A program made the translations under genes and the position numbers. From a candidate division WOR-3 bacterium (GTDB lineage Bacteria > Hydrothermota > Hydrothermia > Hydrothermales > JAJRUZ01), in NCBI GenBank assembly GCA_039803925.1, contig JBDRZL010000005.1, positions 9,969-73,968 of the forward strand: DNA of 64,000 bases, given 5' to 3'. A model generated the notes under the pieces. That model had not been told where the DNA came from, made no database searches, and saw only the letters and a program-made list of their open reading frames with translations. Shown piece after piece: positions 1-64,000 of this stretch; positions within the stretch are counted from its first letter, which is position 1, and each line of letters starts with the position of its first letter.

Positions 1-100
1 TTGAAACTTCCTTTTGGTCCATTCCTACTTTTTTTGCAATATCAGAAGGTCTCATTGGTTTTCCCTCTTTTTTTAGAATTTCTAAAATTTTTTCTTCCAT
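1..100 (-). CDS. HTH-type DNA-binding protein, N-terminal 33 aa only (gene runs off the window start)
   Basis: Reverse-strand ATG at 100 preceded by AAGGAGG. Translation MEEKILEILKKEGKPMRPSDIAKKVGMDQKEVS looks like a winged-helix or HTH N-terminus. Confidence 0.45.
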   Translation of the reverse strand, partial: MEEKILEILKKEGKPMRPSDIAKKVGMDQKEVS

Positions 101-162
101 ATTTCCCTCCTTTTAAATAAAGGATTTGAACCTTAAACTGGACTAAATTAGTCCTCTTTTAA

Positions 163-576
163 TTATAAAATTTTTTTATATCTTTTTGCAAGTTTATAAA
201 AATTTTCTTTTTTTAATTTTTTCTCAACATATTTTCTTATCTCAACCCATACGGGATGTACTGAGCATATGTTTGAAAGATTGCAGTACTTTTTTTCTAC
301 GGCGCAGATGTTCATTGCAAGAGATTTTTCAAAAATTAATATAATATCAAGGAGAGAAATTTCCTCTGGTTTCTTTGTTAAAGAATAACCTCCCTTTATA
401 CCTCTTATTGATTTCAATATTCTATTTTTTTTAAGTTTCTGGATTATCTTTGAAAGAAATTCTTTTGGAACAAGTGTTTTTTGTGATATTTCCTTTACAC
501 TATAAATTTTTTTATGATTCTGACTCATATAAAGAATTGTTCTTATCGCATAATCCGTTTCCCTTTTTATTCTCAT
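163..576 (-). CDS. Rrf2 family transcriptional regulator (IscR/NsrR-like, three Cys)
   Basis: N-terminus TDYAIRTILYMS is typical of Rrf2. Three Cys near the C-terminus are spaced as in Fe-S-binding Rrf2 members. The 137-aa length is typical for Rrf2. Confidence 0.7.
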   Translation of the reverse strand: MRIKRETDYAIRTILYMSQNHKKIYSVKEISQKTLVPKEFLSKIIQKLKKNRILKSIRGIKGGYSLTKKPEEISLLDIILIFEKSLAMNICAVEKKYCNLSNICSVHPVWVEIRKYVEKKLKKENFYKLAKRYKKIL

Positions 577-613
577 GTTTGAATTTTTAATTATAAATCA
601 CTATAATTTTTTT

Positions 614-2461
614 ATGAAAATATTTCTTTTTTTATTTTTCCTTTTAAGTTCAAATTATAAAAAAGATGAAGTAGTGGTAATATGTGAAGATGGTTTAAAA
701 ACTGAAGTTTTAAATCTGATTTCTGAAAAGGGTTTTAAAATTTCTTATGTGAGTAAATACCTTCCCTTTTTTGTTGTTAAATTTGATCCAGAAAAGGAAG
801 ATATTGAAAATGTAATAGAAAAATTGAAAAATTTAAAAGGTGTTAAAAGGGTAACAAAAAATGCCATCTTGAGACCTTTTTATATTCCTAATGACCCTTA
901 TTATCCTTATCAGTGGCACTTTAAAAAGATAGGAATGGAAACAGCCTGGAATTTTGGTTTTGGGAGTTCCTCAATTAAGGTTGCTGTGCTTGATGATGGA
1001 TTTGCTTACAGAAATGGTCCTATTCCTCCCTATGAGCAAAATGAGGTTATTAGTTCTGATGGTTATTATCACATAGCACCTGATTTACAGGGAATAAATA
1101 TTTTTGCTCTTTATGATTTTTACCATAATGACCCTTATCCTGACCCATCTTCACCTCATGGCACACATGTTTTGGGAACAATAGCACAGACTACTGATAA
1201 CAATATAGGAGTTGCGGGGATTGCACCTTCTGTATCCATTATTCTTGCTCAGGTTTTAGGTCCTCAGGGTGGAAGTGCTTCACAGATTGCAGAGGGTATT
1301 TCCTTTGGTGTCCAGAATGGTGCAAAAATTATAAATATGAGTCTTGGAGGACCACCGGGAGATTCAACAGGAATGAGTGTTATACATCTTGCTTTAAAAA
1401 ATGCTTACACTCAGGGTGTTTTATTAATAGCAGCTGCAGGCAATAGTTCTGTTTCAAAAATTTCTTATCCTGCTGGTTTTAAGGAATGTATTGCAGTGGG
1501 AGCAACAGATTACAGGGACTCCCTTTCCTATTATTCTCAATACGGTTTTGGTCTTGATATTGTAGCACCAGGAGGGGATTTAACTGTTGATAGAAATAAT
1601 GATCTTTACGCAGATGGAATTTTACAGAATACATGTTACGAATCACAGGGAAAACCTCGTGTTGATTCCTTTGCTTACTTTTTCTTTCAAGGAACATCAA
1701 TGGCTTCCCCTCATGTAGCTGGAATAGCAGCCCTTTGTCTTTCCCTTGACCAATATCTAACAAATCTTGATTTAAGGAGAATTTTGACCGGAACAGCAGT
1801 TGATCTTGGAAAAAAGGGTTATGATACAATTTATGGATTTGGAAGAATTTCTGCTGAAAAGGCAGTTTCCTTTTCTGCCCAAACTCAATACATTGTTTAT
1901 CCAGGAGATGCTGATGCAAATGGAATTGTTAATGAAATGGATGTCTTACCTCTTGGAATTTACTTTGGTTTAACAGGACCTGCAAGGAACCTTGGGGATA
2001 ATTTTTCCCCACAGCCTGCACAGAAATGGATTCCAAGAATGGCTACTTTTGCCGATTGTAACGGTGATGGAGTAATAAATGAACAGGATGTTTTAACAAT
2101 TGGTAAAAATTTTGGTCTAACTCATCCTTTAAATTATTTTGTAAATTCCTTTTCAACTTTTATTCCAGAAATTGAAGAAAAAAGTGATTTCTTTTATTTA
2201 CTTTACAGAGCAAGTAATAATAAAGAAATAAAAAAATTTTTATCTCAACTTTTGAATATTACTTATGAAGAGTCAGATGGTAAAATAGTTATTTTTGAAA
2301 GGAAAATTGAAGCCGATTTAAAGAAAATAAAAATTTTTGATATTTCAGGAAGAAAAATAAATTATAATAATTTTATTCCTTACAATTATAAAGGTATTTT
2401 CTTTATTTTATATAATAAAAAAGATAAAATTGATAAGGAAAAAAGGGTGATTGTAAAATGA
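614..2461 (+). CDS. Secreted subtilisin-like serine protease (S8) with two dockerin-like repeats and a T9SS C-terminal sorting domain
   Basis: Signal peptide MKIFLFLFFLLSS. Asp (VAVLDDGF), His (HGTHVLGT) and Ser (GTSMASPHVAG) catalytic motifs are present. Dockerin type I-like repeats DADANGIVNEMDV and DCNGDGVINEQDV. C-terminal tail DISGRKIN...RVIVK resembles Por_Secre_tail. The start was moved to the ATG at 614. Confidence 0.85.
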   Translation: MKIFLFLFFLLSSNYKKDEVVVICEDGLKTEVLNLISEKGFKISYVSKYLPFFVVKFDPEKEDIENVIEKLKNLKGVKRVTKNAILRPFYIPNDPYYPYQWHFKKIGMETAWNFGFGSSSIKVAVLDDGFAYRNGPIPPYEQNEVISSDGYYHIAPDLQGINIFALYDFYHNDPYPDPSSPHGTHVLGTIAQTTDNNIGVAGIAPSVSIILAQVLGPQGGSASQIAEGISFGVQNGAKIINMSLGGPPGDSTGMSVIHLALKNAYTQGVLLIAAAGNSSVSKISYPAGFKECIAVGATDYRDSLSYYSQYGFGLDIVAPGGDLTVDRNNDLYADGILQNTCYESQGKPRVDSFAYFFFQGTSMASPHVAGIAALCLSLDQYLTNLDLRRILTGTAVDLGKKGYDTIYGFGRISAEKAVSFSAQTQYIVYPGDADANGIVNEMDVLPLGIYFGLTGPARNLGDNFSPQPAQKWIPRMATFADCNGDGVINEQDVLTIGKNFGLTHPLNYFVNSFSTFIPEIEEKSDFFYLLYRASNNKEIKKFLSQLLNITYEESDGKIVIFERKIEADLKKIKIFDISGRKINYNNFIPYNYKGIFFILYNKKDKIDKEKRVIVK

Positions 2462-3177
2462 AAAAGTATATTATAATTTTCTCTTTTTTATTTTTCTTAT
2501 TCTGTAAGAAGGGAGAGCCAGAAGTTATAGTAAAAGTTATAAATTTAAAACCATTTTTTCTTGAGCTTTCCCTTGAAATCAAAAATTTTGATTATGTTGA
2601 TTCTGTAATTATAGTGAGATTCCAGGAACCTTATTCACCCTTGAAATTTTCTCATAGAGGTTTAATAAATAGTTTTAAAGATACTCTTTTAAACCCTGAT
2701 TTTGCCTATAAATATTTGATAAAAGTAAAAGGTTCAAATGTAAAGGAAACAAGTTTAAATGTAAAAACTCCTGTGCCTTCTGATTATATTTTAGTTCCTG
2801 AACCCATCTATCTTGAAACTGATAAAAGTTTTAATCTTTCTCTAAAAATTTATAACTGCAATAAAATTTTTGGTATTTCAGGGAGAATTCTTTTTGAGAA
2901 TTCCTTTTTAAAAGTGGATAGTTTAAAGAAGGGCTCAATATGGAGTCAGGATGATTTATTTTTCAGCACTGTGAAACAAGATACTATATTTTTTGCTGTT
3001 ACAAAAAAGAGGGGTGCTCTTTACTTTTCAGGTTCAGGAAAAGTTTTGAATGTTTATTTCTCAAAAAATAATACGGGGGTGTCAGATATAATTCCCTTAA
3101 AGATAGTTCTTACTGATTCTGATGGCAATTATCTTCCCTTACCAAAAATAAAAAGGGGTAAAATAATAATTAAATAA
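2458..3177 (+). CDS. Lipoprotein with cohesin-like beta-sandwich domain (putative partner of the upstream dockerin)
   Basis: Lipoprotein signal MKKYIIIFSFLFFLFCKK. The C-terminal half (ISGRILFENSFLKVDSLKKGS...GSGKVLNVYFSKNNTGVSDIIPLKIVLTDSDGNYLP) follows the cohesin pattern. The ATGA overlap with the protease stop suggests translational coupling. Confidence 0.4.
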   Translation: MKKYIIIFSFLFFLFCKKGEPEVIVKVINLKPFFLELSLEIKNFDYVDSVIIVRFQEPYSPLKFSHRGLINSFKDTLLNPDFAYKYLIKVKGSNVKETSLNVKTPVPSDYILVPEPIYLETDKSFNLSLKIYNCNKIFGISGRILFENSFLKVDSLKKGSIWSQDDLFFSTVKQDTIFFAVTKKRGALYFSGSGKVLNVYFSKNNTGVSDIIPLKIVLTDSDGNYLPLPKIKRGKIIIK

Positions 3178-3180
3178 AAG

Positions 3181-4371
3181 TTAAGAAAGTAAATTGTAAT
3201 AAATTTCCTCATATTTTTTAAAAATATTTTCAAAATATACTTTTTTTATTTTTTCTTTTATATTTTTTTCCATTTCTTTTATTTTTTCTTTATTTTTTAT
3301 TGCCTTTAAAATTTTCTCTTTTATTTCATGAGTATTGAAAGGATTCTTTATTATAAAACCTTCTTTTTCATTTTCAATTATTTCAGCGCTTCCGCAAAAT
3401 TTTTTATCAGAAACAATACAGGGTGTAAGACTTTTCATGGCTTCAAACACTACTATGGGACAGGGATCATAAAGGCTCGGGAAGATAAAAAAATCTGATG
3501 CTCTATAATAAAATGAGATATTTTTTTTAAATCCTAAGAATTTTATTTTATTTTCCAAGTTTAATTTTTTTACCAGATAAGGATAAGGGGAATTTTTTTC
3601 ATTTCCAATTATTAAAAGAAAAGCTTCATCATTTAAATCTCTAAAGGCTTTAATTAAAAATTCCACCCCCTTTCTGTTTGTTTTTATATCACCTGTAAAT
3701 AGGAAAATTGTTTTATTTTTCAAAGAGGGGTATTCTTTTAAAAGTTCTTCTTTTTCTTTTTCTGATTTAAAGGGAAATTCAGATGGATTAATGCCATTAT
3801 AAATTATTTCAATTTTTGAAGGATTAACTTTTGCGAAATTGATAAGTTCTTTTTTTATTTTTTCAGAAACAGCTATTATTATTTTTGATTTCTTGTAAAT
3901 AATTTTTTCAAGAAAAGAAAAAAAAACATAATTGAAAGAGTCATAAATTTTTCTTATCAAAGGAACTTTAAAAAATTTTAAATATCTTTTGTAAACAGAA
4001 TGAACAAATTGACAGGTATTTATGTGATGATAAGTAAAAATATTTGGACCTGAAACATGAATCAGATCAAATTTTTTTCTATTTCTTAAAACAAAGATTG
4101 TTGAAAAAATAAGAAATATTAATGATTTTAAAAAAATTGGTCTTTCAACAATTCTTTTAATTCTGTGAAATTCTGCTTTTTTTTCTATGATTTCAGGATC
4201 TGCACCGAAACCAAGAAGATGAACCTCATTTCCTTTTTCTAAAAAGTGTAATGCTAAATTGTAAATAAACTTAATTTCACCATTAGAATAGTTATTAAAT
4301 TCATGGGATATAAATAGAATTTTTAATTTTTTTTTGAAATTAAAACTCAAGTCCTCCTTCTCTTGCTCCAT
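3181..4371 (-). CDS. Glycosyltransferase family 4 (GT-B, group 1)
   Basis: C-terminal GT4 signature [28 protein letters not shown] and overall GT-B layout. The start is uncertain (ATG at 4371 or TTG at 4377), and either overlaps the 3' end of rplR. Confidence 0.7.
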
Positions 4372-4717
4372 CAGCAAGTGCTTTTACTCTTCCATGGTAT
4401 TTGTAACCGGCTCTATCAAAAACAACTTTTGTAATAGAAAGTTTTTTTGCCTTTTCTGCAATTAATTTACCTACTAAAAAAGCTTTTTTAACTTTACCCT
4501 TAATGTTTTTAATTTCATCTCTTATTTCAGGTGAAAGGTCAGAGGCTCCTGTTAATACTTTTGAGGGTCCAAAAGGTGGATCAATTATAATCTGTGCATA
4601 TATATGTTTTCTTGATTTATAAACACATAATCTTGGTCTTTCAGGTGTCCCAATTACTTTTTTTCTAACTCTTTTATGTCTTCTTTTTCGTCTTAATATT
4701 TTTTCTTTTACATCCAT
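4340..4717 (-). CDS. rplR: 50S ribosomal protein L18
   Basis: [17 protein letters not shown]...[25 protein letters not shown] is the canonical L18. Confidence 0.9.
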
Positions 4718-5268
4718 TATTTTGCCGCTCCTGCTTTTCCGGGTTTGAGCCTTATTACTTCATCTAAATATCTTATACCTTTACCTTTATAAGGATCCGG
4801 TTCCCTTATTCTTCTGATTTCTGCAGCTACCTGTCCCACTTTCTGCTTATCAATTCCTTCAATTCTTATTTTTATATTTTGTCCTTCTCTTTTTACTTCT
4901 GCTTTGATTCCCTCAGGAATTATATATTTCTTGGGTTCAGCATAACCAACATCAAGTATGAGTTCCTTTCCTTTTAAATCTGCCTTATAACCAGCACCCA
5001 CGACAAGAAGTTCCTTAACGTATCCTTCTGTAACACCTTTAATCATGTTATTTATCAGTGACCTTGTTGTTCCGTGCATTGCCTTAGCAATTTTTTCATC
5101 CTTTTTTCTTTTTACCCTGATCTCTCCATCCTTTATCTCCACTTCAACACTTTCGTGTATAACTTGCTTAAGTTCTCCTTTAGGACCTTTTACTTTTAAT
5201 ATATTACCGGTTAAATTAACCTCAACACCTTTCGGTATTAAAATCGGTTTTTTCCCTATTTTACTCAT
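4717..5268 (-). CDS. rplF: 50S ribosomal protein L6
   Basis: [17 protein letters not shown]... with both L6 alpha/beta repeats. The start was trimmed to the ATG at 5268. Confidence 0.9.
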
Positions 5269-5269
5269 T

Positions 5270-5665
5270 TTACCATACCTCACATAAAAGTTCACCACCA
5301 ATTTTTAATCTTCTTGCTTCTCTGTCTGTCATTATTCCTTTTGAAGTGGACAAAATTGCAATGCCCATTCCATTATTAACCCAGGGAATATTGTCCTTTT
5401 TTACATAAATTCTCCTTCCAGGTTTTGAAACTCTTTTGACATCAGTAATTAATGGATTACCCTCTTCATCGTATTTCAATTGTATTATTAATTCTTTTTT
5501 AACACCTTCACCCTTAATTTCATAATCATTAATAAATCCTTCCCTTTTCATTAATTCCGCTACCCTTTCAAGTAATTTTGAATAACTCACTCTAACTTTA
5601 TCTTTTTTTCTCATTAGTGCATTTTTAATTCTTATAAGCATATCAGAAATGCTATCATTAACCAT
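5270..5665 (-). CDS. rpsH: 30S ribosomal protein S8
   Basis: DSISDMLIRIKNA...GIAILSTSKGIMTDREARRLKIGGELLCEVW. Confidence 0.9.
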   Translation of the reverse strand: MVNDSISDMLIRIKNALMRKKDKVRVSYSKLLERVAELMKREGFINDYEIKGEGVKKELIIQLKYDEEGNPLITDVKRVSKPGRRIYVKKDNIPWVNNGMGIAILSTSKGIMTDREARRLKIGGELLCEVW

Positions 5666-5666
5666 T

Positions 5667-5855
5667 TTACCAGCTTGCCTTTTTTACACCGGGAATTAAA
5701 CCCTGAACTGCTAATTCTCTGAAGCATATTCTGCAAATACCGAATTTCCGCAGGTATCCTCTTGGTCTTCCACAAATTTTGCATCTGTTTCTGTACCTTA
5801 CTTTAAATTTTGGTTCATACATAAGCCATCGCATAACTTTAGCCTTTCTTGCCAC
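5667..5855 (-). CDS. rpsZ: 30S ribosomal protein S14 type Z (zinc-binding)
   Basis: 61 aa with CKICGRPRG...CRICFRE (CxxC...CxxC) and a KFKVR motif. Confidence 0.9.
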
Positions 5856-6408
5856 TTTTTACCTCCTTTTTTCTTTCAAAAGGAAATCCCAGTTCCTCCA
5901 AAAGCCTTAATGCCTCATAGTCAGTTTTTGCTGTTGTTACTATTGCAATATCCATACCGAAATTTACTTTTACCTTATCTATATCTACCTCTGGGAAAAC
6001 TATATATTCCTCAAGCCCAAAATTGTAGTTTCCTCTTCCATCAAATGAATTTCTTTTTAAACCTCTAAAATCTCTTACCCTGGGTAAGGCAAATGTTATT
6101 GTTCTGTCAATGAATTCATAAGCCCTTTTTCCTCTTAATGTTACCTTAACTCCTATGGGCATTCCTTTTCTCAACTTATAGGTTGCAACGTGTTTTTTGG
6201 CTCTTCTTATACTCGGCCATTGTCCTGTAATATTAGCAACTTCCTTCTGAATTATCTCTATTAATTTTGGGTCATTTACTGCTTCACCATATCCTACATT
6301 AACAACTACTTTTTCAATTCTGGGAACTTCAAAGGGATTTTTATATTTGAATTCCTTCATTAGCTTTGGAACCACATTTTTTTTATAATGTTCAAGTAAT
6401 CTTGCCAT
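5839..6408 (-). CDS. rplE: 50S ribosomal protein L5
   Basis: [20 protein letters not shown]...[21 protein letters not shown]. The start was set to the ATG at 6408. Confidence 0.9.
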
Positions 6409-6410
6409 TT

Positions 6411-6731
6411 TCACATCTTATCAATTGTTTCATTACATTTTTTACAGTATCTCACTTTTTTTTCTCCTTCAAACCTAAATCCCACTCTTGTTTTTTTTCC
6501 ACAATTGGGGCATAAAAGTGAGACATTTGATATATGAATGGGTGCAGGCATTTCAACTATACCATGGGGCCTATCAGCACTTATAAACCTTCTATGCCTT
6601 TTTACTATATTTACACCCTCCACTATTACTCTTTCTTTTTCCGGTAAAACCTTAATAACTTTACCAATTTTCCCTCTATCGTCTCCAGATATAACCATAA
6701 CTTGGTCGCCCTTTTTGATCTTCCTTGCCAT
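6411..6731 (-). CDS. rplX: 50S ribosomal protein L24 (KOW domain) with C-terminal CxxC...CxxC zinc-ribbon variant
   Basis: [25 protein letters not shown] is a KOW domain. The C-terminal region [30 protein letters not shown] has four Cys at positions that are non-Cys in the E. coli L24 alignment. Confidence 0.85.
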
Positions 6732-7100
6732 TTACCATACCTCCGGAGCAAGAGAAACAATTTTCATAAATCTCTTTTCCCTTAGTTCTCTTGCTACTGG
6801 ACCAAAGACTCTTGTTCCCTTTGGCTCCCCACTCGGATCAATAATAACTGCTGCATTATCATCAAATCTTATTGTTGAACCATCTTTTCTGTTTATTTCT
6901 TTTTTTGTTCTAACAATTACAACCCAAACCTTTTCACCTTCCTTTATCTGTGAGCCTGTACCTATTTTTTTGACAGTTGCTCTGCATATATCTCCTACAG
7001 TGCCATATTTTCTTGAACTCCCGCCAAGAACTCTAATTACCATTACTTCAAGAGCACCTGTATTGTCAGCAACTTTAAGTCTTGATTGCTGCTGTATCAT
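6732..7100 (-). CDS. rplN: 50S ribosomal protein L14
   Basis: [16 protein letters not shown]...[11 protein letters not shown]. Confidence 0.9.
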
Positions 7101-7375
7101 TTTTCTCCTCCTTCTTCCTCAAATCCTGGTGCCCTTTCAATTATTTCAACAACTCTCCATCTTTTCAATTTTGAAAGCGGTCTTGTTTCCATAATTCTTA
7201 CCTTATCTCCTATTTTACATTCATTTTTTTCATCATGAGCATAGAATTTTTTCCTTTTCTTTATTTCTTTTTTATACAAGGGATGCCTCACCCGTCTTTC
7301 TACAAGCACAACGACGGTTTTATCCATTTTATCAGAAACAACTATACCGGTAAATTCCTTCCTTTTTCCTTTCAT
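7097..7375 (-). CDS. rpsQ: 30S ribosomal protein S17
   Basis: [29 protein letters not shown]...[21 protein letters not shown]. Confidence 0.9.
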
Positions 7376-7511
7376 GGTTGTTTTAAAAGTTAAATTATAA
7401 GAGTTTATTTTTTAAAATTCAAGTATAAAATTATAACAAAATTTTTTTCAAAAATCAAATTTCTATAATAACTGAGTAATGGGAAAAGGTAAAAATTACC
7501 ATTATTCTATA

Positions 7512-7580
7512 ATTTTATGGTAGTGCGCAAAAATTCACTTATTGAGCCAAAAAAAATCAATATTTTTATGGTATTCTACA
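7512..7580 (+). promoter_or_regulatory. Conserved promoter-like element, copy A: TTGAGC(7542-7547)-N19-TATGGT(7567-7572)-ATTCTACA. Probable promoter of the Tad locus.
   Basis: Near-identical ~50-nt sequence also occurs at 46541-46590 and 47171-47215. It has a sigma70-like -35/-10 layout and sits about 75 nt upstream of the first Tad-locus gene. An upstream companion motif TTTTATGGTAGTGCGCAAAAATTCAC is shared with 46383-46423. Confidence 0.45.
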
Positions 7581-7656
7581 TAACCTTGACTTTTGTAAAA
7601 TTTTTTTTTAAAATTGTAGCTTGAAAATTTTTAATTTAAAATAATAAAATATTAAA

Positions 7657-8043
7657 ATGAAAACGATGAAAACGATCAGATGGGCTTTAATTTTGATTTT
7701 CAGTGGGGGATGCTTCTATTATTCCCCAGAGTCGGATCCTTATAAAATAGAAGTTCCTATTGAAGAAACTATGACTAAACCTGAGCTTCAAAAGGTTTCA
7801 CTTATGTTGGAGGTAATGGATGCAAAAACCATGCAAAATATTCCGGATGTTAAACTGGTTATACTTGGTACCCCTTTACCACCTTATACTCTTGAAAAGG
7901 GAAAGAAAGAATTAATAATTCCTCCTGGAAGATACAGATTTAAATTTTCTGCTAAAAATTATAAAGAGGTAATTAAAGAAATTAATGTTTTTCAAAATAC
8001 ATCACTTACCTTTTATCTTGAAAAAGAAGAGGTGGAAAAATGA
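7657..8043 (+). CDS. Small lipoprotein, first gene of the Tad locus (possible secretin pilotin or accessory)
   Basis: Signal peptide plus lipobox (LIFSGGC). 128 aa. Its stop overlaps the secretin start (ATGA). Confidence 0.5.
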   Translation: MKTMKTIRWALILIFSGGCFYYSPESDPYKIEVPIEETMTKPELQKVSLMLEVMDAKTMQNIPDVKLVILGTPLPPYTLEKGKKELIIPPGRYRFKFSAKNYKEVIKEINVFQNTSLTFYLEKEEVEK

Positions 8044-9338
8044 TTTTAAAACTGTTTATTGTTTCATATCTCGTATTATTTGAGGGATATTCAAAACTTT
8101 TTAAGTTTGTGAGACCCGTTAAAAGTGTTGCTATCGGCAATCCTGATATTTTGGGAATGAGACTCCTTTCTGACCGTGAGGTTTTACTGAATGCTCTGAA
8201 GGAAGGTGTAACAAATATGATTATTTTTACAGATAGAGGAACTCAGGAAATAGAATGTGTAATTAAAAAAAGAGATCCCCTCCAATTTTATAAACCTAAA
8301 ACTTTGAGGACTGATGTTTGGGTTCTTGAAGTGGAAAGAAATGTTAATTCAGATTATGGATGGGACTGGCTAAAGCAACTCGGATTTTCAGAATATAAAA
8401 TTCCAGAAACTTTTCCTCTTGATATTGGACCCATAAAGAGAACAACTAATTTATCAAGTACACTTAATTTTCTTGAGGAAAAGGGTATATTGAAAATTTT
8501 ATCAAATCCATCCCTTGTGGTTCTTGAAGACAAAACCTCAGAATTTCTGAGTGGAGGAGAGATACCTGTGGTTATAGCACAGGCACTTGGAACTGCTACT
8601 ATTGAATGGAAAGAATACGGTGTAAAACTTAAAATTTCAGGTAAACTTGATGATGAAGGTTATATAATATTAAATTTGGAACCAGAAATTTCTGATCTTG
8701 ATTATGCAAATGCTGTTACTTTTCAAGGTTATGTTATACCTGCTATAAGAAAGAATAATGCAAAAGTTGAAGTTAAACTCTTACCAGGTGAGAGTATTCT
8801 GATAGGGGGGTTAAAAAGGAAAAATGTTCAGGAATTTAGAAGTTATTTGCCAATCCTCGGTAAAATTCCTTTACTCGGGAAGCTACTATTTTCAAGGGTT
8901 ACTCGTAATGATGTTATAAAGGATGTGGTTTTTATTGTCACGCCTTATGTATTACCCTATGAAAGAGGAGCAGCACAGATTCATATTTTTAAAGGGACAA
9001 AAACAAAGGAATTTTATATTCCTACAAAAATTATTGATGGTAATACCTATTTTGAACTTTCAGATTTATTTAAAAAAGAACTTGATATATGGTATAAATG
9101 GATAGAGGAAGGAAAGTTAGCTGAAATAAATTTTGGTAAAAGAAAATCTTTTCTTTCAGTTGAAAAGTCAACTCTTGAAATAGATGGGGTTGCTTTTCCG
9201 CTTCAGCCTGAGGTGAAAATTCTTGATAAGGTTTTATTTGTTCCCTTTTCCTTTTTTGAAACAATTGGTTTATCAGGTTTCTGGGACGCTTACACAAATG
9301 ATTTCTATGTTCTTGAAACCTTGAAAGAAAAAGAGTAG
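8040..9338 (+). CDS. cpaC: Tad/Flp pilus secretin (CpaC/RcpA family) with C-terminal copper-amine-oxidase-N-like stalk domain
   Basis: N-terminal pilus-formation domain (VKSVAIGNPDILGMRLLSD...GTQEIECVI). Secretin core ending in LPILGKIPLLGKLLFSR...VVFIVTPYVL. The extra ~120-aa C-terminal domain (STLEIDGVAFPLQPEVKILDKVLFVPFSFFETIGLSGFWDAYTNDFYVLE) resembles Cu_amine_oxidN1. Confidence 0.75.
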   Translation: MILKLFIVSYLVLFEGYSKLFKFVRPVKSVAIGNPDILGMRLLSDREVLLNALKEGVTNMIIFTDRGTQEIECVIKKRDPLQFYKPKTLRTDVWVLEVERNVNSDYGWDWLKQLGFSEYKIPETFPLDIGPIKRTTNLSSTLNFLEEKGILKILSNPSLVVLEDKTSEFLSGGEIPVVIAQALGTATIEWKEYGVKLKISGKLDDEGYIILNLEPEISDLDYANAVTFQGYVIPAIRKNNAKVEVKLLPGESILIGGLKRKNVQEFRSYLPILGKIPLLGKLLFSRVTRNDVIKDVVFIVTPYVLPYERGAAQIHIFKGTKTKEFYIPTKIIDGNTYFELSDLFKKELDIWYKWIEEGKLAEINFGKRKSFLSVEKSTLEIDGVAFPLQPEVKILDKVLFVPFSFFETIGLSGFWDAYTNDFYVLETLKEKE

Positions 9339-9340
9339 TT

Positions 9341-11515
9341 ATGAAGAAATATGCTTTGATAGGTGCAAAGGGAGGTGTAGGTGTATCTGTTTTATCATCA
9401 CTTTTATCCTATGAAATCTCTCTGAAAAAAAAGAGTGTACTTTTAATTGAGGCAGAAAATCACGGGGATCTCCCCTACATTTTCGGATCAGATTCAAAGA
9501 AGAGTTTTAAAGAAGCCCTTGATAGTTTCAAAAAGGAGAAAAAGTTTAAAGGTGAATTTATATATGGCTATTCTTCTTATCCTTCAAAACTCCATATGAT
9601 ATTTTCTAAAACTGGTGAAATATGGGATAAAGAATATGATTTTATAGGTCCCTTATTAAAGAGAATTGAACCTGATTATGATTATGTGCTCTTTGATTGC
9701 GGGCACACCATTGATGAAAAAATTTTGAATATTCTTGATATTGTGGATCTTATTTTTGTTGTGATGAAGAATGATTTTCTATCACTTGCAAAGTCAAAGA
9801 ATTTAAGGGAAATTTTCAGATTAAGGTATTATCCTCCCCAGAAGATAGAATATGTAATAAACTTCTTTAATGAAGATGGAATTTCCTTGGAAGAAATAGA
9901 AAAGATTTTGGAAAAAGAGATTCTCTTTCTTTTGCCAGAAGATGAATCAATTTTGAGTGTAACAGAGTTTGGTTTTGATACGGGAAAAGAAAAAATTTCT
10001 CAGGTTTTTAAAGAGAAAATTAAAGAGATATCAGCTTTTATTTTAGGTGAATTAAGAAGAGAAGATTTTATGGAAAAAAGAAAGGAGGTAAAAAGAGACT
10101 TTTTAAGTGGTATTTTTAGAAGAAGGAAAAAAGAGGATAGGGATGAAAAAAAAGTAGCAGAAGTAGTGACTGAATCAAAACCAGGTGAAAGTGTTTTGGT
10201 GGAAGAAGTTGTAGAAGAGGTTCCCTATGAAGTAAAAAAGTTAATCCATGGACATATTGTTAAAGAAATGACATTATCTGGTGAACTTACAGCAACAGTA
10301 GAAAGTGCTACATATAGAGAAGAAATTAGAAAAAAGGTGGAAAAGTTAATAGTAGAAAAATTAGATGAATTTAATATTCCTTTACCATCTCAGGAAGTTA
10401 GAAAAAAATTTGTGGAGGATATGATAAAAGAAATACTCGGACTTGGCCCACTTGAAGATCTTCTCGCTGATCCTGAGGTTACTGAAATTATGGTTAATGC
10501 TCCTAATAAGATTTACATAGAAAAAGGAGGAAAAATTTATCTGACTGATAGAAGCTTTTTCAATGAAACTCAACTGAGGATGGTGATAGAAAGAATTGTT
10601 GCACCAATTGGAAGAAGAGTTGATGAGGCTTCTCCTCTATGTGATGCAAGATTACCAGATGGTTCAAGAGTAAATATAACACTTCCCCCTGTTTCTATTG
10701 ACAGTCCTACGATAACTATAAGAAAATTCAGGAAAGAACCTTTCACCTATCAGGATCTTGTTAATTTTGGTTCAATAGCAGATTTTATGGTTGATTTTTT
10801 AAAGGCTTGTGTCTATGTAAAGAAAAATATAGTTGTGGCAGGTGGAACTGGTTCAGGTAAAACAACCCTTTTAAATGTTTTATCTTCATTCATTCCTGAG
10901 GATGAAAGGATAGTTACAATTGAGGATACTGCTGAGCTAAGATTGCAGCAACCTCATATAGTAAGACTTGAAGCAAGACCACCCAACATAGAGGGAAGAG
11001 GAGAAATTACAATAAGAGATCTTGTTAGAAATGCTTTAAGAATGAGACCCGATAGGATAATAGTTGGTGAGTGTAGAGGGGGAGAAGCTCTTGATATGCT
11101 CCAGGCTATGAACACAGGTCATGAAGGCTCTCTTACAACGGTGCACGCTAACTCCCCTCGGGATACATTATACAGGCTTGAGACAATGGTTTTAATGGCT
11201 GGAACTGAGCTTCCTGTTTCAGCAATAAGAAATTACATAGCCTCAGCTATTGATTTTATAGTTTTTGTGGAAAGAATGAGAGATGGAAAAAGGAGGGTTA
11301 CAAAAATATCAGAGATTACAGGAATTGAGGGAGATATAATAACAATGCAGGATATATTTATTTTTAAACAGAAGGGAGTCTCCGAAAAAGGTGAGATAAT
11401 AGGTGAATTTATGGGGACTGGAATAAGACCAAAAGTTCACGAAGAGTTTGAAATTAAGGGTGTTAAAATTGATCAGAGTATATACTATAAAGGGAGGAAA
11501 GAGGAATCATGGTGA
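9341..11515 (+). CDS. cpaF: Fusion protein: CpaE-like ParA/MinD-fold domain with degenerate P-loop, joined to a CpaF/TadA secretion ATPase
   Basis: The N-terminal ~245 aa follows the CpaE pattern (GAKGGVGVS...YDYVLFDCGH...DLIFVVM) but has GVS where the canonical Walker A has GKT. A charged linker follows. The C-terminal ~420 aa is VirB11/CpaF-like (GGTGSGKTTLLN Walker A; IVGECRGGEALDMLQAMNTGHEGSLTTVHANSP). Confidence 0.8.
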   Translation: MKKYALIGAKGGVGVSVLSSLLSYEISLKKKSVLLIEAENHGDLPYIFGSDSKKSFKEALDSFKKEKKFKGEFIYGYSSYPSKLHMIFSKTGEIWDKEYDFIGPLLKRIEPDYDYVLFDCGHTIDEKILNILDIVDLIFVVMKNDFLSLAKSKNLREIFRLRYYPPQKIEYVINFFNEDGISLEEIEKILEKEILFLLPEDESILSVTEFGFDTGKEKISQVFKEKIKEISAFILGELRREDFMEKRKEVKRDFLSGIFRRRKKEDRDEKKVAEVVTESKPGESVLVEEVVEEVPYEVKKLIHGHIVKEMTLSGELTATVESATYREEIRKKVEKLIVEKLDEFNIPLPSQEVRKKFVEDMIKEILGLGPLEDLLADPEVTEIMVNAPNKIYIEKGGKIYLTDRSFFNETQLRMVIERIVAPIGRRVDEASPLCDARLPDGSRVNITLPPVSIDSPTITIRKFRKEPFTYQDLVNFGSIADFMVDFLKACVYVKKNIVVAGGTGSGKTTLLNVLSSFIPEDERIVTIEDTAELRLQQPHIVRLEARPPNIEGRGEITIRDLVRNALRMRPDRIIVGECRGGEALDMLQAMNTGHEGSLTTVHANSPRDTLYRLETMVLMAGTELPVSAIRNYIASAIDFIVFVERMRDGKRRVTKISEITGIEGDIITMQDIFIFKQKGVSEKGEIIGEFMGTGIRPKVHEEFEIKGVKIDQSIYYKGRKEESW

Positions 11516-12345
11516 CTTTAATTTTGATTATCCTTACAATTATAGGTGCTATTTATATTTTAATAATTTTTCTTGAAGAATTTTTTATCTATTATATAAG
11601 GAATATTCAGCAAAAACTGGATCCTGCTGATTTTCCTGTTAAAAATTTTATTTTACTCGAACTCAGACTTTTATTTGGTCTTTCCATTATTACATATCTC
11701 TTTCTAGGTAAAACTTTAGCAACTAAAATTTTTGTCATTCTTTTATTTACAGTTCTTATAATAATTTTCTTTCCTCAGTATGCTTATACGATAAGAAATA
11801 AATGGATAGAGAAATTTAATGACCAACTGGAGGAAGGGATGAGATTAATTGTGAGTGGATTGAGGGCTGGTCTTGGTTTTAATCACTGTTTGAGGATAGT
11901 GGTTCAGCAGATGCCTCCCCCAATGAAAACAGAATTTAAAAGGGTTCTTGATGAGGTCTCTCTTGGAGTACCTCTTGAAGAAGCTCTTCATCATCTGGAA
12001 GAAAGGATTCCTTCCAGAGAACTTAAAATATTTACAAGTGCGGTAATTTTGCAGAGGAAAACAGGTGGTTCTCTTGTGGATGTTCTTTCAGGTATAGCAG
12101 ATACAATAAAGGCAAGAAGAAGATTGAAGAGAAGGATAGATACACTTACTGCTGAAGGAAGGTTATCAGCTATAGTCCTTACTCTTTTACCCCTTTTTTT
12201 GTTAATTTTATTAAGAATAACACAACCAGACCTTTTTGCCCCTATGCTTGAAGAACCGATAGGTATTCTAATGCTTTTTATTGCAGCCTTCCTTGATTTA
12301 ATGGCAGCCCTTTGGATAAGAAAAATAATTACTATAGAAATATGA
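11509..12345 (+). CDS. tadB: Tad pilus inner-membrane platform protein TadB (T2SSF domain)
   Basis: T2SSF domain: GLRAGLGFNHCLRIV...ALHHLEERIPSRELKIFTSAVILQRKTGGSLVDVL. Flanking TM segments. Confidence 0.8.
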   Translation: MVTLILIILTIIGAIYILIIFLEEFFIYYIRNIQQKLDPADFPVKNFILLELRLLFGLSIITYLFLGKTLATKIFVILLFTVLIIIFFPQYAYTIRNKWIEKFNDQLEEGMRLIVSGLRAGLGFNHCLRIVVQQMPPPMKTEFKRVLDEVSLGVPLEEALHHLEERIPSRELKIFTSAVILQRKTGGSLVDVLSGIADTIKARRRLKRRIDTLTAEGRLSAIVLTLLPLFLLILLRITQPDLFAPMLEEPIGILMLFIAAFLDLMAALWIRKIITIEI

Positions 12346-13244
12346 TACTTTTAATTTTTATATTATCTTTTATTGCTTTTTATTACCTTGTTCTCGCTTT
12401 TATTCCTTCACCTGAAGAAGTGGCTTTATCTTCACGTCTCGAGAGATTAAGGAGAAGGAGGGTTAGAATTGAAATTGCCTCAAAAATTATTGCCTACCTG
12501 GCTCCCTTTGCTGAGATAATCGTTAAGATTTTAAAAAAATATTTACCAGAAGATTATTTAAATTCTCTTGAAAAGAAAATGGAAATGGCTGGAGAAAGAG
12601 GTAAATCAGTAGAAGCAGTTCTTATGGAAAAAGTAATAAGTGGTTTTGTATTTTACATTGTTTCAATTATAATAATGATACTTATTTTTAATGCACCTTT
12701 TTCTTTTAGTCTTATTATGGGATTTGTAGTTCTTTTTGCGGGATTTTTTTATAAGGATTTTAGTTTAAATCAGGAGATAAAAAGGAGACATTATTTAATA
12801 CAAAAAGATTTGGGTGATGCATTGGACCAATTAAACACCGCAGTACAAGCAGGCCTGGGATTCAATGCAGCTTTCCAGTATGTGACAGAGGCTATGCACC
12901 CATGTCCACTGAGAGAAGAATTTGCCTTAATGCTCTCTGAGCTTAGATTGGGTAAAAAAAGGACTGATGCTTTGAGAGCCCTTGCTGATAGAACTCAACA
13001 TCCGGATCTTACACTTGTTGCAATTACAATAGCCCATGGAGAAGAGCTTGGTGCCCCAATAACCCAGACATTAGCTTCTCTTGCTGATGAAGTTAGAAGG
13101 AAGAGATGGGATCAAGCAGAAGAAAGAGCTGCAAAAACCCCTGTTCTTATAGTAATACCCACTATACTTTTAATTTTACCTACCATATTTATTATAATTT
13201 TTGGCCCTTTTGTTTTATATTATCTATTCGGAGGAGGTATGTAA
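12312..13244 (+). CDS. tadC: Tad pilus inner-membrane platform protein TadC (T2SSF domain)
   Basis: DALDQLNTAVQAGLGFNAAFQYV...LRLGKKRTDALRALADRTQHPDLTLVAITIAHGEELGAPITQTL with TM helices. Confidence 0.8.
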   Translation: MDKKNNYYRNMILLIFILSFIAFYYLVLAFIPSPEEVALSSRLERLRRRRVRIEIASKIIAYLAPFAEIIVKILKKYLPEDYLNSLEKKMEMAGERGKSVEAVLMEKVISGFVFYIVSIIIMILIFNAPFSFSLIMGFVVLFAGFFYKDFSLNQEIKRRHYLIQKDLGDALDQLNTAVQAGLGFNAAFQYVTEAMHPCPLREEFALMLSELRLGKKRTDALRALADRTQHPDLTLVAITIAHGEELGAPITQTLASLADEVRRKRWDQAEERAAKTPVLIVIPTILLILPTIFIIIFGPFVLYYLFGGGM

Positions 13245-13245
13245 A

Positions 13246-14019
13246 ATGAAAGGTTTTTTATTTTTTATAATACTCACAAATCAGAGCCCTGAGGAAAGGG
13301 CTGATCTTTACATAAAGCTTGCGGATTATAAAAATGCTGTAATGGAGTATTCTGATTTGATTTTTAAAAAACCTGAAGATAAAAAATTAAGAGAAAAACT
13401 CTTATTCAGTGCAAATAAATATATTGAAAAAAATTTCCTGAAAATGGATAAAGAAATTTTGGAAAAGGCTTTATCAAAGTATAGAAATGGAGAGCTTGAT
13501 TCAGCTTTATATTTATCAAAAATTTTATACGATAAATTTTATTTTGAGCCAGAAGTAGTTACTTTTTATCAAAGATGCTTATGGACAGTTGATACTCTAA
13601 GAAAACTTTATTCCCTTTTAATAGATACTGAAAGGAAAAAAGATTATCAAGCAGCCCACAGGTATGCACTGGAGATTAAAAATATTTATCCCAGTTATCC
13701 TGAAATTGATGAAAAAATAAATTATTACTTTAGTAAAATACCGAAGGTTGAGGAAAAAAGACCCCTCGTAGTTGAAAGAAGGGAGGTAGTGAAAAAACCT
13801 GTTGAAAAACCTGTTGAAGCTGAAAAGGCTATTAAGGTGGAAGAAGATGTTCAGGCAAAAGTTCAGGAACTTTATAAAAGAGGTGTTACACTTTACAGTG
13901 AGGGAAAATTAGAAGAAGCAAGGGAAATTTTTAGAGAGATACTCAAAATTGATCCTCAAAATACAAAAGTAAGGAGAAATCTTGCAGTAATAGAAGAAAG
14001 ATTAAGGGGGAGAAGATAA
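13246..14019 (+). CDS. TPR-like repeat protein (TadD-like accessory?)
   Basis: Helical repeat sequence, C-terminal TPR-like segment LYSEGKLEEAREIFREILKIDPQNTKVRRNLAV. Sits in the Tad operon. Start set to ATG 13246. Confidence 0.45.
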   Translation: MKGFLFFIILTNQSPEERADLYIKLADYKNAVMEYSDLIFKKPEDKKLREKLLFSANKYIEKNFLKMDKEILEKALSKYRNGELDSALYLSKILYDKFYFEPEVVTFYQRCLWTVDTLRKLYSLLIDTERKKDYQAAHRYALEIKNIYPSYPEIDEKINYYFSKIPKVEEKRPLVVERREVVKKPVEKPVEAEKAIKVEEDVQAKVQELYKRGVTLYSEGKLEEAREIFREILKIDPQNTKVRRNLAVIEERLRGRR

Positions 14020-15302
14020 TGGAAAGAAAAAACTTTATTATTACAGGGCTTTTTATATCTGTAATTTCTTTAGTAGTTTTATTATATTTCTTTGGAAGGT
14101 GGGTTTTAAATGAAACAAATAGATGGCTAACAAGTGATGCGGAAAATTTTTCCAATGCAGTTTTTAGTAGTCTTGTGGAAAGTATAAAAATTCCCTGGGA
14201 AACAGGAGATGAGATAAGTTTAAGTTACATTGTGTCTCGTATGAAAAGGGAAAATAGAGATATTGAAGAAATTTCAATAATTGATAGAGAAAATACTATA
14301 ATTGCCCATACAAATACCGACTATATTTTGAGCAAATTTAAATTTCCTGATGAAGCTCCCTTTGATTTAAAAGGGGTTGGTTTTTCAATAAGGAATGATA
14401 AAGTATATATATTTAAGCCCACTTTAAGCACCCTTGGTGATACTTTAGGGTATATATACTTTACATTAAAACCAAGATCTTTAAGAGAGGGAAGAGATTC
14501 TTTAAGGAGGATTCTTTTTCTTTTTGTTGTAGCACTATCTGCACTTTTCCTCTTTTTATCTGCAATACTTGTTTTTATTTCCACTCCAGTTGAGAGAAGG
14601 AAAATAATTTATGAACCCAAATATTCTGATTTCCTTTCTTATCATATTCCTGAATCTGGTGGATATAAACCAGAGGGATGGTCCCTTTATCCTTTTTATG
14701 AAAAAGGAGAAATACCAAATATTTTTTATAAAGTTTTTAGAATTTCTCCTGAAAGATGGGGAATCTTTAGTTTCCAGATAATAAGTGGTGGTTATACTTG
14801 GTCAATTTTATTTCCCTTTATAAATTCTTTTCTCGATAAATACCTTTTCACAGAGGAGGACCCTTTTGTTGTTTTGAAAAATTTACAGGATGAATTTTCA
14901 AAGCTTATGATAAATGAAGGAATTGTTGAGGGTTCTCTTTTATTTTTTGATGAAGAAAAAGGAAAGATAAGAGGAGCAAGTTTTGGTGACCATATTCTTT
15001 ATAGAAAAAGAGAAAGTGAATTAATTCCAATCTATGAACCTGCTAAATTTTATGATTTTTCAAACAGAGTATCAGAAGTAAAGTATTTTGAAACTGAAAG
15101 AGAAGACTTTTTAATTTTAGTTACTGGTAATTTTTACAGATGGTTTAGATTTAATGAACTTATTGAAAAAATTAAAGATATAAGGGATGAAGAGGATATT
15201 AAAAAAGTTATTGAAAATTTTAAATTTTTGTATGAAGAAAGTAAAATTAAAGAAGGCATTTTGCTTTTATTCTTAAAGAAAATAAAGGAGGTAGAGGGAT
15301 GA
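14019..15302 (+). CDS. Membrane-anchored sensor-like protein with degenerate PP2C/SpoIIE-type phosphatase domain
   Basis: Two TM segments flank a ~135-aa extracytoplasmic domain. The C-terminal part follows a PP2C/SpoIIE-like pattern (GIFSFQIISGGY...GASFGDHILYRK...EDFLILVTGNFYR). Start overlaps the upstream stop. Confidence 0.35.
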   Translation: MERKNFIITGLFISVISLVVLLYFFGRWVLNETNRWLTSDAENFSNAVFSSLVESIKIPWETGDEISLSYIVSRMKRENRDIEEISIIDRENTIIAHTNTDYILSKFKFPDEAPFDLKGVGFSIRNDKVYIFKPTLSTLGDTLGYIYFTLKPRSLREGRDSLRRILFLFVVALSALFLFLSAILVFISTPVERRKIIYEPKYSDFLSYHIPESGGYKPEGWSLYPFYEKGEIPNIFYKVFRISPERWGIFSFQIISGGYTWSILFPFINSFLDKYLFTEEDPFVVLKNLQDEFSKLMINEGIVEGSLLFFDEEKGKIRGASFGDHILYRKRESELIPIYEPAKFYDFSNRVSEVKYFETEREDFLILVTGNFYRWFRFNELIEKIKDIRDEEDIKKVIENFKFLYEESKIKEGILLLFLKKIKEVEG

Positions 15303-17872
15303 ATTTATTTGTCCTTTTTCTTTTGTCCCAAACTATTTCAACACTTGTAGGAGGAGATTATATAAAGTCTTTTCATTCTGGAAAATATGTATACGAGGTC
15401 TCTCAGAGGGGTGTTGCTATTATAAATGTAGAAAAACCACAGGATCCTTTTACCGAATATGAAATACCAACACAGGGAATATCCCTGGATCTTGCAATCT
15501 CAGGTAATAATCTTTATATTCTTGATTCACAGGAAGGAATTATAGTTTATTCTTTAAAAGAGAGAGTTAAGAAAAATACATTCAAAGTTAAAAATGCAAA
15601 TTCAATTATTTCAATTCCTCCTTACTTATATGTCGGGACATCTGATGGTTTTATTGAAATATACGAAGTAAATGGATTTAATTTAAAGGGAAAAGGGAAA
15701 ATTAAGTTAAATGGGCCTCTAAATTCAATTCAAATTGCTCCACAGGGATTAGTAGCACTTGTTTCTGACTCAATTTTATCTCAGATTAAATTTTTGAAAG
15801 AAGGTAACATAACCATAGGTGAAGAATATGTATCTCCATCAAAGCTTACAAAATTTTTAGTTCTTGATACCATCATTTTATTTGGTAAAAAGGAAGGAGG
15901 ATTTTACCTTGGAAAGTTTTCAAAACCTTTTATAGAAATAGTAAAGGAAATTATTCCAACCTATGTAATTACAGGCCTTCAGATCTATGGTTCCCAGGTT
16001 TTTGTGGGAACAGAGGATGGAAGGTTATATCTACTTAGTTACCCTGATTTGAATATTATTTCAACAGCCCAATTGGTTGGTCAGATTAATGATTTTGTTG
16101 CTATTGGTAATATACTTATGGCTTCGGTTGGAAGAGCTGGTATTTCTGTTTTAAGATTACCAGATCTGGAAGAAATCAAAACTCTTGGTGGTTTTGGTTC
16201 CCTTGTATCTGCCAATGTAATGACAAAGGAAGTGCTTTATCTTCTTGATCCTCTTCTTGGAGTAAGATTTATATCTTTCTTTTCTCCCCACGATCCTCAA
16301 AAAGAAGAAGAAACTGAGCTTTTTGGAACTTTTGTGAAGATTTTAAAATTTAAAGATTTGATAATAGCAGTTATAAGGGAAGGTGGAATATGGATTTTAA
16401 ATGCTGATAGAATAAATGAGATAAAAGGGTTTCTCCCAATAGAGGGTTTTATTAATGATTGTATAGACATTGAAAATAAAATTTTTGTTGCTACTGAGAA
16501 GGGTATTATTGGTCTTGAATATAAAGATGGAAAACTATCTGAAACTTTTAATATTAAGACAGATGCGAAAACTTTAAAGTTAATTCAGATTGGTAAAAAA
16601 TTTGCAAGTCTTCAGGAAAATGGTCTTTTTATTTATGATTATGATGGTAAAATCATAGAGCACAAAATGGACATCTCTCCATACTTATACACCTTAAGAG
16701 GTAGAGAGGTTTTTATATGTGATATGACTGGTAAGATTTACAAATTTGAAGAGACACTTCAAAATATGAGTTTTCTTTTTTCTATAAAAGTTCCTGTTAC
16801 TGATTTTGTTGTTGGTAAAAACGAAATATATGTTGCCGATGCAACTAATAAAATAAAAGTTTACTCAATACCCGCAAAAAATTTGAAGTTCAGTTTTGAT
16901 TTACCTGAGCCAGTTTATTATTTAAAAATGAAATATCCTTATTTATTTATCTATGGTGGAAGCGATAGAATTTTCATATATAATGTTGGGAAGGATGTTC
17001 CTGAGTTTGTAAATAGTATAAGAACGAAGAAAGGTATAAGATCACTTGATTTTTCTGAATCAGGTATTTATGTTGGGGAAGAAAGATTTATAGAAACTTA
17101 CAGATTCTATAGATTTGAAGCACCAACAGAAATCTCATATTATTTAACTTACGGAGAACTTTACAGAGCGGTGCCTTTGAAAGAAGATAATGTCCTATAT
17201 ATTGCTGGAGGTTCTTCGGGTTTAATAGGAATTGATTTAACAAATATTTATTCTCCTGAACTCTTCTTTTATCACATACCTTCAGAGGGGGTAACTTATG
17301 ATATTCTGATTTCTCAGAGGTTTTTAATCTGTGCTAACCTTGAAGGAGGAATAGAGGTTTTTGAACTTCTCTCTAATAAAAAACCTAAGTTTTTTACAAG
17401 GATTAAGGGTGATGTTCTTTCAATTGATGTAGTTAATAATACTTTTCTGGTTGCTGGAGATAGAACGGGCATTGTAAAGGTTTATGATATGCGTGGAGGT
17501 GTTTTTTCAAAGATTTCAGAATTTTCTGAGTTTAAATTTCCTGTGCTTGATCTTGAATCATTTGGAAACTATGTTTATGCCTCTTTTGGGGATGAAGGTA
17601 TAGGAATAATTGATTTAAGTGTGCCTCACTTTCCGAGATTGAAAAAAATAATAAATCCTGGTTTTCCTGTATTTAGATTAAAAATTCTCGATGATAGAGT
17701 ATTTGCAATATGTGGTGCTTATGGTATTATTGAGTATAAACTAAAAGAAGATGGAGATTTAATTTATTTAAATCATATAGATACTCCCGGAAATGCCCAA
17801 GATGTAAATAAAATGGAGGATTATTATTTAATTTCTGATACTTATGGGCTTGAAATATATAAAAGGAGGTAA
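15299..17872 (+). CDS. Large beta-propeller repeat protein (LVIVD-type repeats) embedded in Tad locus
   Basis: 857 aa. N-terminal hydrophobic segment, then at least 12 repeats of G-hydrophobic-x-hydrophobic-hydrophobic-(D/N/E/S) blades (GIIVYSLKE, GFIEIYEV, GRLYLLSYPDLN, GISVLRLPDLEEI, GIEVFELLSN, GIVKVYDMRGG, GIGIIDLSVPHFP, GIIEYKLKEDGDL). ATGA overlap with the upstream gene. Confidence 0.55.
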   Translation: MNLFVLFLLSQTISTLVGGDYIKSFHSGKYVYEVSQRGVAIINVEKPQDPFTEYEIPTQGISLDLAISGNNLYILDSQEGIIVYSLKERVKKNTFKVKNANSIISIPPYLYVGTSDGFIEIYEVNGFNLKGKGKIKLNGPLNSIQIAPQGLVALVSDSILSQIKFLKEGNITIGEEYVSPSKLTKFLVLDTIILFGKKEGGFYLGKFSKPFIEIVKEIIPTYVITGLQIYGSQVFVGTEDGRLYLLSYPDLNIISTAQLVGQINDFVAIGNILMASVGRAGISVLRLPDLEEIKTLGGFGSLVSANVMTKEVLYLLDPLLGVRFISFFSPHDPQKEEETELFGTFVKILKFKDLIIAVIREGGIWILNADRINEIKGFLPIEGFINDCIDIENKIFVATEKGIIGLEYKDGKLSETFNIKTDAKTLKLIQIGKKFASLQENGLFIYDYDGKIIEHKMDISPYLYTLRGREVFICDMTGKIYKFEETLQNMSFLFSIKVPVTDFVVGKNEIYVADATNKIKVYSIPAKNLKFSFDLPEPVYYLKMKYPYLFIYGGSDRIFIYNVGKDVPEFVNSIRTKKGIRSLDFSESGIYVGEERFIETYRFYRFEAPTEISYYLTYGELYRAVPLKEDNVLYIAGGSSGLIGIDLTNIYSPELFFYHIPSEGVTYDILISQRFLICANLEGGIEVFELLSNKKPKFFTRIKGDVLSIDVVNNTFLVAGDRTGIVKVYDMRGGVFSKISEFSEFKFPVLDLESFGNYVYASFGDEGIGIIDLSVPHFPRLKKIINPGFPVFRLKILDDRVFAICGAYGIIEYKLKEDGDLIYLNHIDTPGNAQDVNKMEDYYLISDTYGLEIYKRR

Positions 17873-17875
17873 AAA

Positions 17876-19003
17876 ATGAGACCTAATGTAAGGAGACTTT
17901 TAATAGCTTTATCCCTGGCAGGGATAGCTGCACTTTTATTAATAAGTTATATTCAGGATGTAGAAAGGAAGACTCTAATGAAAGGTGCCCCTGAGAGAGT
18001 TCTTGTAGCAAAAAAAGATATAAGCGCAAGAACAATTATCTCAGAAGATCTTGTAGAATACAGAGAAATTCCTAAACCTTTTATAGAACCACTTGCAGTT
18101 TCAGATATAGGAGAGATTATAGGTATGGTTGCAATAACTGATATAAGAAAGGGGGAACAGATAACAAAAAATTTGCTTTTACCATTACAGACATGGACTG
18201 TTCTTTCTTCCTTTGTTCCCGAAGGTTTTAGAGCTATAACAATTCATGTGGATGAGGTTTCAGGAGTCGGAGGGTTAATACTTCCTGGAGATGAAGTAGA
18301 TGTAGTAGCAACCTTTTCTCTTGAAGATTTAAGGAGATATATTCCAGAACAGGAGCTTGAAAGATATTTAAGAAGTCCTCAACTTTACAGGGTAAGAGGA
18401 CCTTATTCTTCCTTTGCAACAATTACATATAAGGCAGTTAGAGTACTTGCAGTTGGAAGATCACTCCTTGCTTTGCCACCAACAGTTACAGAGAAAAAGA
18501 CAGGTTTTATGGGAATGCCAGAAACACAAGAATTAGAGAGGGTAACTTCAGTTACACTTGCGGTCCCAAAGGAAATTGTAAAAGAGCTTTCTCTTCTTGA
18601 GAAAATTTCAGATATAAGACTTGTTTTAAGGTCTGTGAGAGAGATAAAACTACCAGGTGAGGATACAATAATAGAAAAACCCTTAACTGTATTTGATATC
18701 TTAGAAAAATATAATCCAAAACCAAAACCTAAAAAAGTTGCGAAGGCAGCACCAACTCCAGAGGTTTCTCCTTATTCTTATATAAATATATATAAGAGAA
18801 CAGATTTGGAACAAGTAAAACTAAGAGGAAGTGAAGTAGTTGAACAAAAACCTTGGGGAGAAGGAAGAAGAAAAGGATTTGAACCTGGTCAAATTATGGA
18901 AACTTTTATGGGTTCTTATATGAAGGGAATAGAAAATGTTTTAAAGCAGGCAGGTGTTAAAGTCCCTGCTAATTTACAGGTTCCCTGCGATACCTGTTTT
19001 TGA
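17876..19003 (+). CDS. cpaB: Flp pilus assembly protein CpaB/RcpC (SAF domain)
   Basis: N-terminal TM followed by SAF-domain signature VLVAKKDISARTIISEDLVEYREIPK. Flp-pilus-assembly C-terminal domain. Confidence 0.7.
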   Translation: MRPNVRRLLIALSLAGIAALLLISYIQDVERKTLMKGAPERVLVAKKDISARTIISEDLVEYREIPKPFIEPLAVSDIGEIIGMVAITDIRKGEQITKNLLLPLQTWTVLSSFVPEGFRAITIHVDEVSGVGGLILPGDEVDVVATFSLEDLRRYIPEQELERYLRSPQLYRVRGPYSSFATITYKAVRVLAVGRSLLALPPTVTEKKTGFMGMPETQELERVTSVTLAVPKEIVKELSLLEKISDIRLVLRSVREIKLPGEDTIIEKPLTVFDILEKYNPKPKPKKVAKAAPTPEVSPYSYINIYKRTDLEQVKLRGSEVVEQKPWGEGRRKGFEPGQIMETFMGSYMKGIENVLKQAGVKVPANLQVPCDTCF

Positions 19004-20538
19004 TAAAATATATTAAAAAAATAAGTCCTGAAAAAATAGTTAAAAGATTCGAATATTTTGTAAAAAGGAAATCAAAAACTGAAGCCTTTTTAACTTTTTT
19101 ATCCTTTATAGGTTTAAGATTTTTCTTTGAAACTTTATTAGAATCTGCACATGCTGTTGAAAATAAATTTGATTTTATTTTACATTTTTACCTCTTTTTT
19201 ATAGCACTTTTCATTTTAATTTATATTTATTTAAGGTTTTTTTTTGAAAAAGAATTTATATTTAAACTTATATGTTATGGTTTTTTTATTATAATTTTAC
19301 CCCCTTTTGTTGATTTTATACTATCAGGTGGAAAAGGTTTTGTTTTGAGCTATTTAACAAAAACCTCACAAATACCTACTATATATTTTTCTCTCTTTAC
19401 TTCACCTTTCACAGTAACCTTTGGTGCAACACCAGGAATTAAAATTGAAGTTTTAATTATTGATTTTTTTCTTTCTATTTATCTTTTTTTTAGATTAAGT
19501 GGAATAAAAAAAAAGATTATACCGATTTTAAATTTTTTTATCTTTCCTTTTTTCCCTCTTCTTTTGAGCTCAATTTTTGCTATAGAAGAACTATATTATT
19601 ATTCACTTGTTACTCCGATTTTTATTGCAAAGCCTACAATTCCAAATCTTTTTTTTATAATAATAATCTTAGTTCTTTCTTTTTTTGCTTTTAAAGAATA
19701 TTTTCCAGAAAGAGTAAATATTTTTTCCTTTATATTTCCTTTTATAACTCTTTTAGTAATTGTTTTATATTCTATTAAAATTAGTGAATTTGTTCCGAGA
19801 TTTCTCTTTTTGCCTGGTAATATCCTTTATATTATATTACAAACTCTTTCGGTATTTTTTTTATATATATCCTTTAATAGAGAAAAATTGTACATTTTAC
19901 CTTTAGTCCTATCCTTTCTCTTGATTTCTATCCAATCTTCAGCTACAATAGTTGCTTTTTTTGTTTTTTCATTATGTTTTTATGTTTACAGAAATTACCC
20001 CTTCTTATATAACTTTTTGTTTTTAACTTATTCTTTAATTATAGGACTTACTTTCTTTGCTCTCGGAAGTAAAATTCCTTTTCCTGATTTTAAAAATCAT
20101 ATTTTCAGATTATCAGCGGATTTCTATAAGAAAGAGAAAAAATACTCTAAAGCAATTAATCTTTTATCAAAGATTTCCAAAAAAGAATTCTACGATTACT
20201 TTAAATTATCAGAGTTATCTTTTTTAAATGGGGATTTTATGGATTTTGATATTTTTCTTGAAATTTCACAGATTAAATATATTTCAGCCCCTCCTCACTA
20301 TAGATCAATAGATAATAGGGTAGATTTCTGGAAACTGGAAAAGGAAAGATTCTTGAAAGAAAAAGATTATTCCCTTTTATACATGACAGCACTCTCTGTT
20401 TTAAATCCAAGAGTTGAAAGTGAAAATATACTTAAATTTCTTTATGAATTGAGTGATAATATTGAAGAGAGAGAAAAATTAAAATTGAAAAAATTTTTAG
20501 CTATATATGGGTATAAAAAGTTTTCCACATACCCTTGA
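19000..20538 (+). CDS. Polytopic membrane protein (about 12 TM) with C-terminal soluble helical domain; unknown function
   Basis: Highly hydrophobic F/I/L-rich segments through about aa 360, then a charged helical C-terminal region. ATGA overlap with cpaB. Confidence 0.4.
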   Translation: MIKYIKKISPEKIVKRFEYFVKRKSKTEAFLTFLSFIGLRFFFETLLESAHAVENKFDFILHFYLFFIALFILIYIYLRFFFEKEFIFKLICYGFFIIILPPFVDFILSGGKGFVLSYLTKTSQIPTIYFSLFTSPFTVTFGATPGIKIEVLIIDFFLSIYLFFRLSGIKKKIIPILNFFIFPFFPLLLSSIFAIEELYYYSLVTPIFIAKPTIPNLFFIIIILVLSFFAFKEYFPERVNIFSFIFPFITLLVIVLYSIKISEFVPRFLFLPGNILYIILQTLSVFFLYISFNREKLYILPLVLSFLLISIQSSATIVAFFVFSLCFYVYRNYPFLYNFLFLTYSLIIGLTFFALGSKIPFPDFKNHIFRLSADFYKKEKKYSKAINLLSKISKKEFYDYFKLSELSFLNGDFMDFDIFLEISQIKYISAPPHYRSIDNRVDFWKLEKERFLKEKDYSLLYMTALSVLNPRVESENILKFLYELSDNIEEREKLKLKKFLAIYGYKKFSTYP

Positions 20539-20595
20539 CAAAAATACCCCTTTAAATTTATAATTATATTGAGGGTAAGATAGTGGGAGGTAAAA

Positions 20596-20769
20596 ATGAA
20601 GGTAATAAAATTAATATATAACGAAAAGGGTGAGGCCGCAGTTGAATATGCGGTCTTAATTGGAATTTTTGGATTTCTTGGTATTTTTCTATTAAATTAT
20701 GCTCTTTTCCTCCTCGGAAGTGATCTCCTTTATAAATGGTATAATTTTTTTTACTCATTAAAACCATGA
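20596..20769 (+). CDS. flp: Flp/Fap family pilin (57 aa)
   Basis: RBS GGAGG at 20586. MKVIKLIYNEKGEAAVEYAVLIGIF with the Flp motif G-x-A/T-A-V-E-Y-A then a hydrophobic helix. Below the ORF-track length cutoff. Confidence 0.7.
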   Translation: MKVIKLIYNEKGEAAVEYAVLIGIFGFLGIFLLNYALFLLGSDLLYKWYNFFYSLKP

Positions 20770-20918
20770 AAATCGTAAAAAGGGAAGAAGGTGCTGTTGC
20801 TATCGAGTATGCTCTTATTATAGGAGTGATTGCCCTATTTTCTTATTTGGCCTGGAAAATGTTAGGTTTTGTTTTAAGACTTGTTGTAATGAAGCTTTTA
20901 TATGTTTTATTATGGTAA
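20766..20918 (+). CDS. flp: Flp/Fap family pilin (50 aa)
   Basis: MKIVKREEGAVAIEYALIIGVIALF. ATGA overlap with the previous pilin. Confidence 0.7.
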   Translation: MKIVKREEGAVAIEYALIIGVIALFSYLAWKMLGFVLRLVVMKLLYVLLW

Positions 20919-20931
20919 AGGAGGTCTGAAT

Positions 20932-22347
20932 ATGAGTAAAAAAAGAAGAGGTCAGGTAATGGTAGAGGCAGCAATTGGTATGGCTTTATTTTTGATGCTC
21001 ACTCTTGGTGCCATTGAAACTGCAAGATTTGCTTTGAGGAGAATTCAGATTACTTATGCATCCTTTCAGGCAAATAGGGTTGCTATTGTAAATAAAGGTG
21101 ATACAACTGCTGTTAGAAAGGCACTTCAATCTATTTCAACACACATAAAAGATGCTAAATTTGAGTTAAAGGATGAAGGAGATGAATATTCTTTAGTTGT
21201 TAGAAGAACCTTTCACCCCTTGATTCCTTTTGTTAATGTGGATTCATTAGTTTTTGTAGGTTATTCAAGACTTCCGAAAGGTCATTTTCAGAATAAAGAA
21301 TTTCCTTATAAATATAAAGGTTATAGCACGTATTATCCTGCTTTATGGAATTCTTCAGATATGGAAGATGAAAAGGAAGCTGGAATTTTAACTTATGATA
21401 GGTATTTAAGGGCTTTTATAAGGTGTGAGAATAATAGGTATGAGAGGTGGAATCCTGGGTGGGGACCTTTTGGGGAATATGGTGGTGGAGGTGAAGCAGA
21501 AGTCAAGGTTGGTGGAAAGGATGAACCTAATGATCCTTTTCATCTTGGAACATGGTATCCACCTTATGGAATTCTGAGAAACAAAAATCCGGAGAAAGAT
21601 AGAACAGGAAATCAAGCTTTAATTGACCAGTATTATTTTGTTGAAGCAATGTTAATAGGACCATCTTTTTCTCCCTTTTTGACTTTTTATCCTGAGAATA
21701 AACCTTACTGGTCAAGGGCAATTACTGGATTTGGTCATGGTAATAATATAAATAAGGGTAGTGATGCTCATCCTTACAGGGGAGATTTCCTGGAATATTT
21801 TTATTCTCAGGGATATGCTATACCAGGATGGTTTGGTTTCTGGCCAAGGTATGAGGCATTATGGTGGACACCTGTAGGTTGTGCTGACCTTGTTACAGGA
21901 ATTTACTATATAGGAATGGGTAATCAGTGGTTTTCAGATCCATGGGGAGAGTATTACAAAGATGAGGACAATTATATTTCAGGGTGGGGAACAGCATATG
22001 CTGATGCCTGTTGGGATCCGATTCGTACTCCATGGGGATGTATCCCTGGAGCAGGAGTTGGTGATGATTTTCAATTTACAATTTTTAATGGATGGTTTGC
22101 AAATTACAGGGGAACCGGCTCACCCTGGGACTGGAAAGGGACAAGGAGACTTTATGATGCTGCTTTTTATGTAGCTACTTTTAATGAGATTGAATGGATA
22201 TATATGGTTGAAGGTTTTATGGTAGATCATCCTGATCACGGAAAATCTCTTCCTTTTAAGGATGATTTAAGGGGATGGGGGACAAAGTGGGATTGTTTAT
22301 GGTATGAAAGCCCATGGGATGAGTGGGATGGCACAGAAAAACAATAA
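20932..22347 (+). CDS. TadE-like pseudopilin with large Trp/Gly/Tyr/Pro-rich C-terminal domain
   Basis: RBS AAAGGAGG. N-terminus RRGQVMVEAAIGMALFLMLTLGAIE is the TadE motif. The C-terminal ~300 aa carries about 24 Trp (WNPGWGPF, GWFGFWPRYEALWW, SPWDWKG, RGWGTKWDCLWYESPWDEWDG). Confidence 0.6.
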   Translation: MSKKRRGQVMVEAAIGMALFLMLTLGAIETARFALRRIQITYASFQANRVAIVNKGDTTAVRKALQSISTHIKDAKFELKDEGDEYSLVVRRTFHPLIPFVNVDSLVFVGYSRLPKGHFQNKEFPYKYKGYSTYYPALWNSSDMEDEKEAGILTYDRYLRAFIRCENNRYERWNPGWGPFGEYGGGGEAEVKVGGKDEPNDPFHLGTWYPPYGILRNKNPEKDRTGNQALIDQYYFVEAMLIGPSFSPFLTFYPENKPYWSRAITGFGHGNNINKGSDAHPYRGDFLEYFYSQGYAIPGWFGFWPRYEALWWTPVGCADLVTGIYYIGMGNQWFSDPWGEYYKDEDNYISGWGTAYADACWDPIRTPWGCIPGAGVGDDFQFTIFNGWFANYRGTGSPWDWKGTRRLYDAAFYVATFNEIEWIYMVEGFMVDHPDHGKSLPFKDDLRGWGTKWDCLWYESPWDEWDGTEKQ

Positions 22348-22358
22348 GGAGGTGTGAT

Positions 22359-23378
22359 ATGAAGAAAAGAAAAGGTGCAATTTTAGTTTTTGGTATTTTT
22401 TTCATGTTGATAGTTTTTGCTGTTATGGGTTATGTTTATGAAATGGGAAGAATGACAATTGCAAAGATGAGGGCACAGAATGCGGCTGATGCTTCAGCAA
22501 TGGGAGCTCAAACTGTTCTTTCCAATTTAAGGAATATAGCAACAACTCATTATATGACAGCGGATCTTTTCAGAAGAATTGCAGTTACAACAACATCAAG
22601 AGATTTTCCTTTAAGTATGCCGTGGTTATATATATATCTTATAGGTTATTCCTGGTATAAGAAAGATCTTTTTGTTAATGATTTACCGGATGAAACTGCG
22701 GAAAACTTTGTTAAACTTTATCATTTTCTTTTTCATATTCAGGATTTTGCTGTTACAAGAATGCTTGCTGCTTATGATTCCAAAATATTTTTCAGAGATT
22801 TTATAAAAGAGGAAGCAGAGAATCATTTTCCAGTAACAAGAAATAGAATGAAATGGGTTGCTTGGTTTATGAGTTACTTTAATTTATATGATGAAAATCA
22901 GGTTGAAGGTAACGAAATTGGATGGGTCAATCTAAGATTTGATAAGAACGGTCCAGGGTGGGCTCCACCTGGTTTAAGGGTTGATTATGGTGAGGAAGTT
23001 GATGGGCCTAACCCCCACAGGAGAATAAGAAATAAGCATGATGAGATTGAAATTAATAAAAAACTTAGTAGAGCTTACAGTGAAGCTTATGTCCTTATAC
23101 CACCTTCCAATTTTTTGATGAGGACTTTTGTTTCAAGAAACTGGGGTAAAATTGGTGCAATTAAAGAACCTTTCAGTTTTCTTGAAGGTTTTCCATTTGT
23201 TGTTAGAAGTGATGCTGCTTCGGGTCCCAAAGAATTTTACATAAGAGTGGGTTTGCCAGATATTATACCTTTAATAGGCTCACTTCAGGAAGACGGATAT
23301 TGGACATTTCCACAGCTTATACCTACAATAAGAGTAGAAGGTAATAACCCCATTGAGGGTCAATGGCCTTATCATTAA
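22359..23378 (+). CDS. TadG-like protein (Flp pilus-assembly TadG N-terminal domain)
   Basis: RBS AAGGAGG. MKKRKGAILVFGIFFML...AKMRAQNAADASAMGAQTVL matches the TadG_N pattern (RxxLQNAADAAALAGA). Confidence 0.6.
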   Translation: MKKRKGAILVFGIFFMLIVFAVMGYVYEMGRMTIAKMRAQNAADASAMGAQTVLSNLRNIATTHYMTADLFRRIAVTTTSRDFPLSMPWLYIYLIGYSWYKKDLFVNDLPDETAENFVKLYHFLFHIQDFAVTRMLAAYDSKIFFRDFIKEEAENHFPVTRNRMKWVAWFMSYFNLYDENQVEGNEIGWVNLRFDKNGPGWAPPGLRVDYGEEVDGPNPHRRIRNKHDEIEINKKLSRAYSEAYVLIPPSNFLMRTFVSRNWGKIGAIKEPFSFLEGFPFVVRSDAASGPKEFYIRVGLPDIIPLIGSLQEDGYWTFPQLIPTIRVEGNNPIEGQWPYH

Positions 23379-23395
23379 ATAAAGGGGGTTTTAAA

Positions 23396-24154
23396 ATGAA
23401 GGGTAATAAGATAAAATTAAATAAGAGGAAAGGAACATTTCTGGTAGAACTTGCGATTATACTTCCTATTTTTGTTTTGCTTTTATCCTGGATTTTTATG
23501 TTAGGAATGATATTGCATAGGAAGCAGGTAGTAACTCTTGCAGCAAGAGCAGGAGCTCAGTATGCTGTTTATCCTGATCCTGTATATGGTGAGCGTATGG
23601 CAAAAATGGGGGTATGGATGGCTCTCTCTCAGGGTAAAAGAGATGAGGTTGAAAAGAGGGTTAAAGATGTTTTAAAAAGGAATGGTTTAAATCCAGATAA
23701 GGCAAAAATAAATATTGATTGGTTCCCAGTTCCTTTTGTTCCTCCTTTTAAAGAAGGAAGTGTTCAAAATCCTGGTCAAAACGGAAGAGCAACAGTTCAT
23801 GCTCTTTACACAGACATGTTAGGTGGAAACAACTGTAGCACAAGATGCCATTCAGGACTTGTCAGACAGGAACTTAAGAGAGAGTTTGATGATGATTCAA
23901 GGTATAGATACACAGAATACAGAATTCCATGTGATATATGGGTTGTTAAGGTAAAGGTGGAGTACCCACTTGGAGAATCAATACTCAATCTTTTAAATCC
24001 TATATTCAAATCAGTTGGATTTAAAGGTGATTTAAAACAAGGAAAAGTTGTTGCAAGTTGTGCATTTCCTGCTCCTATGCCTTTTGTCCATGTTGTTTTA
24101 AAAACACCACCCTTATATAAAGCATTATTTGACATTTCAACATACTTTAAGTAG
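23396..24154 (+). CDS. TadE-like pseudopilin
   Basis: KGTFLVELAIILPIFVLLLSWIF TadE motif. Four Cys in the soluble domain. Confidence 0.6.
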   Translation: MKGNKIKLNKRKGTFLVELAIILPIFVLLLSWIFMLGMILHRKQVVTLAARAGAQYAVYPDPVYGERMAKMGVWMALSQGKRDEVEKRVKDVLKRNGLNPDKAKINIDWFPVPFVPPFKEGSVQNPGQNGRATVHALYTDMLGGNNCSTRCHSGLVRQELKREFDDDSRYRYTEYRIPCDIWVVKVKVEYPLGESILNLLNPIFKSVGFKGDLKQGKVVASCAFPAPMPFVHVVLKTPPLYKALFDISTYFK

Positions 24155-24157
24155 AAT

Positions 24158-24664
24158 ATGAATATGATGAAAAAATTAATTCTAATTTTTTTAATAATGA
24201 TGTTAAACTGTAAGTTTAATAATCCTTTTTATCCAAAAGCTGAAATTGTTGTATCAAGTAATCTTCAGACTATAACTCTGAGTTATGAAATATCGCCAGG
24301 ACAAATAAGGTTAACATATCCAAAATTGAAATTATTTTTCAGAGAGATCTATGGTGGAACTTACGGAATAATTGACTCTGCAAGAGTTGATTACTATTAC
24401 CCAGGTTCAGATCCAATTAGAGATTCTATAGTTGAAACACTTCCCACTTACAGAAAAGGTATTTTACTTTATGTTCCACCTGACAATGAAGTTACAACTG
24501 AGTTTGATTTAGTTACAGATGATGTAGAAAATTTATTTGCCCCTAACAAAGGTAATTTTGAAGGTCCTCTCAATGCTATTATGACATTTTATGGAAAAGA
24601 TGGAAATGAACATAATTTTAAACTTTTTTTAACTTTTACTTTACAAAGAGTTATACCTGATTAA
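24158..24664 (+). CDS. Lipoprotein, Tad locus-associated, unknown function
   Basis: Signal peptide with lipobox MLNCK. 168 aa. Confidence 0.5.
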   Translation: MNMMKKLILIFLIMMLNCKFNNPFYPKAEIVVSSNLQTITLSYEISPGQIRLTYPKLKLFFREIYGGTYGIIDSARVDYYYPGSDPIRDSIVETLPTYRKGILLYVPPDNEVTTEFDLVTDDVENLFAPNKGNFEGPLNAIMTFYGKDGNEHNFKLFLTFTLQRVIPD

Positions 24665-24702
24665 ATGGGTTCAAATCCCAAAAAAACATAGGAGGTTTTA
24701 AG

Positions 24703-24873
24703 ATGAAGTTTTTAAGGTGTGAGAGAGGAGCGACAGCAGTGGAGTATGCGATGATAATAGGGCTTATAGCCCTATTTGCATTTGCTGCCTATAAGGCTCT
24801 TGGAAAGCAGGTTCAGAGGGTGATCCACGAAATGTGGAATAAGATGACAGAAGCCTCTGCTGGGCCTGAGTAA
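24703..24873 (+). CDS. flp: Flp/Fap family pilin (56 aa), copy 1 of duplicated pair
   Basis: RBS GGAGG. MKFLRCERGATAVEYAMIIGLIALFAFAAYKALGKQ... The upstream region and the gene together (24661-24873) are about 98% identical to 25101-25313. Confidence 0.75.
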   Translation: MKFLRCERGATAVEYAMIIGLIALFAFAAYKALGKQVQRVIHEMWNKMTEASAGPE

Positions 24874-24916
24874 TTTTATAAAATTTATGGGGTTCAAATC
24901 CCCCCTGCCCTTTAAG

Positions 24917-25093
24917 ATGATTATGCTAAAAAATATTCTGATAGATGAAAGGGCGGGGACGAGTGTGGAATATGGATTTCTTCTCGGAATTTCTGGTCTC
25001 TCTGCTTTTTATGCTTATGTTGCTAAAAAAGTAGAAGATTTAATAAATGAATTTACAACAAAGTTTTTTTATATATATGCTGGACCTCCATAA
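24917..25093 (+). CDS. flp: Flp/Fap family pilin (58 aa), divergent
   Basis: MIMLKNILIDERAGTSVEYGFLLGISGLSAF. No clear Shine-Dalgarno. Preceded by the GGTTCAAATCC motif. Confidence 0.55.
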   Translation: MIMLKNILIDERAGTSVEYGFLLGISGLSAFYAYVAKKVEDLINEFTTKFFYIYAGPP

Positions 25094-25142
25094 TAGATAT
25101 ATTTTAGGGTTCAAATCCCAAAAAAACATAGGAGGTTTTAAG

Positions 25143-25313
25143 ATGAAGTTTTTAAGGTGTGAGAGAGGAGCGACAGCAGTGGAGTATGCGATGATAATAG
25201 GGCTTATAGCCCTATTTGCATTTGCTGCCTATAAGGCTCTTGGAAAGCAGGTTCAGAGGGTGATCCACGAAATGTGGAATAAGATGACAGAAGCCTCTGC
25301 TGGACCTGAATGA
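25143..25313 (+). CDS. flp: Flp/Fap family pilin (56 aa), copy 2 of duplicated pair
   Basis: Identical to the 24703 gene except for the last codons. The ORF-track N-terminal extension from 25047 is an artifact. Confidence 0.75.
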   Translation: MKFLRCERGATAVEYAMIIGLIALFAFAAYKALGKQVQRVIHEMWNKMTEASAGPE

Positions 25314-25477
25314 TGAAGTTGTTAATAAGGGAAGAAAAAGGTGCATCTGCAGTTGAATATGCGATGCTTATAGGACTTATTTCTCTTTATGCTTTTGCAG
25401 CTTATAGAGCACTTTCAAGGGTGACTTATGCGGTAATAGAGCATATGTGGAATGAATTAACAAAAGCAGGGGGGTAA
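25310..25477 (+). CDS. flp: Flp/Fap family pilin (55 aa)
   Basis: MMKLLIREEKGASAVEYAMLIGLISLYAFAAYRAL. ATGA overlap with the previous pilin. Confidence 0.65.
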   Translation: MMKLLIREEKGASAVEYAMLIGLISLYAFAAYRALSRVTYAVIEHMWNELTKAGG

Positions 25478-25482
25478 TAACT

Positions 25483-25656
25483 ATGAAGAAATTTTTTAAA
25501 AATGAGAAAGGTGCTACTGCTGTTGAATATGCAATGATTATAGGGTTGATAGCATTATTTGCTTTTGCTGCTTATAAGGCACTTGGAAAAGAGGTTCACA
25601 GGATAATTGTATGGATGAAGTTTAAATTTATGACTATCCATGCTGGTCCTGAATGA
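25483..25656 (+). CDS. flp: Flp/Fap family pilin (57 aa)
   Basis: MKKFFKNEKGATAVEYAMIIGLIALFAFAAYKALGKE. Confidence 0.7.
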   Translation: MKKFFKNEKGATAVEYAMIIGLIALFAFAAYKALGKEVHRIIVWMKFKFMTIHAGPE

Positions 25657-26198
25657 TTTATGATATTATTAAGTTCCAAATTGTTGGACTTGTTGTGATA
25701 ATTTCAGTATATACTGATTTAAAATACGGTAAGATTTTTAATAAATTGACATTCCCTTTCTTTTTTACAGGATTTCTTTATAACTTTATGTTTAAAGGAT
25801 TTTCTGGTTTAGTTTCTTCCTTTATAGGTTTTTTGGTATCTTTTATTCCCTTTTTTATATTCTTTCAGCTGGGTGGGGTTGGTGGTGGTGATGTGAAACT
25901 TCTTGCAGGTATAGGTTCCTGGGTTGGTTATCCTCAGGTTCTTTGGATTATTTTTATGACTTCTATTTCAGGTCTTTTTATATCTATCTTGGTGAGTCTT
26001 TTTAAGGGTAAAATTGAATTTGTTTTAAAGGGTGCTTTTAGGGAAGGAAAAGAAAGTGTTAGAAATTTTATCTTTTCTCTATTTACTAAAAATCCAGAAT
26101 TTTTAGATAAAAATAGAGAATTTAAACTTTATGTTCCCTATTCTTTAGCCATAGCATCTGGGACTTTTTTAGGTTTAATAATTAATTTTTCACTATGA
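25653..26198 (+). CDS. tadV: Prepilin peptidase CpaA/TadV (A24 family)
   Basis: Multi-TM protein with the conserved second catalytic Asp in GGGDVKLLAGIG. ATGA overlap with the last flp gene. Confidence 0.75.
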   Translation: MIYDIIKFQIVGLVVIISVYTDLKYGKIFNKLTFPFFFTGFLYNFMFKGFSGLVSSFIGFLVSFIPFFIFFQLGGVGGGDVKLLAGIGSWVGYPQVLWIIFMTSISGLFISILVSLFKGKIEFVLKGAFREGKESVRNFIFSLFTKNPEFLDKNREFKLYVPYSLAIASGTFLGLIINFSL

Positions 26199-26284
26199 GA
26201 GTTCAAATCTCCCTAACCCGCATATATAAAAAAGAAATTAAAAAAGCGGGTTTAAAAGAGATTTTTATAATGGAGGTTTGAAGT

Positions 26285-29260
26285 ATGTATTTATTCTTTC
26301 TTATATCTTTTATCTCTTTAAATGGAGATTTTAACAGGGTTTATATTCCTTCAAAAGAACTTTTAAAACCTTGTGCTAAGTATGCCCCCTCTTATGCAAC
26401 TGAAATTTTAAATTCTGAGTTTGGAGAAAGTGCTTTCGTGTTATTTGGTAATTTTGGGTTTCCAAGACTTATTTCAAATTTTGAGCTCTCTGTTCCAGGG
26501 AAAAATGGACTGGAAAAAGCATATAACTTCTTAAGTTTAAAAGGGGAAGTATTAGGAATAGATTATAAGTATCTTTCCTTAATAAAGAGCATAGAAGATG
26601 AGTTAGGGTATACTCATGTAATTTTTGAGGAAGTTATAAATGGGATAAGGATTGAAAATTCTTTTGTAGGAGTTCATATAAATAAGAGAGGTAATGTTTA
26701 TTATGTCTCTTCTGATTACTTTCCTTATGATGGGACTCCTCTTAAAACTAATTCCAGAATAACAGAAAGAGAAGCTTTAAGTATTATTTATTCTGACCTT
26801 AGCTTAAAGGTTTTTCCAGAAGAGTATAAGAGCGAGCTTGTTTATTATCCTTATGAAAATTCCCTTATTCTTGTTTATAAAATAAGGTTTGTTTCAGAAT
26901 ATCCACTCGGTGATTTTGTTTATTACATTGATGCAATAAATGGTTCAATTGTTGAAAGGAGAAATGAATTAAAATCTGTTTATGGCTATGTATATGGATG
27001 GTGTTTCCCAAATACTGGTGCTGATGGACTTCAGAAGTATCCGATGGCAAACCAGTATGTTTATATTGGTTCTTCAACAGCCACAACAAATTCAAGTGGA
27101 TACTATTCAAGTTCAACTTCTGGAAACATAACAGCTTATCTTGAAGGTCCCTATGTTAAAGTTTTTAACGATGATAATCCACCTGGAAGAGCAGTTTTTA
27201 CTTCTTCTGGAGGTTCGGTAACATATACTGTTCAAAACGTATCTTACACATGGGATAATACTACCACTTCAACTGGTTTAACAGGTGATGATCAGACAAA
27301 GCAGTTTACTCTTCCCTTTTCTTTCCCCTTCTATGGAAAGAATTATTCATCAGTTTATATTTGCACAAATGGATTTTTAAGTTTTACTTCTAATTCAAAC
27401 AAGTATACACCTGACCCTATTCCCAATACCAATGCTCCAAATGCTCTTATAGCTGTTTTCTGGAGAGACCTTAATCCTGCTGCAGGTGGTGGTTCAATAA
27501 CCTATTATTCTGGTTCAGATAAGTTTGTTGTTACCTGGGATAACATTAAAAATTACAGTAATTCAAACAGACAGAGTTTTCAGGTGGTTTTGTATCCTAA
27601 TGGTAATATAGAATTTAGATATAAGTCAATAACCAATGACTATACAACTACAAGGGGTGTAGAAAATGAAAACGGAACAGCTGGTGTTACAGTTTCAACA
27701 CCTTCAAATAATACTGCATATAGATTAGTTCCGCAACAGGGTGGGGGAGGAAGTGAAGTTTCATGGGAGTGGAAGTATCCTTCTGACGAATCAACAGAGG
27801 GTAAACATACAACTGAGGTTATGGTGTTTTATCATGTGAACAAAATACATGATTTTTATAAAGGAACCTTCGGTTTTACAGGAATGGATTATCAGATTCA
27901 GGCAACTGTTTATTCTCACTCAGTGGACCAACATTATCAGGGAGCTAATGCTTATTATTATAATGGAACAATGCATTTTGGAAGGGGAAATTCAAGTTAT
28001 CAAATTCAGAATATGGCAAGGTCTGCTGATGTTATATACCATGAATACACGCATGGAGTTGTAGATAAGATTTATGCAAATGCAGGTGGTTTACCATATA
28101 GTGGACAGTCAGGTGCTATGAATGAAGCATGGGCTGATTATTGGGCATGCACTCAATCAGGTGACCCTGTTATGGGAGAATGGGTTATGCCATCCCAGTA
28201 CCAGAGAAATTTGCAGAATAATTATAAGTATCCTGATGACTGGGTGGGGGAGGTTCATGATGATTCAAGAATTTATTCAGGTGCATTATGGGATTTCAGG
28301 ACATATACTGATAAAACAACTGCTGATAGAGTAACGTGGAGAGCTTATACCTACTATCCAAAAGATTTTCTTGCTGGTAGAAATGCAATGATTCAGGCTG
28401 ATAAGGATCTCTATGGAGGTTCTCATGAAAGTCAAATAATTCAAGCTTTTGCAAGACACGGGATAGGTGGTTCAAGTGCAAGGTATGATATGAGGCAGGC
28501 TTCTTATTCATGGGTTACAACTTCAACACCTACAGGAATAACAGGTGATGATCAAACAATCAAATTCACCCTTCCTTTCTCATTCACTTTCTTTGGTTCC
28601 TCTTATTCTTCAGTATATGTTTGCAGTAACGGATGGCTTTCCTTCACCTCAAATTCTACATCCTATACACCTCAGAATATGCCCAATTCCACAGCTCCAA
28701 ATGCAGTTATTGCTCCTTACTGGAGAGACCTCTATCCACCTGATACAACTCAGGGAGCAAAGATAACCTATGCTTCCAATTCATCATATTTTGCTGTAAC
28801 CTGGTATAAAATTAAGAATTATTCTAATGCTAACAAACAAACCTTTCAGGCTATACTTTACAAAAATGGAACAATAAGGTTTAATTATCAGACTGTTACT
28901 GATGAATATACAACAGCTGTTGGTATTGAGGATGCAAATGGAGTTAATGCTTATCTTTATGCATATGGAACAGGAAGTGTCCTTCCAAGGAGTAACTCAG
29001 CAATAGAATTTGTTCCTCAATCTCAGGTTAGTGTGTTTGCATCAGCTGGAGAGAAGGGAGATATTAAATTTATTGGTAACAGGGAAGTTTATGAACTTAT
29101 TGAAAGCCCCTATTCAAAATTTGATGTATATGATGTTTCAGGTAGAAAGTTAAGTGTTTCAGAATTCAAAAAGATTAAAAATAATGGTTCAGGAGTTTAC
29201 TTCCTTATTCCCTATAATTACAAAGAGAAAAACATAAATAAAGTTGTGATTGTGAAATGA
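26285..29260 (+). CDS. Secreted thermolysin-like (M4/M36-type gluzincin) metalloprotease with duplicated ~150-aa accessory domains and a T9SS C-terminal sorting domain
   Basis: Signal peptide. HEYTHGV (HExxH) plus downstream GAMNEAWADYWA Glu-zincin motif. An N-terminal propeptide-like region. Two internal repeats, TG(L/I)TGDDQT..FTLPFSF.F.G..YSSVY.C.NG.LSFTSNS..YTP...PN..APNA.IA..WRDL, at about aa 320-470 and 740-890. C-terminal tail YDVSGRKLS...KVVIVK. Confidence 0.7.
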   Translation: MYLFFLISFISLNGDFNRVYIPSKELLKPCAKYAPSYATEILNSEFGESAFVLFGNFGFPRLISNFELSVPGKNGLEKAYNFLSLKGEVLGIDYKYLSLIKSIEDELGYTHVIFEEVINGIRIENSFVGVHINKRGNVYYVSSDYFPYDGTPLKTNSRITEREALSIIYSDLSLKVFPEEYKSELVYYPYENSLILVYKIRFVSEYPLGDFVYYIDAINGSIVERRNELKSVYGYVYGWCFPNTGADGLQKYPMANQYVYIGSSTATTNSSGYYSSSTSGNITAYLEGPYVKVFNDDNPPGRAVFTSSGGSVTYTVQNVSYTWDNTTTSTGLTGDDQTKQFTLPFSFPFYGKNYSSVYICTNGFLSFTSNSNKYTPDPIPNTNAPNALIAVFWRDLNPAAGGGSITYYSGSDKFVVTWDNIKNYSNSNRQSFQVVLYPNGNIEFRYKSITNDYTTTRGVENENGTAGVTVSTPSNNTAYRLVPQQGGGGSEVSWEWKYPSDESTEGKHTTEVMVFYHVNKIHDFYKGTFGFTGMDYQIQATVYSHSVDQHYQGANAYYYNGTMHFGRGNSSYQIQNMARSADVIYHEYTHGVVDKIYANAGGLPYSGQSGAMNEAWADYWACTQSGDPVMGEWVMPSQYQRNLQNNYKYPDDWVGEVHDDSRIYSGALWDFRTYTDKTTADRVTWRAYTYYPKDFLAGRNAMIQADKDLYGGSHESQIIQAFARHGIGGSSARYDMRQASYSWVTTSTPTGITGDDQTIKFTLPFSFTFFGSSYSSVYVCSNGWLSFTSNSTSYTPQNMPNSTAPNAVIAPYWRDLYPPDTTQGAKITYASNSSYFAVTWYKIKNYSNANKQTFQAILYKNGTIRFNYQTVTDEYTTAVGIEDANGVNAYLYAYGTGSVLPRSNSAIEFVPQSQVSVFASAGEKGDIKFIGNREVYELIESPYSKFDVYDVSGRKLSVSEFKKIKNNGSGVYFLIPYNYKEKNINKVVIVK

Positions 29261-29328
29261 AAAAAATATATTATATTACTAATAAAAAGGGTTCAAATCC
29301 CTTTTAAATTTAAAAAGGAGGTTTAAAT

Positions 29329-29997
29329 ATGAGGAAAATTTTTGCAGGAGCAATGATGCTCCTCCTTGTGCTTTCAGGATGTAAAAAGACAGAAGAAATT
29401 ACAGTTACCAAGGAACCTGGGATAAGGTTTGCAAGTGCAAGTGAAATAGAGGAGAGAGGTGGTTATGCAATTAATCAGGCTGATTTTGAAAAAGTTATTA
29501 ATGCAATGAGGAATGATGAAAGATTTTTGGAAGATATGAAAGCTCTTTCAGGTGGTGGGCTTGAATTTCCAATTCCATGTGATAGATTAATAAGATATAT
29601 TGAAGAACTTGTGGGAGTTGATCTTTCTAATGCAAGATGCAAGGCAAGGGGAAAATTCATGTATAAACCATCCTTTGACCTCTGGATTGCAGGACAGCTT
29701 GCTTATGCAATAGATTTATATGGTTATCTTGGAGCAGCCGGTTACGCAGGTTTTTCCGGTTCAATTGCTGGTGCACAGGAACTTGGGCTTTTGACAATAG
29801 TATATATAAACAATCAGCTGGATACAGTAATGATGAACTATAATTATAATGACAACTCCCATGTGGCTTTTAATGCTGGATTTGTGGTCTGGACAAGTGA
29901 AACTGGAGGAGTTTCTGTTGATATAACAACTGATCATCAGTTTTCTAACGGTCAATACGACTGGAACCCAGTTTTCCACGCTGTCTATCAGTTTTAA
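29329..29997 (+). CDS. Lipoprotein, unknown function
   Basis: RBS AAGGAGG. Signal peptide with lipobox LSGCKK. Preceded by the GGTTCAAATCC motif. Confidence 0.55.
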   Translation: MRKIFAGAMMLLLVLSGCKKTEEITVTKEPGIRFASASEIEERGGYAINQADFEKVINAMRNDERFLEDMKALSGGGLEFPIPCDRLIRYIEELVGVDLSNARCKARGKFMYKPSFDLWIAGQLAYAIDLYGYLGAAGYAGFSGSIAGAQELGLLTIVYINNQLDTVMMNYNYNDNSHVAFNAGFVVWTSETGGVSVDITTDHQFSNGQYDWNPVFHAVYQF

Positions 29998-30023
29998 GAG
30001 TAAGGCTTAAATTTTTTTATTTA

Positions 30024-30057
30024 TAAGGGGGGGTTAAATTCCCCCTTTTTATTTTTT
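30024..30057 (+). terminator. Rho-independent terminator
   Basis: GGGGGGG-TTAAATT-CCCCC stem-loop followed by a T-run (TTTTTATTTTTT), immediately after the 29997 stop. Confidence 0.7.
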
Positions 30058-31020
30058 ATGTATTTCTTTTTAATTACTATTGTTCTTTTAAAAGAAAAGG
30101 GTATTGTTAAAAATTGGTTTATCCATCAAAAGAAAGATAGTTTTATTATTTACTATACTATTGATAAAAATTTTGATAAATATGCTGAAGAGCTTAAAGT
30201 TTTACGATTTGATATTAAAAACATCAAGGTTAATTCAAAAAGAATATACCGAGATAAAAATGGAATAGGTGATATAAAAATAAAAAATGATACTTTGTTT
30301 TTTTCTCTTTATGATTATTTAAAGGATAAAAAAACAAAAAAATTAAAAAAAATTTTTGTTTATAAAAATGGGAAAATAAAAAAAATTTTTGAAGAAAAAA
30401 GAAAAAATTATTTTTTTTATAAATTTGATTTTTATGAAGACAAAGAAAATAAAGGTATATTAATAGATCAAAGAGGAAAAATAATTTTTTTAAGTAAAGA
30501 TAAAGAAAAAGAAATATCCACAGGGATTTTTCCGGTTTTTTTTAATTCTTATATTTTCTTTATACACGGGAAAGAAGAGGGAAAAGTTAATTCTCTATTC
30601 AAAATAAAAGAAGGTGAAGATAAAAAAGTTGTTTTTGATAGAGAAACAGTTCTTGAAATGGATAAAGAAAATAATTTTCTATTTTTTCTAACAGATAGTG
30701 ATAATGACCTATTGCCTGAAAAGATTTATATTATTGACTCTTTATTAAATTTAAATCTTCTTTTTGAATCAGAAAATCACATAATTATTAAACCATCCTT
30801 CTTTTTAAAAAAAGATACACTTTTTGCCTTATTAAGCTTATCTGAAGAGTTTATACCTGAAAAAATTCTTTTATTGAAAATTCATAAAAATAAAGAAATC
30901 AGTCAAAAAGAAATAATTAAAAGAAAAGGAATTGAAGGGAAATGGTTAAATTATCCCTATATTATCCTTCTTGAAAAGAAAGAGAATTATTCCCTTTTTG
31001 AACTTATTTCACTAAAATAA
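30058..31020 (+). CDS. Lys-rich hypothetical protein
   Basis: 320-aa ORF, low complexity (K/I/F-rich), no RBS at the predicted start. The start is uncertain. Confidence 0.3.
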   Translation: MYFFLITIVLLKEKGIVKNWFIHQKKDSFIIYYTIDKNFDKYAEELKVLRFDIKNIKVNSKRIYRDKNGIGDIKIKNDTLFFSLYDYLKDKKTKKLKKIFVYKNGKIKKIFEEKRKNYFFYKFDFYEDKENKGILIDQRGKIIFLSKDKEKEISTGIFPVFFNSYIFFIHGKEEGKVNSLFKIKEGEDKKVVFDRETVLEMDKENNFLFFLTDSDNDLLPEKIYIIDSLLNLNLLFESENHIIIKPSFFLKKDTLFALLSLSEEFIPEKILLLKIHKNKEISQKEIIKRKGIEGKWLNYPYIILLEKKENYSLFELISLK

Positions 31021-32803
31021 CCTTATGGGTCTTATTTTTATCCTTAATAAAAATAACTTTATTAATCTTCTGCGGTTCTGATTTTCTGCCACTAATATCA
31101 AAAAATTCTGGATTTTTGAGAAATCTTCTTATATCCTTAATGTCTTTTATAAAGGTTGGAACAGCAAGGCTTATGTTAGTTACAGTTTTTTCATTAATAT
31201 TTTGAACCCATTTTAATCCAGTTGATATCTTATAGAGTTTGTACCCCCCAATATTTACATAGGCATTTATGTATTCACCAATCTGTCTCCTTTCAACACA
31301 TATTCCTCTTACTTCGTCATCAAAGGTTCTATCTCCAAGAATATTTCCAGATTTTGTAAAGAGATTTATTTTATTTGAGCCTAATCCAGCCGAAATAAAA
31401 ATCGTATCATTTACTGCCTCAAGTGCACCTGCTATAAAATAAAGAGGTTGTGTTAAGGTAATTGAATCAATCTTTGGACTTATTTCATTTGATAAATCAA
31501 GTTTATAAATTCTATATTTTGAAGGGAAAATAGCCCTGTGAACAAAACATAAATTTGAACCCTGAGCATTTGAAAGAGCAAAAATTCTTAATCCGACCCC
31601 TTTTCCTACGAGATTAAAACTATCAATTAAGTTAAAATTAGGTGTGTAATGAACTATATAACACCAATTTATATTGGTTCCACTTATTCCTAACTGACTT
31701 GTATAAAAAGTTCCTGTTTCAATATCATAATATATTCCAAAGGGATTGTCAAAAGTTGAACCTTGAGAAAGATCTATTAATTTATACTTTGAAATTATAT
31801 TTCCATTTTCATTAATTGCAAAAACAGTATCTCTTGGAGAATTAACAATGTAAATACTATTTTCATTAGTTTTAAAGGTAATATCTTGAAAAGCGGAGTC
31901 ATTTCTCGGCAAAGGAATTTCCTTTATAATTGCTCCAAAAAAGGGCTTTGTTGTTGAATAAGCTTTAACAGTATCATTTGATGGGTCAGGATCCCCTGAA
32001 AGTTGTGTCCAAGCTAAAATACGATAAGTTTTTTGAGAAGAACCTGTAAAGTTATTTAATTGAACTGTATCCTTTTTTAAAGGTCCTATACTCACAAAAG
32101 AACTATCCCTATAAACCCTTGCGTTAGTTGAACTATCTCTTATTTCAGATTTAACATAAAAAATTTGCGGGGTATTTGAAAAATTTTCATATTCTATTAT
32201 AACAGGTGTTGGTGTATTTGGCTCAAAATATTCAAGTGGTGATAAGATTTTTTTAACTCCTACATCTCCTGAAAGTTTTGCTTCCACCTTTATAAAATCA
32301 ATCATAAAAAACCCTGTATCCTGAGCTGGTTTTGAATAAACAAAACCTATCTTAATACTGTCATAACTAACATAGGCCTGAAGATTTATAGAATCAATTT
32401 GATTTTCAAAAACAGGGTTTCCATTACCACCGTATGTTTTTAATACAGTCCAGGATCCCCATGTTCCACCTGAAAAAGGTCTTATTATTATTTCACCCTT
32501 TGAGATTATTATTGTATCCTTCATAAAAGAAACATTATAGTAAAGTTTGAGACCCTGTAAGTTGGTAGGTAAATCAATTGAAGGTGTTATTAGACTATCC
32601 TGATATATAACATGGTTTGTATCACATACTACATAATATAAGCCTTCCTGTGGTGGTTCAACAGGAAAATACTCCCCGTATTGTGCTATCCTCCAGGAAT
32701 AAGTTAAATTACCCCCATTACCTATATGCCATTTAGGAGGTATTACTCCACCTTCAAATCCCTCACTCAATAAAGTTAAGGTTGTAAGTATAATACTTAA
32801 CAT
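31004..32803 (-). CDS. Secreted hypothetical protein with T9SS C-terminal sorting domain
   Basis: Signal peptide MLSIILTTLTLLS. C-terminal FFDISGRKSEP...KVILVK tail. GGTTCAAATCC motif about 30 nt upstream (reverse strand). Confidence 0.6.
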   Translation of the reverse strand: MLSIILTTLTLLSEGFEGGVIPPKWHIGNGGNLTYSWRIAQYGEYFPVEPPQEGLYYVVCDTNHVIYQDSLITPSIDLPTNLQGLKLYYNVSFMKDTIIISKGEIIIRPFSGGTWGSWTVLKTYGGNGNPVFENQIDSINLQAYVSYDSIKIGFVYSKPAQDTGFFMIDFIKVEAKLSGDVGVKKILSPLEYFEPNTPTPVIIEYENFSNTPQIFYVKSEIRDSSTNARVYRDSSFVSIGPLKKDTVQLNNFTGSSQKTYRILAWTQLSGDPDPSNDTVKAYSTTKPFFGAIIKEIPLPRNDSAFQDITFKTNENSIYIVNSPRDTVFAINENGNIISKYKLIDLSQGSTFDNPFGIYYDIETGTFYTSQLGISGTNINWCYIVHYTPNFNLIDSFNLVGKGVGLRIFALSNAQGSNLCFVHRAIFPSKYRIYKLDLSNEISPKIDSITLTQPLYFIAGALEAVNDTIFISAGLGSNKINLFTKSGNILGDRTFDDEVRGICVERRQIGEYINAYVNIGGYKLYKISTGLKWVQNINEKTVTNISLAVPTFIKDIKDIRRFLKNPEFFDISGRKSEPQKINKVIFIKDKNKTHKVILVK

Positions 32804-32837
32804 TTTTTCCCCCTTTATAATGAAAAGGATTTGAACC

Positions 32838-34799
32838 TCATTTAATCTTTATGAATTTATAAAGAGTTTTTCCTTTTTTTATTATATAAATTCCAGAATT
32901 TTTTATATCTATCTTCCTTCCAAGAAGGTTATAAGAATTTTTTTCTTTTTTTAAGAATTCAGGTAAATATAAAAGCCCAATTCTCTTTTCTTTTTCATTT
33001 TCTCTTGAAATAAAACTTACTTCTGATATGTATGTTATATGCGGGTTAACAATACTTATCCCAAGTGGACCAAGAGAAGTGTAAAGGAATCCGTTTAAAT
33101 AAAAAAGCCCCCTTGGCTCTCCAAAGAGGATTTTATATTCTGTTTCTGTAGGGTTATATGGGTCAGTTATTGAAATTTTTCTTAAACCGTAAACTTGCCC
33201 ATCTGCAACTATCAGGGTATCCTGTCTTATAAATTCAACATCAAATCCAAAACCAGGTGTTGAAAAATTGCTGTAAAATTGGGGTGCTGTTATATTTGTA
33301 ATATCCCATAAAGAAAGTCCACCGGTCCATCCTTCTGCAACAGCAAGTTTGCTTCCATTTATCTTTAAAGATTGTGCAAAACCATAGGAAGGAAGATTTG
33401 TTATCAAGATAATATTGTTTGTATCTGAAATATCAAAAATTTTGGTTCCTGAATTTCCATCTGCTAATAAAAGGTAATTAGGAGGATAAAATAAAACATC
33501 TTCTCCACTCCCTGATGTAGGATAATTGATAATTTCCCGTGGCTTTGTAGGGTTAGACACATTTAAAATAGAAAAACCATATCCTGGACCGTTCGCTGTG
33601 TAGAGATAAGGGAAATTTAGTGAAAGAGATTTCGCATATCCATTTACTGCTACATAACCCATCTCAACCGGTGAATATATATTTTTAATTTTAAAAACCT
33701 TAACACCCTCAAAACCATCTGCAACATAAAGTAAAGTATCTCCATATACTTCAATATCAAAAGATGTTCCTGATGTTTCAATTGAATTCATATAAAAGGG
33801 TTTTTGCTTATTCCTTACATTTAAAAAGAAAACACCACCTAATCCCGATGCCAAAACAAGGATTGAATCGGAAATTACTTTGGTTCTGTATGTAATCTGA
33901 GGAGTTGAAAAAGTATCAAGGGTAAAAAGGGTTGGATAAGAAAGGGTAATAAGACCGAGATCAAGGTCAGCTGCATAAATATAAGATCCTGATTTTGTTA
34001 GAGAAACACAGTTAGAAAAGAAGTAGCTATGGGCCAATTCATTTCCATTTGTAAAATTGTAAGTGGCAACTCCAGAGAAAGAAAGGGCAACTATTAAAGT
34101 ATTTCCAAAAAGCTCAAAATTTTGTCCAAATCCAGTTGTTTGAAATCCGTATAAATATTGAGGTGTTGAAGGGTTTTGAATTCTAAAGATTTTAAAAGAA
34201 TCACCTGTTAAAACAAAGAGAGAATCGTTTCTTTTATAAATATCCTGGAAAAATAGAGATGTTTTTAATTTGCTATAAACTGAAGGTGTCACAGGATTTT
34301 GTAAGTTTAATATATAAATAGTATCACCTGAAACAGCAAAACCTAAATTGGAAAATATTTCTATTCTGTTTATATAGGAGGGTAATGAATAAGTAAATAG
34401 AGTTTCAGGTGAATTTGGTGTATTCAGATTAAAAATTTTTATTTTTCCAGAAGATACACCATAACCATAAGGGAAAAGGTTTTCGTAAGACCTTATTTCA
34501 TTACTTGAATAGTTTCCTATAAGTTGGGGATTATTTAGATTTTGAATATTAAAAATTCTGATTCCAAACTCACCTGAAAGAAATACTGTATCACCTATGA
34601 AGTCAATATCAAAAATTGTGCCCTCAAGACTTATTTCTTTTTTAAATTGAGGTATACCTGTCCCAAATCTGTATGTTAAAACAGTTCCACCTGAAGCAAG
34701 ATATAAAAGTGTGTCTTTTTTTAAAATAAACCTTGAATTGCCAGCTGTCCAGTAAGAAATTGGAGTTATATTAAATAGAAAAAAAATTAAAATTTGCAT
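32838..34799 (-). CDS. Secreted LVIVD-repeat beta-propeller protein with T9SS-like C-terminal domain
   Basis: Signal peptide. At least 12 LVIVD-type blades (GIRIFNIQNLNNPQLIG, GKIKIFNLNTPNSPE, GDTIYILNLQNPVTPS, GVKVFKIKNIYSPVEMG, GFSILNVSNPTKPREI, GLSLWDITNITAPQF). C-terminal LLGRKIDIKNSGIYIIKKGKTLYKFIKIK. Confidence 0.6.
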   Translation of the reverse strand: MQILIFFLFNITPISYWTAGNSRFILKKDTLLYLASGGTVLTYRFGTGIPQFKKEISLEGTIFDIDFIGDTVFLSGEFGIRIFNIQNLNNPQLIGNYSSNEIRSYENLFPYGYGVSSGKIKIFNLNTPNSPETLFTYSLPSYINRIEIFSNLGFAVSGDTIYILNLQNPVTPSVYSKLKTSLFFQDIYKRNDSLFVLTGDSFKIFRIQNPSTPQYLYGFQTTGFGQNFELFGNTLIVALSFSGVATYNFTNGNELAHSYFFSNCVSLTKSGSYIYAADLDLGLITLSYPTLFTLDTFSTPQITYRTKVISDSILVLASGLGGVFFLNVRNKQKPFYMNSIETSGTSFDIEVYGDTLLYVADGFEGVKVFKIKNIYSPVEMGYVAVNGYAKSLSLNFPYLYTANGPGYGFSILNVSNPTKPREIINYPTSGSGEDVLFYPPNYLLLADGNSGTKIFDISDTNNIILITNLPSYGFAQSLKINGSKLAVAEGWTGGLSLWDITNITAPQFYSNFSTPGFGFDVEFIRQDTLIVADGQVYGLRKISITDPYNPTETEYKILFGEPRGLFYLNGFLYTSLGPLGISIVNPHITYISEVSFISRENEKEKRIGLLYLPEFLKKEKNSYNLLGRKIDIKNSGIYIIKKGKTLYKFIKIK

Positions 34800-34847
34800 A
34801 TTTTTACCTCCTTATTAACTATCCTTTATTTTACGAAATATTAATTT

Positions 34848-36245
34848 TTATTTCAATTCAAAAATAGTAAAGTTTTCGTCTTTATAAATTACTTTAAGGT
34901 AAGGTATTGAAAGGAGTTTTTTGGTCAAAATCATTTTATTTTCAGTTAATATAAAATTAGGCTTATATTTTTTTATATAAGTTTCAGGATTAATTTCAAG
35001 GTTCCAGAATTTGAAAAATTCTTCAAGGAATTGTGTTTTTACACTAAGTCTTCCATCAACAGCAATTTTAAATTCAGGATAAAGAAAATATTCAACAAAT
35101 CCTCCCCTGTCAGAAGGACATAATATATTTCCACCTTCCCTTTTATTTTTTAGAAATAGAGCTGCTTTTACAGGAAAGAAATTTTCATCAATAAAGATTT
35201 TCTTTTCCTGTAAAAAAATTTTTATCACTAAAAAAATGTTTATAATTAACAGAAAAATTTTCAAAAATATTTTATTTTCAAAAAAATCAAATTTTAATTT
35301 AAATTTTGATATTTTGTTAAAGTAAGAAGGAATTATAAAGGTTGAAATTGTTGCGAAAAGAGGAATGTTTCTTACATGTTTCAAAGAAAAGTAAAAGAAT
35401 AGAATTATTAAAAGAGCATGATAAAATTCTTTTTTTGATGGTGAAATTAAAAATATTGTAAGTAAAAATAAAATAAAAATAAAAGAAATTATATAATAAA
35501 AATTTTTTTCAATCAGAACTGGAATAAAAATTGTCTCCCATTCTGTTATATACTTTGACCATATAACTATTTTCTCTGTAAATGCTTTGTAAATATATTC
35601 AAAATATTTAAGATGATAGGGATTGAAAATTATTATTAAAGTTATGCTTAAAATTGTGTAAATAAATAAAATTATTGTTTTTTTAAAATTTTTCTTAATC
35701 AAAAGATTTAAGATATATATAACACAAATTCCTATTGGTGCTATTATACCTGCGTGAAATAAAGAAAAAAAAGTTAAAACAGGAATAGTCAAAAAATAAA
35801 TTTCTTTTTCAAGGATTATTAAAATCAAAATAGTTGATAGGTATGTAAAAATATGGGGTCTTAACATTGTTCCCCAGAAAAATAAGGTATAAATGGGTAT
35901 ATATATAATTAAAAAATTTAAAATAACTTGAGTTTTTCTTTTAATTAAATAAATAATTAAAAAAAATAAAAGACTTAATAAAAAATTTTTTAAAAAATAC
36001 ACACCTTTATCACCGAACTTTTTATAAATTAAATAAAGTAAAGATTCAAAATATAGGGAATGAGCAATCCACTCTTCTTGGGGTAAAAAGATATAATCAT
36101 TTTGGGGTAATTTATGATTTTCAACAAAATATTTTCCATCCATTAAATACCAGAAAAAGTCAGGACATGCTTCAACTTTACTTGCTTTATAAACTGATAA
36201 TAAAAAAATAAATGATAAAAATAAAAAGCTACCCTTTAATCGCAT
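34848..36245 (-). CDS. Polytopic membrane protein (possible GT-C type glycosyltransferase)
   Basis: 465 aa with many TM helices and a C-terminal soluble domain. No specific catalytic motif recognised. Confidence 0.35.
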   Translation of the reverse strand: MRLKGSFLFLSFIFLLSVYKASKVEACPDFFWYLMDGKYFVENHKLPQNDYIFLPQEEWIAHSLYFESLLYLIYKKFGDKGVYFLKNFLLSLLFFLIIYLIKRKTQVILNFLIIYIPIYTLFFWGTMLRPHIFTYLSTILILIILEKEIYFLTIPVLTFFSLFHAGIIAPIGICVIYILNLLIKKNFKKTIILFIYTILSITLIIIFNPYHLKYFEYIYKAFTEKIVIWSKYITEWETIFIPVLIEKNFYYIISFIFILFLLTIFLISPSKKEFYHALLIILFFYFSLKHVRNIPLFATISTFIIPSYFNKISKFKLKFDFFENKIFLKIFLLIINIFLVIKIFLQEKKIFIDENFFPVKAALFLKNKREGGNILCPSDRGGFVEYFLYPEFKIAVDGRLSVKTQFLEEFFKFWNLEINPETYIKKYKPNFILTENKMILTKKLLSIPYLKVIYKDENFTIFELK

Positions 36246-36780
36246 TCAAAAATTCATTTTTAATTTCTGATTCCTTAAAATTTCCAAGCATTTTACTTGT
36301 TATAAGTTTTGCACTTTTGTTTTTAACTCCCCTTATAACTGTGCATAAATGAATGGCATCAACAACTATTCCAAAACCTTTTGGTTCAATTTTTTTAAAA
36401 AGAAAATCAGAAATCTGGTCAGTTAACCTTTCCTGAACCTGCAACCTCTTTGAAAATACTTCAACAATTCTTGGAATTTTTGAAAGACCTATAAGTTTTT
36501 TTTCAGGAATAAAGCCTATGTGAATTTTACCAAAAAAGGGAATCAGATGATGCTCACATAAACTGGCAAAATCAATATCCTTCACAATAACCATCTGATA
36601 AGTATCTGAATAAAATAAAGCTTTTTCAACAATTTTATCTGGATTAATTCTATAGCCTTCTGTCAGTTCCATAAGCATTTTTAAAAATCTTTGAGGAGTA
36701 GCTTTAAGCCCTTCCCTTTCAGGGTTTTCACCAACAAGTTTTAAAATTTCCTTTATATAATTTTTGAATTTTTCTTCCAT
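36229..36780 (-). CDS. folE: GTP cyclohydrolase I
   Basis: ASLCEHHLIPFFGKIHIGFIP...IPRIVEVFSKRLQVQERLT. Confidence 0.85.
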   Translation of the reverse strand: MEEKFKNYIKEILKLVGENPEREGLKATPQRFLKMLMELTEGYRINPDKIVEKALFYSDTYQMVIVKDIDFASLCEHHLIPFFGKIHIGFIPEKKLIGLSKIPRIVEVFSKRLQVQERLTDQISDFLFKKIEPKGFGIVVDAIHLCTVIRGVKNKSAKLITSKMLGNFKESEIKNEFLNAIKG

Positions 36781-36825
36781 TGTTTGAAAAATTTTCCGCT
36801 ATTTATTTATCATATTTCAATATTT

Positions 36826-37683
36826 ATGAGTGCTAAATTAATAACCCAGTATGAAAAATTATTCATAGGTACTGCGGGAGTTCCTGAATCTGCAAAGGAT
36901 TCCTCCACAGAATCAGGAATAATAAGAATAAGGGAACTTAATCTTGATTGTATGGAGGTTGAGTTTGTAAAGGGTGTCAGGATAAAAGAGGAAAGAGCAA
37001 TAAAAATAAAGGAACTTGCTGAAGAAAAAAAAGTTTTTTTATCTATCCATGCTCCTTATTGGATAAATTTAAATACAAAAGAAAAGAGTAAATTTAAAAA
37101 CAGTTTGAAACATATATACGATTCTGCAAAAATAGGTTATCTTATGGGTGCCTATGAGATATGTTTTCATTCCGCTTATCTCCACGGAGATGATTTAAAA
37201 AGTGTAAGAAAAAAAGTAAAAGAAGCATTATTATATATTCTTGAAAAATTAGATAAGGAAAATGTAAAGGTAAGACTTAGACCTGAAACAATGGGAAAAC
37301 CAACACAATATGCAGACCTTGAAGAATTGCTTGAACTTTCCCTTGAATTTAAAGGTGAAGTTGAGCCCTGTCTTGATTTTGCACATCTTTATGCAAGGTC
37401 CCTTGGTAAGATAAATGGTTATAATGAATTTCTAAAAATTATAGAGGAATATGAAAAGGCACTGGGTAAAGATTCTTTAAAAAGAATGCATATTCATATT
37501 TCAGGAATGGAGTATGGGGAAAAAGGAGAAAAAAAACATTTAATTTTTAAAAAGTCAAAATTTAAGTATAAGGATGCATTAAAGGTTTTAAAAGAAAAAG
37601 ATGTAAGAGGATTTTTAATTTGTGAGAGTCCTGTGCTTGAAAAGGATGCTTTGATTTTAAAAAGAGAGTATAAAAAAATTTAA
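36826..37683 (+). CDS. AP endonuclease family 2 / endonuclease IV-like TIM-barrel protein
   Basis: LSIHAPYWINL (compare Nfo HASYLINL). ...RLRPETMGK...HIHISGMEYGEKGEKKH metal-site residues. Start set to ATG 36826. Confidence 0.55.
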   Translation: MSAKLITQYEKLFIGTAGVPESAKDSSTESGIIRIRELNLDCMEVEFVKGVRIKEERAIKIKELAEEKKVFLSIHAPYWINLNTKEKSKFKNSLKHIYDSAKIGYLMGAYEICFHSAYLHGDDLKSVRKKVKEALLYILEKLDKENVKVRLRPETMGKPTQYADLEELLELSLEFKGEVEPCLDFAHLYARSLGKINGYNEFLKIIEEYEKALGKDSLKRMHIHISGMEYGEKGEKKHLIFKKSKFKYKDALKVLKEKDVRGFLICESPVLEKDALILKREYKKI

Positions 37684-37689
37684 GTTTTT

Positions 37690-39069
37690 ATGACCTCAAT
37701 TCCTTTTCTCTCTGCTGATTTTTATGCAGAAACAATTTATTCAATAAAAATTGCAGAAGGTTTATTTTTTAAGTTGAACCCTGAAGAGGGATTTTCCAAT
37801 TTTCCTTCCGGTTATTTGCACCCCTTTATTTATGCTCTTTTATATTTCTTGAGCTTTAAAAACAAAGACCTTTTCATAGTCTATACATACATCTTTAATA
37901 CTCTTATTTTTATCCTAACAATTTTTGTTATTAAAAATTTTTATAAAAAATTTTTCATGGAAAAAAGTAATATTCCAGTTATTCTTTTAATTTTATCTGT
38001 TCCCTTTACATTTAATTTTTATCTAACCTTAAATTTCCCCCTTTATACACTTTTCTTTTATCTTTCTCTTTACTTTCTTGATAAAAAAAAATTTTTTATT
38101 CTTTTTTATTTATTTTTAGTCCTAACAAGACCAGAGGGAATTATTCTTTTTCCTTTCTACATCTTATATAAGTTTTATAAAGATAAAAGATTTGATAATA
38201 TTTTTTTTATTTTAACTTTAATTTTAATTTCCCTTTTTCCCTTTTTAATTAATAAAATTTTAACAGGTTACTTTACTACACTTGCTTTAAGGGCACAGAG
38301 TATTTTTTTTAATTATGAATTTAAGAGTGCTTTAATTACAGGTTTTAAAACTTTTTTTAAACATCTGGCAGCAATTTTTTTGGGGTTTCCAATTTTAAAT
38401 ATAAAAATTTCTGAATATCTTTCAAGTATAATTTATCCACCTCTTTTTCTTTTTTTTGTTATATTTTATCTCTTTAAAGAAAAAAATTTTTTAATAACAT
38501 TTTTATTTATTTTATTTCTTTTAATACTTTTTCTTGATAGTTTTACAATTTTTACTGGAATTCATTTTTCGAGACACATTGCTTATTTTTATCCAGCTTT
38601 AATCTTATTTTTTTATAAGGGTTTAAAATATATAAGAAATTTTCTTCCTTATTTTTATTTTATTTATTTTCTTTTTTCTTTCTTTCCTTTTTTGAGCACT
38701 TTAAAAATTGATTTAGAGACCTCAAAAACTTTTAAAATTAATGCTTTAAAAGCAGGTTCTCTGATCCCTGATAAAAGTGAGGTTCTTCTCTATAGTGACC
38801 CTTATTTCTTTTTTTACAATATTGATAGATTAAAGATAAACTTTCTTTCTCCTTCTTTTAACCCTATATGTGCAAAAAAAATTGAAAATTTTATTGATAA
38901 AGATAAGTTAGAAAGAAAATACATTTATGTTATTAACACTTATTACAGTAATGCAGAGTATTATTATGATACTAAAGAAAGATTAATTTTAAAGAAACTA
39001 ATTGATAGTATTTTTACCGATACTCTTTACAGAGAAAAAAATTTTATTTTACTTAAAAGAAAAAATTAG
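37690..39069 (+). CDS. Polytopic membrane protein (possible GT-C/ArnT-like glycosyltransferase)
   Basis: 459 aa, at least 10 TM helices. An LVLTRPEGIILFPFY segment resembles a GT-C family loop. Confidence 0.35.
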   Translation: MTSIPFLSADFYAETIYSIKIAEGLFFKLNPEEGFSNFPSGYLHPFIYALLYFLSFKNKDLFIVYTYIFNTLIFILTIFVIKNFYKKFFMEKSNIPVILLILSVPFTFNFYLTLNFPLYTLFFYLSLYFLDKKKFFILFYLFLVLTRPEGIILFPFYILYKFYKDKRFDNIFFILTLILISLFPFLINKILTGYFTTLALRAQSIFFNYEFKSALITGFKTFFKHLAAIFLGFPILNIKISEYLSSIIYPPLFLFFVIFYLFKEKNFLITFLFILFLLILFLDSFTIFTGIHFSRHIAYFYPALILFFYKGLKYIRNFLPYFYFIYFLFSFFPFLSTLKIDLETSKTFKINALKAGSLIPDKSEVLLYSDPYFFFYNIDRLKINFLSPSFNPICAKKIENFIDKDKLERKYIYVINTYYSNAEYYYDTKERLILKKLIDSIFTDTLYREKNFILLKRKN

Positions 39070-39131
39070 AGATTATAGAGAATTATCAATTATTTTTTTC
39101 ATAAAATTTATTTTAAAAAGGAGGAAAAAAA

Positions 39132-40058
39132 TTGTTTAGAGAAATTTTTTTATATTTATCCAGTAAAGACAATTTAAAAAATTACATTGAAAAGTTTCCA
39201 CCTTCAAAAAAGCTTGTGGAAAGATTTGTTGCTGGTGAAAATCTTTATGATGCCGTTAATGCCATAAAAAATTTAAATTCAAAGAAAATTTCCTGTACCC
39301 TTGATAAACTGGGTGAAAGTTTAACTGATGAAGAAAAAATAAAGGTTGTAATTGATGATTATAAAAATATGTTAAAAATAATAAGGGAGGAAAATCTTGA
39401 TTCTACAATTTCTATTAAATTAACTCATCTTGGACTTTTAATCTCTGAAAATTTAGCCTATCAATCTGTAAGAGAAATCGTTAAATATGCAAAGGAAATG
39501 AACAATAGAGTTTGTATTGATATGGAAAATTCACCTTTTACAGAAAAGACAATAAATATTTACGAAAAGATTTTTAAAGAATTTGGAAATGTTGGTGTTG
39601 CAATACAGAGTTATTTGAAAAGAACTCTTTCTGATTTAGAAAGGCTTTCTTCAATGGGAGCGGAAATAAGATTGTGTAAAGGAGCATATAAAGAGCCAAG
39701 GGAAATTGCCTATCAGAAAAAAAGGGATGTTGATGAAAATTATAAAAAAGCGCTTTTAATACTTTTTTCAAAGGAATCAATTGAAAAAGGGACATACCCC
39801 TGTGTTGCTACTCATGATGAAAAACTTATTAATTTCACTTATGAACTTGTTAAGAAGAATAATATTTCTCCTCTTAAATTTGAATTTCAGATGTTATATG
39901 GAATAAGAAGGGATTTGCAGGAAAAAATTGTAAGAGACGGTTTTAAAGTAAGGGTTTATGTGCCTTTTGGAAAGGATTGGTTCCCTTATTTTATGAGGAG
40001 ACTTGGAGAAAGACCCGCAAATTTATTTTTTGTTGTAAAAAATATATTTAAGTCATGA
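39132..40058 (+). CDS. Proline dehydrogenase family protein
   Basis: RVCIDMENSPFTEKTINIY...GVAIQSYLKRTLSDLERL...AEIRLCKGAYKEP (PRODH family). TTG start 7 nt after AAAGGAGG. Confidence 0.7.
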   Translation: MFREIFLYLSSKDNLKNYIEKFPPSKKLVERFVAGENLYDAVNAIKNLNSKKISCTLDKLGESLTDEEKIKVVIDDYKNMLKIIREENLDSTISIKLTHLGLLISENLAYQSVREIVKYAKEMNNRVCIDMENSPFTEKTINIYEKIFKEFGNVGVAIQSYLKRTLSDLERLSSMGAEIRLCKGAYKEPREIAYQKKRDVDENYKKALLILFSKESIEKGTYPCVATHDEKLINFTYELVKKNNISPLKFEFQMLYGIRRDLQEKIVRDGFKVRVYVPFGKDWFPYFMRRLGERPANLFFVVKNIFKS

Positions 40059-40477
40059 TTATATTTTTATTTTCCTTTTATTTTTATACCAATTTACTTT
40101 TTCCCATTTCAAAACCAAATGAAAAACCTGGAATTGGGAGGGAATTTGTTTTTATATATGGAATAAAAAAATTTAATTTTTATTTTGATTATTCTGAAAT
40201 TGAAGTTTCATCAGGGACAGATATTTTTGTTAAAAATTATGAAGCAGGCTTTTATATTAAATTTTTAATTAAAAATCTGATAAATATTTCCCTTCATCCC
40301 GGTTTTGTTTATGGTGTAAAAGAGAAAAAAAATCTAACTGAAAAAGGTTACTTTTCTTCCTTTAATTTTTTAATAACTTTAAAAAGGGAAATTTTTCCAT
40401 TTCTGGGAATGAAGTCATTTTATGATGGGAAAACTTTTTTAAATTATTTGAAATTAGGTTTATTTTTTGAATTTTGA
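40055..40477 (+). CDS. Hypothetical protein (beta-rich, ends in Phe; possible small outer-membrane protein)
   Basis: 140-aa ORF with alternating hydrophobic pattern and C-terminal LGLFFEF. Confidence 0.3.
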   Translation: MIIFLFSFYFYTNLLFPISKPNEKPGIGREFVFIYGIKKFNFYFDYSEIEVSSGTDIFVKNYEAGFYIKFLIKNLINISLHPGFVYGVKEKKNLTEKGYFSSFNFLITLKREIFPFLGMKSFYDGKTFLNYLKLGLFFEF

Positions 40478-40878
40478 TGAGGAGTTTAAAAAAATTTTTA
40501 AGAAAATTATTTTTAAGAATATTTAAGCTAAATCCAGAAAAAAAATTTATTTCTTTGCCTTTAAGTCTTAAAAACTTTGATAAAGTAATAGTTATACATG
40601 ATGGTGAAGAAAAAGAAATTGAAAAAATTTTAGAGGAAATGAATTTTAAAAACTATTTTGTAATAAAATTAGATAAAAAAAATGAGGATTTGTTTCTTGA
40701 AAAGATAACAAAAAAAACTTTAGTAATAGATTTATGTAAAGTTTCACAGAATATTTTTCTAAAATATCTTTCCAAAGATTTTCCTGTTTTAGGTATAAGA
40801 AGGGATTTAACCATTTCCCTTCCCGGTAGAGATTATCATAATTTTTTTGAGAATTTTTTGAAAATTCAGGGTCTTTAA
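40474..40878 (+). CDS. Hypothetical protein
   Basis: 134-aa ORF, ATGA-coupled to the upstream gene. No recognisable motifs. Confidence 0.3.
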   Translation: MMRSLKKFLRKLFLRIFKLNPEKKFISLPLSLKNFDKVIVIHDGEEKEIEKILEEMNFKNYFVIKLDKKNEDLFLEKITKKTLVIDLCKVSQNIFLKYLSKDFPVLGIRRDLTISLPGRDYHNFFENFLKIQGL

Positions 40879-40919
40879 TTTTTTTAATTTTTAAGTTATA
40901 ATAAATATTTGATTTTGAA

Positions 40920-41375
40920 ATGAAAAAAATAATAGAGAAAGATATTTTGGTTAATAAAAAGGCAAAATCTGATTATGAAATTTTTGATACCTATATATGT
41001 GGAATTGTTTTAAAGGGAGCTGAGGTGAAGTCTTTAAGAGATGGAAGGGCTTCTATAAAGGATGCTTATGTAAAAATTGAAAATGGGGAAGCCTATATAT
41101 ATAAATTTCATATTTCACCCTATCCACCTGCTTTTAAATTTTTCCCTGATCCTGAGAGAAAAAAGAAACTTTTACTTACAAAAAGAGAGATTAAAAGGTT
41201 GATTGGTAAATGGAAGGAAAAAGGACTTGTTTTAATCCCTTTAAGGGTTTTTTTTAAAGGAAAATGGGCTAAAATAGAAATAGCGCTTGCGAGAAAGAAG
41301 AGAAAATATGAGAAAAAGGAATTGATTAAAAAGAGGGAAATGGAAAGAGAATTGAAAAGGGAGATGTTAAGGTGA
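40920..41375 (+). CDS. smpB: SsrA-binding protein SmpB
   Basis: YICGIVLKGAEVKSLRDGRASIKDAYV...KLLLTKREIKRLIGKWKEKGLVLIPLRVFFK. Confidence 0.85.
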   Translation: MKKIIEKDILVNKKAKSDYEIFDTYICGIVLKGAEVKSLRDGRASIKDAYVKIENGEAYIYKFHISPYPPAFKFFPDPERKKKLLLTKREIKRLIGKWKEKGLVLIPLRVFFKGKWAKIEIALARKKRKYEKKELIKKREMERELKREMLR

Positions 41376-42469
41376 TTCTTTTAATATTTATAAATATACT
41401 TTTAAACCCACCCGAAATAGTTCAAAAAAAGGATACAGTTTATATTACCTTTGATGTAAAAGGTCCTCTTAAATACGAAAAATCTTTAAAGGAACAAAAA
41501 TTAGAAATTAAAATAAGGGATATAGATTCTGTTTTTCCCTTTTCTTCAAAATTGAGTAATCCAATTTTAAAGGGTATTGAAATAAAAAAAATTGAAGGTG
41601 ATGCTTTGATTCTTCTTGAATTAAGTTTCCTTTGTAAAAATTATAGAATAGAGAACAAAAGAGATTATTTTAGATTAACTTTAAGGGGGAATGTTCCTGA
41701 TAGTTTATTTAAGGCTGAGGAAAAAAGAGAAAAAACTAAGCCAATTACTGAAAATAAAAAAATGAGAGCTATAAAAAGAATTGTAATAGACCCTGGTCAT
41801 GGAGGAAGAGATTATGGAGCAGTAAGTAAAAAAGGAACAAAGGAAAAGGATATTAATTTAAAGGTAGCAAAATTTTTAAGAGAGGAACTTAAAAAAGAGG
41901 GTTTTGAGGTTTTTCTGACAAGGGAAGAAGACACCTTTATAACTCTTTCTGATAGAACAAAATTCGCCAATAAAATAGGTGCTGATCTTTTTATTTCTCT
42001 TCACTGTAATGCTTCACCGAGAGTTACTGAAACCTCAAATGGAGTTGAAGTTTATTTTCTTTCTGAAGCAAAGACTGACTGGGAAAGAGCTGTTGCTGCT
42101 CTTGAAAATGCTTCTTTGAAATACGAGTATCCTAATGAAAAGGTTCCGGATGGTATTATTGAGGCTATTCTTATGGATATGGCTCAAACTGAATATTTGT
42201 ATGAATCCCAGAAACTTGCAGAGGTATTGCAGAAATCAATTTCCAAGGAATTGAATATACAAGATAGGGGTGTCAAGCAGGCAGGTTTTTATGTATTGAA
42301 TGGATGTTATTCACCTGCTGTTCTTGTTGAGATGGGTTTTATAACAACACCTTCTGATGAAAAACTTTTAAAAGATGAGAAATATCAGAAAAATCTTACA
42401 AAGGCAATAGTCCAGGGTGTAAAAAAATTTAAAGAGTGGTTTGAAAAAACTTCCAATTTTACTCAATAA
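41372..42469 (+). CDS. N-acetylmuramoyl-L-alanine amidase (Amidase_3) with N-terminal AMIN-like domain
   Basis: IVIDPGHGGRDYGAV...DLFISLHCNAS...GVEVYFLS. The N-terminal beta-rich domain looks AMIN-like. Confidence 0.75.
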   Translation: MILLIFINILLNPPEIVQKKDTVYITFDVKGPLKYEKSLKEQKLEIKIRDIDSVFPFSSKLSNPILKGIEIKKIEGDALILLELSFLCKNYRIENKRDYFRLTLRGNVPDSLFKAEEKREKTKPITENKKMRAIKRIVIDPGHGGRDYGAVSKKGTKEKDINLKVAKFLREELKKEGFEVFLTREEDTFITLSDRTKFANKIGADLFISLHCNASPRVTETSNGVEVYFLSEAKTDWERAVAALENASLKYEYPNEKVPDGIIEAILMDMAQTEYLYESQKLAEVLQKSISKELNIQDRGVKQAGFYVLNGCYSPAVLVEMGFITTPSDEKLLKDEKYQKNLTKAIVQGVKKFKEWFEKTSNFTQ

Positions 42470-42475
42470 TTTTAA

Positions 42476-43666
42476 ATGGAAACAGAAAAAACTTTAATTT
42501 TCAAGTTAAAAAAAGAGGAAATTTCTCCTCTTATTGAAAGGATCTCAAAAGAGTATCAGAAAAATGTAAAAATTCAGGGTTTCAGGCCTGGAAAGGCTCC
42601 TATTGAAATTGTAAAGGCAAAATATAAAAAGGAAATAGAGGAAGATAGTTTAGAGGAATATATAAGGGAAAAAGTTTTAGAGGAAGTAAAAAAAGAGAAT
42701 TCAAAACTTGCTTCACCTATTTATATAAAGGATAAAAAGATTTCTGGTGATGAATTTGAAATTACTGTTTCTTTTGAAATTCTTCCTTCTTTTGATGTTA
42801 GAGGATTTGAAAATATCAAAGTTGAAAAAAGGATTAGAAGAGCTTCACCTGATGAAATAGAAAAAAGGTTAAAGAAGTACCAGGAGTCTCTTGCTGAGTT
42901 AAGGGATAAAGAGGAAGGAGTAAAGGAAGGTGATTTTATTGTATTAAAATATAATGTTAATGATATTTCAGGCAGAGAGGTTTTAAAGGACAAAACGGAA
43001 TCTTTTAGGTTTATAAGGGGAAATATTCCAGAGGAATTTTATAGAGAGATTGAAGGTAAAAAGAGAGGAGAACATTTTAAGGTAGCAAGAAACGAAAAAA
43101 ACGGAACCTTTATATACGAGGGGAATATTCTTTCTGTTAAAGAAGTAATACTACCGCCTATTGACGATGAATTTGCAAGGATGTTTGAAATGGAAAGTCT
43201 TGAGGATTTTAAGAAGAAAATCGGGGAGGAAATTGCTGAAGATTTAAAAAGAGAAGCTGAAGAAGAGTTTGAAAATAAAATACTTGAAGAACTTTCAAGG
43301 ATAAATAAAGTTCCTGTTCCAAGATATTATGTAGAGGAGGAATTAAGAGGAATTATTTCAAGGTATGGATTGAAGGAAGAAGAAGTGAATGAGAGATTTG
43401 AGGAATTTTATAAAGTTGCTGAGGAAAAGATTAGAAGAAGATTACTTCTTGAAAGGCTTGCAGAGCAGCTTAAAATTGAGGTAAAAAAAGAAGAGATAGA
43501 GGAAGAGATAAAGAGACTTGCAAGAGATTACAGAATGGATTTCGAAGTTCTTAAAAAAAGACTTGAAGAAAGAAACGTTCTTATAGAGATTGAATATTCA
43601 ATTAAAAGAAAAAGAGCTATGGAGTTTTTAAAAAATAATGTTAAAATGGAGGTGATAATAGAATGA
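42476..43666 (+). CDS. tig: Trigger factor
   Basis: N-terminal ribosome-binding domain ([25 protein letters not shown]), a PPIase-like middle region and a C-terminal helical domain. Followed by clpP-clpX. Confidence 0.8.
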
Positions 43667-44262
43667 AAAACCAAACAATACCATTTGTTATAGAGCAAAC
43701 AGGAAGATATGAAAGGGCATACGATATTTATTCCCGTCTTTTAAAGGATAGGATTGTTTTTCTTGGTATGCCTATAGATGACCAGGTGGCAAATCTTGTA
43801 ATTGCTCAGCTTCTTTATCTTGAAGCAGAAAATCCAAAGAAAGATATATATCTTTACATAAATTCTCCGGGTGGTTATATAACATCTGGTCTTGCCATTT
43901 ATGATACAATTCAGTATATAAGGCCTGATGTTAATACAATATGCATAGGAATGGCGGCAAGTATGGCAGCAGTTTTACTTGCAGCAGGAACAAAAGGTAA
44001 AAGGTATGCATTACCCCACTCAAGAATTATGATTCATCAGCCTTTTGGTGGAGTTCAGGGACAGGCAATTGATATTAAAATTCATGCAGAGGAAATAATG
44101 AGGATGAGGGATATGTTAAATGAAATTCTTGCAAAACATACAGGCCAGCCAAAGGAAAAAATAGAAAAGGATACTGATAGAAATTATTTTATGTCACCAC
44201 AGGAAGCACTTAATTATGGTCTTGTAGATGAGATTATAACTTCAAGAAAAGAACTAAAATGA
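43663..44262 (+). CDS. clpP: ATP-dependent Clp protease proteolytic subunit
   Basis: [63 protein letters not shown]. Confidence 0.9.
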
Positions 44263-45476
44263 GGGAGAAGAGGTTAATTCCAGGGAAAGAAATTAGGTGT
44301 TCTTTCTGTGGAAGAGCAGAGGCACAGGCAAGAAGGCTCTTTTCAGGGGCAGGTGCTTTTATTTGTGATGACTGTGTTAAATTCTGTTATGAATTAATGT
44401 TTGAGGAGGAAAAGGATAGAAAACTAAAGACAGATTTTTATTTTTCAATACCGAGTCCACAAGAAATAAAAAGAGAACTTGATAAATATGTTGTAGGGCA
44501 TGAAAGGGCAAAGAAGATTTTATCTGTTTCTGTTTATCAGCACTATAAGAGGATAGTTTTGAATGATAAAAATATTGAAAAGAGTAATGTTCTTTTAATA
44601 GGACCAACAGGAACAGGTAAAACTCTTCTTGCAAAAACACTTGCAAAAATTCTTTCTGTTCCTTTTGCTCATGTTGATGCAACTCCTTTAACAGAGGCTG
44701 GTTATGTTGGGGAGGATGTAGAAAATATTCTTTTGAGATTATTGCAGGCAGCAGATTTTGAAATAAGAAAAGCAGAAAGGGGTATTATTTATATTGATGA
44801 GATAGATAAAATTGCAAGAAAAGGAGATTCACCTTCAATAACAAGGGATGTTGGAGGTGAAGGTGTTCAGCAGGCTCTTTTGAGAATTCTTGAAGGGACA
44901 ATTGCAAATGTTCCACCTCAGGGAGGTAGAAAACACCCTGAGCAGGCTTTTATTCCAATGGATACTACGGGTATTCTATTTATATGTGGAGGAACATTTG
45001 TTGGACTTGAGAAAATAATTGAAAATAGAAAGTTAAAAAGTTCGCTTGGTTTTATTAAGAAGGATGAACACAGTGAAAGGTATTTTGATATTCTTCCTGA
45101 TGATATAATTGAATACGGTTTTATTCCTGAATTTGTTGGAAGGTTACCTCTTATTGTAACTCTTGACGAGCTCACAGAGGATGAGCTTTATAGGATTCTT
45201 GATGAACCTGAGAATGCTATTTTAAAGCAGTATGAAAAGATTTTTGAGAGTGAAGGTATAAAACTAATTTTTAAGGAAGGTTTAAAGAGAGAAATAGCAA
45301 GGAGAGCAAAAAAACTTGGTATGGGTGCAAGGGGTTTAAGGATTTTTATTGAGAATCTTTTATTTGATGCTATATATAGATTGCCTTCTTTTAGGGGAAA
45401 ATATAAGTATTGTATAGTGGATGAAAGTTCTTTTGATACAAAAAAAGTTAAATTTACAAATAAAATAAATTTTTAA
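44259..45476 (+). CDS. clpX: ATP-dependent Clp protease ATP-binding subunit ClpX
   Basis: Zinc finger CSFCGR...CDDC. Walker [25 protein letters not shown]. Confidence 0.9.
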
Positions 45477-45499
45477 TTTCAGATTAAGTTCTTTAAATT

Positions 45500-46084
45500 A
45501 TGGAAATAAAGCCAGTTTATCTTATGCAGCCAATACCATATTTTGGAGAAGAGCTTGATTATCAAAATTTTATATGTGAGCCTAAAATAGATGGGTGGAG
45601 AATGCAAGTTTTAAGGTATTTAAACGGAAAAATTGAGTTCTGGGGGAGAAGACTTGAAAAAATTCCAAACTGGACTTATAGACTTAATTATCTTATTGAA
45701 ATTGCTGAAAAGTTTTTACCTCCTGGCACAATACTTGATAGTGAACTTTATGATGAAAGGGGGAGAAGGTTTATTCCTTCATTATTTACAAAAAAGGGTG
45801 GAAAGCCGATCATTTATGTGTTTGATATTTTATTTTATAAGGGTGAAAAAGTTTATGAGAGGAAATTGATGGAAAGGAAGAAAATTCTTGAAAGTATAAA
45901 TTTTTTACCTCCCTTTAAATTGATTGAATATAAAAAAATAATTAGTAAAGATGATATTTTTAATTTTTTAAAAGAGGCAAAGGAAAAAGGTAATGAAGGT
46001 ATAATATTAAAACACATAAAGTCAAAATATATAATTTTAGAAGAAGGTCCTTCTTCAACAGAATTCTGGATAAAAATTAAATAA
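45500..46084 (+). CDS. Stand-alone ATP-dependent DNA/RNA ligase nucleotidyltransferase (adenylation) domain, no OB domain
   Basis: Motif I KIDGWR. Motif III ILDSELY. Motif IIIa YVFDILFY. Motifs IV/V NEGIILKHIKSK. Only 194 aa. Confidence 0.5.
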   Translation: MEIKPVYLMQPIPYFGEELDYQNFICEPKIDGWRMQVLRYLNGKIEFWGRRLEKIPNWTYRLNYLIEIAEKFLPPGTILDSELYDERGRRFIPSLFTKKGGKPIIYVFDILFYKGEKVYERKLMERKKILESINFLPPFKLIEYKKIISKDDIFNFLKEAKEKGNEGIILKHIKSKYIILEEGPSSTEFWIKIK

Positions 46085-46382
46085 TAGCAATTTGAAAAAT
46101 TTTAAGAGATAAATTAACATGTTATAATCTGAAAGAAATAGAAAAAATATATGATAAGATAGAGGCTAAAAAGATTAAGATTATATAGTTTTATGAAAAA
46201 TATGATATGGAGAAAGGTTAAAGTAGAGGAGGAATTAAATATAGGTTACCATTTTTTTGAAAATTTTCAGCTGGGAAGTCACACTTTTTAAGGTATAAAG
46301 TAAAAGCATTTTTAGAATATTATTTCTATTATGCCTAATATATCCTTCACCCTTAATTTTCAAAAAACAAAGGCTTTATAAT

Positions 46383-46423
46383 TTTATGGTAGCCGCACCC
46401 TTCAGGGTGCGAAAAAATTCGCA
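46383..46423 (+). promoter_or_regulatory. Conserved intergenic motif with GC-rich hairpin (CGCACCC-TTCA-GGGTGCG)
   Basis: ATTTTATGGTAGCCGCACCCTTCAGGGTGCGAAAAAATTCGC. The same framework without the hairpin insert occurs at 7513-7539. The 7-bp perfect stem lies in a region otherwise about 20% GC. Confidence 0.35.
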
Positions 46424-46540
46424 ATCAAATTTTCTGAAAAATAGACAACAAAGCAACAGAAATGCTTTTGGATTTAAAAAAATTGCGGTATATTTATGGA
46501 AGAAAAATTAAAAACATTTTGTCGTAGGCCCCCTTGTAAT

Positions 46541-46590
46541 CTTATTGAGCAAGAAAAATTCAATATTGTATAGTATTCTGCAGATATTTG
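46541..46590 (+). promoter_or_regulatory. Conserved promoter-like element, copy B: TTGAGC(46545-46550)-N18-TATAGT(46569-46574)-ATTCTGCA
   Basis: Aligns with 7538-7580 and 47169-47215. About 45 nt upstream of the 46624 start. Confidence 0.45.
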
Positions 46591-46623
46591 AATTTTTCGT
46601 TTATTTTTTTTATAATTTAAAAT

Positions 46624-47052
46624 ATGAAAATAATAACTATTCCAAAGGTATTAAGGGAAAAACTTGGGGATGATGGAGTTGATGCATTAATTGAGCTTTT
46701 AAATGCTTCTAATGAAAAACTGAAAATTGATTTAATTGAGTTACAGACTGAAAAATATGAAAGGAGACTTGCTGAAGAAACAGCAAAGATTGATAAAAGG
46801 ATAACTGAAGAAACAGCAAAGATTGATAAAAGGATAACTGAAGAAACTGCAAGACTTGATAAAAGAATTACTGAAGAAACTGCAAGACTTGATAAAAGAA
46901 TTACTGAGGAGATTTCAAAATTAAGAGCTGAATTTAATGAAAAAATTTCAAAAACTTATGCGAACATAATAAAATGGATGTTTATATTCTGGGTAGGACA
47001 GATAAGTGTTATGACTTTAATATTTTTTTCCTTTTTAAAATTTATTAGATAA
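46624..47052 (+). CDS. Coiled-coil protein with four tandem 11-aa repeats (ITEETAKIDKR) and a C-terminal TM helix; resembles DUF1640-type proteins
   Basis: 33-nt DNA tandem repeats span 46795-46925. C-terminal hydrophobic tail WMFIFWVGQISVMTLIFFSF. Confidence 0.55.
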   Translation: MKIITIPKVLREKLGDDGVDALIELLNASNEKLKIDLIELQTEKYERRLAEETAKIDKRITEETAKIDKRITEETARLDKRITEETARLDKRITEEISKLRAEFNEKISKTYANIIKWMFIFWVGQISVMTLIFFSFLKFIR

Positions 47053-47168
47053 TGATAAAAAGGAAAATTGAGGCGAAATGCGAAGGATTTTATGAGAAAA
47101 TGCTTATGTTGAGAGATTTAAAGAGGACTATATAATAACATTTTGTATGTAGTAGGCACTCCTAAAAA

Positions 47169-47215
47169 TTTATTGAACCAGAAAAATTTAATATTGTTAT
47201 GGTATTCTACAACAA
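47169..47215 (+). promoter_or_regulatory. Conserved promoter-like element, copy C: TTGAAC(47173-47178)-N19-TATGGT(47198-47203)-ATTCTACA. No downstream plus-strand ORF.
   Basis: Third copy of the element. It points toward the 3' end of the convergent minus-strand gene 47347-49920. Confidence 0.35.
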
Positions 47216-47346
47216 TCGAAAAAGTATTTTTTCTCCCTTTTGATTTCTTGCTTTTAAAAAAAATTAAATCTAAGGCGAGCATTAAAATATGATATAGTTA
47301 TAAAATATCAAGGGATAAAAAAAATTTTTACTTCAGCAATATTTCT

Positions 47347-49920
47347 TTATTTCAAAAATACAAATTTTTTTCTTATTTTATTTTGTGATATTTTGCCCTC
47401 TATAAAATAAGTACCCGAAGGAATTTTTTTATCTAATTTTATTCTGATTTTGCCAGGGGGATAGAAGCCCTTTATTAAATAATCAATTTTTCTTCCTGAA
47501 ACATCAACAATGCTAAGTTCAACAAAACTTTTTGTAATACCGCCTAATCTTTTAATACCTTTTTCCTCTTGAATATTTAATACAAAATAAATTTTTCCAT
47601 CTTCGTATACGATTATCATATCACCCGGTTTTACATCATATTTGGCAAGACTATCAATACTATATCCTATTTTGAGAGGGAAAAGAACCACTCTATCATT
47701 ATATGTATCAGTTACATAAAGGAATTTTTTATCTATTGATAAACCCTTGGGCTGTTTTAAACCATTTTCTAATTTCTTTCCATAAATGTTTAATAAAACA
47801 TTTCCGAATTTATCAAACTTCTGAATTCTGTTATTATGCTGATCTGAGACATAAAGGGAACTATCCATGTCTATTACAATATCGTAAGGATGAGAGAATT
47901 CACCTCGCTCTACGCCTTCCTTTCCTATTGTTTTTTTAAATTTTCCATTAATATTAAAAACTTCTACTCTGTTATTCTGTCTGTTTGCAATGTATATTAA
48001 AGTATCAAGAATGAAAATGCCGTGGGGCTGGTTAAGTTTTCCAGTTGTATCTCCATATTCACCAAATGATCTTATATAATTACCCTGCTGATCAAAAACA
48101 TTTATTCTGTGGTGATGTATATCCGAAACATAGATATTTCCATTTTTATCAAAAGAAACACCACCAGTTTGGTTAAATATATGTGGGCCACCGAATTCAA
48201 AAAGGTAATTGCCTTTTAAATCAAAAATTTCAATTCTTGAATTATTTCTATCAGATACAAAGAGTTTATTTTTGTAATAAGATATGAAATCGGGCTGTAT
48301 GAATTCACCTTTATTTTTTCCGTGTTTTCCAAATGTTAAAATAAAATTACCATATTTATTGAATTTCTGAACTCTGTCATTTTGAGAGTCAGCAATATAT
48401 ATGAATTGAGAATCAACTGCTAAATCACATGGGAGTCTTAATTGTGAAGGATTAAGTCCTTTTTCACCAATTTTAAGCACTGGTTTTGGTTCACCAGCAT
48501 ATATAAGGACCTCATCGGTAGAAATGTTGTTGGAAAAATCACTTGCTATAAGAATGATTTTATATAATCCTTCTTCAACTGAGTCAGCATTAAAAATTGC
48601 AAGTGGTTCATTTATTTTTTCTTGTGTTCCAAATGATGCATAAACTAAAGAATCCTTAGTATTTTTTATCCATATGTAATAGTATTTTAGATAGGAATTA
48701 TCCTTTACTCTTCCGCATATTTTTATTTTTCCATTTACAAATGTGCTATCAGGAGGTGATATAATTTTACATTCAGGGGGTATGTTATCAGTTATTTCTC
48801 CTATCTGAAAAGCCATTATTCCTGATTTTGGACCCCATTTTTCCGCTGCAAACAGTTTATCTTTATAAATATGGATTCCTGTTAAATAGTTAAATTTCCC
48901 CAGTCCTATTCCATTTTCTCCATATGTCCATACAGTATCACTTAAATCAGGATAAAATTTAATTATTTTATCGTGTCTAACTGATGCATACACAAATCCT
49001 GCATCATCAACATCAATCATAAAAGGAAGCCCCTGCCTTTTACCTATTCTTCTTCTTTTTTCAAAAAAATTGAAGGAATTTATAATTTTTTTTACACCTG
49101 ATGAGTCTTTAAACATTACAATTCTCCCATTTCCCGGGTCAGATACATATATTATATTATTATTTACACCGTTTTCCTTTCCCACAACAACATCCTGTGG
49201 TGCTACAAAAAATAACATTTTTCCCCATCTCCTTGGAGATCCGCATACATATCCATATTTTCCAAAGGAATCAACAACTATTCCATCATATGTGAATTTA
49301 AATATTTTTCTTTTAGACATATCAGTTACAAAAAGTTTATCATCTTCCTGAATTTCTGGTGTTCCATTATCAGAGTAATCAATACCCCAGGGTGTTATTA
49401 ATATACCTTCCCCAAAAGTTTTAAGGAAATAAGGAACCGGTATTTTAATTTTTCCCCAGGATACAGGGATTTCTAAAATTTTTATTTCCCACATTGATAT
49501 TCTTCCATTTCCAGGGTCAGATATATAAAAATAGGGGAATTTACCGTCAATGTCTATATTTCCTTTAAACTGGTGGGGCTGTGTTCCAAATTCTCCAAAC
49601 CATCCAATATCTTCCGCTCCTTCAAAAGTGAAGCAGATTCTTACTTTATAATCTGTTACAAAAATCATTTTCCCTGCTGGTGTTTCAATTACACAGATAT
49701 TATAGTGGAGAAAAAAGAATTCACATCCTTTATAAATCTGGCAAGCAATTTCCTTGCAGAATTTGTCAATTCTCTGTGGCTCTGTAACAAGTGGAATGGG
49801 AGTAAGTTTTGCTTGTGGATTTTTTAATATTTTTAAATAGTCCTTATTTTCAGTAAAGAGAGGAGATTTAATTAATGGGTAAGGAGTAAGGGATATTTTA
49901 TTGATATGGAATTTTTTCAA
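47347..49920 (-). CDS. NHL-repeat beta-propeller protein with T9SS C-terminal sorting domain
   Basis: Multiple NHL repeats (YVSDQHNNRIQKFDKFGN, YVTDTYNDRVVLF, YIADSQNDRVQKFNKYGN, FVSDRNNSRIEIFDLKGN, YVSDIHHHRINVFDQQGN, YIANRQNNRVEVFNINGK) forming probably two propellers. C-terminal VDVSGRKIDY...KKFVFLK. The predicted TTG start gives no obvious signal peptide, so the N-terminus is uncertain. Confidence 0.6.
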   Translation of the reverse strand: MKKFHINKISLTPYPLIKSPLFTENKDYLKILKNPQAKLTPIPLVTEPQRIDKFCKEIACQIYKGCEFFFLHYNICVIETPAGKMIFVTDYKVRICFTFEGAEDIGWFGEFGTQPHQFKGNIDIDGKFPYFYISDPGNGRISMWEIKILEIPVSWGKIKIPVPYFLKTFGEGILITPWGIDYSDNGTPEIQEDDKLFVTDMSKRKIFKFTYDGIVVDSFGKYGYVCGSPRRWGKMLFFVAPQDVVVGKENGVNNNIIYVSDPGNGRIVMFKDSSGVKKIINSFNFFEKRRRIGKRQGLPFMIDVDDAGFVYASVRHDKIIKFYPDLSDTVWTYGENGIGLGKFNYLTGIHIYKDKLFAAEKWGPKSGIMAFQIGEITDNIPPECKIISPPDSTFVNGKIKICGRVKDNSYLKYYYIWIKNTKDSLVYASFGTQEKINEPLAIFNADSVEEGLYKIILIASDFSNNISTDEVLIYAGEPKPVLKIGEKGLNPSQLRLPCDLAVDSQFIYIADSQNDRVQKFNKYGNFILTFGKHGKNKGEFIQPDFISYYKNKLFVSDRNNSRIEIFDLKGNYLFEFGGPHIFNQTGGVSFDKNGNIYVSDIHHHRINVFDQQGNYIRSFGEYGDTTGKLNQPHGIFILDTLIYIANRQNNRVEVFNINGKFKKTIGKEGVERGEFSHPYDIVIDMDSSLYVSDQHNNRIQKFDKFGNVLLNIYGKKLENGLKQPKGLSIDKKFLYVTDTYNDRVVLFPLKIGYSIDSLAKYDVKPGDMIIVYEDGKIYFVLNIQEEKGIKRLGGITKSFVELSIVDVSGRKIDYLIKGFYPPGKIRIKLDKKIPSGTYFIEGKISQNKIRKKFVFLK

Positions 49921-49983
49921 TTCATAAGGTAAAATATCATTTTTTTTATTTCCTGCAAGGAATATAAAATAAAAATAAAAGAT

Positions 49984-50895
49984 TCATTTTGCCTTTCTTA
50001 TTTTACCCCATATTTTTATTGCATTTTTTCTTTCCATTTCAAGAATCGGGTTATCTGAATATTTCTTCTCAATATAATCGTAAACAATTTTACTTTTTTC
50101 ATCTTCCATATCACGAAGGTAGCCGTAAGTCAATAAAGTATACTGTGATTTTGGATAATAAGTAAATAATGTATCAAGTATTGAAATAATCTCATTTATT
50201 CTTCTTTCCTTTATATAAATTTGGGAAAGTTTATAATAAAAAAGGGGAAGAAATTCTTTTTTTCTGTATTTTTTTATAAACTCCCTTAAATCCGATTCTG
50301 AGTATTTAAAGTATCCTTTACCTTCTATCCATAGACCAAAGGAAAGTATTCTAACAATCTTACTAAGTTCAGGATCTTCTATACTTTTAAACCTTATAGT
50401 ATCGTTTACCTCATACTCTAAATCCTCAACATGAAATCCCCAGTATGAAAGATTTTTATCTTCTGTTTTTAAAATAATTCTTTTAAAGTAGTATGTTTTT
50501 TTAAAATTAAAAACGAGATCTTTGGAACTCCCAAAAACGAAAACAGAATCCTTAGGCATTAAAGTGAATTTAAAGTCATTCACCCACTTCCAGGCTCCGG
50601 CAGATTTTTCATTAGGTTTGGGCATGAAGGGTCTAAAATAGTAAATAGATGGATCAAAAACAATTTTTCCATCTTCATCATAGATATCTAACCATATACA
50701 GGTAAAGTTTGGAAGGGGTAAGTAAGACCACATCCACGGCAAAAATATGGTAACAGGATTTTCGGAGATATTCTTTAATACAGCGTAGAAGAGTATTTCT
50801 TCTTCTTTATAATACTCTTTTTTTCTTTCAAAAATTCCCCCTCTTAGAGAGAGGGAATGATTTAATAAGGTGAATAAAAGTAAAAAATTTATCAT
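49984..50895 (-). CDS. Secreted hypothetical protein
   Basis: Signal peptide MINFLLLFTLLNHSLS. 303 aa with a helical (TPR-like?) C-terminus. Confidence 0.4.
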   Translation of the reverse strand: MINFLLLFTLLNHSLSLRGGIFERKKEYYKEEEILFYAVLKNISENPVTIFLPWMWSYLPLPNFTCIWLDIYDEDGKIVFDPSIYYFRPFMPKPNEKSAGAWKWVNDFKFTLMPKDSVFVFGSSKDLVFNFKKTYYFKRIILKTEDKNLSYWGFHVEDLEYEVNDTIRFKSIEDPELSKIVRILSFGLWIEGKGYFKYSESDLREFIKKYRKKEFLPLFYYKLSQIYIKERRINEIISILDTLFTYYPKSQYTLLTYGYLRDMEDEKSKIVYDYIEKKYSDNPILEMERKNAIKIWGKIRKAK

Positions 50896-50898
50896 TCA

Positions 50899-51138
50899 TC
50901 ATCCTCCCTTTTTCCTTATAGCTGTGTCAAGTTTTGCAGTATCAAACCTTGGATATATCAAAAAAGAAGTGTATGGTGTATCTAAAATTTTAGGTAAACT
51001 TACATCAACAGTATTAGTGTGATCCCTTAATGGAGCTCCTATTATGTGCCAAACACCATTTCCTGGACCTTGCTCTGTCCCTTCTTTTTTCGTTTCACAA
51101 AAATAAAAAATCATAATAGTATAAATAATAAATACCAT
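50899..51138 (-). CDS. Small hypothetical lipoprotein-like protein
   Basis: Hydrophobic N-terminus MVFIIYTIMIFYFCE. The ORF could start at 51162 instead. Confidence 0.25.
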   Translation of the reverse strand: MVFIIYTIMIFYFCETKKEGTEQGPGNGVWHIIGAPLRDHTNTVDVSLPKILDTPYTSFLIYPRFDTAKLDTAIRKKGG

Positions 51139-51224
51139 TTTATTAAATCCTGAACCCCTCATAATAAATTATACTTTTTTTTCAAAAAAATCAAGTTTCT
51201 ATAAAACAGAGCAAAATTAAGACC

Positions 51225-52259
51225 TTACTTTCTCCTTTTTTCAAACTTTTTTAATTGTTTTTTAAAAAATTCATTTTCGGGTTCTTTTTCAAGGGCTTTT
51301 TTTTCCCAGTAAATTGCCTTCTCATAATCACCTGCTGCAAAATATGCCTCTGCTAAGGTATCCATTATATTCGGGTCATCTGGATCAAGTTCTAATGCCC
51401 TTTTAGCAGCCTCTATCGTCTCCTCAGGAAAAACCTTTCTCAAAGCAAATTCCCAGGCAAGAGAATTGTAAACTTCAGGAGATTTAATATCACTTTTTAA
51501 TGCCTTCTTTAGGAGTTCATGTGCTCTTTCAAGAAAAATCCTTTCCTTTTTCTTTTCTTCCTTAGAAAGTCTTAAATAAGCAGGAGCAAGAAAAACAAAC
51601 TGCCACATTTCATACTGCCTTTTAAGTTCCTTAACTGGCTCAGGATTATCAACAACTTTTAAATCAAGGAGCCTATCGTCAACACCCTCATATCCACCCC
51701 TTTTCCTTACAACATACAAAGCAGCAGACTGTTTACCTCTTTTATCTCCTCCTTTTGCTTCACCAGCCTCAAGAGCTAAAAGAAGCCTTTCAGCAAGTGG
51801 TAACCCCTTTGTGTTTTCAAAAACAATGAGCATTGTATCAATAACTTTTTCACTTACAAGAATATTTCCCTGAACAGCAACATACATTTTATTTTTGTGA
51901 CCTGCCCAGAATATTGTTGATTTACCTGTAAAAGAAGCAGAATTTCCCCATCTATCAACAATTCCAACCTGTCTATCTTGGGGTGAAGTATCTCTTTCAA
52001 GAATTATTTTTAAAACTTCATCAGCTTTTTTACCTTTTCTTAAAAGTTCAAGTGCCCATGGACCAAAATAGGGATTTACAAGGGCCTGGGTAGCAACAGC
52101 ACCTACATTTGCCTCAAGCCATGGCACAATATACCCTACATCAAAAACTCTTGAAGCAACAGCAACTCCCCATTCCTCTGTCTCAGGATCCATAGCCACA
52201 ATTGAAAAAGTATTTGTTTCTCCCTTTATAGAAAAAATAAGTAAAATTAAAAGTTTCAT
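51225..52259 (-). CDS. DUF1028 (Ntn-hydrolase-like) family protein with C-terminal TPR repeats
   Basis: After a signal-like N-terminus comes TFSIVAMD, the family-defining nucleophile motif. The C-terminus is TPR-like (AEAYFAAGDYEKAIYWEKKALEKEP). Confidence 0.5.
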   Translation of the reverse strand: MKLLILLIFSIKGETNTFSIVAMDPETEEWGVAVASRVFDVGYIVPWLEANVGAVATQALVNPYFGPWALELLRKGKKADEVLKIILERDTSPQDRQVGIVDRWGNSASFTGKSTIFWAGHKNKMYVAVQGNILVSEKVIDTMLIVFENTKGLPLAERLLLALEAGEAKGGDKRGKQSAALYVVRKRGGYEGVDDRLLDLKVVDNPEPVKELKRQYEMWQFVFLAPAYLRLSKEEKKKERIFLERAHELLKKALKSDIKSPEVYNSLAWEFALRKVFPEETIEAAKRALELDPDDPNIMDTLAEAYFAAGDYEKAIYWEKKALEKEPENEFFKKQLKKFEKRRK

Positions 52260-52293
52260 ATTTTATATCTTCCTTTAAAGAATTTTAAAAAAA

Positions 52294-52674
52294 TTATTTT
52301 CCTATTTCCCCTTCACCGAAAAGTGCAATTTTGAGTATTTCGTAAGATAAAAGAGCACATTTCATTCTTACAGGAGAAAGTTCAATTCCAAGGCTTTTTA
52401 AATGTTCATCTTTTGTATAATTTTTCAGTTCTTCAATTTTTTTGCCTTTTATATATTCTGTAAGAATAGAAGCAGCAGCTTGAGAAATTGCACAACCCCT
52501 TCCTTTAAACTTTACATCCTCAATAACACCATCTTTTATCTTAAACTGCATTTTTATTTCATCACCACAGAAAGGGTTCCCCCCCTCATAAACTATATCA
52601 GGATTTACCATTTCTCCATAATTCCTGGGGTTTTTATAATGGTCAAGTATAATTTCGTAAATTTCTTCAATCAT
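52294..52674 (-). CDS. Fe-S cluster assembly scaffold, NifU/IscU/SufU-like
   Basis: NPFCGDE, GRGCAIS and RMKCA conserved-Cys motifs. Confidence 0.75.
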   Translation of the reverse strand: MIEEIYEIILDHYKNPRNYGEMVNPDIVYEGGNPFCGDEIKMQFKIKDGVIEDVKFKGRGCAISQAAASILTEYIKGKKIEELKNYTKDEHLKSLGIELSPVRMKCALLSYEILKIALFGEGEIGK

Positions 52675-52683
52675 TTTTTAATT

Positions 52684-53850
52684 TTAAACCTTTTCATAAA
52701 AATTTTTCATTTCATTTATTATACTTCTCGCTATAACAATTTTCTGTATTTCACTTGTTCCTTCATAAATCTCTGTAACCTTTGCAGCCCTAAATAATCT
52801 CTGAACATCATGTTCCCTTGAATAACCAAGAGACCCATGAATCTGAAGAGCTTTATCAGTAACCCACATTGCTGTTTCTGATCCGTAAAGTTTAGCCATT
52901 GATGACCACTCAGAAAATTTCTCTCCCTTCTGTTTTAAATAGGCTGCTTTATAAGTTAAAAGCCTTGCTGCCTCAATCCTTGTTCTCATTTCAGCAAGAT
53001 AAAACTGAATTGCTTGATGCTCATAAAGTTTTTTCCCGAAGGTTTCCCTCTCAAAGGAAAATTTTACTGCATGTTCAAAAGCACCCTGTGCAATTCCAAC
53101 TGCCTGAGCCGCTATCCCTATTCTTCCAGCATCTAAAACACTCATCGCAATTTTAAAACCCTCTCCTTCATTACCGAGCCTCATATCTTCAGGAATTACA
53201 TAATCCTCAAAGGTTAATTCACAGGAGTAAGCTGCCCTTATACCGAGTTTTTTTTCAGGTGGTGATTTTATAATTCCCTTTTTTTCAGTATCTACAATAA
53301 AACATGTTATCCCGTGATGTTTTTTTTCAGGTTCAGTAACAGCAAAAAGCAAAATATATTTAGCATGAGAACCATTTGTAACCCATACTTTTTTCCCATT
53401 TATTACATATTCATTTCCTTTTTTTATTGCTCTTGTTTTTAAATTTGAAGCATCACTTCCTGCATGAGGTTCAGTTAAGGAAAAGGCTCCAATTCTTTCG
53501 CCTTTTGCTATGATAGGTAAAATTTTCCTTTTCTGTTCCTCTGTTCCAAATTTATAAATTCCATAACAGAAAAGGGAATTATTAACTGACATAATAACAC
53601 CATGAGAAGGACAAACCCTTGATATTTCCTCAACAGCAATTGCATAGGATATTGAATCCATACCAGCACCACCGTATTCTTCCGGTATTTCCATTCCCAT
53701 TAATCCCAGTTCCCCCATTTTTTTTATATTTTCTTCTGGAAAAATTTCTTCTTCATCAATCTTATTAGCAATTGGTTCTATCTCATTTTTAACAAAGTCT
53801 CTAACCATATCCCTTATCATTTTATGTTCTTCTTTAAGTTCAAAATCCAT
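52684..53850 (-). CDS. Acyl-CoA dehydrogenase (short/butyryl-chain type)
   Basis: Full ACAD fold: N-terminal helical, middle beta, and C-terminal ...IYEGTSEIQKIVIAR. Confidence 0.85.
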   Translation of the reverse strand: MDFELKEEHKMIRDMVRDFVKNEIEPIANKIDEEEIFPEENIKKMGELGLMGMEIPEEYGGAGMDSISYAIAVEEISRVCPSHGVIMSVNNSLFCYGIYKFGTEEQKRKILPIIAKGERIGAFSLTEPHAGSDASNLKTRAIKKGNEYVINGKKVWVTNGSHAKYILLFAVTEPEKKHHGITCFIVDTEKKGIIKSPPEKKLGIRAAYSCELTFEDYVIPEDMRLGNEGEGFKIAMSVLDAGRIGIAAQAVGIAQGAFEHAVKFSFERETFGKKLYEHQAIQFYLAEMRTRIEAARLLTYKAAYLKQKGEKFSEWSSMAKLYGSETAMWVTDKALQIHGSLGYSREHDVQRLFRAAKVTEIYEGTSEIQKIVIARSIINEMKNFYEKV

Positions 53851-53905
53851 ATTAATTGGTTTTTTTAGAAAGGAATAGAACCTTTAAAAATTTAATTATA
53901 TTGAT

Positions 53906-54808
53906 TTAAGAGGTCCAGAATAAAATTTTCTTTTTTAAAATTTTTCTTTTTATTTTATTTATATTGGCTTTTGTTATTAAATAACCCTTTTCAACAAATT
54001 CATCTATTTTATCAAAATCAGCCCAGGATAAATTCTGTGTATCAAAGGTAATAAGAAAATCGGATTCTTTAATTTCTCTTTCTTCAAAATAAACCCTGTG
54101 AAACTGTAAAATTCTCTGATAGAATTCATAACCACCTCTAAAATCTTTTCTGGTTTCAATTTCATTTTTAACTCTTGAAGTTATTATAAATCTTGGATTA
54201 TATAATTTTTTCAAAAAATATACCGGTGAATTTGAGATTACACCACCATCAACTAAAATTCTTCCTTCCTTTTTAAGGGGAGGTAAAAATCCAGGTATTG
54301 CTGAAGTTGCAATTACCGCATCTTTTACTAATCCTTCATTTATATAAACATATTCTCCTTTAACAAGATCAAAGGCAGTAACAAAAGTTTTTAGTTTTAA
54401 ATCTTCAAACCTTAAATCCCCAAAAATTTCTTCTGCTGCTTCATAGGTTTCTTTTAAAGGAATAACTGATTCTGACAAAAAAGCTTTAGCAAGATTTATT
54501 CTTTCCACTATGGCATCGTGTATTCTCTTAAAAATATTTTTTTCCTCTCTTGTAAAAACATCAAAACCAAGTTTTTTTAGAATTCCCCTTTCAATGCTTT
54601 CTTTTATTTTATCATAAACAAATTTCCAGGAAAGTTTATAGGAGTAAAGAATTCCTATAATTCCTCCAATACTTGTTCCCCCAATACATTCTGGTTTTAT
54701 ACCCTCTTCCTCCATTGCTTTTAAAAAACCAATATGAACTAAACCCCTTGCACCACCTCCAGAGAGAGAAAAGGAAAAAAAAGGTCTTTTTGAAAAAATT
54801 TTTCTCAT
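53906..54808 (-). CDS. Patatin-like phospholipase
   Basis: GGGARG oxyanion motif and GTSIG nucleophile motif (FSLSGGGARGLVHIGF...GGTSIGGIIG). Catalytic Asp in DGGV. Confidence 0.8.
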   Translation of the reverse strand: MRKIFSKRPFFSFSLSGGGARGLVHIGFLKAMEEEGIKPECIGGTSIGGIIGILYSYKLSWKFVYDKIKESIERGILKKLGFDVFTREEKNIFKRIHDAIVERINLAKAFLSESVIPLKETYEAAEEIFGDLRFEDLKLKTFVTAFDLVKGEYVYINEGLVKDAVIATSAIPGFLPPLKKEGRILVDGGVISNSPVYFLKKLYNPRFIITSRVKNEIETRKDFRGGYEFYQRILQFHRVYFEEREIKESDFLITFDTQNLSWADFDKIDEFVEKGYLITKANINKIKRKILKKKILFWTS

Positions 54809-54918
54809 TTTTGTTTATTATTATAAGTTTAAAAAAATTTGAAATAAATAAAAAAATAAGATATAATAAAACTCTGAAACTTTAATTTTGAAAATATTTG
54901 GTCAAAAGGAGGTAAAAA

Positions 54919-55266
54919 ATGCGAGTTAAAAGTGGACCAAAAACAAGGAGAAGACATAAAAAAATAAGGGAAATGGCAAAAGGTTATTACGGACAAAAAA
55001 GTAAAACCTTTAGAAAGGCTAATGAGGCAGTTTTGAAATCCCTAAGATATGCTTACAGACACAGAAAGGAGAAAAAGAGAGAATTTAGGAGACTTTGGAT
55101 AGCAAGGATAAATGCAGCCTGTAGAAATCTTGGTGTTAAATACAATGAATTTGTTCACAATTTAAAAGAAAAGGGTATATTATTAAATAGAAAGATGTTA
55201 GCCTATCTTGCAGTTAATGAACCAGAAAGTTTTAAAGAAATTGTTGAAAAAGCTATGGCAAGTTAA
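54919..55266 (+). CDS. rplT: 50S ribosomal protein L20
   Basis: RVKSGPKTRRRHKKIREMAKGYYG...RRLWIARINAACR. RBS AAAGGAGG. Confidence 0.9.
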   Translation: MRVKSGPKTRRRHKKIREMAKGYYGQKSKTFRKANEAVLKSLRYAYRHRKEKKREFRRLWIARINAACRNLGVKYNEFVHNLKEKGILLNRKMLAYLAVNEPESFKEIVEKAMAS

Positions 55267-56249
55267 TGGAAATTGAGAAACTCAAAGAAGAAGTTAAAAG
55301 AAATTTAGAAAAGGTAAAAAATAAAGAGGATTTAGAAGAAATAAGAATTAAATATCTTGGCAGAAAGGGAATTCTAAAAGAATCCTTTGACAAACTAAAA
55401 GATATTGAGCCTGAAAAAAGAAAAGAATTGGGAAAATTATTAAATGAAGTAAAAGAGTTTCTTGAAAGGGAAATAGAGTTAAGAAAAAAAGAATTTGAGA
55501 TTAAAAGGAAAAAAGATATAGACCCGACTTTACCTGGTTTATTAAAAAAGAGAGGTTTTTTACATATTTTAAAAGAGGAGATTAAAAGAATAGAGGAAAT
55601 TTTTGTTGGACTTTCCTTTGAAGTAGAAACCGGTCCTGAGATTGAGTCTGAATTTAATAATTTTGAAGCATTAAACATTCCGGAATGGCATCCTGCAAGG
55701 GATATGCAGGCAACCCTTTTTCTTGAAAGAAAAGGATTTTTACTAAGAACCCACACTTCACCAATTCAAATAAGGGTAATGTTAAGAAAAAAACCACCAA
55801 TTAGAATAATAGCCCCAGGTAGGGTCTATAGACGTGATAACTTTGATGCTTCCCATTCTCCTGTATTCCATCAGGTGGAAGGGCTTTACATTAATAAAAA
55901 TGTAAGTTTTTCAAATTTAAAAGGAACAGTTGAGCTATTTCTGAAAGAATATTTTGAAAAGAAGGATCTTGAAATAAAATTTGAACCATCTTACTTTCCT
56001 TTTACAGAACCTTCTGCTGAAGTTTCTATATTATGGGATACAGGTGAAGGAAAAAGATTTCTTGAAATTGCAGGCTGCGGAATGGTTCACCCCAATGTTT
56101 TAAAAAATTGTAACATTAATCCTGAAGAGTGGAATGGATATGCTTTTGGAATGGGAGTTGAAAGACTTGTTATGGTTAAATACAAAATACCTGATATAAG
56201 ACTTTTTTATGAAAATGAAAGAAGTTTTCTAAAACAATTTTCAATATGA
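55266..56249 (+). CDS. pheS: Phenylalanine--tRNA ligase alpha subunit
   Basis: Class II aaRS core: FNNFEALNIPEWHPARDMQATLFLE, RTHTSPIQIR, GCGMVHPNVL, FGMGVERL. Confidence 0.9.
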   Translation: MEIEKLKEEVKRNLEKVKNKEDLEEIRIKYLGRKGILKESFDKLKDIEPEKRKELGKLLNEVKEFLEREIELRKKEFEIKRKKDIDPTLPGLLKKRGFLHILKEEIKRIEEIFVGLSFEVETGPEIESEFNNFEALNIPEWHPARDMQATLFLERKGFLLRTHTSPIQIRVMLRKKPPIRIIAPGRVYRRDNFDASHSPVFHQVEGLYINKNVSFSNLKGTVELFLKEYFEKKDLEIKFEPSYFPFTEPSAEVSILWDTGEGKRFLEIAGCGMVHPNVLKNCNINPEEWNGYAFGMGVERLVMVKYKIPDIRLFYENERSFLKQFSI

Positions 56250-58570
56250 AGGTAACATATAACTGGTTAAAAGAATATGTTGATTTAAATATTTCCCCAA
56301 AGGAGCTTTTAGAAATTTTTGGAAAACTCGGAATGCCTGTTGAAGAATTCACTGATTTTAGAAAAGGAAAAGAAAATTTAATGGTAGCAGTAATTGAAGA
56401 TATTGAAAGGCATAAAAAGAAAGATAATCTTTTTGTTTTAAATCTAAGAACAAAAAAGGGAAACTTTAAGACTATTTCAGGAGCTCCTTTCCTTGAAAAA
56501 GGTAAAAAAGTTATCTTTGCTCCAAAAGGAACTATCCTGAAAGATTACATTGTTGAAGAAAAAGTTATAAGAGGAGAAGAATCTCTTGGCACAATTGTTT
56601 CAGAGGAGGAACTATCCCTTGCTGATAAAAGTGAAACAGTTATTTTTCTTGATGAAAAGATAAGTTTAGAAGATGACCCTTTAGAGATTCTTGGATTAAA
56701 TGATTACATTTATGAGCTTGAAATTTACCCTAATAGACCTGATTTACTTTCTGTAATTGGAATTGCAAGGGATATTTCTGCGTATTTGAATCTTGAATTA
56801 AAAATACCTGAAATTAAGAAGATTAAAGAAGAGGAAATAGATTTTAAAATTGAAATTGAAGAAAATGCTCCATGTGATAGATATGTGGGTTTAATTATTA
56901 AGGATATAAAAGTAAAGGAAAGTTCTTCAAAAATTAAATACAGGTTAAATTTATGTGGAATAAGAGCAATAAATTCAGTTGTTGATGCTACAAACTATGT
57001 GATGCTTGAAACAGGTCATCCCTTACATGCCTTTGATTTAAATAAGATTAGAGAAAAAATTATAGTAAGAAATGCTAAAAAGGGAGAGAAAATTTTATGT
57101 CTTGATTCAAAATTGAGGGAACTGGATGATGAGGTTATGGTTATTGCTGATAGAGAAAAGCCCCTTGCAATTGCAGGTGTAATAGGTGGTGAAGAATCAG
57201 GAGTAAGGGAAGATACAAGAGATATTTTATGTGAGAGTGCCTTTTTTGAAAAGATAAATATAAGAAAAACAGGTAAAAAACTTAACATTCAGACAGAATC
57301 CTCTTACAGGTTTGAAAGGGGTGCTGATTTTGAAATGGTTTATTACGCAGCTTGCAGATTAAGAGATTTAATTCTTGAAACATCAGGTGGTATTCCCTTT
57401 AAACCTATTGATGTTATAAAAAATGAATATAAAAAGAAAAAAGTTTTTTTAAAAGAAGAAAAATTGAAAAGAATTCTTGGGAACGAGTTTTCTCTTGAAA
57501 AATCAAAAGAAATTCTTGAAAGGCTCTATATAAAATCTAATTTAAATAATGGTATTTTAGAGGCAGAGATACCAAGTTTCAGAAGGGATATTGAAATTGA
57601 AGAAGATTTGATAGAAGAGGTTGCAAGAATTTATGGTTATGAGAATTTTAAATCAGAGGCAGAAGAAGTTTCTTCTTTTATAGGAAAAAGAGATGTTACA
57701 GAGGATAGGATAAGGGAGCATTTTAAGGGTGAGGGATTTCTTGAATGTGTCAATATTTCTTTAATTGAAGAAAAGGAGGCAAATTTATTTTCTGAAAAAT
57801 ATTTAAAAATAAAGAATCCCCTTTCTGAAAGATTTTCTGTTTTAAGATCATCACTTTTGCCTTCTCTTCTTTTTTCCTTAAAAAACAATTTAAGAAAAAA
57901 TGAGAAAATTCAAAAACTATTTGAAATAGGTAAGGTTTTTTATGAAGATTATAGTGAAGAAAAGAAACTTGGTTTACTTTTAGCAGATGTTAAGGAGGAA
58001 AATTGGTTAAAAAGTAAAGAAGTTGAACCCTATTTTGAATTAAAGGGAATTTTAGAAAGTTTTTTTGAGAATTTTGAGGACAGTTTATATTTTGTTGAGG
58101 AGAATTTTTCCTTTTTTGAGTATGGGGCAAAAATTATAATAGATGATAAAGAAATAGGTTTTATAGGAGAGGTAAAAGAGGAAATTTTAAAATATTATGA
58201 TTTAAAAGTTCAGAGTGTTTATTCTGAAATTTCCCTTGATAAAATAAAATTAAAAGATACTTTAGTTTTTAAACCACTTTTCTTATATCCTTCTCTTTCA
58301 AGGGATCTTTCTTTTGTTGGTTCAGAGGAAATAAGAGCTCAGGAATTAATTAAGGCTTTAAAGGAGTTAAAAAGAGAAACTTTAATTGAAAAGTTTGTTC
58401 TTTTTGATGTTTATAAAGGGAAACCCTTAAAAGAAGGAGAGAAAAATTTTACATTCAGAGTATTTTTTAGAAGTATGGATAAAACTCTTTCTGAAAGGGA
58501 TGTGGACAAAGAGGTAGAAAAAATAGTAAAATATATAGAAGAAAAAACAGGATATAGGTTAAGGGGATAG
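56246..58570 (+). CDS. pheT: Phenylalanine--tRNA ligase beta subunit
   Basis: N-terminal tRNA-binding domain, B3/B4 and B5 domains, and a C-terminal FDX-like domain. ATGA-coupled to pheS. Confidence 0.85.
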   Translation: MKVTYNWLKEYVDLNISPKELLEIFGKLGMPVEEFTDFRKGKENLMVAVIEDIERHKKKDNLFVLNLRTKKGNFKTISGAPFLEKGKKVIFAPKGTILKDYIVEEKVIRGEESLGTIVSEEELSLADKSETVIFLDEKISLEDDPLEILGLNDYIYELEIYPNRPDLLSVIGIARDISAYLNLELKIPEIKKIKEEEIDFKIEIEENAPCDRYVGLIIKDIKVKESSSKIKYRLNLCGIRAINSVVDATNYVMLETGHPLHAFDLNKIREKIIVRNAKKGEKILCLDSKLRELDDEVMVIADREKPLAIAGVIGGEESGVREDTRDILCESAFFEKINIRKTGKKLNIQTESSYRFERGADFEMVYYAACRLRDLILETSGGIPFKPIDVIKNEYKKKKVFLKEEKLKRILGNEFSLEKSKEILERLYIKSNLNNGILEAEIPSFRRDIEIEEDLIEEVARIYGYENFKSEAEEVSSFIGKRDVTEDRIREHFKGEGFLECVNISLIEEKEANLFSEKYLKIKNPLSERFSVLRSSLLPSLLFSLKNNLRKNEKIQKLFEIGKVFYEDYSEEKKLGLLLADVKEENWLKSKEVEPYFELKGILESFFENFEDSLYFVEENFSFFEYGAKIIIDDKEIGFIGEVKEEILKYYDLKVQSVYSEISLDKIKLKDTLVFKPLFLYPSLSRDLSFVGSEEIRAQELIKALKELKRETLIEKFVLFDVYKGKPLKEGEKNFTFRVFFRSMDKTLSERDVDKEVEKIVKYIEEKTGYRLRG

Positions 58571-58606
58571 GGTTCTATTCCCCGGTTAGGTTTAAGGAGG
58601 AACTGG

Positions 58607-58795
58607 ATGGATGAAATTTTGATTATGCTTGAAAACAAAATTGAGGAACTTATTTTAAAACTTAAAGAATTTAAAGATTATAAGGAGAAAGTTCAGCATC
58701 TTGAAAGGGAAAATGCTGAATTAAAGGAAAAATTGAATAATGTTCTTGCAAGGATTGAGAGTCTCGTTAATAAGATAAAAGAGGTAGAGGGTTAG
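58607..58795 (+). CDS. Small coiled-coil protein, ZapB-like
   Basis: 62-aa heptad-repeat protein (LERENAELKEKLNNVLARIESL) directly upstream of zapA. Confidence 0.45.
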   Translation: MDEILIMLENKIEELILKLKEFKDYKEKVQHLERENAELKEKLNNVLARIESLVNKIKEVEG

Positions 58796-58796
58796 A

Positions 58797-59060
58797 TTGG
58801 AAAGAATAAGGGAAGTTGTGATAAGAGGAAAAAAATATGAAGTAAGAACTGATTTATCTGATGAGGATTTAAAAAATGTTGTGAATATAGTCAACGATAT
58901 CCTACTTGAAAGTGAAAAAAGCACTGTGACACCTGATTTTGAAGTTATAAGTATCTTAGCTCTTCTTTCCCTTGCTGAAAAAGTATATTTTTGCGAAAAA
59001 AAATTTGATTTAGCCCAAAAAAAAGTTTATAGTTTAATCAGGAGGATAGAGAATATATAA
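58797..59060 (+). CDS. zapA: Cell division protein ZapA
   Basis: VVIRGKKYEVRTDLSDEDLKNVVNIVNDIL...ISILALLSLAEK. TTG start. Conserved pheST-zapA synteny. Confidence 0.6.
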   Translation: MERIREVVIRGKKYEVRTDLSDEDLKNVVNIVNDILLESEKSTVTPDFEVISILALLSLAEKVYFCEKKFDLAQKKVYSLIRRIENI

Positions 59061-59077
59061 AATGAAGGAGATGAAAA

Positions 59078-60367
59078 ATGCTTTTTATGGAAAAAGAAAA
59101 AAAGGATTTTGTTCCTTTAGCCTGGCGGGTTTCACCAAAAACCTTAGAGGAGTTTGTAGGACAAGAGCATATAATTGGGGAAAATGCCCCTTTAAGAAAA
59201 TTACTTGAAAAGGGTAAGTTATTTTCTTCCATATTTTACGGTCCGCCAGGAGTAGGAAAAACAAGTCTTGCAAAATTAATTGCAAGATATATAGATGTTC
59301 CTTTTTATCACTTAAATGCTTCAACTTGTGGTGTTAAGGAGGTAAAAAAAGTATTAGAGGAAGCAGAGAGGTATTTAAAAACAAATGGTAAGGCACCTCT
59401 TTTATTTATAGATGAAATTCACAGGTTTAATCGCTTGCAACAGGAAATTCTCCTTTCATCAGTAGAAGAAGGGAAAATTATTTTTATCGGTGCTCTTGTT
59501 TTAAATCCTTTTTTTGTTCTTGATAAGGCTCTTATTTCAAGGACTTATGTTTTTGAATTTAAACCCCTTTCTGAAGAAGATTTAGTTAAGATTTTAAAAA
59601 GAGCTTTAAAGGAATATCCTGAGATTGAGGTAAAGGAAGAACTTCTTTTAAGATTAGCATCTTTTTCCGAAGGTGATGCAAGGAGAGCCCTTAATTTACT
59701 TGAAATACTCATTGAGACAAAGAATGGTAAGGGTGAAATTAAAATGGAAGACCTTGAAAATTTCAATTTTTATTTCAGGTATGATAAAAAGCAAGACGAA
59801 CATTATGATTTTATTTCAGCCTATATTAAATCAATGAGAGGTTCTGATGCAGATGCAGCTCTTTATTACCTTTTTAGAATGCTTGAAGCAGGTGAGGATC
59901 CAAGATTTATTTTTAGGAGAATGCTTATTTTTGCCTGTGAGGATGTGGGGTTATCTGATCCTTATGCAATAGTTTTAATAACTTTACTTGCAAATGCTTT
60001 TGAAATGGTTGGATTGCCTGAGGGCGAGTTTTTTTTAAGTATGGGAACAATTTACCTTTCCCTTGCGTCAAAATCAAATAGTGTATTAATTTCTATGTCA
60101 AATGCAAAAAAATATGTAAGTGAGAAAAAAATAAGTGAGGTCCCTTTACATTTAAGGGACTCCCACTATCCTTCAGCAAAAAAACTTGGAAGGGGGATAG
60201 GTTATCTATACCCCCACTCAGACCCTGAAGCTATTTATCAAAAATATATGAAAGAATTTTTCCCTATTGTTTTTTTAAAGGGAATCGGTAAGGAAAAAGA
60301 CTTACTTTTAAAACTCAAGGAAATAAGATATAAAAGATATAAATATAAAGAAGGAGGTGAAAAATGA
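59078..60367 (+). CDS. rarA: Replication-associated recombination protein A (AAA+ ATPase RarA/MgsA)
   Basis: Walker A GPPGVGKTSLAKLIA. Walker B LFIDEIHRFN. MgsA C-terminal helical domain. Confidence 0.85.
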   Translation: MLFMEKEKKDFVPLAWRVSPKTLEEFVGQEHIIGENAPLRKLLEKGKLFSSIFYGPPGVGKTSLAKLIARYIDVPFYHLNASTCGVKEVKKVLEEAERYLKTNGKAPLLFIDEIHRFNRLQQEILLSSVEEGKIIFIGALVLNPFFVLDKALISRTYVFEFKPLSEEDLVKILKRALKEYPEIEVKEELLLRLASFSEGDARRALNLLEILIETKNGKGEIKMEDLENFNFYFRYDKKQDEHYDFISAYIKSMRGSDADAALYYLFRMLEAGEDPRFIFRRMLIFACEDVGLSDPYAIVLITLLANAFEMVGLPEGEFFLSMGTIYLSLASKSNSVLISMSNAKKYVSEKKISEVPLHLRDSHYPSAKKLGRGIGYLYPHSDPEAIYQKYMKEFFPIVFLKGIGKEKDLLLKLKEIRYKRYKYKEGGEK

Positions 60368-61917
60368 TACTCTTAATTATCTCTATTTTTTCTCTGCTTT
60401 CAGGAATTATAACGGGTTATATTGTTTCAAAATATATTATAGAGAATTCTTTAAAGAAGAAGAAAGAAGACTCTAAATCTATTATAGAGGAAGCAAAAAG
60501 AATGAGAGAAGAAATTATAGCAAAAGCAAAATCTGAGGCTGAAGAGATTGCAAGGAAGGAGAGGGAAAAGGTTGATTTACAGTATGCAAAGGCAAGAAGG
60601 GAATTAGAAAAATTCAAAAAGGAGCTTCAGGATAAGGAGTACCAAATAGAAAGAAAAGCAGAACTTATTTTAAGAAAGGAAGAGGAACTTAAGGTAAAAG
60701 AAAAGGAAATTTCTGAAAAGGAAAGAATTTTAAGATCAAAGATGGAAAGGTTAGAACAGACATTAACTGAGGAAATGAAGAAACTGGAAGAAATCTCTGG
60801 AATGACCCGTGAGCAGGCAAAAAGAGAACTTCTTAAAATCATTGAAGCAGAAGCAAGACTTGAAGGTGCTCAGCTTATCCACAGGATAAGAGAGGAGGCA
60901 AAACAGAATGCTCAAAGGGAGGCAACAAAAATTATAATTACAGCTATGCAGAGACTTGCTTCACAGGTCTCCTCAGAATCTTCTGTTACAGTTATACCCC
61001 TTGCCTCTGATGAAATAAAAGGTAGAATTATAGGAAGGGAAGGTAGAAATATTAGAACCTTTGAATCTCTGACAGGTGTGGAAGTGATTGTTGATGATAC
61101 ACCGGGTGCTGTTATTTTATCTTCCTTTGACCCTGAAAGAAGGGAAATTGCGAGAATCTCAATGGAAAGGCTTATTGCAGACGGAAGAATTCACCCTGCA
61201 AGAATTGAAGAAGTTGTTAAAAGAACTGAGGAAGAATTTCATGAATATATTAGAATAATAGGTGAGGAAACTATTCTTGAACTTGGTTTAAGAGGGATGC
61301 ATCCAGAACTATTGAGGTATGTTGGAAAGTTGAAATTTAGGTCCTCCTTTGGTCAGAATCTTCTACTTCATTCAAAAGAAGTTGCACAACTTGCAGGTAT
61401 GATAGCAGGTGAGCTTGATTTAGATGTAGAGATTGCAAAAAGAGCTGCTCTTTTACATGATATTGGAAAAGTTGCTGATCCTTCATACGAGGGTCCTCAT
61501 GCTCTTATAGGTGCACAGATAGCAAAGAGATATGGTGAAAGTGATCTTGTAGCAAATGCAATAGCTTCCCATCATGAGGATGTTGAACCTGAATCCCCTT
61601 ATGGTCCTCTTATAGCAGCAGCTGATGCTATTTCAGGTTCAAGACCAGGAGCAAGAAGGGAAACTGTTGAGGCATATATAAAAAGAATAGAAAAGCTTGA
61701 GGAAATTGCCACTTCTTTTGATGGAGTTGAAAAAGCTTATGCACTCCAGGCTGGTAGAGAATTGAGAATTATTGTTCAGGCTGAAAGAGTTTCTGATGCA
61801 GAGGCTTTTGAACTTTCAAGAACCATTGCAAAGAAAATAGAGGAAGAAGTGAAGTTTCCTGGTCAGATTAAAGTAACTGTTATAAGGGAGGTAAGAGCTG
61901 TAAGTTTTGCGAGGTAA
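60364..61917 (+). CDS. rny: Ribonuclease Y
   Basis: N-terminal TM, coiled-coil, KH domain (IGREGRNIRTFESLTGVEV) and HD domain (LLHDIGKV...HHE). Confidence 0.9.
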   Translation: MILLIISIFSLLSGIITGYIVSKYIIENSLKKKKEDSKSIIEEAKRMREEIIAKAKSEAEEIARKEREKVDLQYAKARRELEKFKKELQDKEYQIERKAELILRKEEELKVKEKEISEKERILRSKMERLEQTLTEEMKKLEEISGMTREQAKRELLKIIEAEARLEGAQLIHRIREEAKQNAQREATKIIITAMQRLASQVSSESSVTVIPLASDEIKGRIIGREGRNIRTFESLTGVEVIVDDTPGAVILSSFDPERREIARISMERLIADGRIHPARIEEVVKRTEEEFHEYIRIIGEETILELGLRGMHPELLRYVGKLKFRSSFGQNLLLHSKEVAQLAGMIAGELDLDVEIAKRAALLHDIGKVADPSYEGPHALIGAQIAKRYGESDLVANAIASHHEDVEPESPYGPLIAAADAISGSRPGARRETVEAYIKRIEKLEEIATSFDGVEKAYALQAGRELRIIVQAERVSDAEAFELSRTIAKKIEEEVKFPGQIKVTVIREVRAVSFAR

Positions 61918-61920
61918 TAT

Positions 61921-63093
61921 TTGAAAAAGAGAAAATCAATAGAGGTTAAAATCGGGAATATAATAATAGGTGGGGGAAGACTTCCTGTTATACAATCTAT
62001 GACAGATACACAAACCTCTGATATAGAAAGCACAGTTAAAGAGGTGATTGAACTTATTGAGGCTGGCAGTGAAATGGTAAGAATAACTGTAAATACAGAG
62101 GAAGCTGCTAAGTCTATACCTGAGATAATAAGTATATTGAGGGATAAGGGGTATAGTAATCCGATCATTGGTGATTTTCATTTTAATGGTCATATACTCC
62201 TAAGAAAATATAAAAAAGTTAGTGAGATGCTTGATAAATACAGAATAAATCCAGGAACAACAGGAAAAGAGGAAAACTTTGTGGAGATGATAAAAATAGC
62301 AATTGATAATGATAAACCTGTGAGAATTGGTGTAAACTGGGGTTCAATTGATAAATTCCTTCTTACAAAAAATATGGAATTAAATTCAAAAAGAAAAAAA
62401 CCCTATGATTTTAAAAGAGTTTTACTTGATACTGCAGTAGAATCGGTAGTTTTATCAGCTGAAAAAGCTTTAGAAATTGGTTTGAAGGAAAATAAAATTG
62501 TTTTATCCTGCAAGGTTTCTGAGGTTAACGAACTTATTTATGTTTATGAGGAGCTTGCAAAAAAGGTAAAATTTGCTCTTCATCTCGGATTAACAGAAGC
62601 TGGTTCGGGATTAAAAGGTATTATTTCTTCCTCCATAGGTATAGGTAGCCTGCTTTTAAAGGGTATAGGTGATACAATAAGGGTTTCTTTAACACCTAAA
62701 TTAAATGAGAAGAGAACAAAAGAAGTAGAAGTGGCAAAGGAGATTTTACAATCTCTTGGTTTAAGAAGATTTAAGGCAGAAATTACTTCCTGTCCAGGTT
62801 GTGGAAGAACAAAGTCCTCTTATTTTAGAGAAATTGCTGAAAAAGTAAGTCTCTATCTCGAGGAAAAATCAAAGGTAGATGATAGGTATAAAAATTTAAA
62901 AGTTGCCGTAATGGGTTGTGTTGTAAATGGTCCAGGTGAATCAAAATTTGCTGATATTGGTCTTTCTCTTCCAGGTATCGGTGAAAAAAAAGCTGCAATT
63001 TATGTTAAAGGAAAGTTTAAAAAAAGTATTGAAATTGAAAAAGCAGAAGAGGAACTTATAAGTGAAATTGAAAACTTTATAAAAAATAACTAA
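61921..63093 (+). CDS. ispG: 4-hydroxy-3-methylbut-2-en-1-yl diphosphate synthase
   Basis: IIGGGRLPVIQSMTDT...CPGCGRT...MGCVVNGPGE. [4Fe-4S] Cys ligands. Confidence 0.9.
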   Translation: MKKRKSIEVKIGNIIIGGGRLPVIQSMTDTQTSDIESTVKEVIELIEAGSEMVRITVNTEEAAKSIPEIISILRDKGYSNPIIGDFHFNGHILLRKYKKVSEMLDKYRINPGTTGKEENFVEMIKIAIDNDKPVRIGVNWGSIDKFLLTKNMELNSKRKKPYDFKRVLLDTAVESVVLSAEKALEIGLKENKIVLSCKVSEVNELIYVYEELAKKVKFALHLGLTEAGSGLKGIISSSIGIGSLLLKGIGDTIRVSLTPKLNEKRTKEVEVAKEILQSLGLRRFKAEITSCPGCGRTKSSYFREIAEKVSLYLEEKSKVDDRYKNLKVAVMGCVVNGPGESKFADIGLSLPGIGEKKAAIYVKGKFKKSIEIEKAEEELISEIENFIKNN

Positions 63094-63105
63094 AAAGGAG
63101 GTGAT

Positions 63106-64000
63106 ATGTTTAAAAGTTTATATAAAAAACTTTTATTTTTTTTAATCACTTTTAATTTTCTTTTTTCTCAAATAGGCCCAACTTTTGGTATAAGAGAAAA
63201 TCCACCTATGGTATATGCACTTATAAATGCTAAAATAATAGTAAAGTCAGGTTTAGTAATTGAAAATGGTAAAATTGTGATAAGGAAGGGGATTATTGAA
63301 AGTGTAGGGAAGGATATTGAGATACCACCTGATGCCTATGTTATTGACCTTAAAGGAAAATGGGTTTATCCAGGATTTATAGAACCCTATTTTATTTATA
63401 AGGGTGAAAAGAAAATTGAAACTACTTCAGGTTCTACTTACTCATTTTTCTCAGGTTCAAAGGAAAAAAAGCAAATTAAAAAGGGTGTTTATTACTGGAA
63501 TGATAATGTAAATCCACAGGTAGATATAGCAGATATATATTTTCCTGATGAAAAGATTATAAAGGATTATCTTTCAAATGGTTTTACAGCAGCACTTATT
63601 GTTCCTGAAAAGGGTATTTTTAAAGGTAAAAGCAGTCTATTTTCCCTTTTAAATGAAAAACCTAGTTTAACCCTTTTAAAGAAAGATGTTTTCGAACATA
63701 TAAGTTTTGAAGTAAGAGAAGATGAAGATTATCCGAATTCTCTGATGGGTGCTATTGCTTTAATAAGACAGGTTTTTTATGATGTTATATGGCATAAAAA
63801 GGTATGGGAGAATTACGAGAAAAATAAAAGTAAGAAAAAGCCGGAGTTTATAAAGAATTTAAAAGACCTTGAAGATTTCCTTTATGGTAAAAAGAAAGTA
63901 ATTTTTGAAACCAAGGATGACCTTTATCTTTACAGGGCAAAAAAAATAGCAAGTGAATTTAATCTTGATTATGCTGTCCTTGGTTCAGGTTATGAATACA
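63106..64000 (+). CDS. Secreted amidohydrolase-family protein (partial, continues beyond window)
   Basis: RBS AAAGGAGG. Signal peptide, then an amidohydrolase N-terminal composite-domain pattern ALINAKIIV...GKIVIRKGIIESVG...YVIDLKGKWVYPGFIEPY. Confidence 0.5.
   Translation, partial: MFKSLYKKLLFFLITFNFLFSQIGPTFGIRENPPMVYALINAKIIVKSGLVIENGKIVIRKGIIESVGKDIEIPPDAYVIDLKGKWVYPGFIEPYFIYKGEKKIETTSGSTYSFFSGSKEKKQIKKGVYYWNDNVNPQVDIADIYFPDEKIIKDYLSNGFTAALIVPEKGIFKGKSSLFSLLNEKPSLTLLKKDVFEHISFEVREDEDYPNSLMGAIALIRQVFYDVIWHKKVWENYEKNKSKKKPEFIKNLKDLEDFLYGKKKVIFETKDDLYLYRAKKIASEFNLDYAVLGSGYEY

Follow-up and report, generated by a model that had tools for sequence, protein, structure and literature searches.

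A tRNA T-arm-like hairpin in the gene leaders of a clade of WOR-3 bacteria, probably an mRNA control element

Comparison of sequences within a WOR-3 genome and between its relatives indicates that a short motif preceding several genes is real and under selection, and that it is a small hairpin of 13 nt with a T-loop, standing apart from any tRNA. We take it for a probable mRNA control element not described before, as opposed to a surface-protein promoter. The reading preferred here, to which we give about an even chance, is that of an RNA mimic of the tRNA T-arm which, from operon-internal leaders, would control how the transcript of the cistron downstream is processed, how stable it is or how well it is translated.

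The window (the whole stretch of DNA analysed, 64,000 nucleotides) belongs to a WOR-3 / Candidatus Hydrothermales genome, from an organism that is probably thermophilic. The exact sequence GGTTCAAATCC occurs in it seven times (24668+, 24891+, 25108+, 29290+, 32827-32837(-), 122-132(-) and 18875-18885(-)), as opposed to 0.06 expected from dinucleotide shuffles, where none of 100 reached seven. With such enrichment, the recurrence that the first-pass annotation had reported at six sites is real, including its variant at 26198-26212; its coordinates run 1-2 nt early, the preceding G being included, and the exact copies at 122-132(-) and 18875-18885(-) had been overlooked. As for the comparison of coding with non-coding frequency that it proposed, the non-coding share of the window is ~3-8% and contains six of the seven exact copies (binomial P ~1e-8), all six oriented as their downstream gene. 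Together with three variants (AGAGTTCAAATCTCC at 26198-26212, and GGTTCTATTCC at 53872-53882(-) and 58571-58581(+), the latter two with the anatomy of the other sites), these make nine leader sites. The copies at 24668 and 25108 are non-independent, both opening a 208-nt duplication (24667-24874 = 25107-25314, 99% identical). About half of the co-oriented spacers of at least 30 nt contain the element, the rest holding mostly canonical promoters or a terminator. The sites, with their orthologues in the loci of relatives (L numbers), are the following.

Site F, 121..133, minus strand: A-GG-TTCAAAT-CC-T, 21 nt 5' of a 56-aa winged-helix gene whose ATG is at position 100; orthologous hairpins GGTTCGATTCC in L026 and GGGTTCAACTCCC in L029. 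The gene (a small HTH protein) continues past the left window end.
Promoter-like site of sigma-70 type, 162..191, minus strand: TTGCAA-N18-TATAAT, read directly, ~28 nt 5' of hairpin F and overlapping the stop codon of an Rrf2 gene.
Site A, 24667..24679, plus strand: GGG-TTCAAAT-CCC, 3 nt past the stop of a 168-aa gene, with the flp1 ATG (24703) 24 nt on; orthologous hairpins in L001, L002, L003 (two), L009 and L011.
Site B, 24889..24903, plus strand: GGGG-TTCAAAT-CCCC, 21 nt 5' of the likely ATG (24923) of a second flp-like gene; orthologues GGGTTCAAACCCC in L002 and GGGTTCAACTCCC in L003.
Site A', 25107..25119, plus strand: duplicate of site A, forming the first bases of the 208-nt repeat.
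Site C, 26199..26211, plus strand: GAG-TTCAAAT-CTC, with an A-U pair where others have G-C, overlapping the stop of the prepilin peptidase gene, with the M4/M36 protease ATG (26285) 74 nt downstream; a second hairpin, AACCCGC..GCGGGTT, follows at 26215-26251. Orthologues GAGAGTTCAGCTCTC in L001, GAGTTCAATTCTC in L002, GGGGTTCAATTCC in L003, and GGGTCC(G/A)AATCCC in L009 and L011.
Site D, 29285..29305, plus strand: AAAAGGG-TTCAAAT-CCCTTTT, with a 7-bp stem, 28 nt 5' of the ATG of a 222-aa lipoprotein-like gene.
Site E, 32826..32838, minus strand: A-GG-TTCAAAT-CC-T, adjoining the TGA stop of a 653-aa gene, with the ATG of a 599-aa choice-of-anchor-J protein 23 nt downstream; orthologues in L002, L003, L010 and L011, each adjoining a stop codon.
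Site G, 53869..53885, minus strand: AAAGG-TTCTATT-CCTTT, with the acyl-CoA dehydrogenase ATG 21 nt on; orthologues TTCAAAT in L018, TTCGATT in L020 and TTCTATT in L022.
Site H, 58570..58582, plus strand: GGG-TTCTATT-CCC, beginning in the TAG stop of pheT, with the ATG of a 62-aa ZapB-like gene 25 nt on; orthologues in L018, L020 and L022.

The best nine window matches of a covariance model are these nine leader sites, which its training set includes by construction. The remaining exact 11-mer, 18875..18885 (-), lies antisense within rcpC/cpaB, scores only 15.4 bits and is missing from the L002 and L003 orthologues of that gene, and was rejected as a chance copy. Another non-member is 30025..30052 (+), where GGGGGGTTAAATTCCCCC followed by a T run forms the intrinsic terminator that ends the flp-protease-lipoprotein gene string.

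For sites A to H, every clade relative examined has the element in the orthologous spacer; all of these are related WOR-3 bacteria from hot environments, with 65-92% protein identity and diverged flanking bases. The outgroup loci, 95 kb in total, give a single covariance model match at E<0.1, the T-arm of a genuine tRNA-Pro, and one further match at E<1 (16.5 bits, E=0.18); the element is not at these loci, being restricted to one clade and missing from the sister lineage. It is extremely improbable, then, that we are looking at chance similarity, or at the decaying, functionless relics of either tRNA genes or a small mobile repeat. The sequence is indeed identical to common tRNA T-arms, and the copy at 18875(-) is clearly due to chance, but this view is opposed by enrichment, by orientation bias, by compensatory changes and by the constant distance from the ATG, and the conservation at orthologous sites effectively refutes it. 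The first-pass remark that the motif resembles a T-arm without being part of a tRNA agrees with ARAGORN, which finds 0 tRNAs in the window, and with Rfam, which gives no match.

The shape of the element emerges from 37 aligned sequences, mostly orthologues and hence amounting to only ~nine independent sites. The three inner base pairs are paired in all 37, pair 3 being GC in 25, AU in 10 and GU in 2, and pair 2 GC in 34 and AU in 3; the covariation score, 0.428 versus 0.235 in shuffles (0/500 reach 0.428), is the best among all slid registers. Compensatory switches from A-U to G-C are seen among the orthologues of site C and of site F, the L026 copy of the latter having a T.T mismatch at pair 3. 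Used de novo, RNAalifold recovers no conserved structure in the leaders but this hairpin, including in the six orthologous leaders of site D. In tRNA numbering, G53, U54, C56 and C61 are found in 37/37, as is Y60, A58 in 36/37 and a purine at 57 in 34/37, whilst 59 is free; L001 has a G at position 58 of site C. As this variation obeys the rules of the tRNA T-arm and the inner pairs are kept by compensatory changes, the comparison identifies a small hairpin with a T-loop. Like the T-arm, it has G53-C61 closing a 7-nt loop (U-U-C-R-A-N-Y), with 53, 54, 56, 58 and 61 invariant and 57 (partly), 59 and 60 free. Unlike the T-arm, it occurs by itself in mRNA leaders, acceptor, D and anticodon arms being absent, its stem often having 3-4 bp instead of 5, its U55 replaced by C in 4/37 and its position 57 by U in 3/37.

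Such hairpins could be true substrates of enzymes that modify the tRNA T-loop (TruB for pseudouridine 55, TrmA or TrmFO for m5U54, TrmI for m1A58), with the modification, or binding or chaperoning by the enzyme, tuning translation or stability, as a bacterial version of what is seen at T-loop-like sites in the mRNAs of eukaryotes. We think this unlikely. Invariant U54 and C56 and the near-constant A58 speak for it, but the C replacements at U55 are conserved between relatives, which excludes pseudouridine 55 as the target of selection; none of these enzymes was found in the loci examined, and we know of no regulatory role for T-loop modification marks in the mRNA of bacteria. The T-arm stem-loop alone is enough for TruB, TrmA and TrmFO, with a quoted minimal stem of 5 bp (PMC7912444), longer than that of many copies here. 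The consensus G-U-U-C-N-A-N-N-C also fits, in sequence and structure, the GUUCNANNC / GUUCRA motifs of TRUB1/PUS4 and TRMT6/61A mRNA targets (PMC6380271, PMC6076376, PMC11549392). Those eukaryotic sites, however, are scattered, mostly unconserved and of doubtful function, whereas the WOR-3 elements are fixed in leaders and conserved between species.

Nearest-neighbour folding often disfavours the 3-4-bp hairpin, P(G53-C61) being <0.1 at window sites C, E, F, G and H at 37 and 60 C, and the hairpin would therefore depend on a bound factor or on stabilisation by T-loop tertiary structure, or may form instead in single-stranded DNA. This marginal stability weighs against a passive structural module without any trans-acting factor, insulating the ribosome-binding site from upstream sequence or shielding the 5' end left by RNase Y, in which the T-loop sequence would be selected merely for the unusual stability of such a small fold in an AT-rich thermophile. 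The operon-internal position, 10-24 nt 5' of the Shine-Dalgarno sequence and at the 5' edge of the ribosome-binding region, would suit such a module, as would the RNase Y gene of the window (60364-61917). There are also analogies in the UUCG hairpins of phage T4 intercistronic regions, and in 5' stabiliser hairpins and RNase Y-guided operon maturation (ompA and aprE leaders, B. subtilis cggR-gapA, S. aureus sae), where neighbouring genes of an operon are expressed differentially by means of a hairpin that likewise sits at, or close to, the 5' end of one cistron. The stabiliser and maturation hairpins, however, are gene-specific and share no loop sequence, as opposed to one loop consensus over nine unrelated genes, and the strictness of U54, C56 and A58 seems beyond the needs of stability. 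Taking into account also the restriction of the element to one clade, we regard the passive module as improbable.

The usual layout is an upstream stop codon, the hairpin, ~24 nt (usually with a strong Shine-Dalgarno sequence) and the ATG, most copies lying between co-oriented genes, i.e., inside operons. The distance from element to ATG is 18-33 nt at nearly all sites, that from the upstream stop to the element 0-70 nt. The A/T stretch and GGAGG said to follow the motif do so at most sites, the exceptions being 24891 and 53882 (sites B and G), which have no Shine-Dalgarno sequence. Site G is kept although its upstream gene changes, from a patatin (window and L018) to an LTD protein (L020), and even in L022, where the upstream gene is absent and the spacer divergent; the same is true of site F in the divergent spacer of L029. 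The 208-nt repeat, in turn, carries hairpin, leader and flp gene, its unit starting exactly at the hairpin. By this tight spacing, tolerance of upstream swaps and co-duplication with flp, the element can be assigned to the downstream gene. At site F, a canonical TTGnnn-17/19-TATAAT promoter lies ~28-36 nt upstream of the hairpin and is conserved in three genomes (TTGAAA-17-TATAAT in L026, TTGACA..TATAAT in L029), which places the hairpin within the transcript, in the 5' UTR; judging from this promoter, the element is transcribed there.

The last point bears on whether the motif acts as DNA. The earlier suggestion of a shared promoter or 5'-UTR element is supported insofar as 5' leaders share a gene-oriented cis-element under selection, but not as to the promoter. 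An alternative-sigma promoter element or a transcription factor operator is quite unlikely: gene orientation, position 5' of start codons and the fairly constant ATG spacing would fit, and a transcription start just downstream would give a plausible 5' UTR of 15-20 nt, but there is no second conserved block and no -35/-10 at a fixed offset, and sigma-70-like matches are no commoner in the region than in shuffles. Moreover, base-pair covariation with G.U pairs is unexpected of a double-stranded DNA site, the asymmetric 7-nt centre is unlike dimeric operators, three copies occur inside 450 bp of one gene string, and site F has its promoter upstream.

Nor do the genes support the surface-protein regulon first supposed. 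Six of the nine window sites do fall within the cluster of flp pilin, M4/M36 protease, lipoprotein and choice-of-anchor genes, but the others precede those of the winged-helix protein, acyl-CoA dehydrogenase and ZapB-like protein (and, in one relative, enoyl-CoA hydratase), whilst the window genes for the S8 peptidase, the secretin and the 653-aa protein, all secreted, have no element. The 'T9SS cargo' labels were not confirmed, with no Por_Secre_tail match at E<=0.01. It is also very unlikely that, within the transcription bubble, the non-template strand folds into a hairpin that recruits a specialised NusG paralogue (cf. RfaH/ops), or pauses RNA polymerase, in the leaders of surface-structure operons. 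In the RfaH ops / JUMPstart, LoaP and UpxY systems, too, a short orientation-dependent element sits in the leaders of pilus and surface-protein operons, and ops works as a tiny hairpin, a tiny stem being less problematic inside the bubble; the 11-13 nt size and the 2-3-bp stem with conserved loop resemble it. Ops-type signals, however, occur about once per long operon, whereas here several copies share one gene string, with even one before each small flp gene, and others precede metabolic and cell-division genes. There is no sequence similarity, the only NusG in the loci examined is a canonical one (in L018), and the T-loop-like pattern of permitted variation is left unexplained.

We return, then, to a T-arm mimic acting on mRNA. 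In mitochondrial tRNA punctuation and in the 't-elements' of plant mitochondrial mRNAs, polycistronic transcripts carry tRNA-like structures, at mRNA ends or separating cistrons, as processing signals for RNase P/Z. The WOR-3 element differs in mimicking the T-arm only, with no acceptor-like helix, in its bacterial host and in that cleavage is hypothetical here. We infer its action at the RNA level, the T-arm-binding factor and the effect on processing, stability or translation alike. If such interpretation is correct, one clade of thermophilic WOR-3 (Ca. Hydrothermales) bacteria would carry, in the transcribed leaders of particular genes, a short RNA stem-loop with a G-C-closed stem of at least 3 pairs and a 7-nt loop U-U/C-C-N-A-N-Y, the target of action being mRNA and not DNA. 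A putative trans-acting factor recognising T-arms is probably involved, given a loop whose conservation follows the T-loop at every base and a stem too short to be stable alone; no candidate binding protein was identified in the loci examined. The likeliest routes would be recognition or anchoring for endonucleolytic processing, protection of the new 5' end, or both. The RNase Y gene of the window speaks for this reading too, as does the sufficiency of a bare T-arm stem-loop for TruB, TrmA and TrmFO. In this way the hairpin may signal where an expression unit of the downstream cistron itself begins, and that cistron's output would be set independently of the genes upstream.

The 64-kb window, whose GC content is 30.8%, has seven copies of the 11-mer GGTTCAAATCC, the core of a 13-base element found ahead of genes (as RNA oligomer, GGGUUCAAAUCCC); dinucleotide-preserving shuffles have a mean of 0.06 copies and at most one. 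The five exact copies listed by the first-pass annotation are all present (24668+, 24891+, 25108+, 29290+ and 32837-), and the variant it placed at 26198-26212 is real. Two further exact copies had been overlooked, at 122-132(-) and 18875-18885(-), and the related form GGTTCTATTCC was found twice with the same anatomy, at 53872-53882(-) and 58571-58581(+). Nor is the motif spread evenly between coding and non-coding DNA, the pattern that the annotation had set against its own reading: within the 64-kb window, the few percent that are non-coding hold six of the seven exact copies (binomial P ~1e-8), all six in the orientation of the downstream gene. The remaining copy, 18875-18885(-), lies antisense in rcpC/cpaB and is a chance occurrence, since it is not kept in the orthologues in L002 and L003 (L-numbers denote loci from related genomes). 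The copies at 24668 and 25108 are not independent of each other either, because both open a duplication of 208 nt, 99% identical. This duplication spans 24667-24874 and 25107-25314, and its unit comprises hairpin, leader and flp gene; a third copy of the unit, at 25450-25657, is 63% identical, and here five consecutive small flp-like genes precede a gene for a prepilin peptidase. The sample is small, with only about nine independent sites, and some 25 kb of further, non-orthologous clade sequence yielded one more site.

Sites of the element and the genes that follow them
24667(+), site A: Flp pilin gene (Pfam Flp_Fap)
24889(+), site B: Flp pilin gene (Pfam Flp_Fap)
25107(+), site A': Flp pilin gene (Pfam Flp_Fap)
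26199(+), site C: M4/M36 metalloprotease gene
29285(+), site D: gene for a 222-aa protein with a lipoprotein-type N-terminus
32826(-), site E: gene for a choice-of-anchor-J protein
121(-), site F: gene for a 56-aa winged-helix protein, after an Rrf2 regulator
53869(-), site G: acyl-CoA dehydrogenase gene
58570(+), site H: gene for a ZapB-like protein, after pheST
L028 13697-13723(-), new non-orthologous member from another part of the L003 genome: TAG-GTTCAAATCC over the stop of a HEPN gene, with the enoyl-CoA hydratase ATG 22 nt on

Six of the nine window sites fall in the pilus and secreted-protein cluster, which therefore amounts to a local concentration. The first proposal, a regulon of surface proteins only, does not hold: sites F, G and H lie before genes of other kinds, as does the L028 site (enoyl-CoA hydratase), and other exported proteins lack the element. 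The label 'T9SS cargo' could not be confirmed, for no Por_Secre_tail or T9SS C-terminal domain was detected at E<=0.01 in the proteins encoded at 26285-29260, 31004-32803(-) and 32838-34799(-), whose only domain matches are to choice-of-anchor J/B, LVIVD, NIDO and, over a short stretch, the T9SS-dependent M36 model.

Homologues of the M4/M36 protease led to three loci in WOR-3 / Candidatus Hydrothermales MAGs, at 92, 80 and 65% protein identity, and PheT and S8 peptidase homologues, together with a metagenome scan (4 loci), gave additional loci. In the relatives within the clade the element is present in every orthologous spacer, while adjacent intergenic bases have diverged. Outside the clade it was not found: 33 kb of a sister lineage (45% PheT identity) contain none, a real tRNA excepted, five loci of other phyla have none, and over the full 95 kb of outgroup sequence the covariance model has only one match with E<0.1, the T-arm of an authentic tRNA-Pro.

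The element at orthologous sites (whole sequences for sites A and C, loops for the others)
Site A, flp-1 leader: GGGTTCAAATCCC, GGGTCCAAATCCC, GGGGTCCAAATCCCC, GGGGGTTCGATTCCC, GGGTTCAATTCCC
Site C, protease leader: GAGTTCAAATCTC, GAGAGTTCAGCTCTC, GAGTTCAATTCTC, GGGGTTCAATTCC, GGGTCCGAATCCC
Site D, lipoprotein leader: TTCAAAT, TTCAATT, TTCGAGT
Site E, 599-aa gene: TTCAAAT, TTCAATC, TTCAAGT
Site F, small HTH gene: TTCAAAT, TTCGATT, TTCAACT
Site G, acyl-CoA dehydrogenase gene: TTCTATT, TTCAAAT, TTCGATT
Site H, ZapB-like gene: TTCTATT, TTCAATC, TTCAATT

Stem and loop statistics were taken from an alignment of 37 sites. In tRNA T-arm numbering, the inner three stem pairs form in all 37: pair 1 (G53-C61), which closes a loop of 7 nt, is invariably G-C, pair 2 is G-C in 34 and A-U in three, and pair 3 is G-C in 25, A-U in ten and G-U in two. 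Pair 3 is A-U in the site groups E, F and G and G-C elsewhere, and two switches between orthologues are compensatory, from A-U to G-C in pair 2 at site C, and in pair 3 at site F, which has A-U in the window and G-C in L029. The covariation score of 0.428 compares with 0.235 in column shuffles, none of 500 of which reaches it, and tops those of all slid registers; taken over the 8-9 or so independent sites, the chance level for pair 3 alone is roughly 0.02. RNAalifold, given leader alignments and no prior, returned the hairpin as the sole conserved structure. Within the loop, U54 and C56 are found in 37/37 and A58 in 36/37 (U54 and A58 being the reverse-Hoogsteen partners), position 60 is a pyrimidine throughout and position 59 is free. 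Departures from tRNA are C in place of U at position 55 (four sites, with U at the other 33), U in place of a purine at position 57 (three, with a purine at 34), and a stem that is sure for three pairs only: pair 4 forms in 26/37 and pair 5 in 23/37, so that the element falls short of the 5-bp stem of a T-arm. Stem length ranges from 3 to 8 bp with no conserved extension, and no conservation was seen past 13 nt. As far as alignments can tell, then, the element is a hairpin with a T-loop-type pattern of constraint, and that its likeness to the T-arm lies in this pattern, not in one sequence alone, is the main reason for preferring a reading at the level of RNA. Nearest-neighbour folding, a model that omits the T-loop fold, gives G53-C61 a probability below 0.1 at 5/8 window sites, both at 37 and at 60 C.

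Several signs tie the hairpin to the gene that follows it. From motif end to start codon there are 18-33 nt at nearly all sites, most commonly about 24, the exceptions being one flp-2 orthologue and the protease leader in two genomes, where a second conserved hairpin is inserted. In the window this second hairpin (26215-26251; AACCCGC, about 24 nt, GCGGGTT) accounts for the unusual spacing of 74 nt; it is also present in L001 with an altered loop. On the other side, the upstream stop codon lies 0 to ~70 nt away, and abuts or overlaps the stem at sites E, H and C and at the L028 site. What stands upstream may change completely: site G is kept behind a patatin-like gene (window and L018), behind an unrelated 684-aa gene (L020) and in a divergent spacer (L022), and site F is kept in L029 within a divergent spacer. 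The flp duplication, for its part, begins exactly with the first G of the hairpin and closes at the stop codon. Compared in this way, the element is seen to belong with the downstream gene, and a 3'-end element of the upstream gene was rejected on the same observations (L020, L022, L029 and the start of the flp duplication at the hairpin).

Eight of the nine window sites lie between co-oriented genes. About half of the co-oriented spacers of at least 30 nt in the window hold the hairpin, and those without it mostly have a terminator or canonical promoters, often leaderless ones. Five hairpins, one per spaced junction, stand in the ~6-kb string that begins with the 168-aa gene (24158) and ends with the terminator at 30025-30052. 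Both observations suggest that the element is typically operon-internal, in a cassette of stop codon, hairpin, about 24 nt usually containing GGAGG, and ATG; the L028 site shares this layout, with a HEPN/nucleotidyltransferase pair upstream. As to the promoters of the window, TATAAT-type -10 boxes 5-11 nt before an ATG, with no Shine-Dalgarno sequence, occur at 46590-46626, 51162-51200(-), 54808-54835(-), 40890-40922 and 24129-24166, which suggests that leaderless or very short-leader mRNAs are frequent in this organism, beside genes with very strong GGAGG sites.

The first-pass annotation had considered a shared promoter. Around the element there is no conserved -35 box, no second block and no fixed offset at which TANNNT is enriched; upstream base composition is flat, and sigma-70-like matches nearby do not exceed those in shuffles. 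At site F a canonical promoter (TTGCAA/TTGAAA/TTGACA, 17-19 nt, TATAAT) is conserved in three genomes about 28-36 nt upstream of the hairpin, which argues that the hairpin lies there in the 5' UTR and not in the promoter. A promoter or operator acting as DNA is a possible but less well supported reading, and so is an ops-like hairpin of the non-template strand, recognized by a NusG paralogue. Both sit poorly with the covariation, the T-loop pattern, the several copies per gene string and the promoter upstream of site F; the latter would moreover lead one to expect a single copy in a leader, whereas the ~6-kb string 24158-30052 carries five, and the annotated loci encode no NusG paralogue.

Other identities were tried and set aside. 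The annotation's statement that the motif is not part of any tRNA stands: ARAGORN called no tRNA in the window, nor at the element's sites in 15 loci, and Rfam gave no match at the gathering threshold, nor at E<=5 in 24.0-33.5 kb. None of the nine sites was called as an intrinsic terminator, the only one in the cluster being that at 30025-30052, a canonical GGGGGGTTAAATTCCCCC followed by a T run, kept in L002 and L003, whose loop is superficially motif-like (17 bits by covariance model). A leader peptide or other coding role does not fit a stem that covaries and a loop free at positions 57 and 59, which is not codon-like, and the element is readable as coding at one site only (the 24887 ORF). 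Open reading frames are readily called in the AT-rich sequence here, which inflates their number; a long one at 6538-7194(+), antisense to ribosomal protein genes (L24/L14/S17 region), is almost certainly spurious. A REP or MITE-type repeat is at odds with conservation that ends at 13 nt and with a stable position at orthologous sites. Minimum-free-energy structures from ViennaRNA pair CC(C)UUU with AAAGGAGG at several sites, as in a switch that sequesters the Shine-Dalgarno sequence. The complementarity is missing at site A, at site D of L002 and wherever there is no Shine-Dalgarno sequence, and the switch was rejected because duplex energies do not exceed those of 300 composition-matched shuffles (mean z -0.44, 8 site groups). 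The flp-2 leader (24902-24977) has a possible pairing of its own, perhaps a regulatory structure specific to this gene: CCCCTGCCCTTT, immediately 3' of the T-hairpin, is able to pair with AAAGGGCGGGG ~55 nt downstream and so enclose the likely start codon at 24923. At L003 8760-8815 the partner of the matching CCCCTGCC is instead GGCAGGGG, on the upstream side of the hairpin.

The element, in short, is not a tRNA, an Rfam family, a terminator, a REP element or a standard promoter, and it would be classed with cis-acting leader hairpins or tRNA-like mRNA elements. On the preferred reading the hairpin would act as RNA and give the downstream cistron an expression level of its own, probably by directing or anchoring endonucleolytic processing, by capping the 5' end so produced, or in both ways; the window encodes an RNase Y. 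A factor that recognizes T-arms would probably mediate the effect, since conservation of the loop extends to its single bases and folding predicts that a stem of 3-4 bp is unstable alone. For TruB, TrmA and TrmFO the T-arm stem-loop alone is a sufficient substrate (PMC7912444), and the T-loop-like motif of eukaryotic mRNA targets, GUUCNANNC (PMC6380271) or GUUCRA, is matched in a stem-loop by most of the 37 sequences, the misfits to GUUCNANNC being the four with C55 and one with G58 (site C of L001). Modification enzymes are for these reasons natural candidates. The C55 variants are themselves conserved, which argues against formation of pseudouridine 55 as such being the selected feature. The 56-aa winged-helix protein (window 1-100(-); L025 7821-7991), encoded directly after the Rrf2-family regulator, has matches to HTH_24 and faint ones to Z-alpha and PF0610-like domains; its leader, too, carries the hairpin, and the protein is a conceivable candidate for the factor that binds the element.

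It is tempting to go one step further, to a reduced bacterial 'tRNA punctuation' in which polycistronic mRNAs carry lone T-arm mimics that recruit RNase P/Z, TruB, TrmA/TrmFO, TrmI or a derivative peculiar to the lineage, and the starts of selected cistrons are cut or marked, although we regard this as rather improbable. Were it true, the expression of pilin, secreted-enzyme and some metabolic genes would be coupled to the state of tRNA maturation. Mitochondrial tRNA punctuation and plant t-elements likewise place tRNA-like structures between cistrons, but here the T-arm alone is mimicked, with no helix resembling the acceptor stem. Hairpins that stabilize 5' ends or guide RNase Y are alike in function, but here one loop consensus is common to unrelated genes; and the T-loop-like sites of eukaryotic mRNAs, also functionally alike, differ from an element that is fixed in position and conserved between species. 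The literature searched holds no description of such a bacterial element, and both the 11-mer and the idea of 'T-arm-like' elements in bacterial mRNAs led only to uses related to tRNA.

If the element works as RNA, it would represent an undescribed class of bacterial cis-regulatory element, whose size of 13 nt and clear consensus lend themselves to simple tests with reporters and synthetic RNAs. Enzymes that recognize T-arms may then have mRNA clients in bacteria too, a matter so far debated, to our knowledge, mainly for eukaryotic mRNAs. The cultured WOR-3 member of the phylum is a thermophile with pili (PMC12285271). In this poorly known, mostly uncultured thermophilic phylum, a single tiny module mimicking tRNA would be reused before unrelated genes of operons, and it would offer a concrete way into the question of how genes inside an operon, such as a highly expressed pilin that follows its assembly genes, are freed from the expression of their neighbours.
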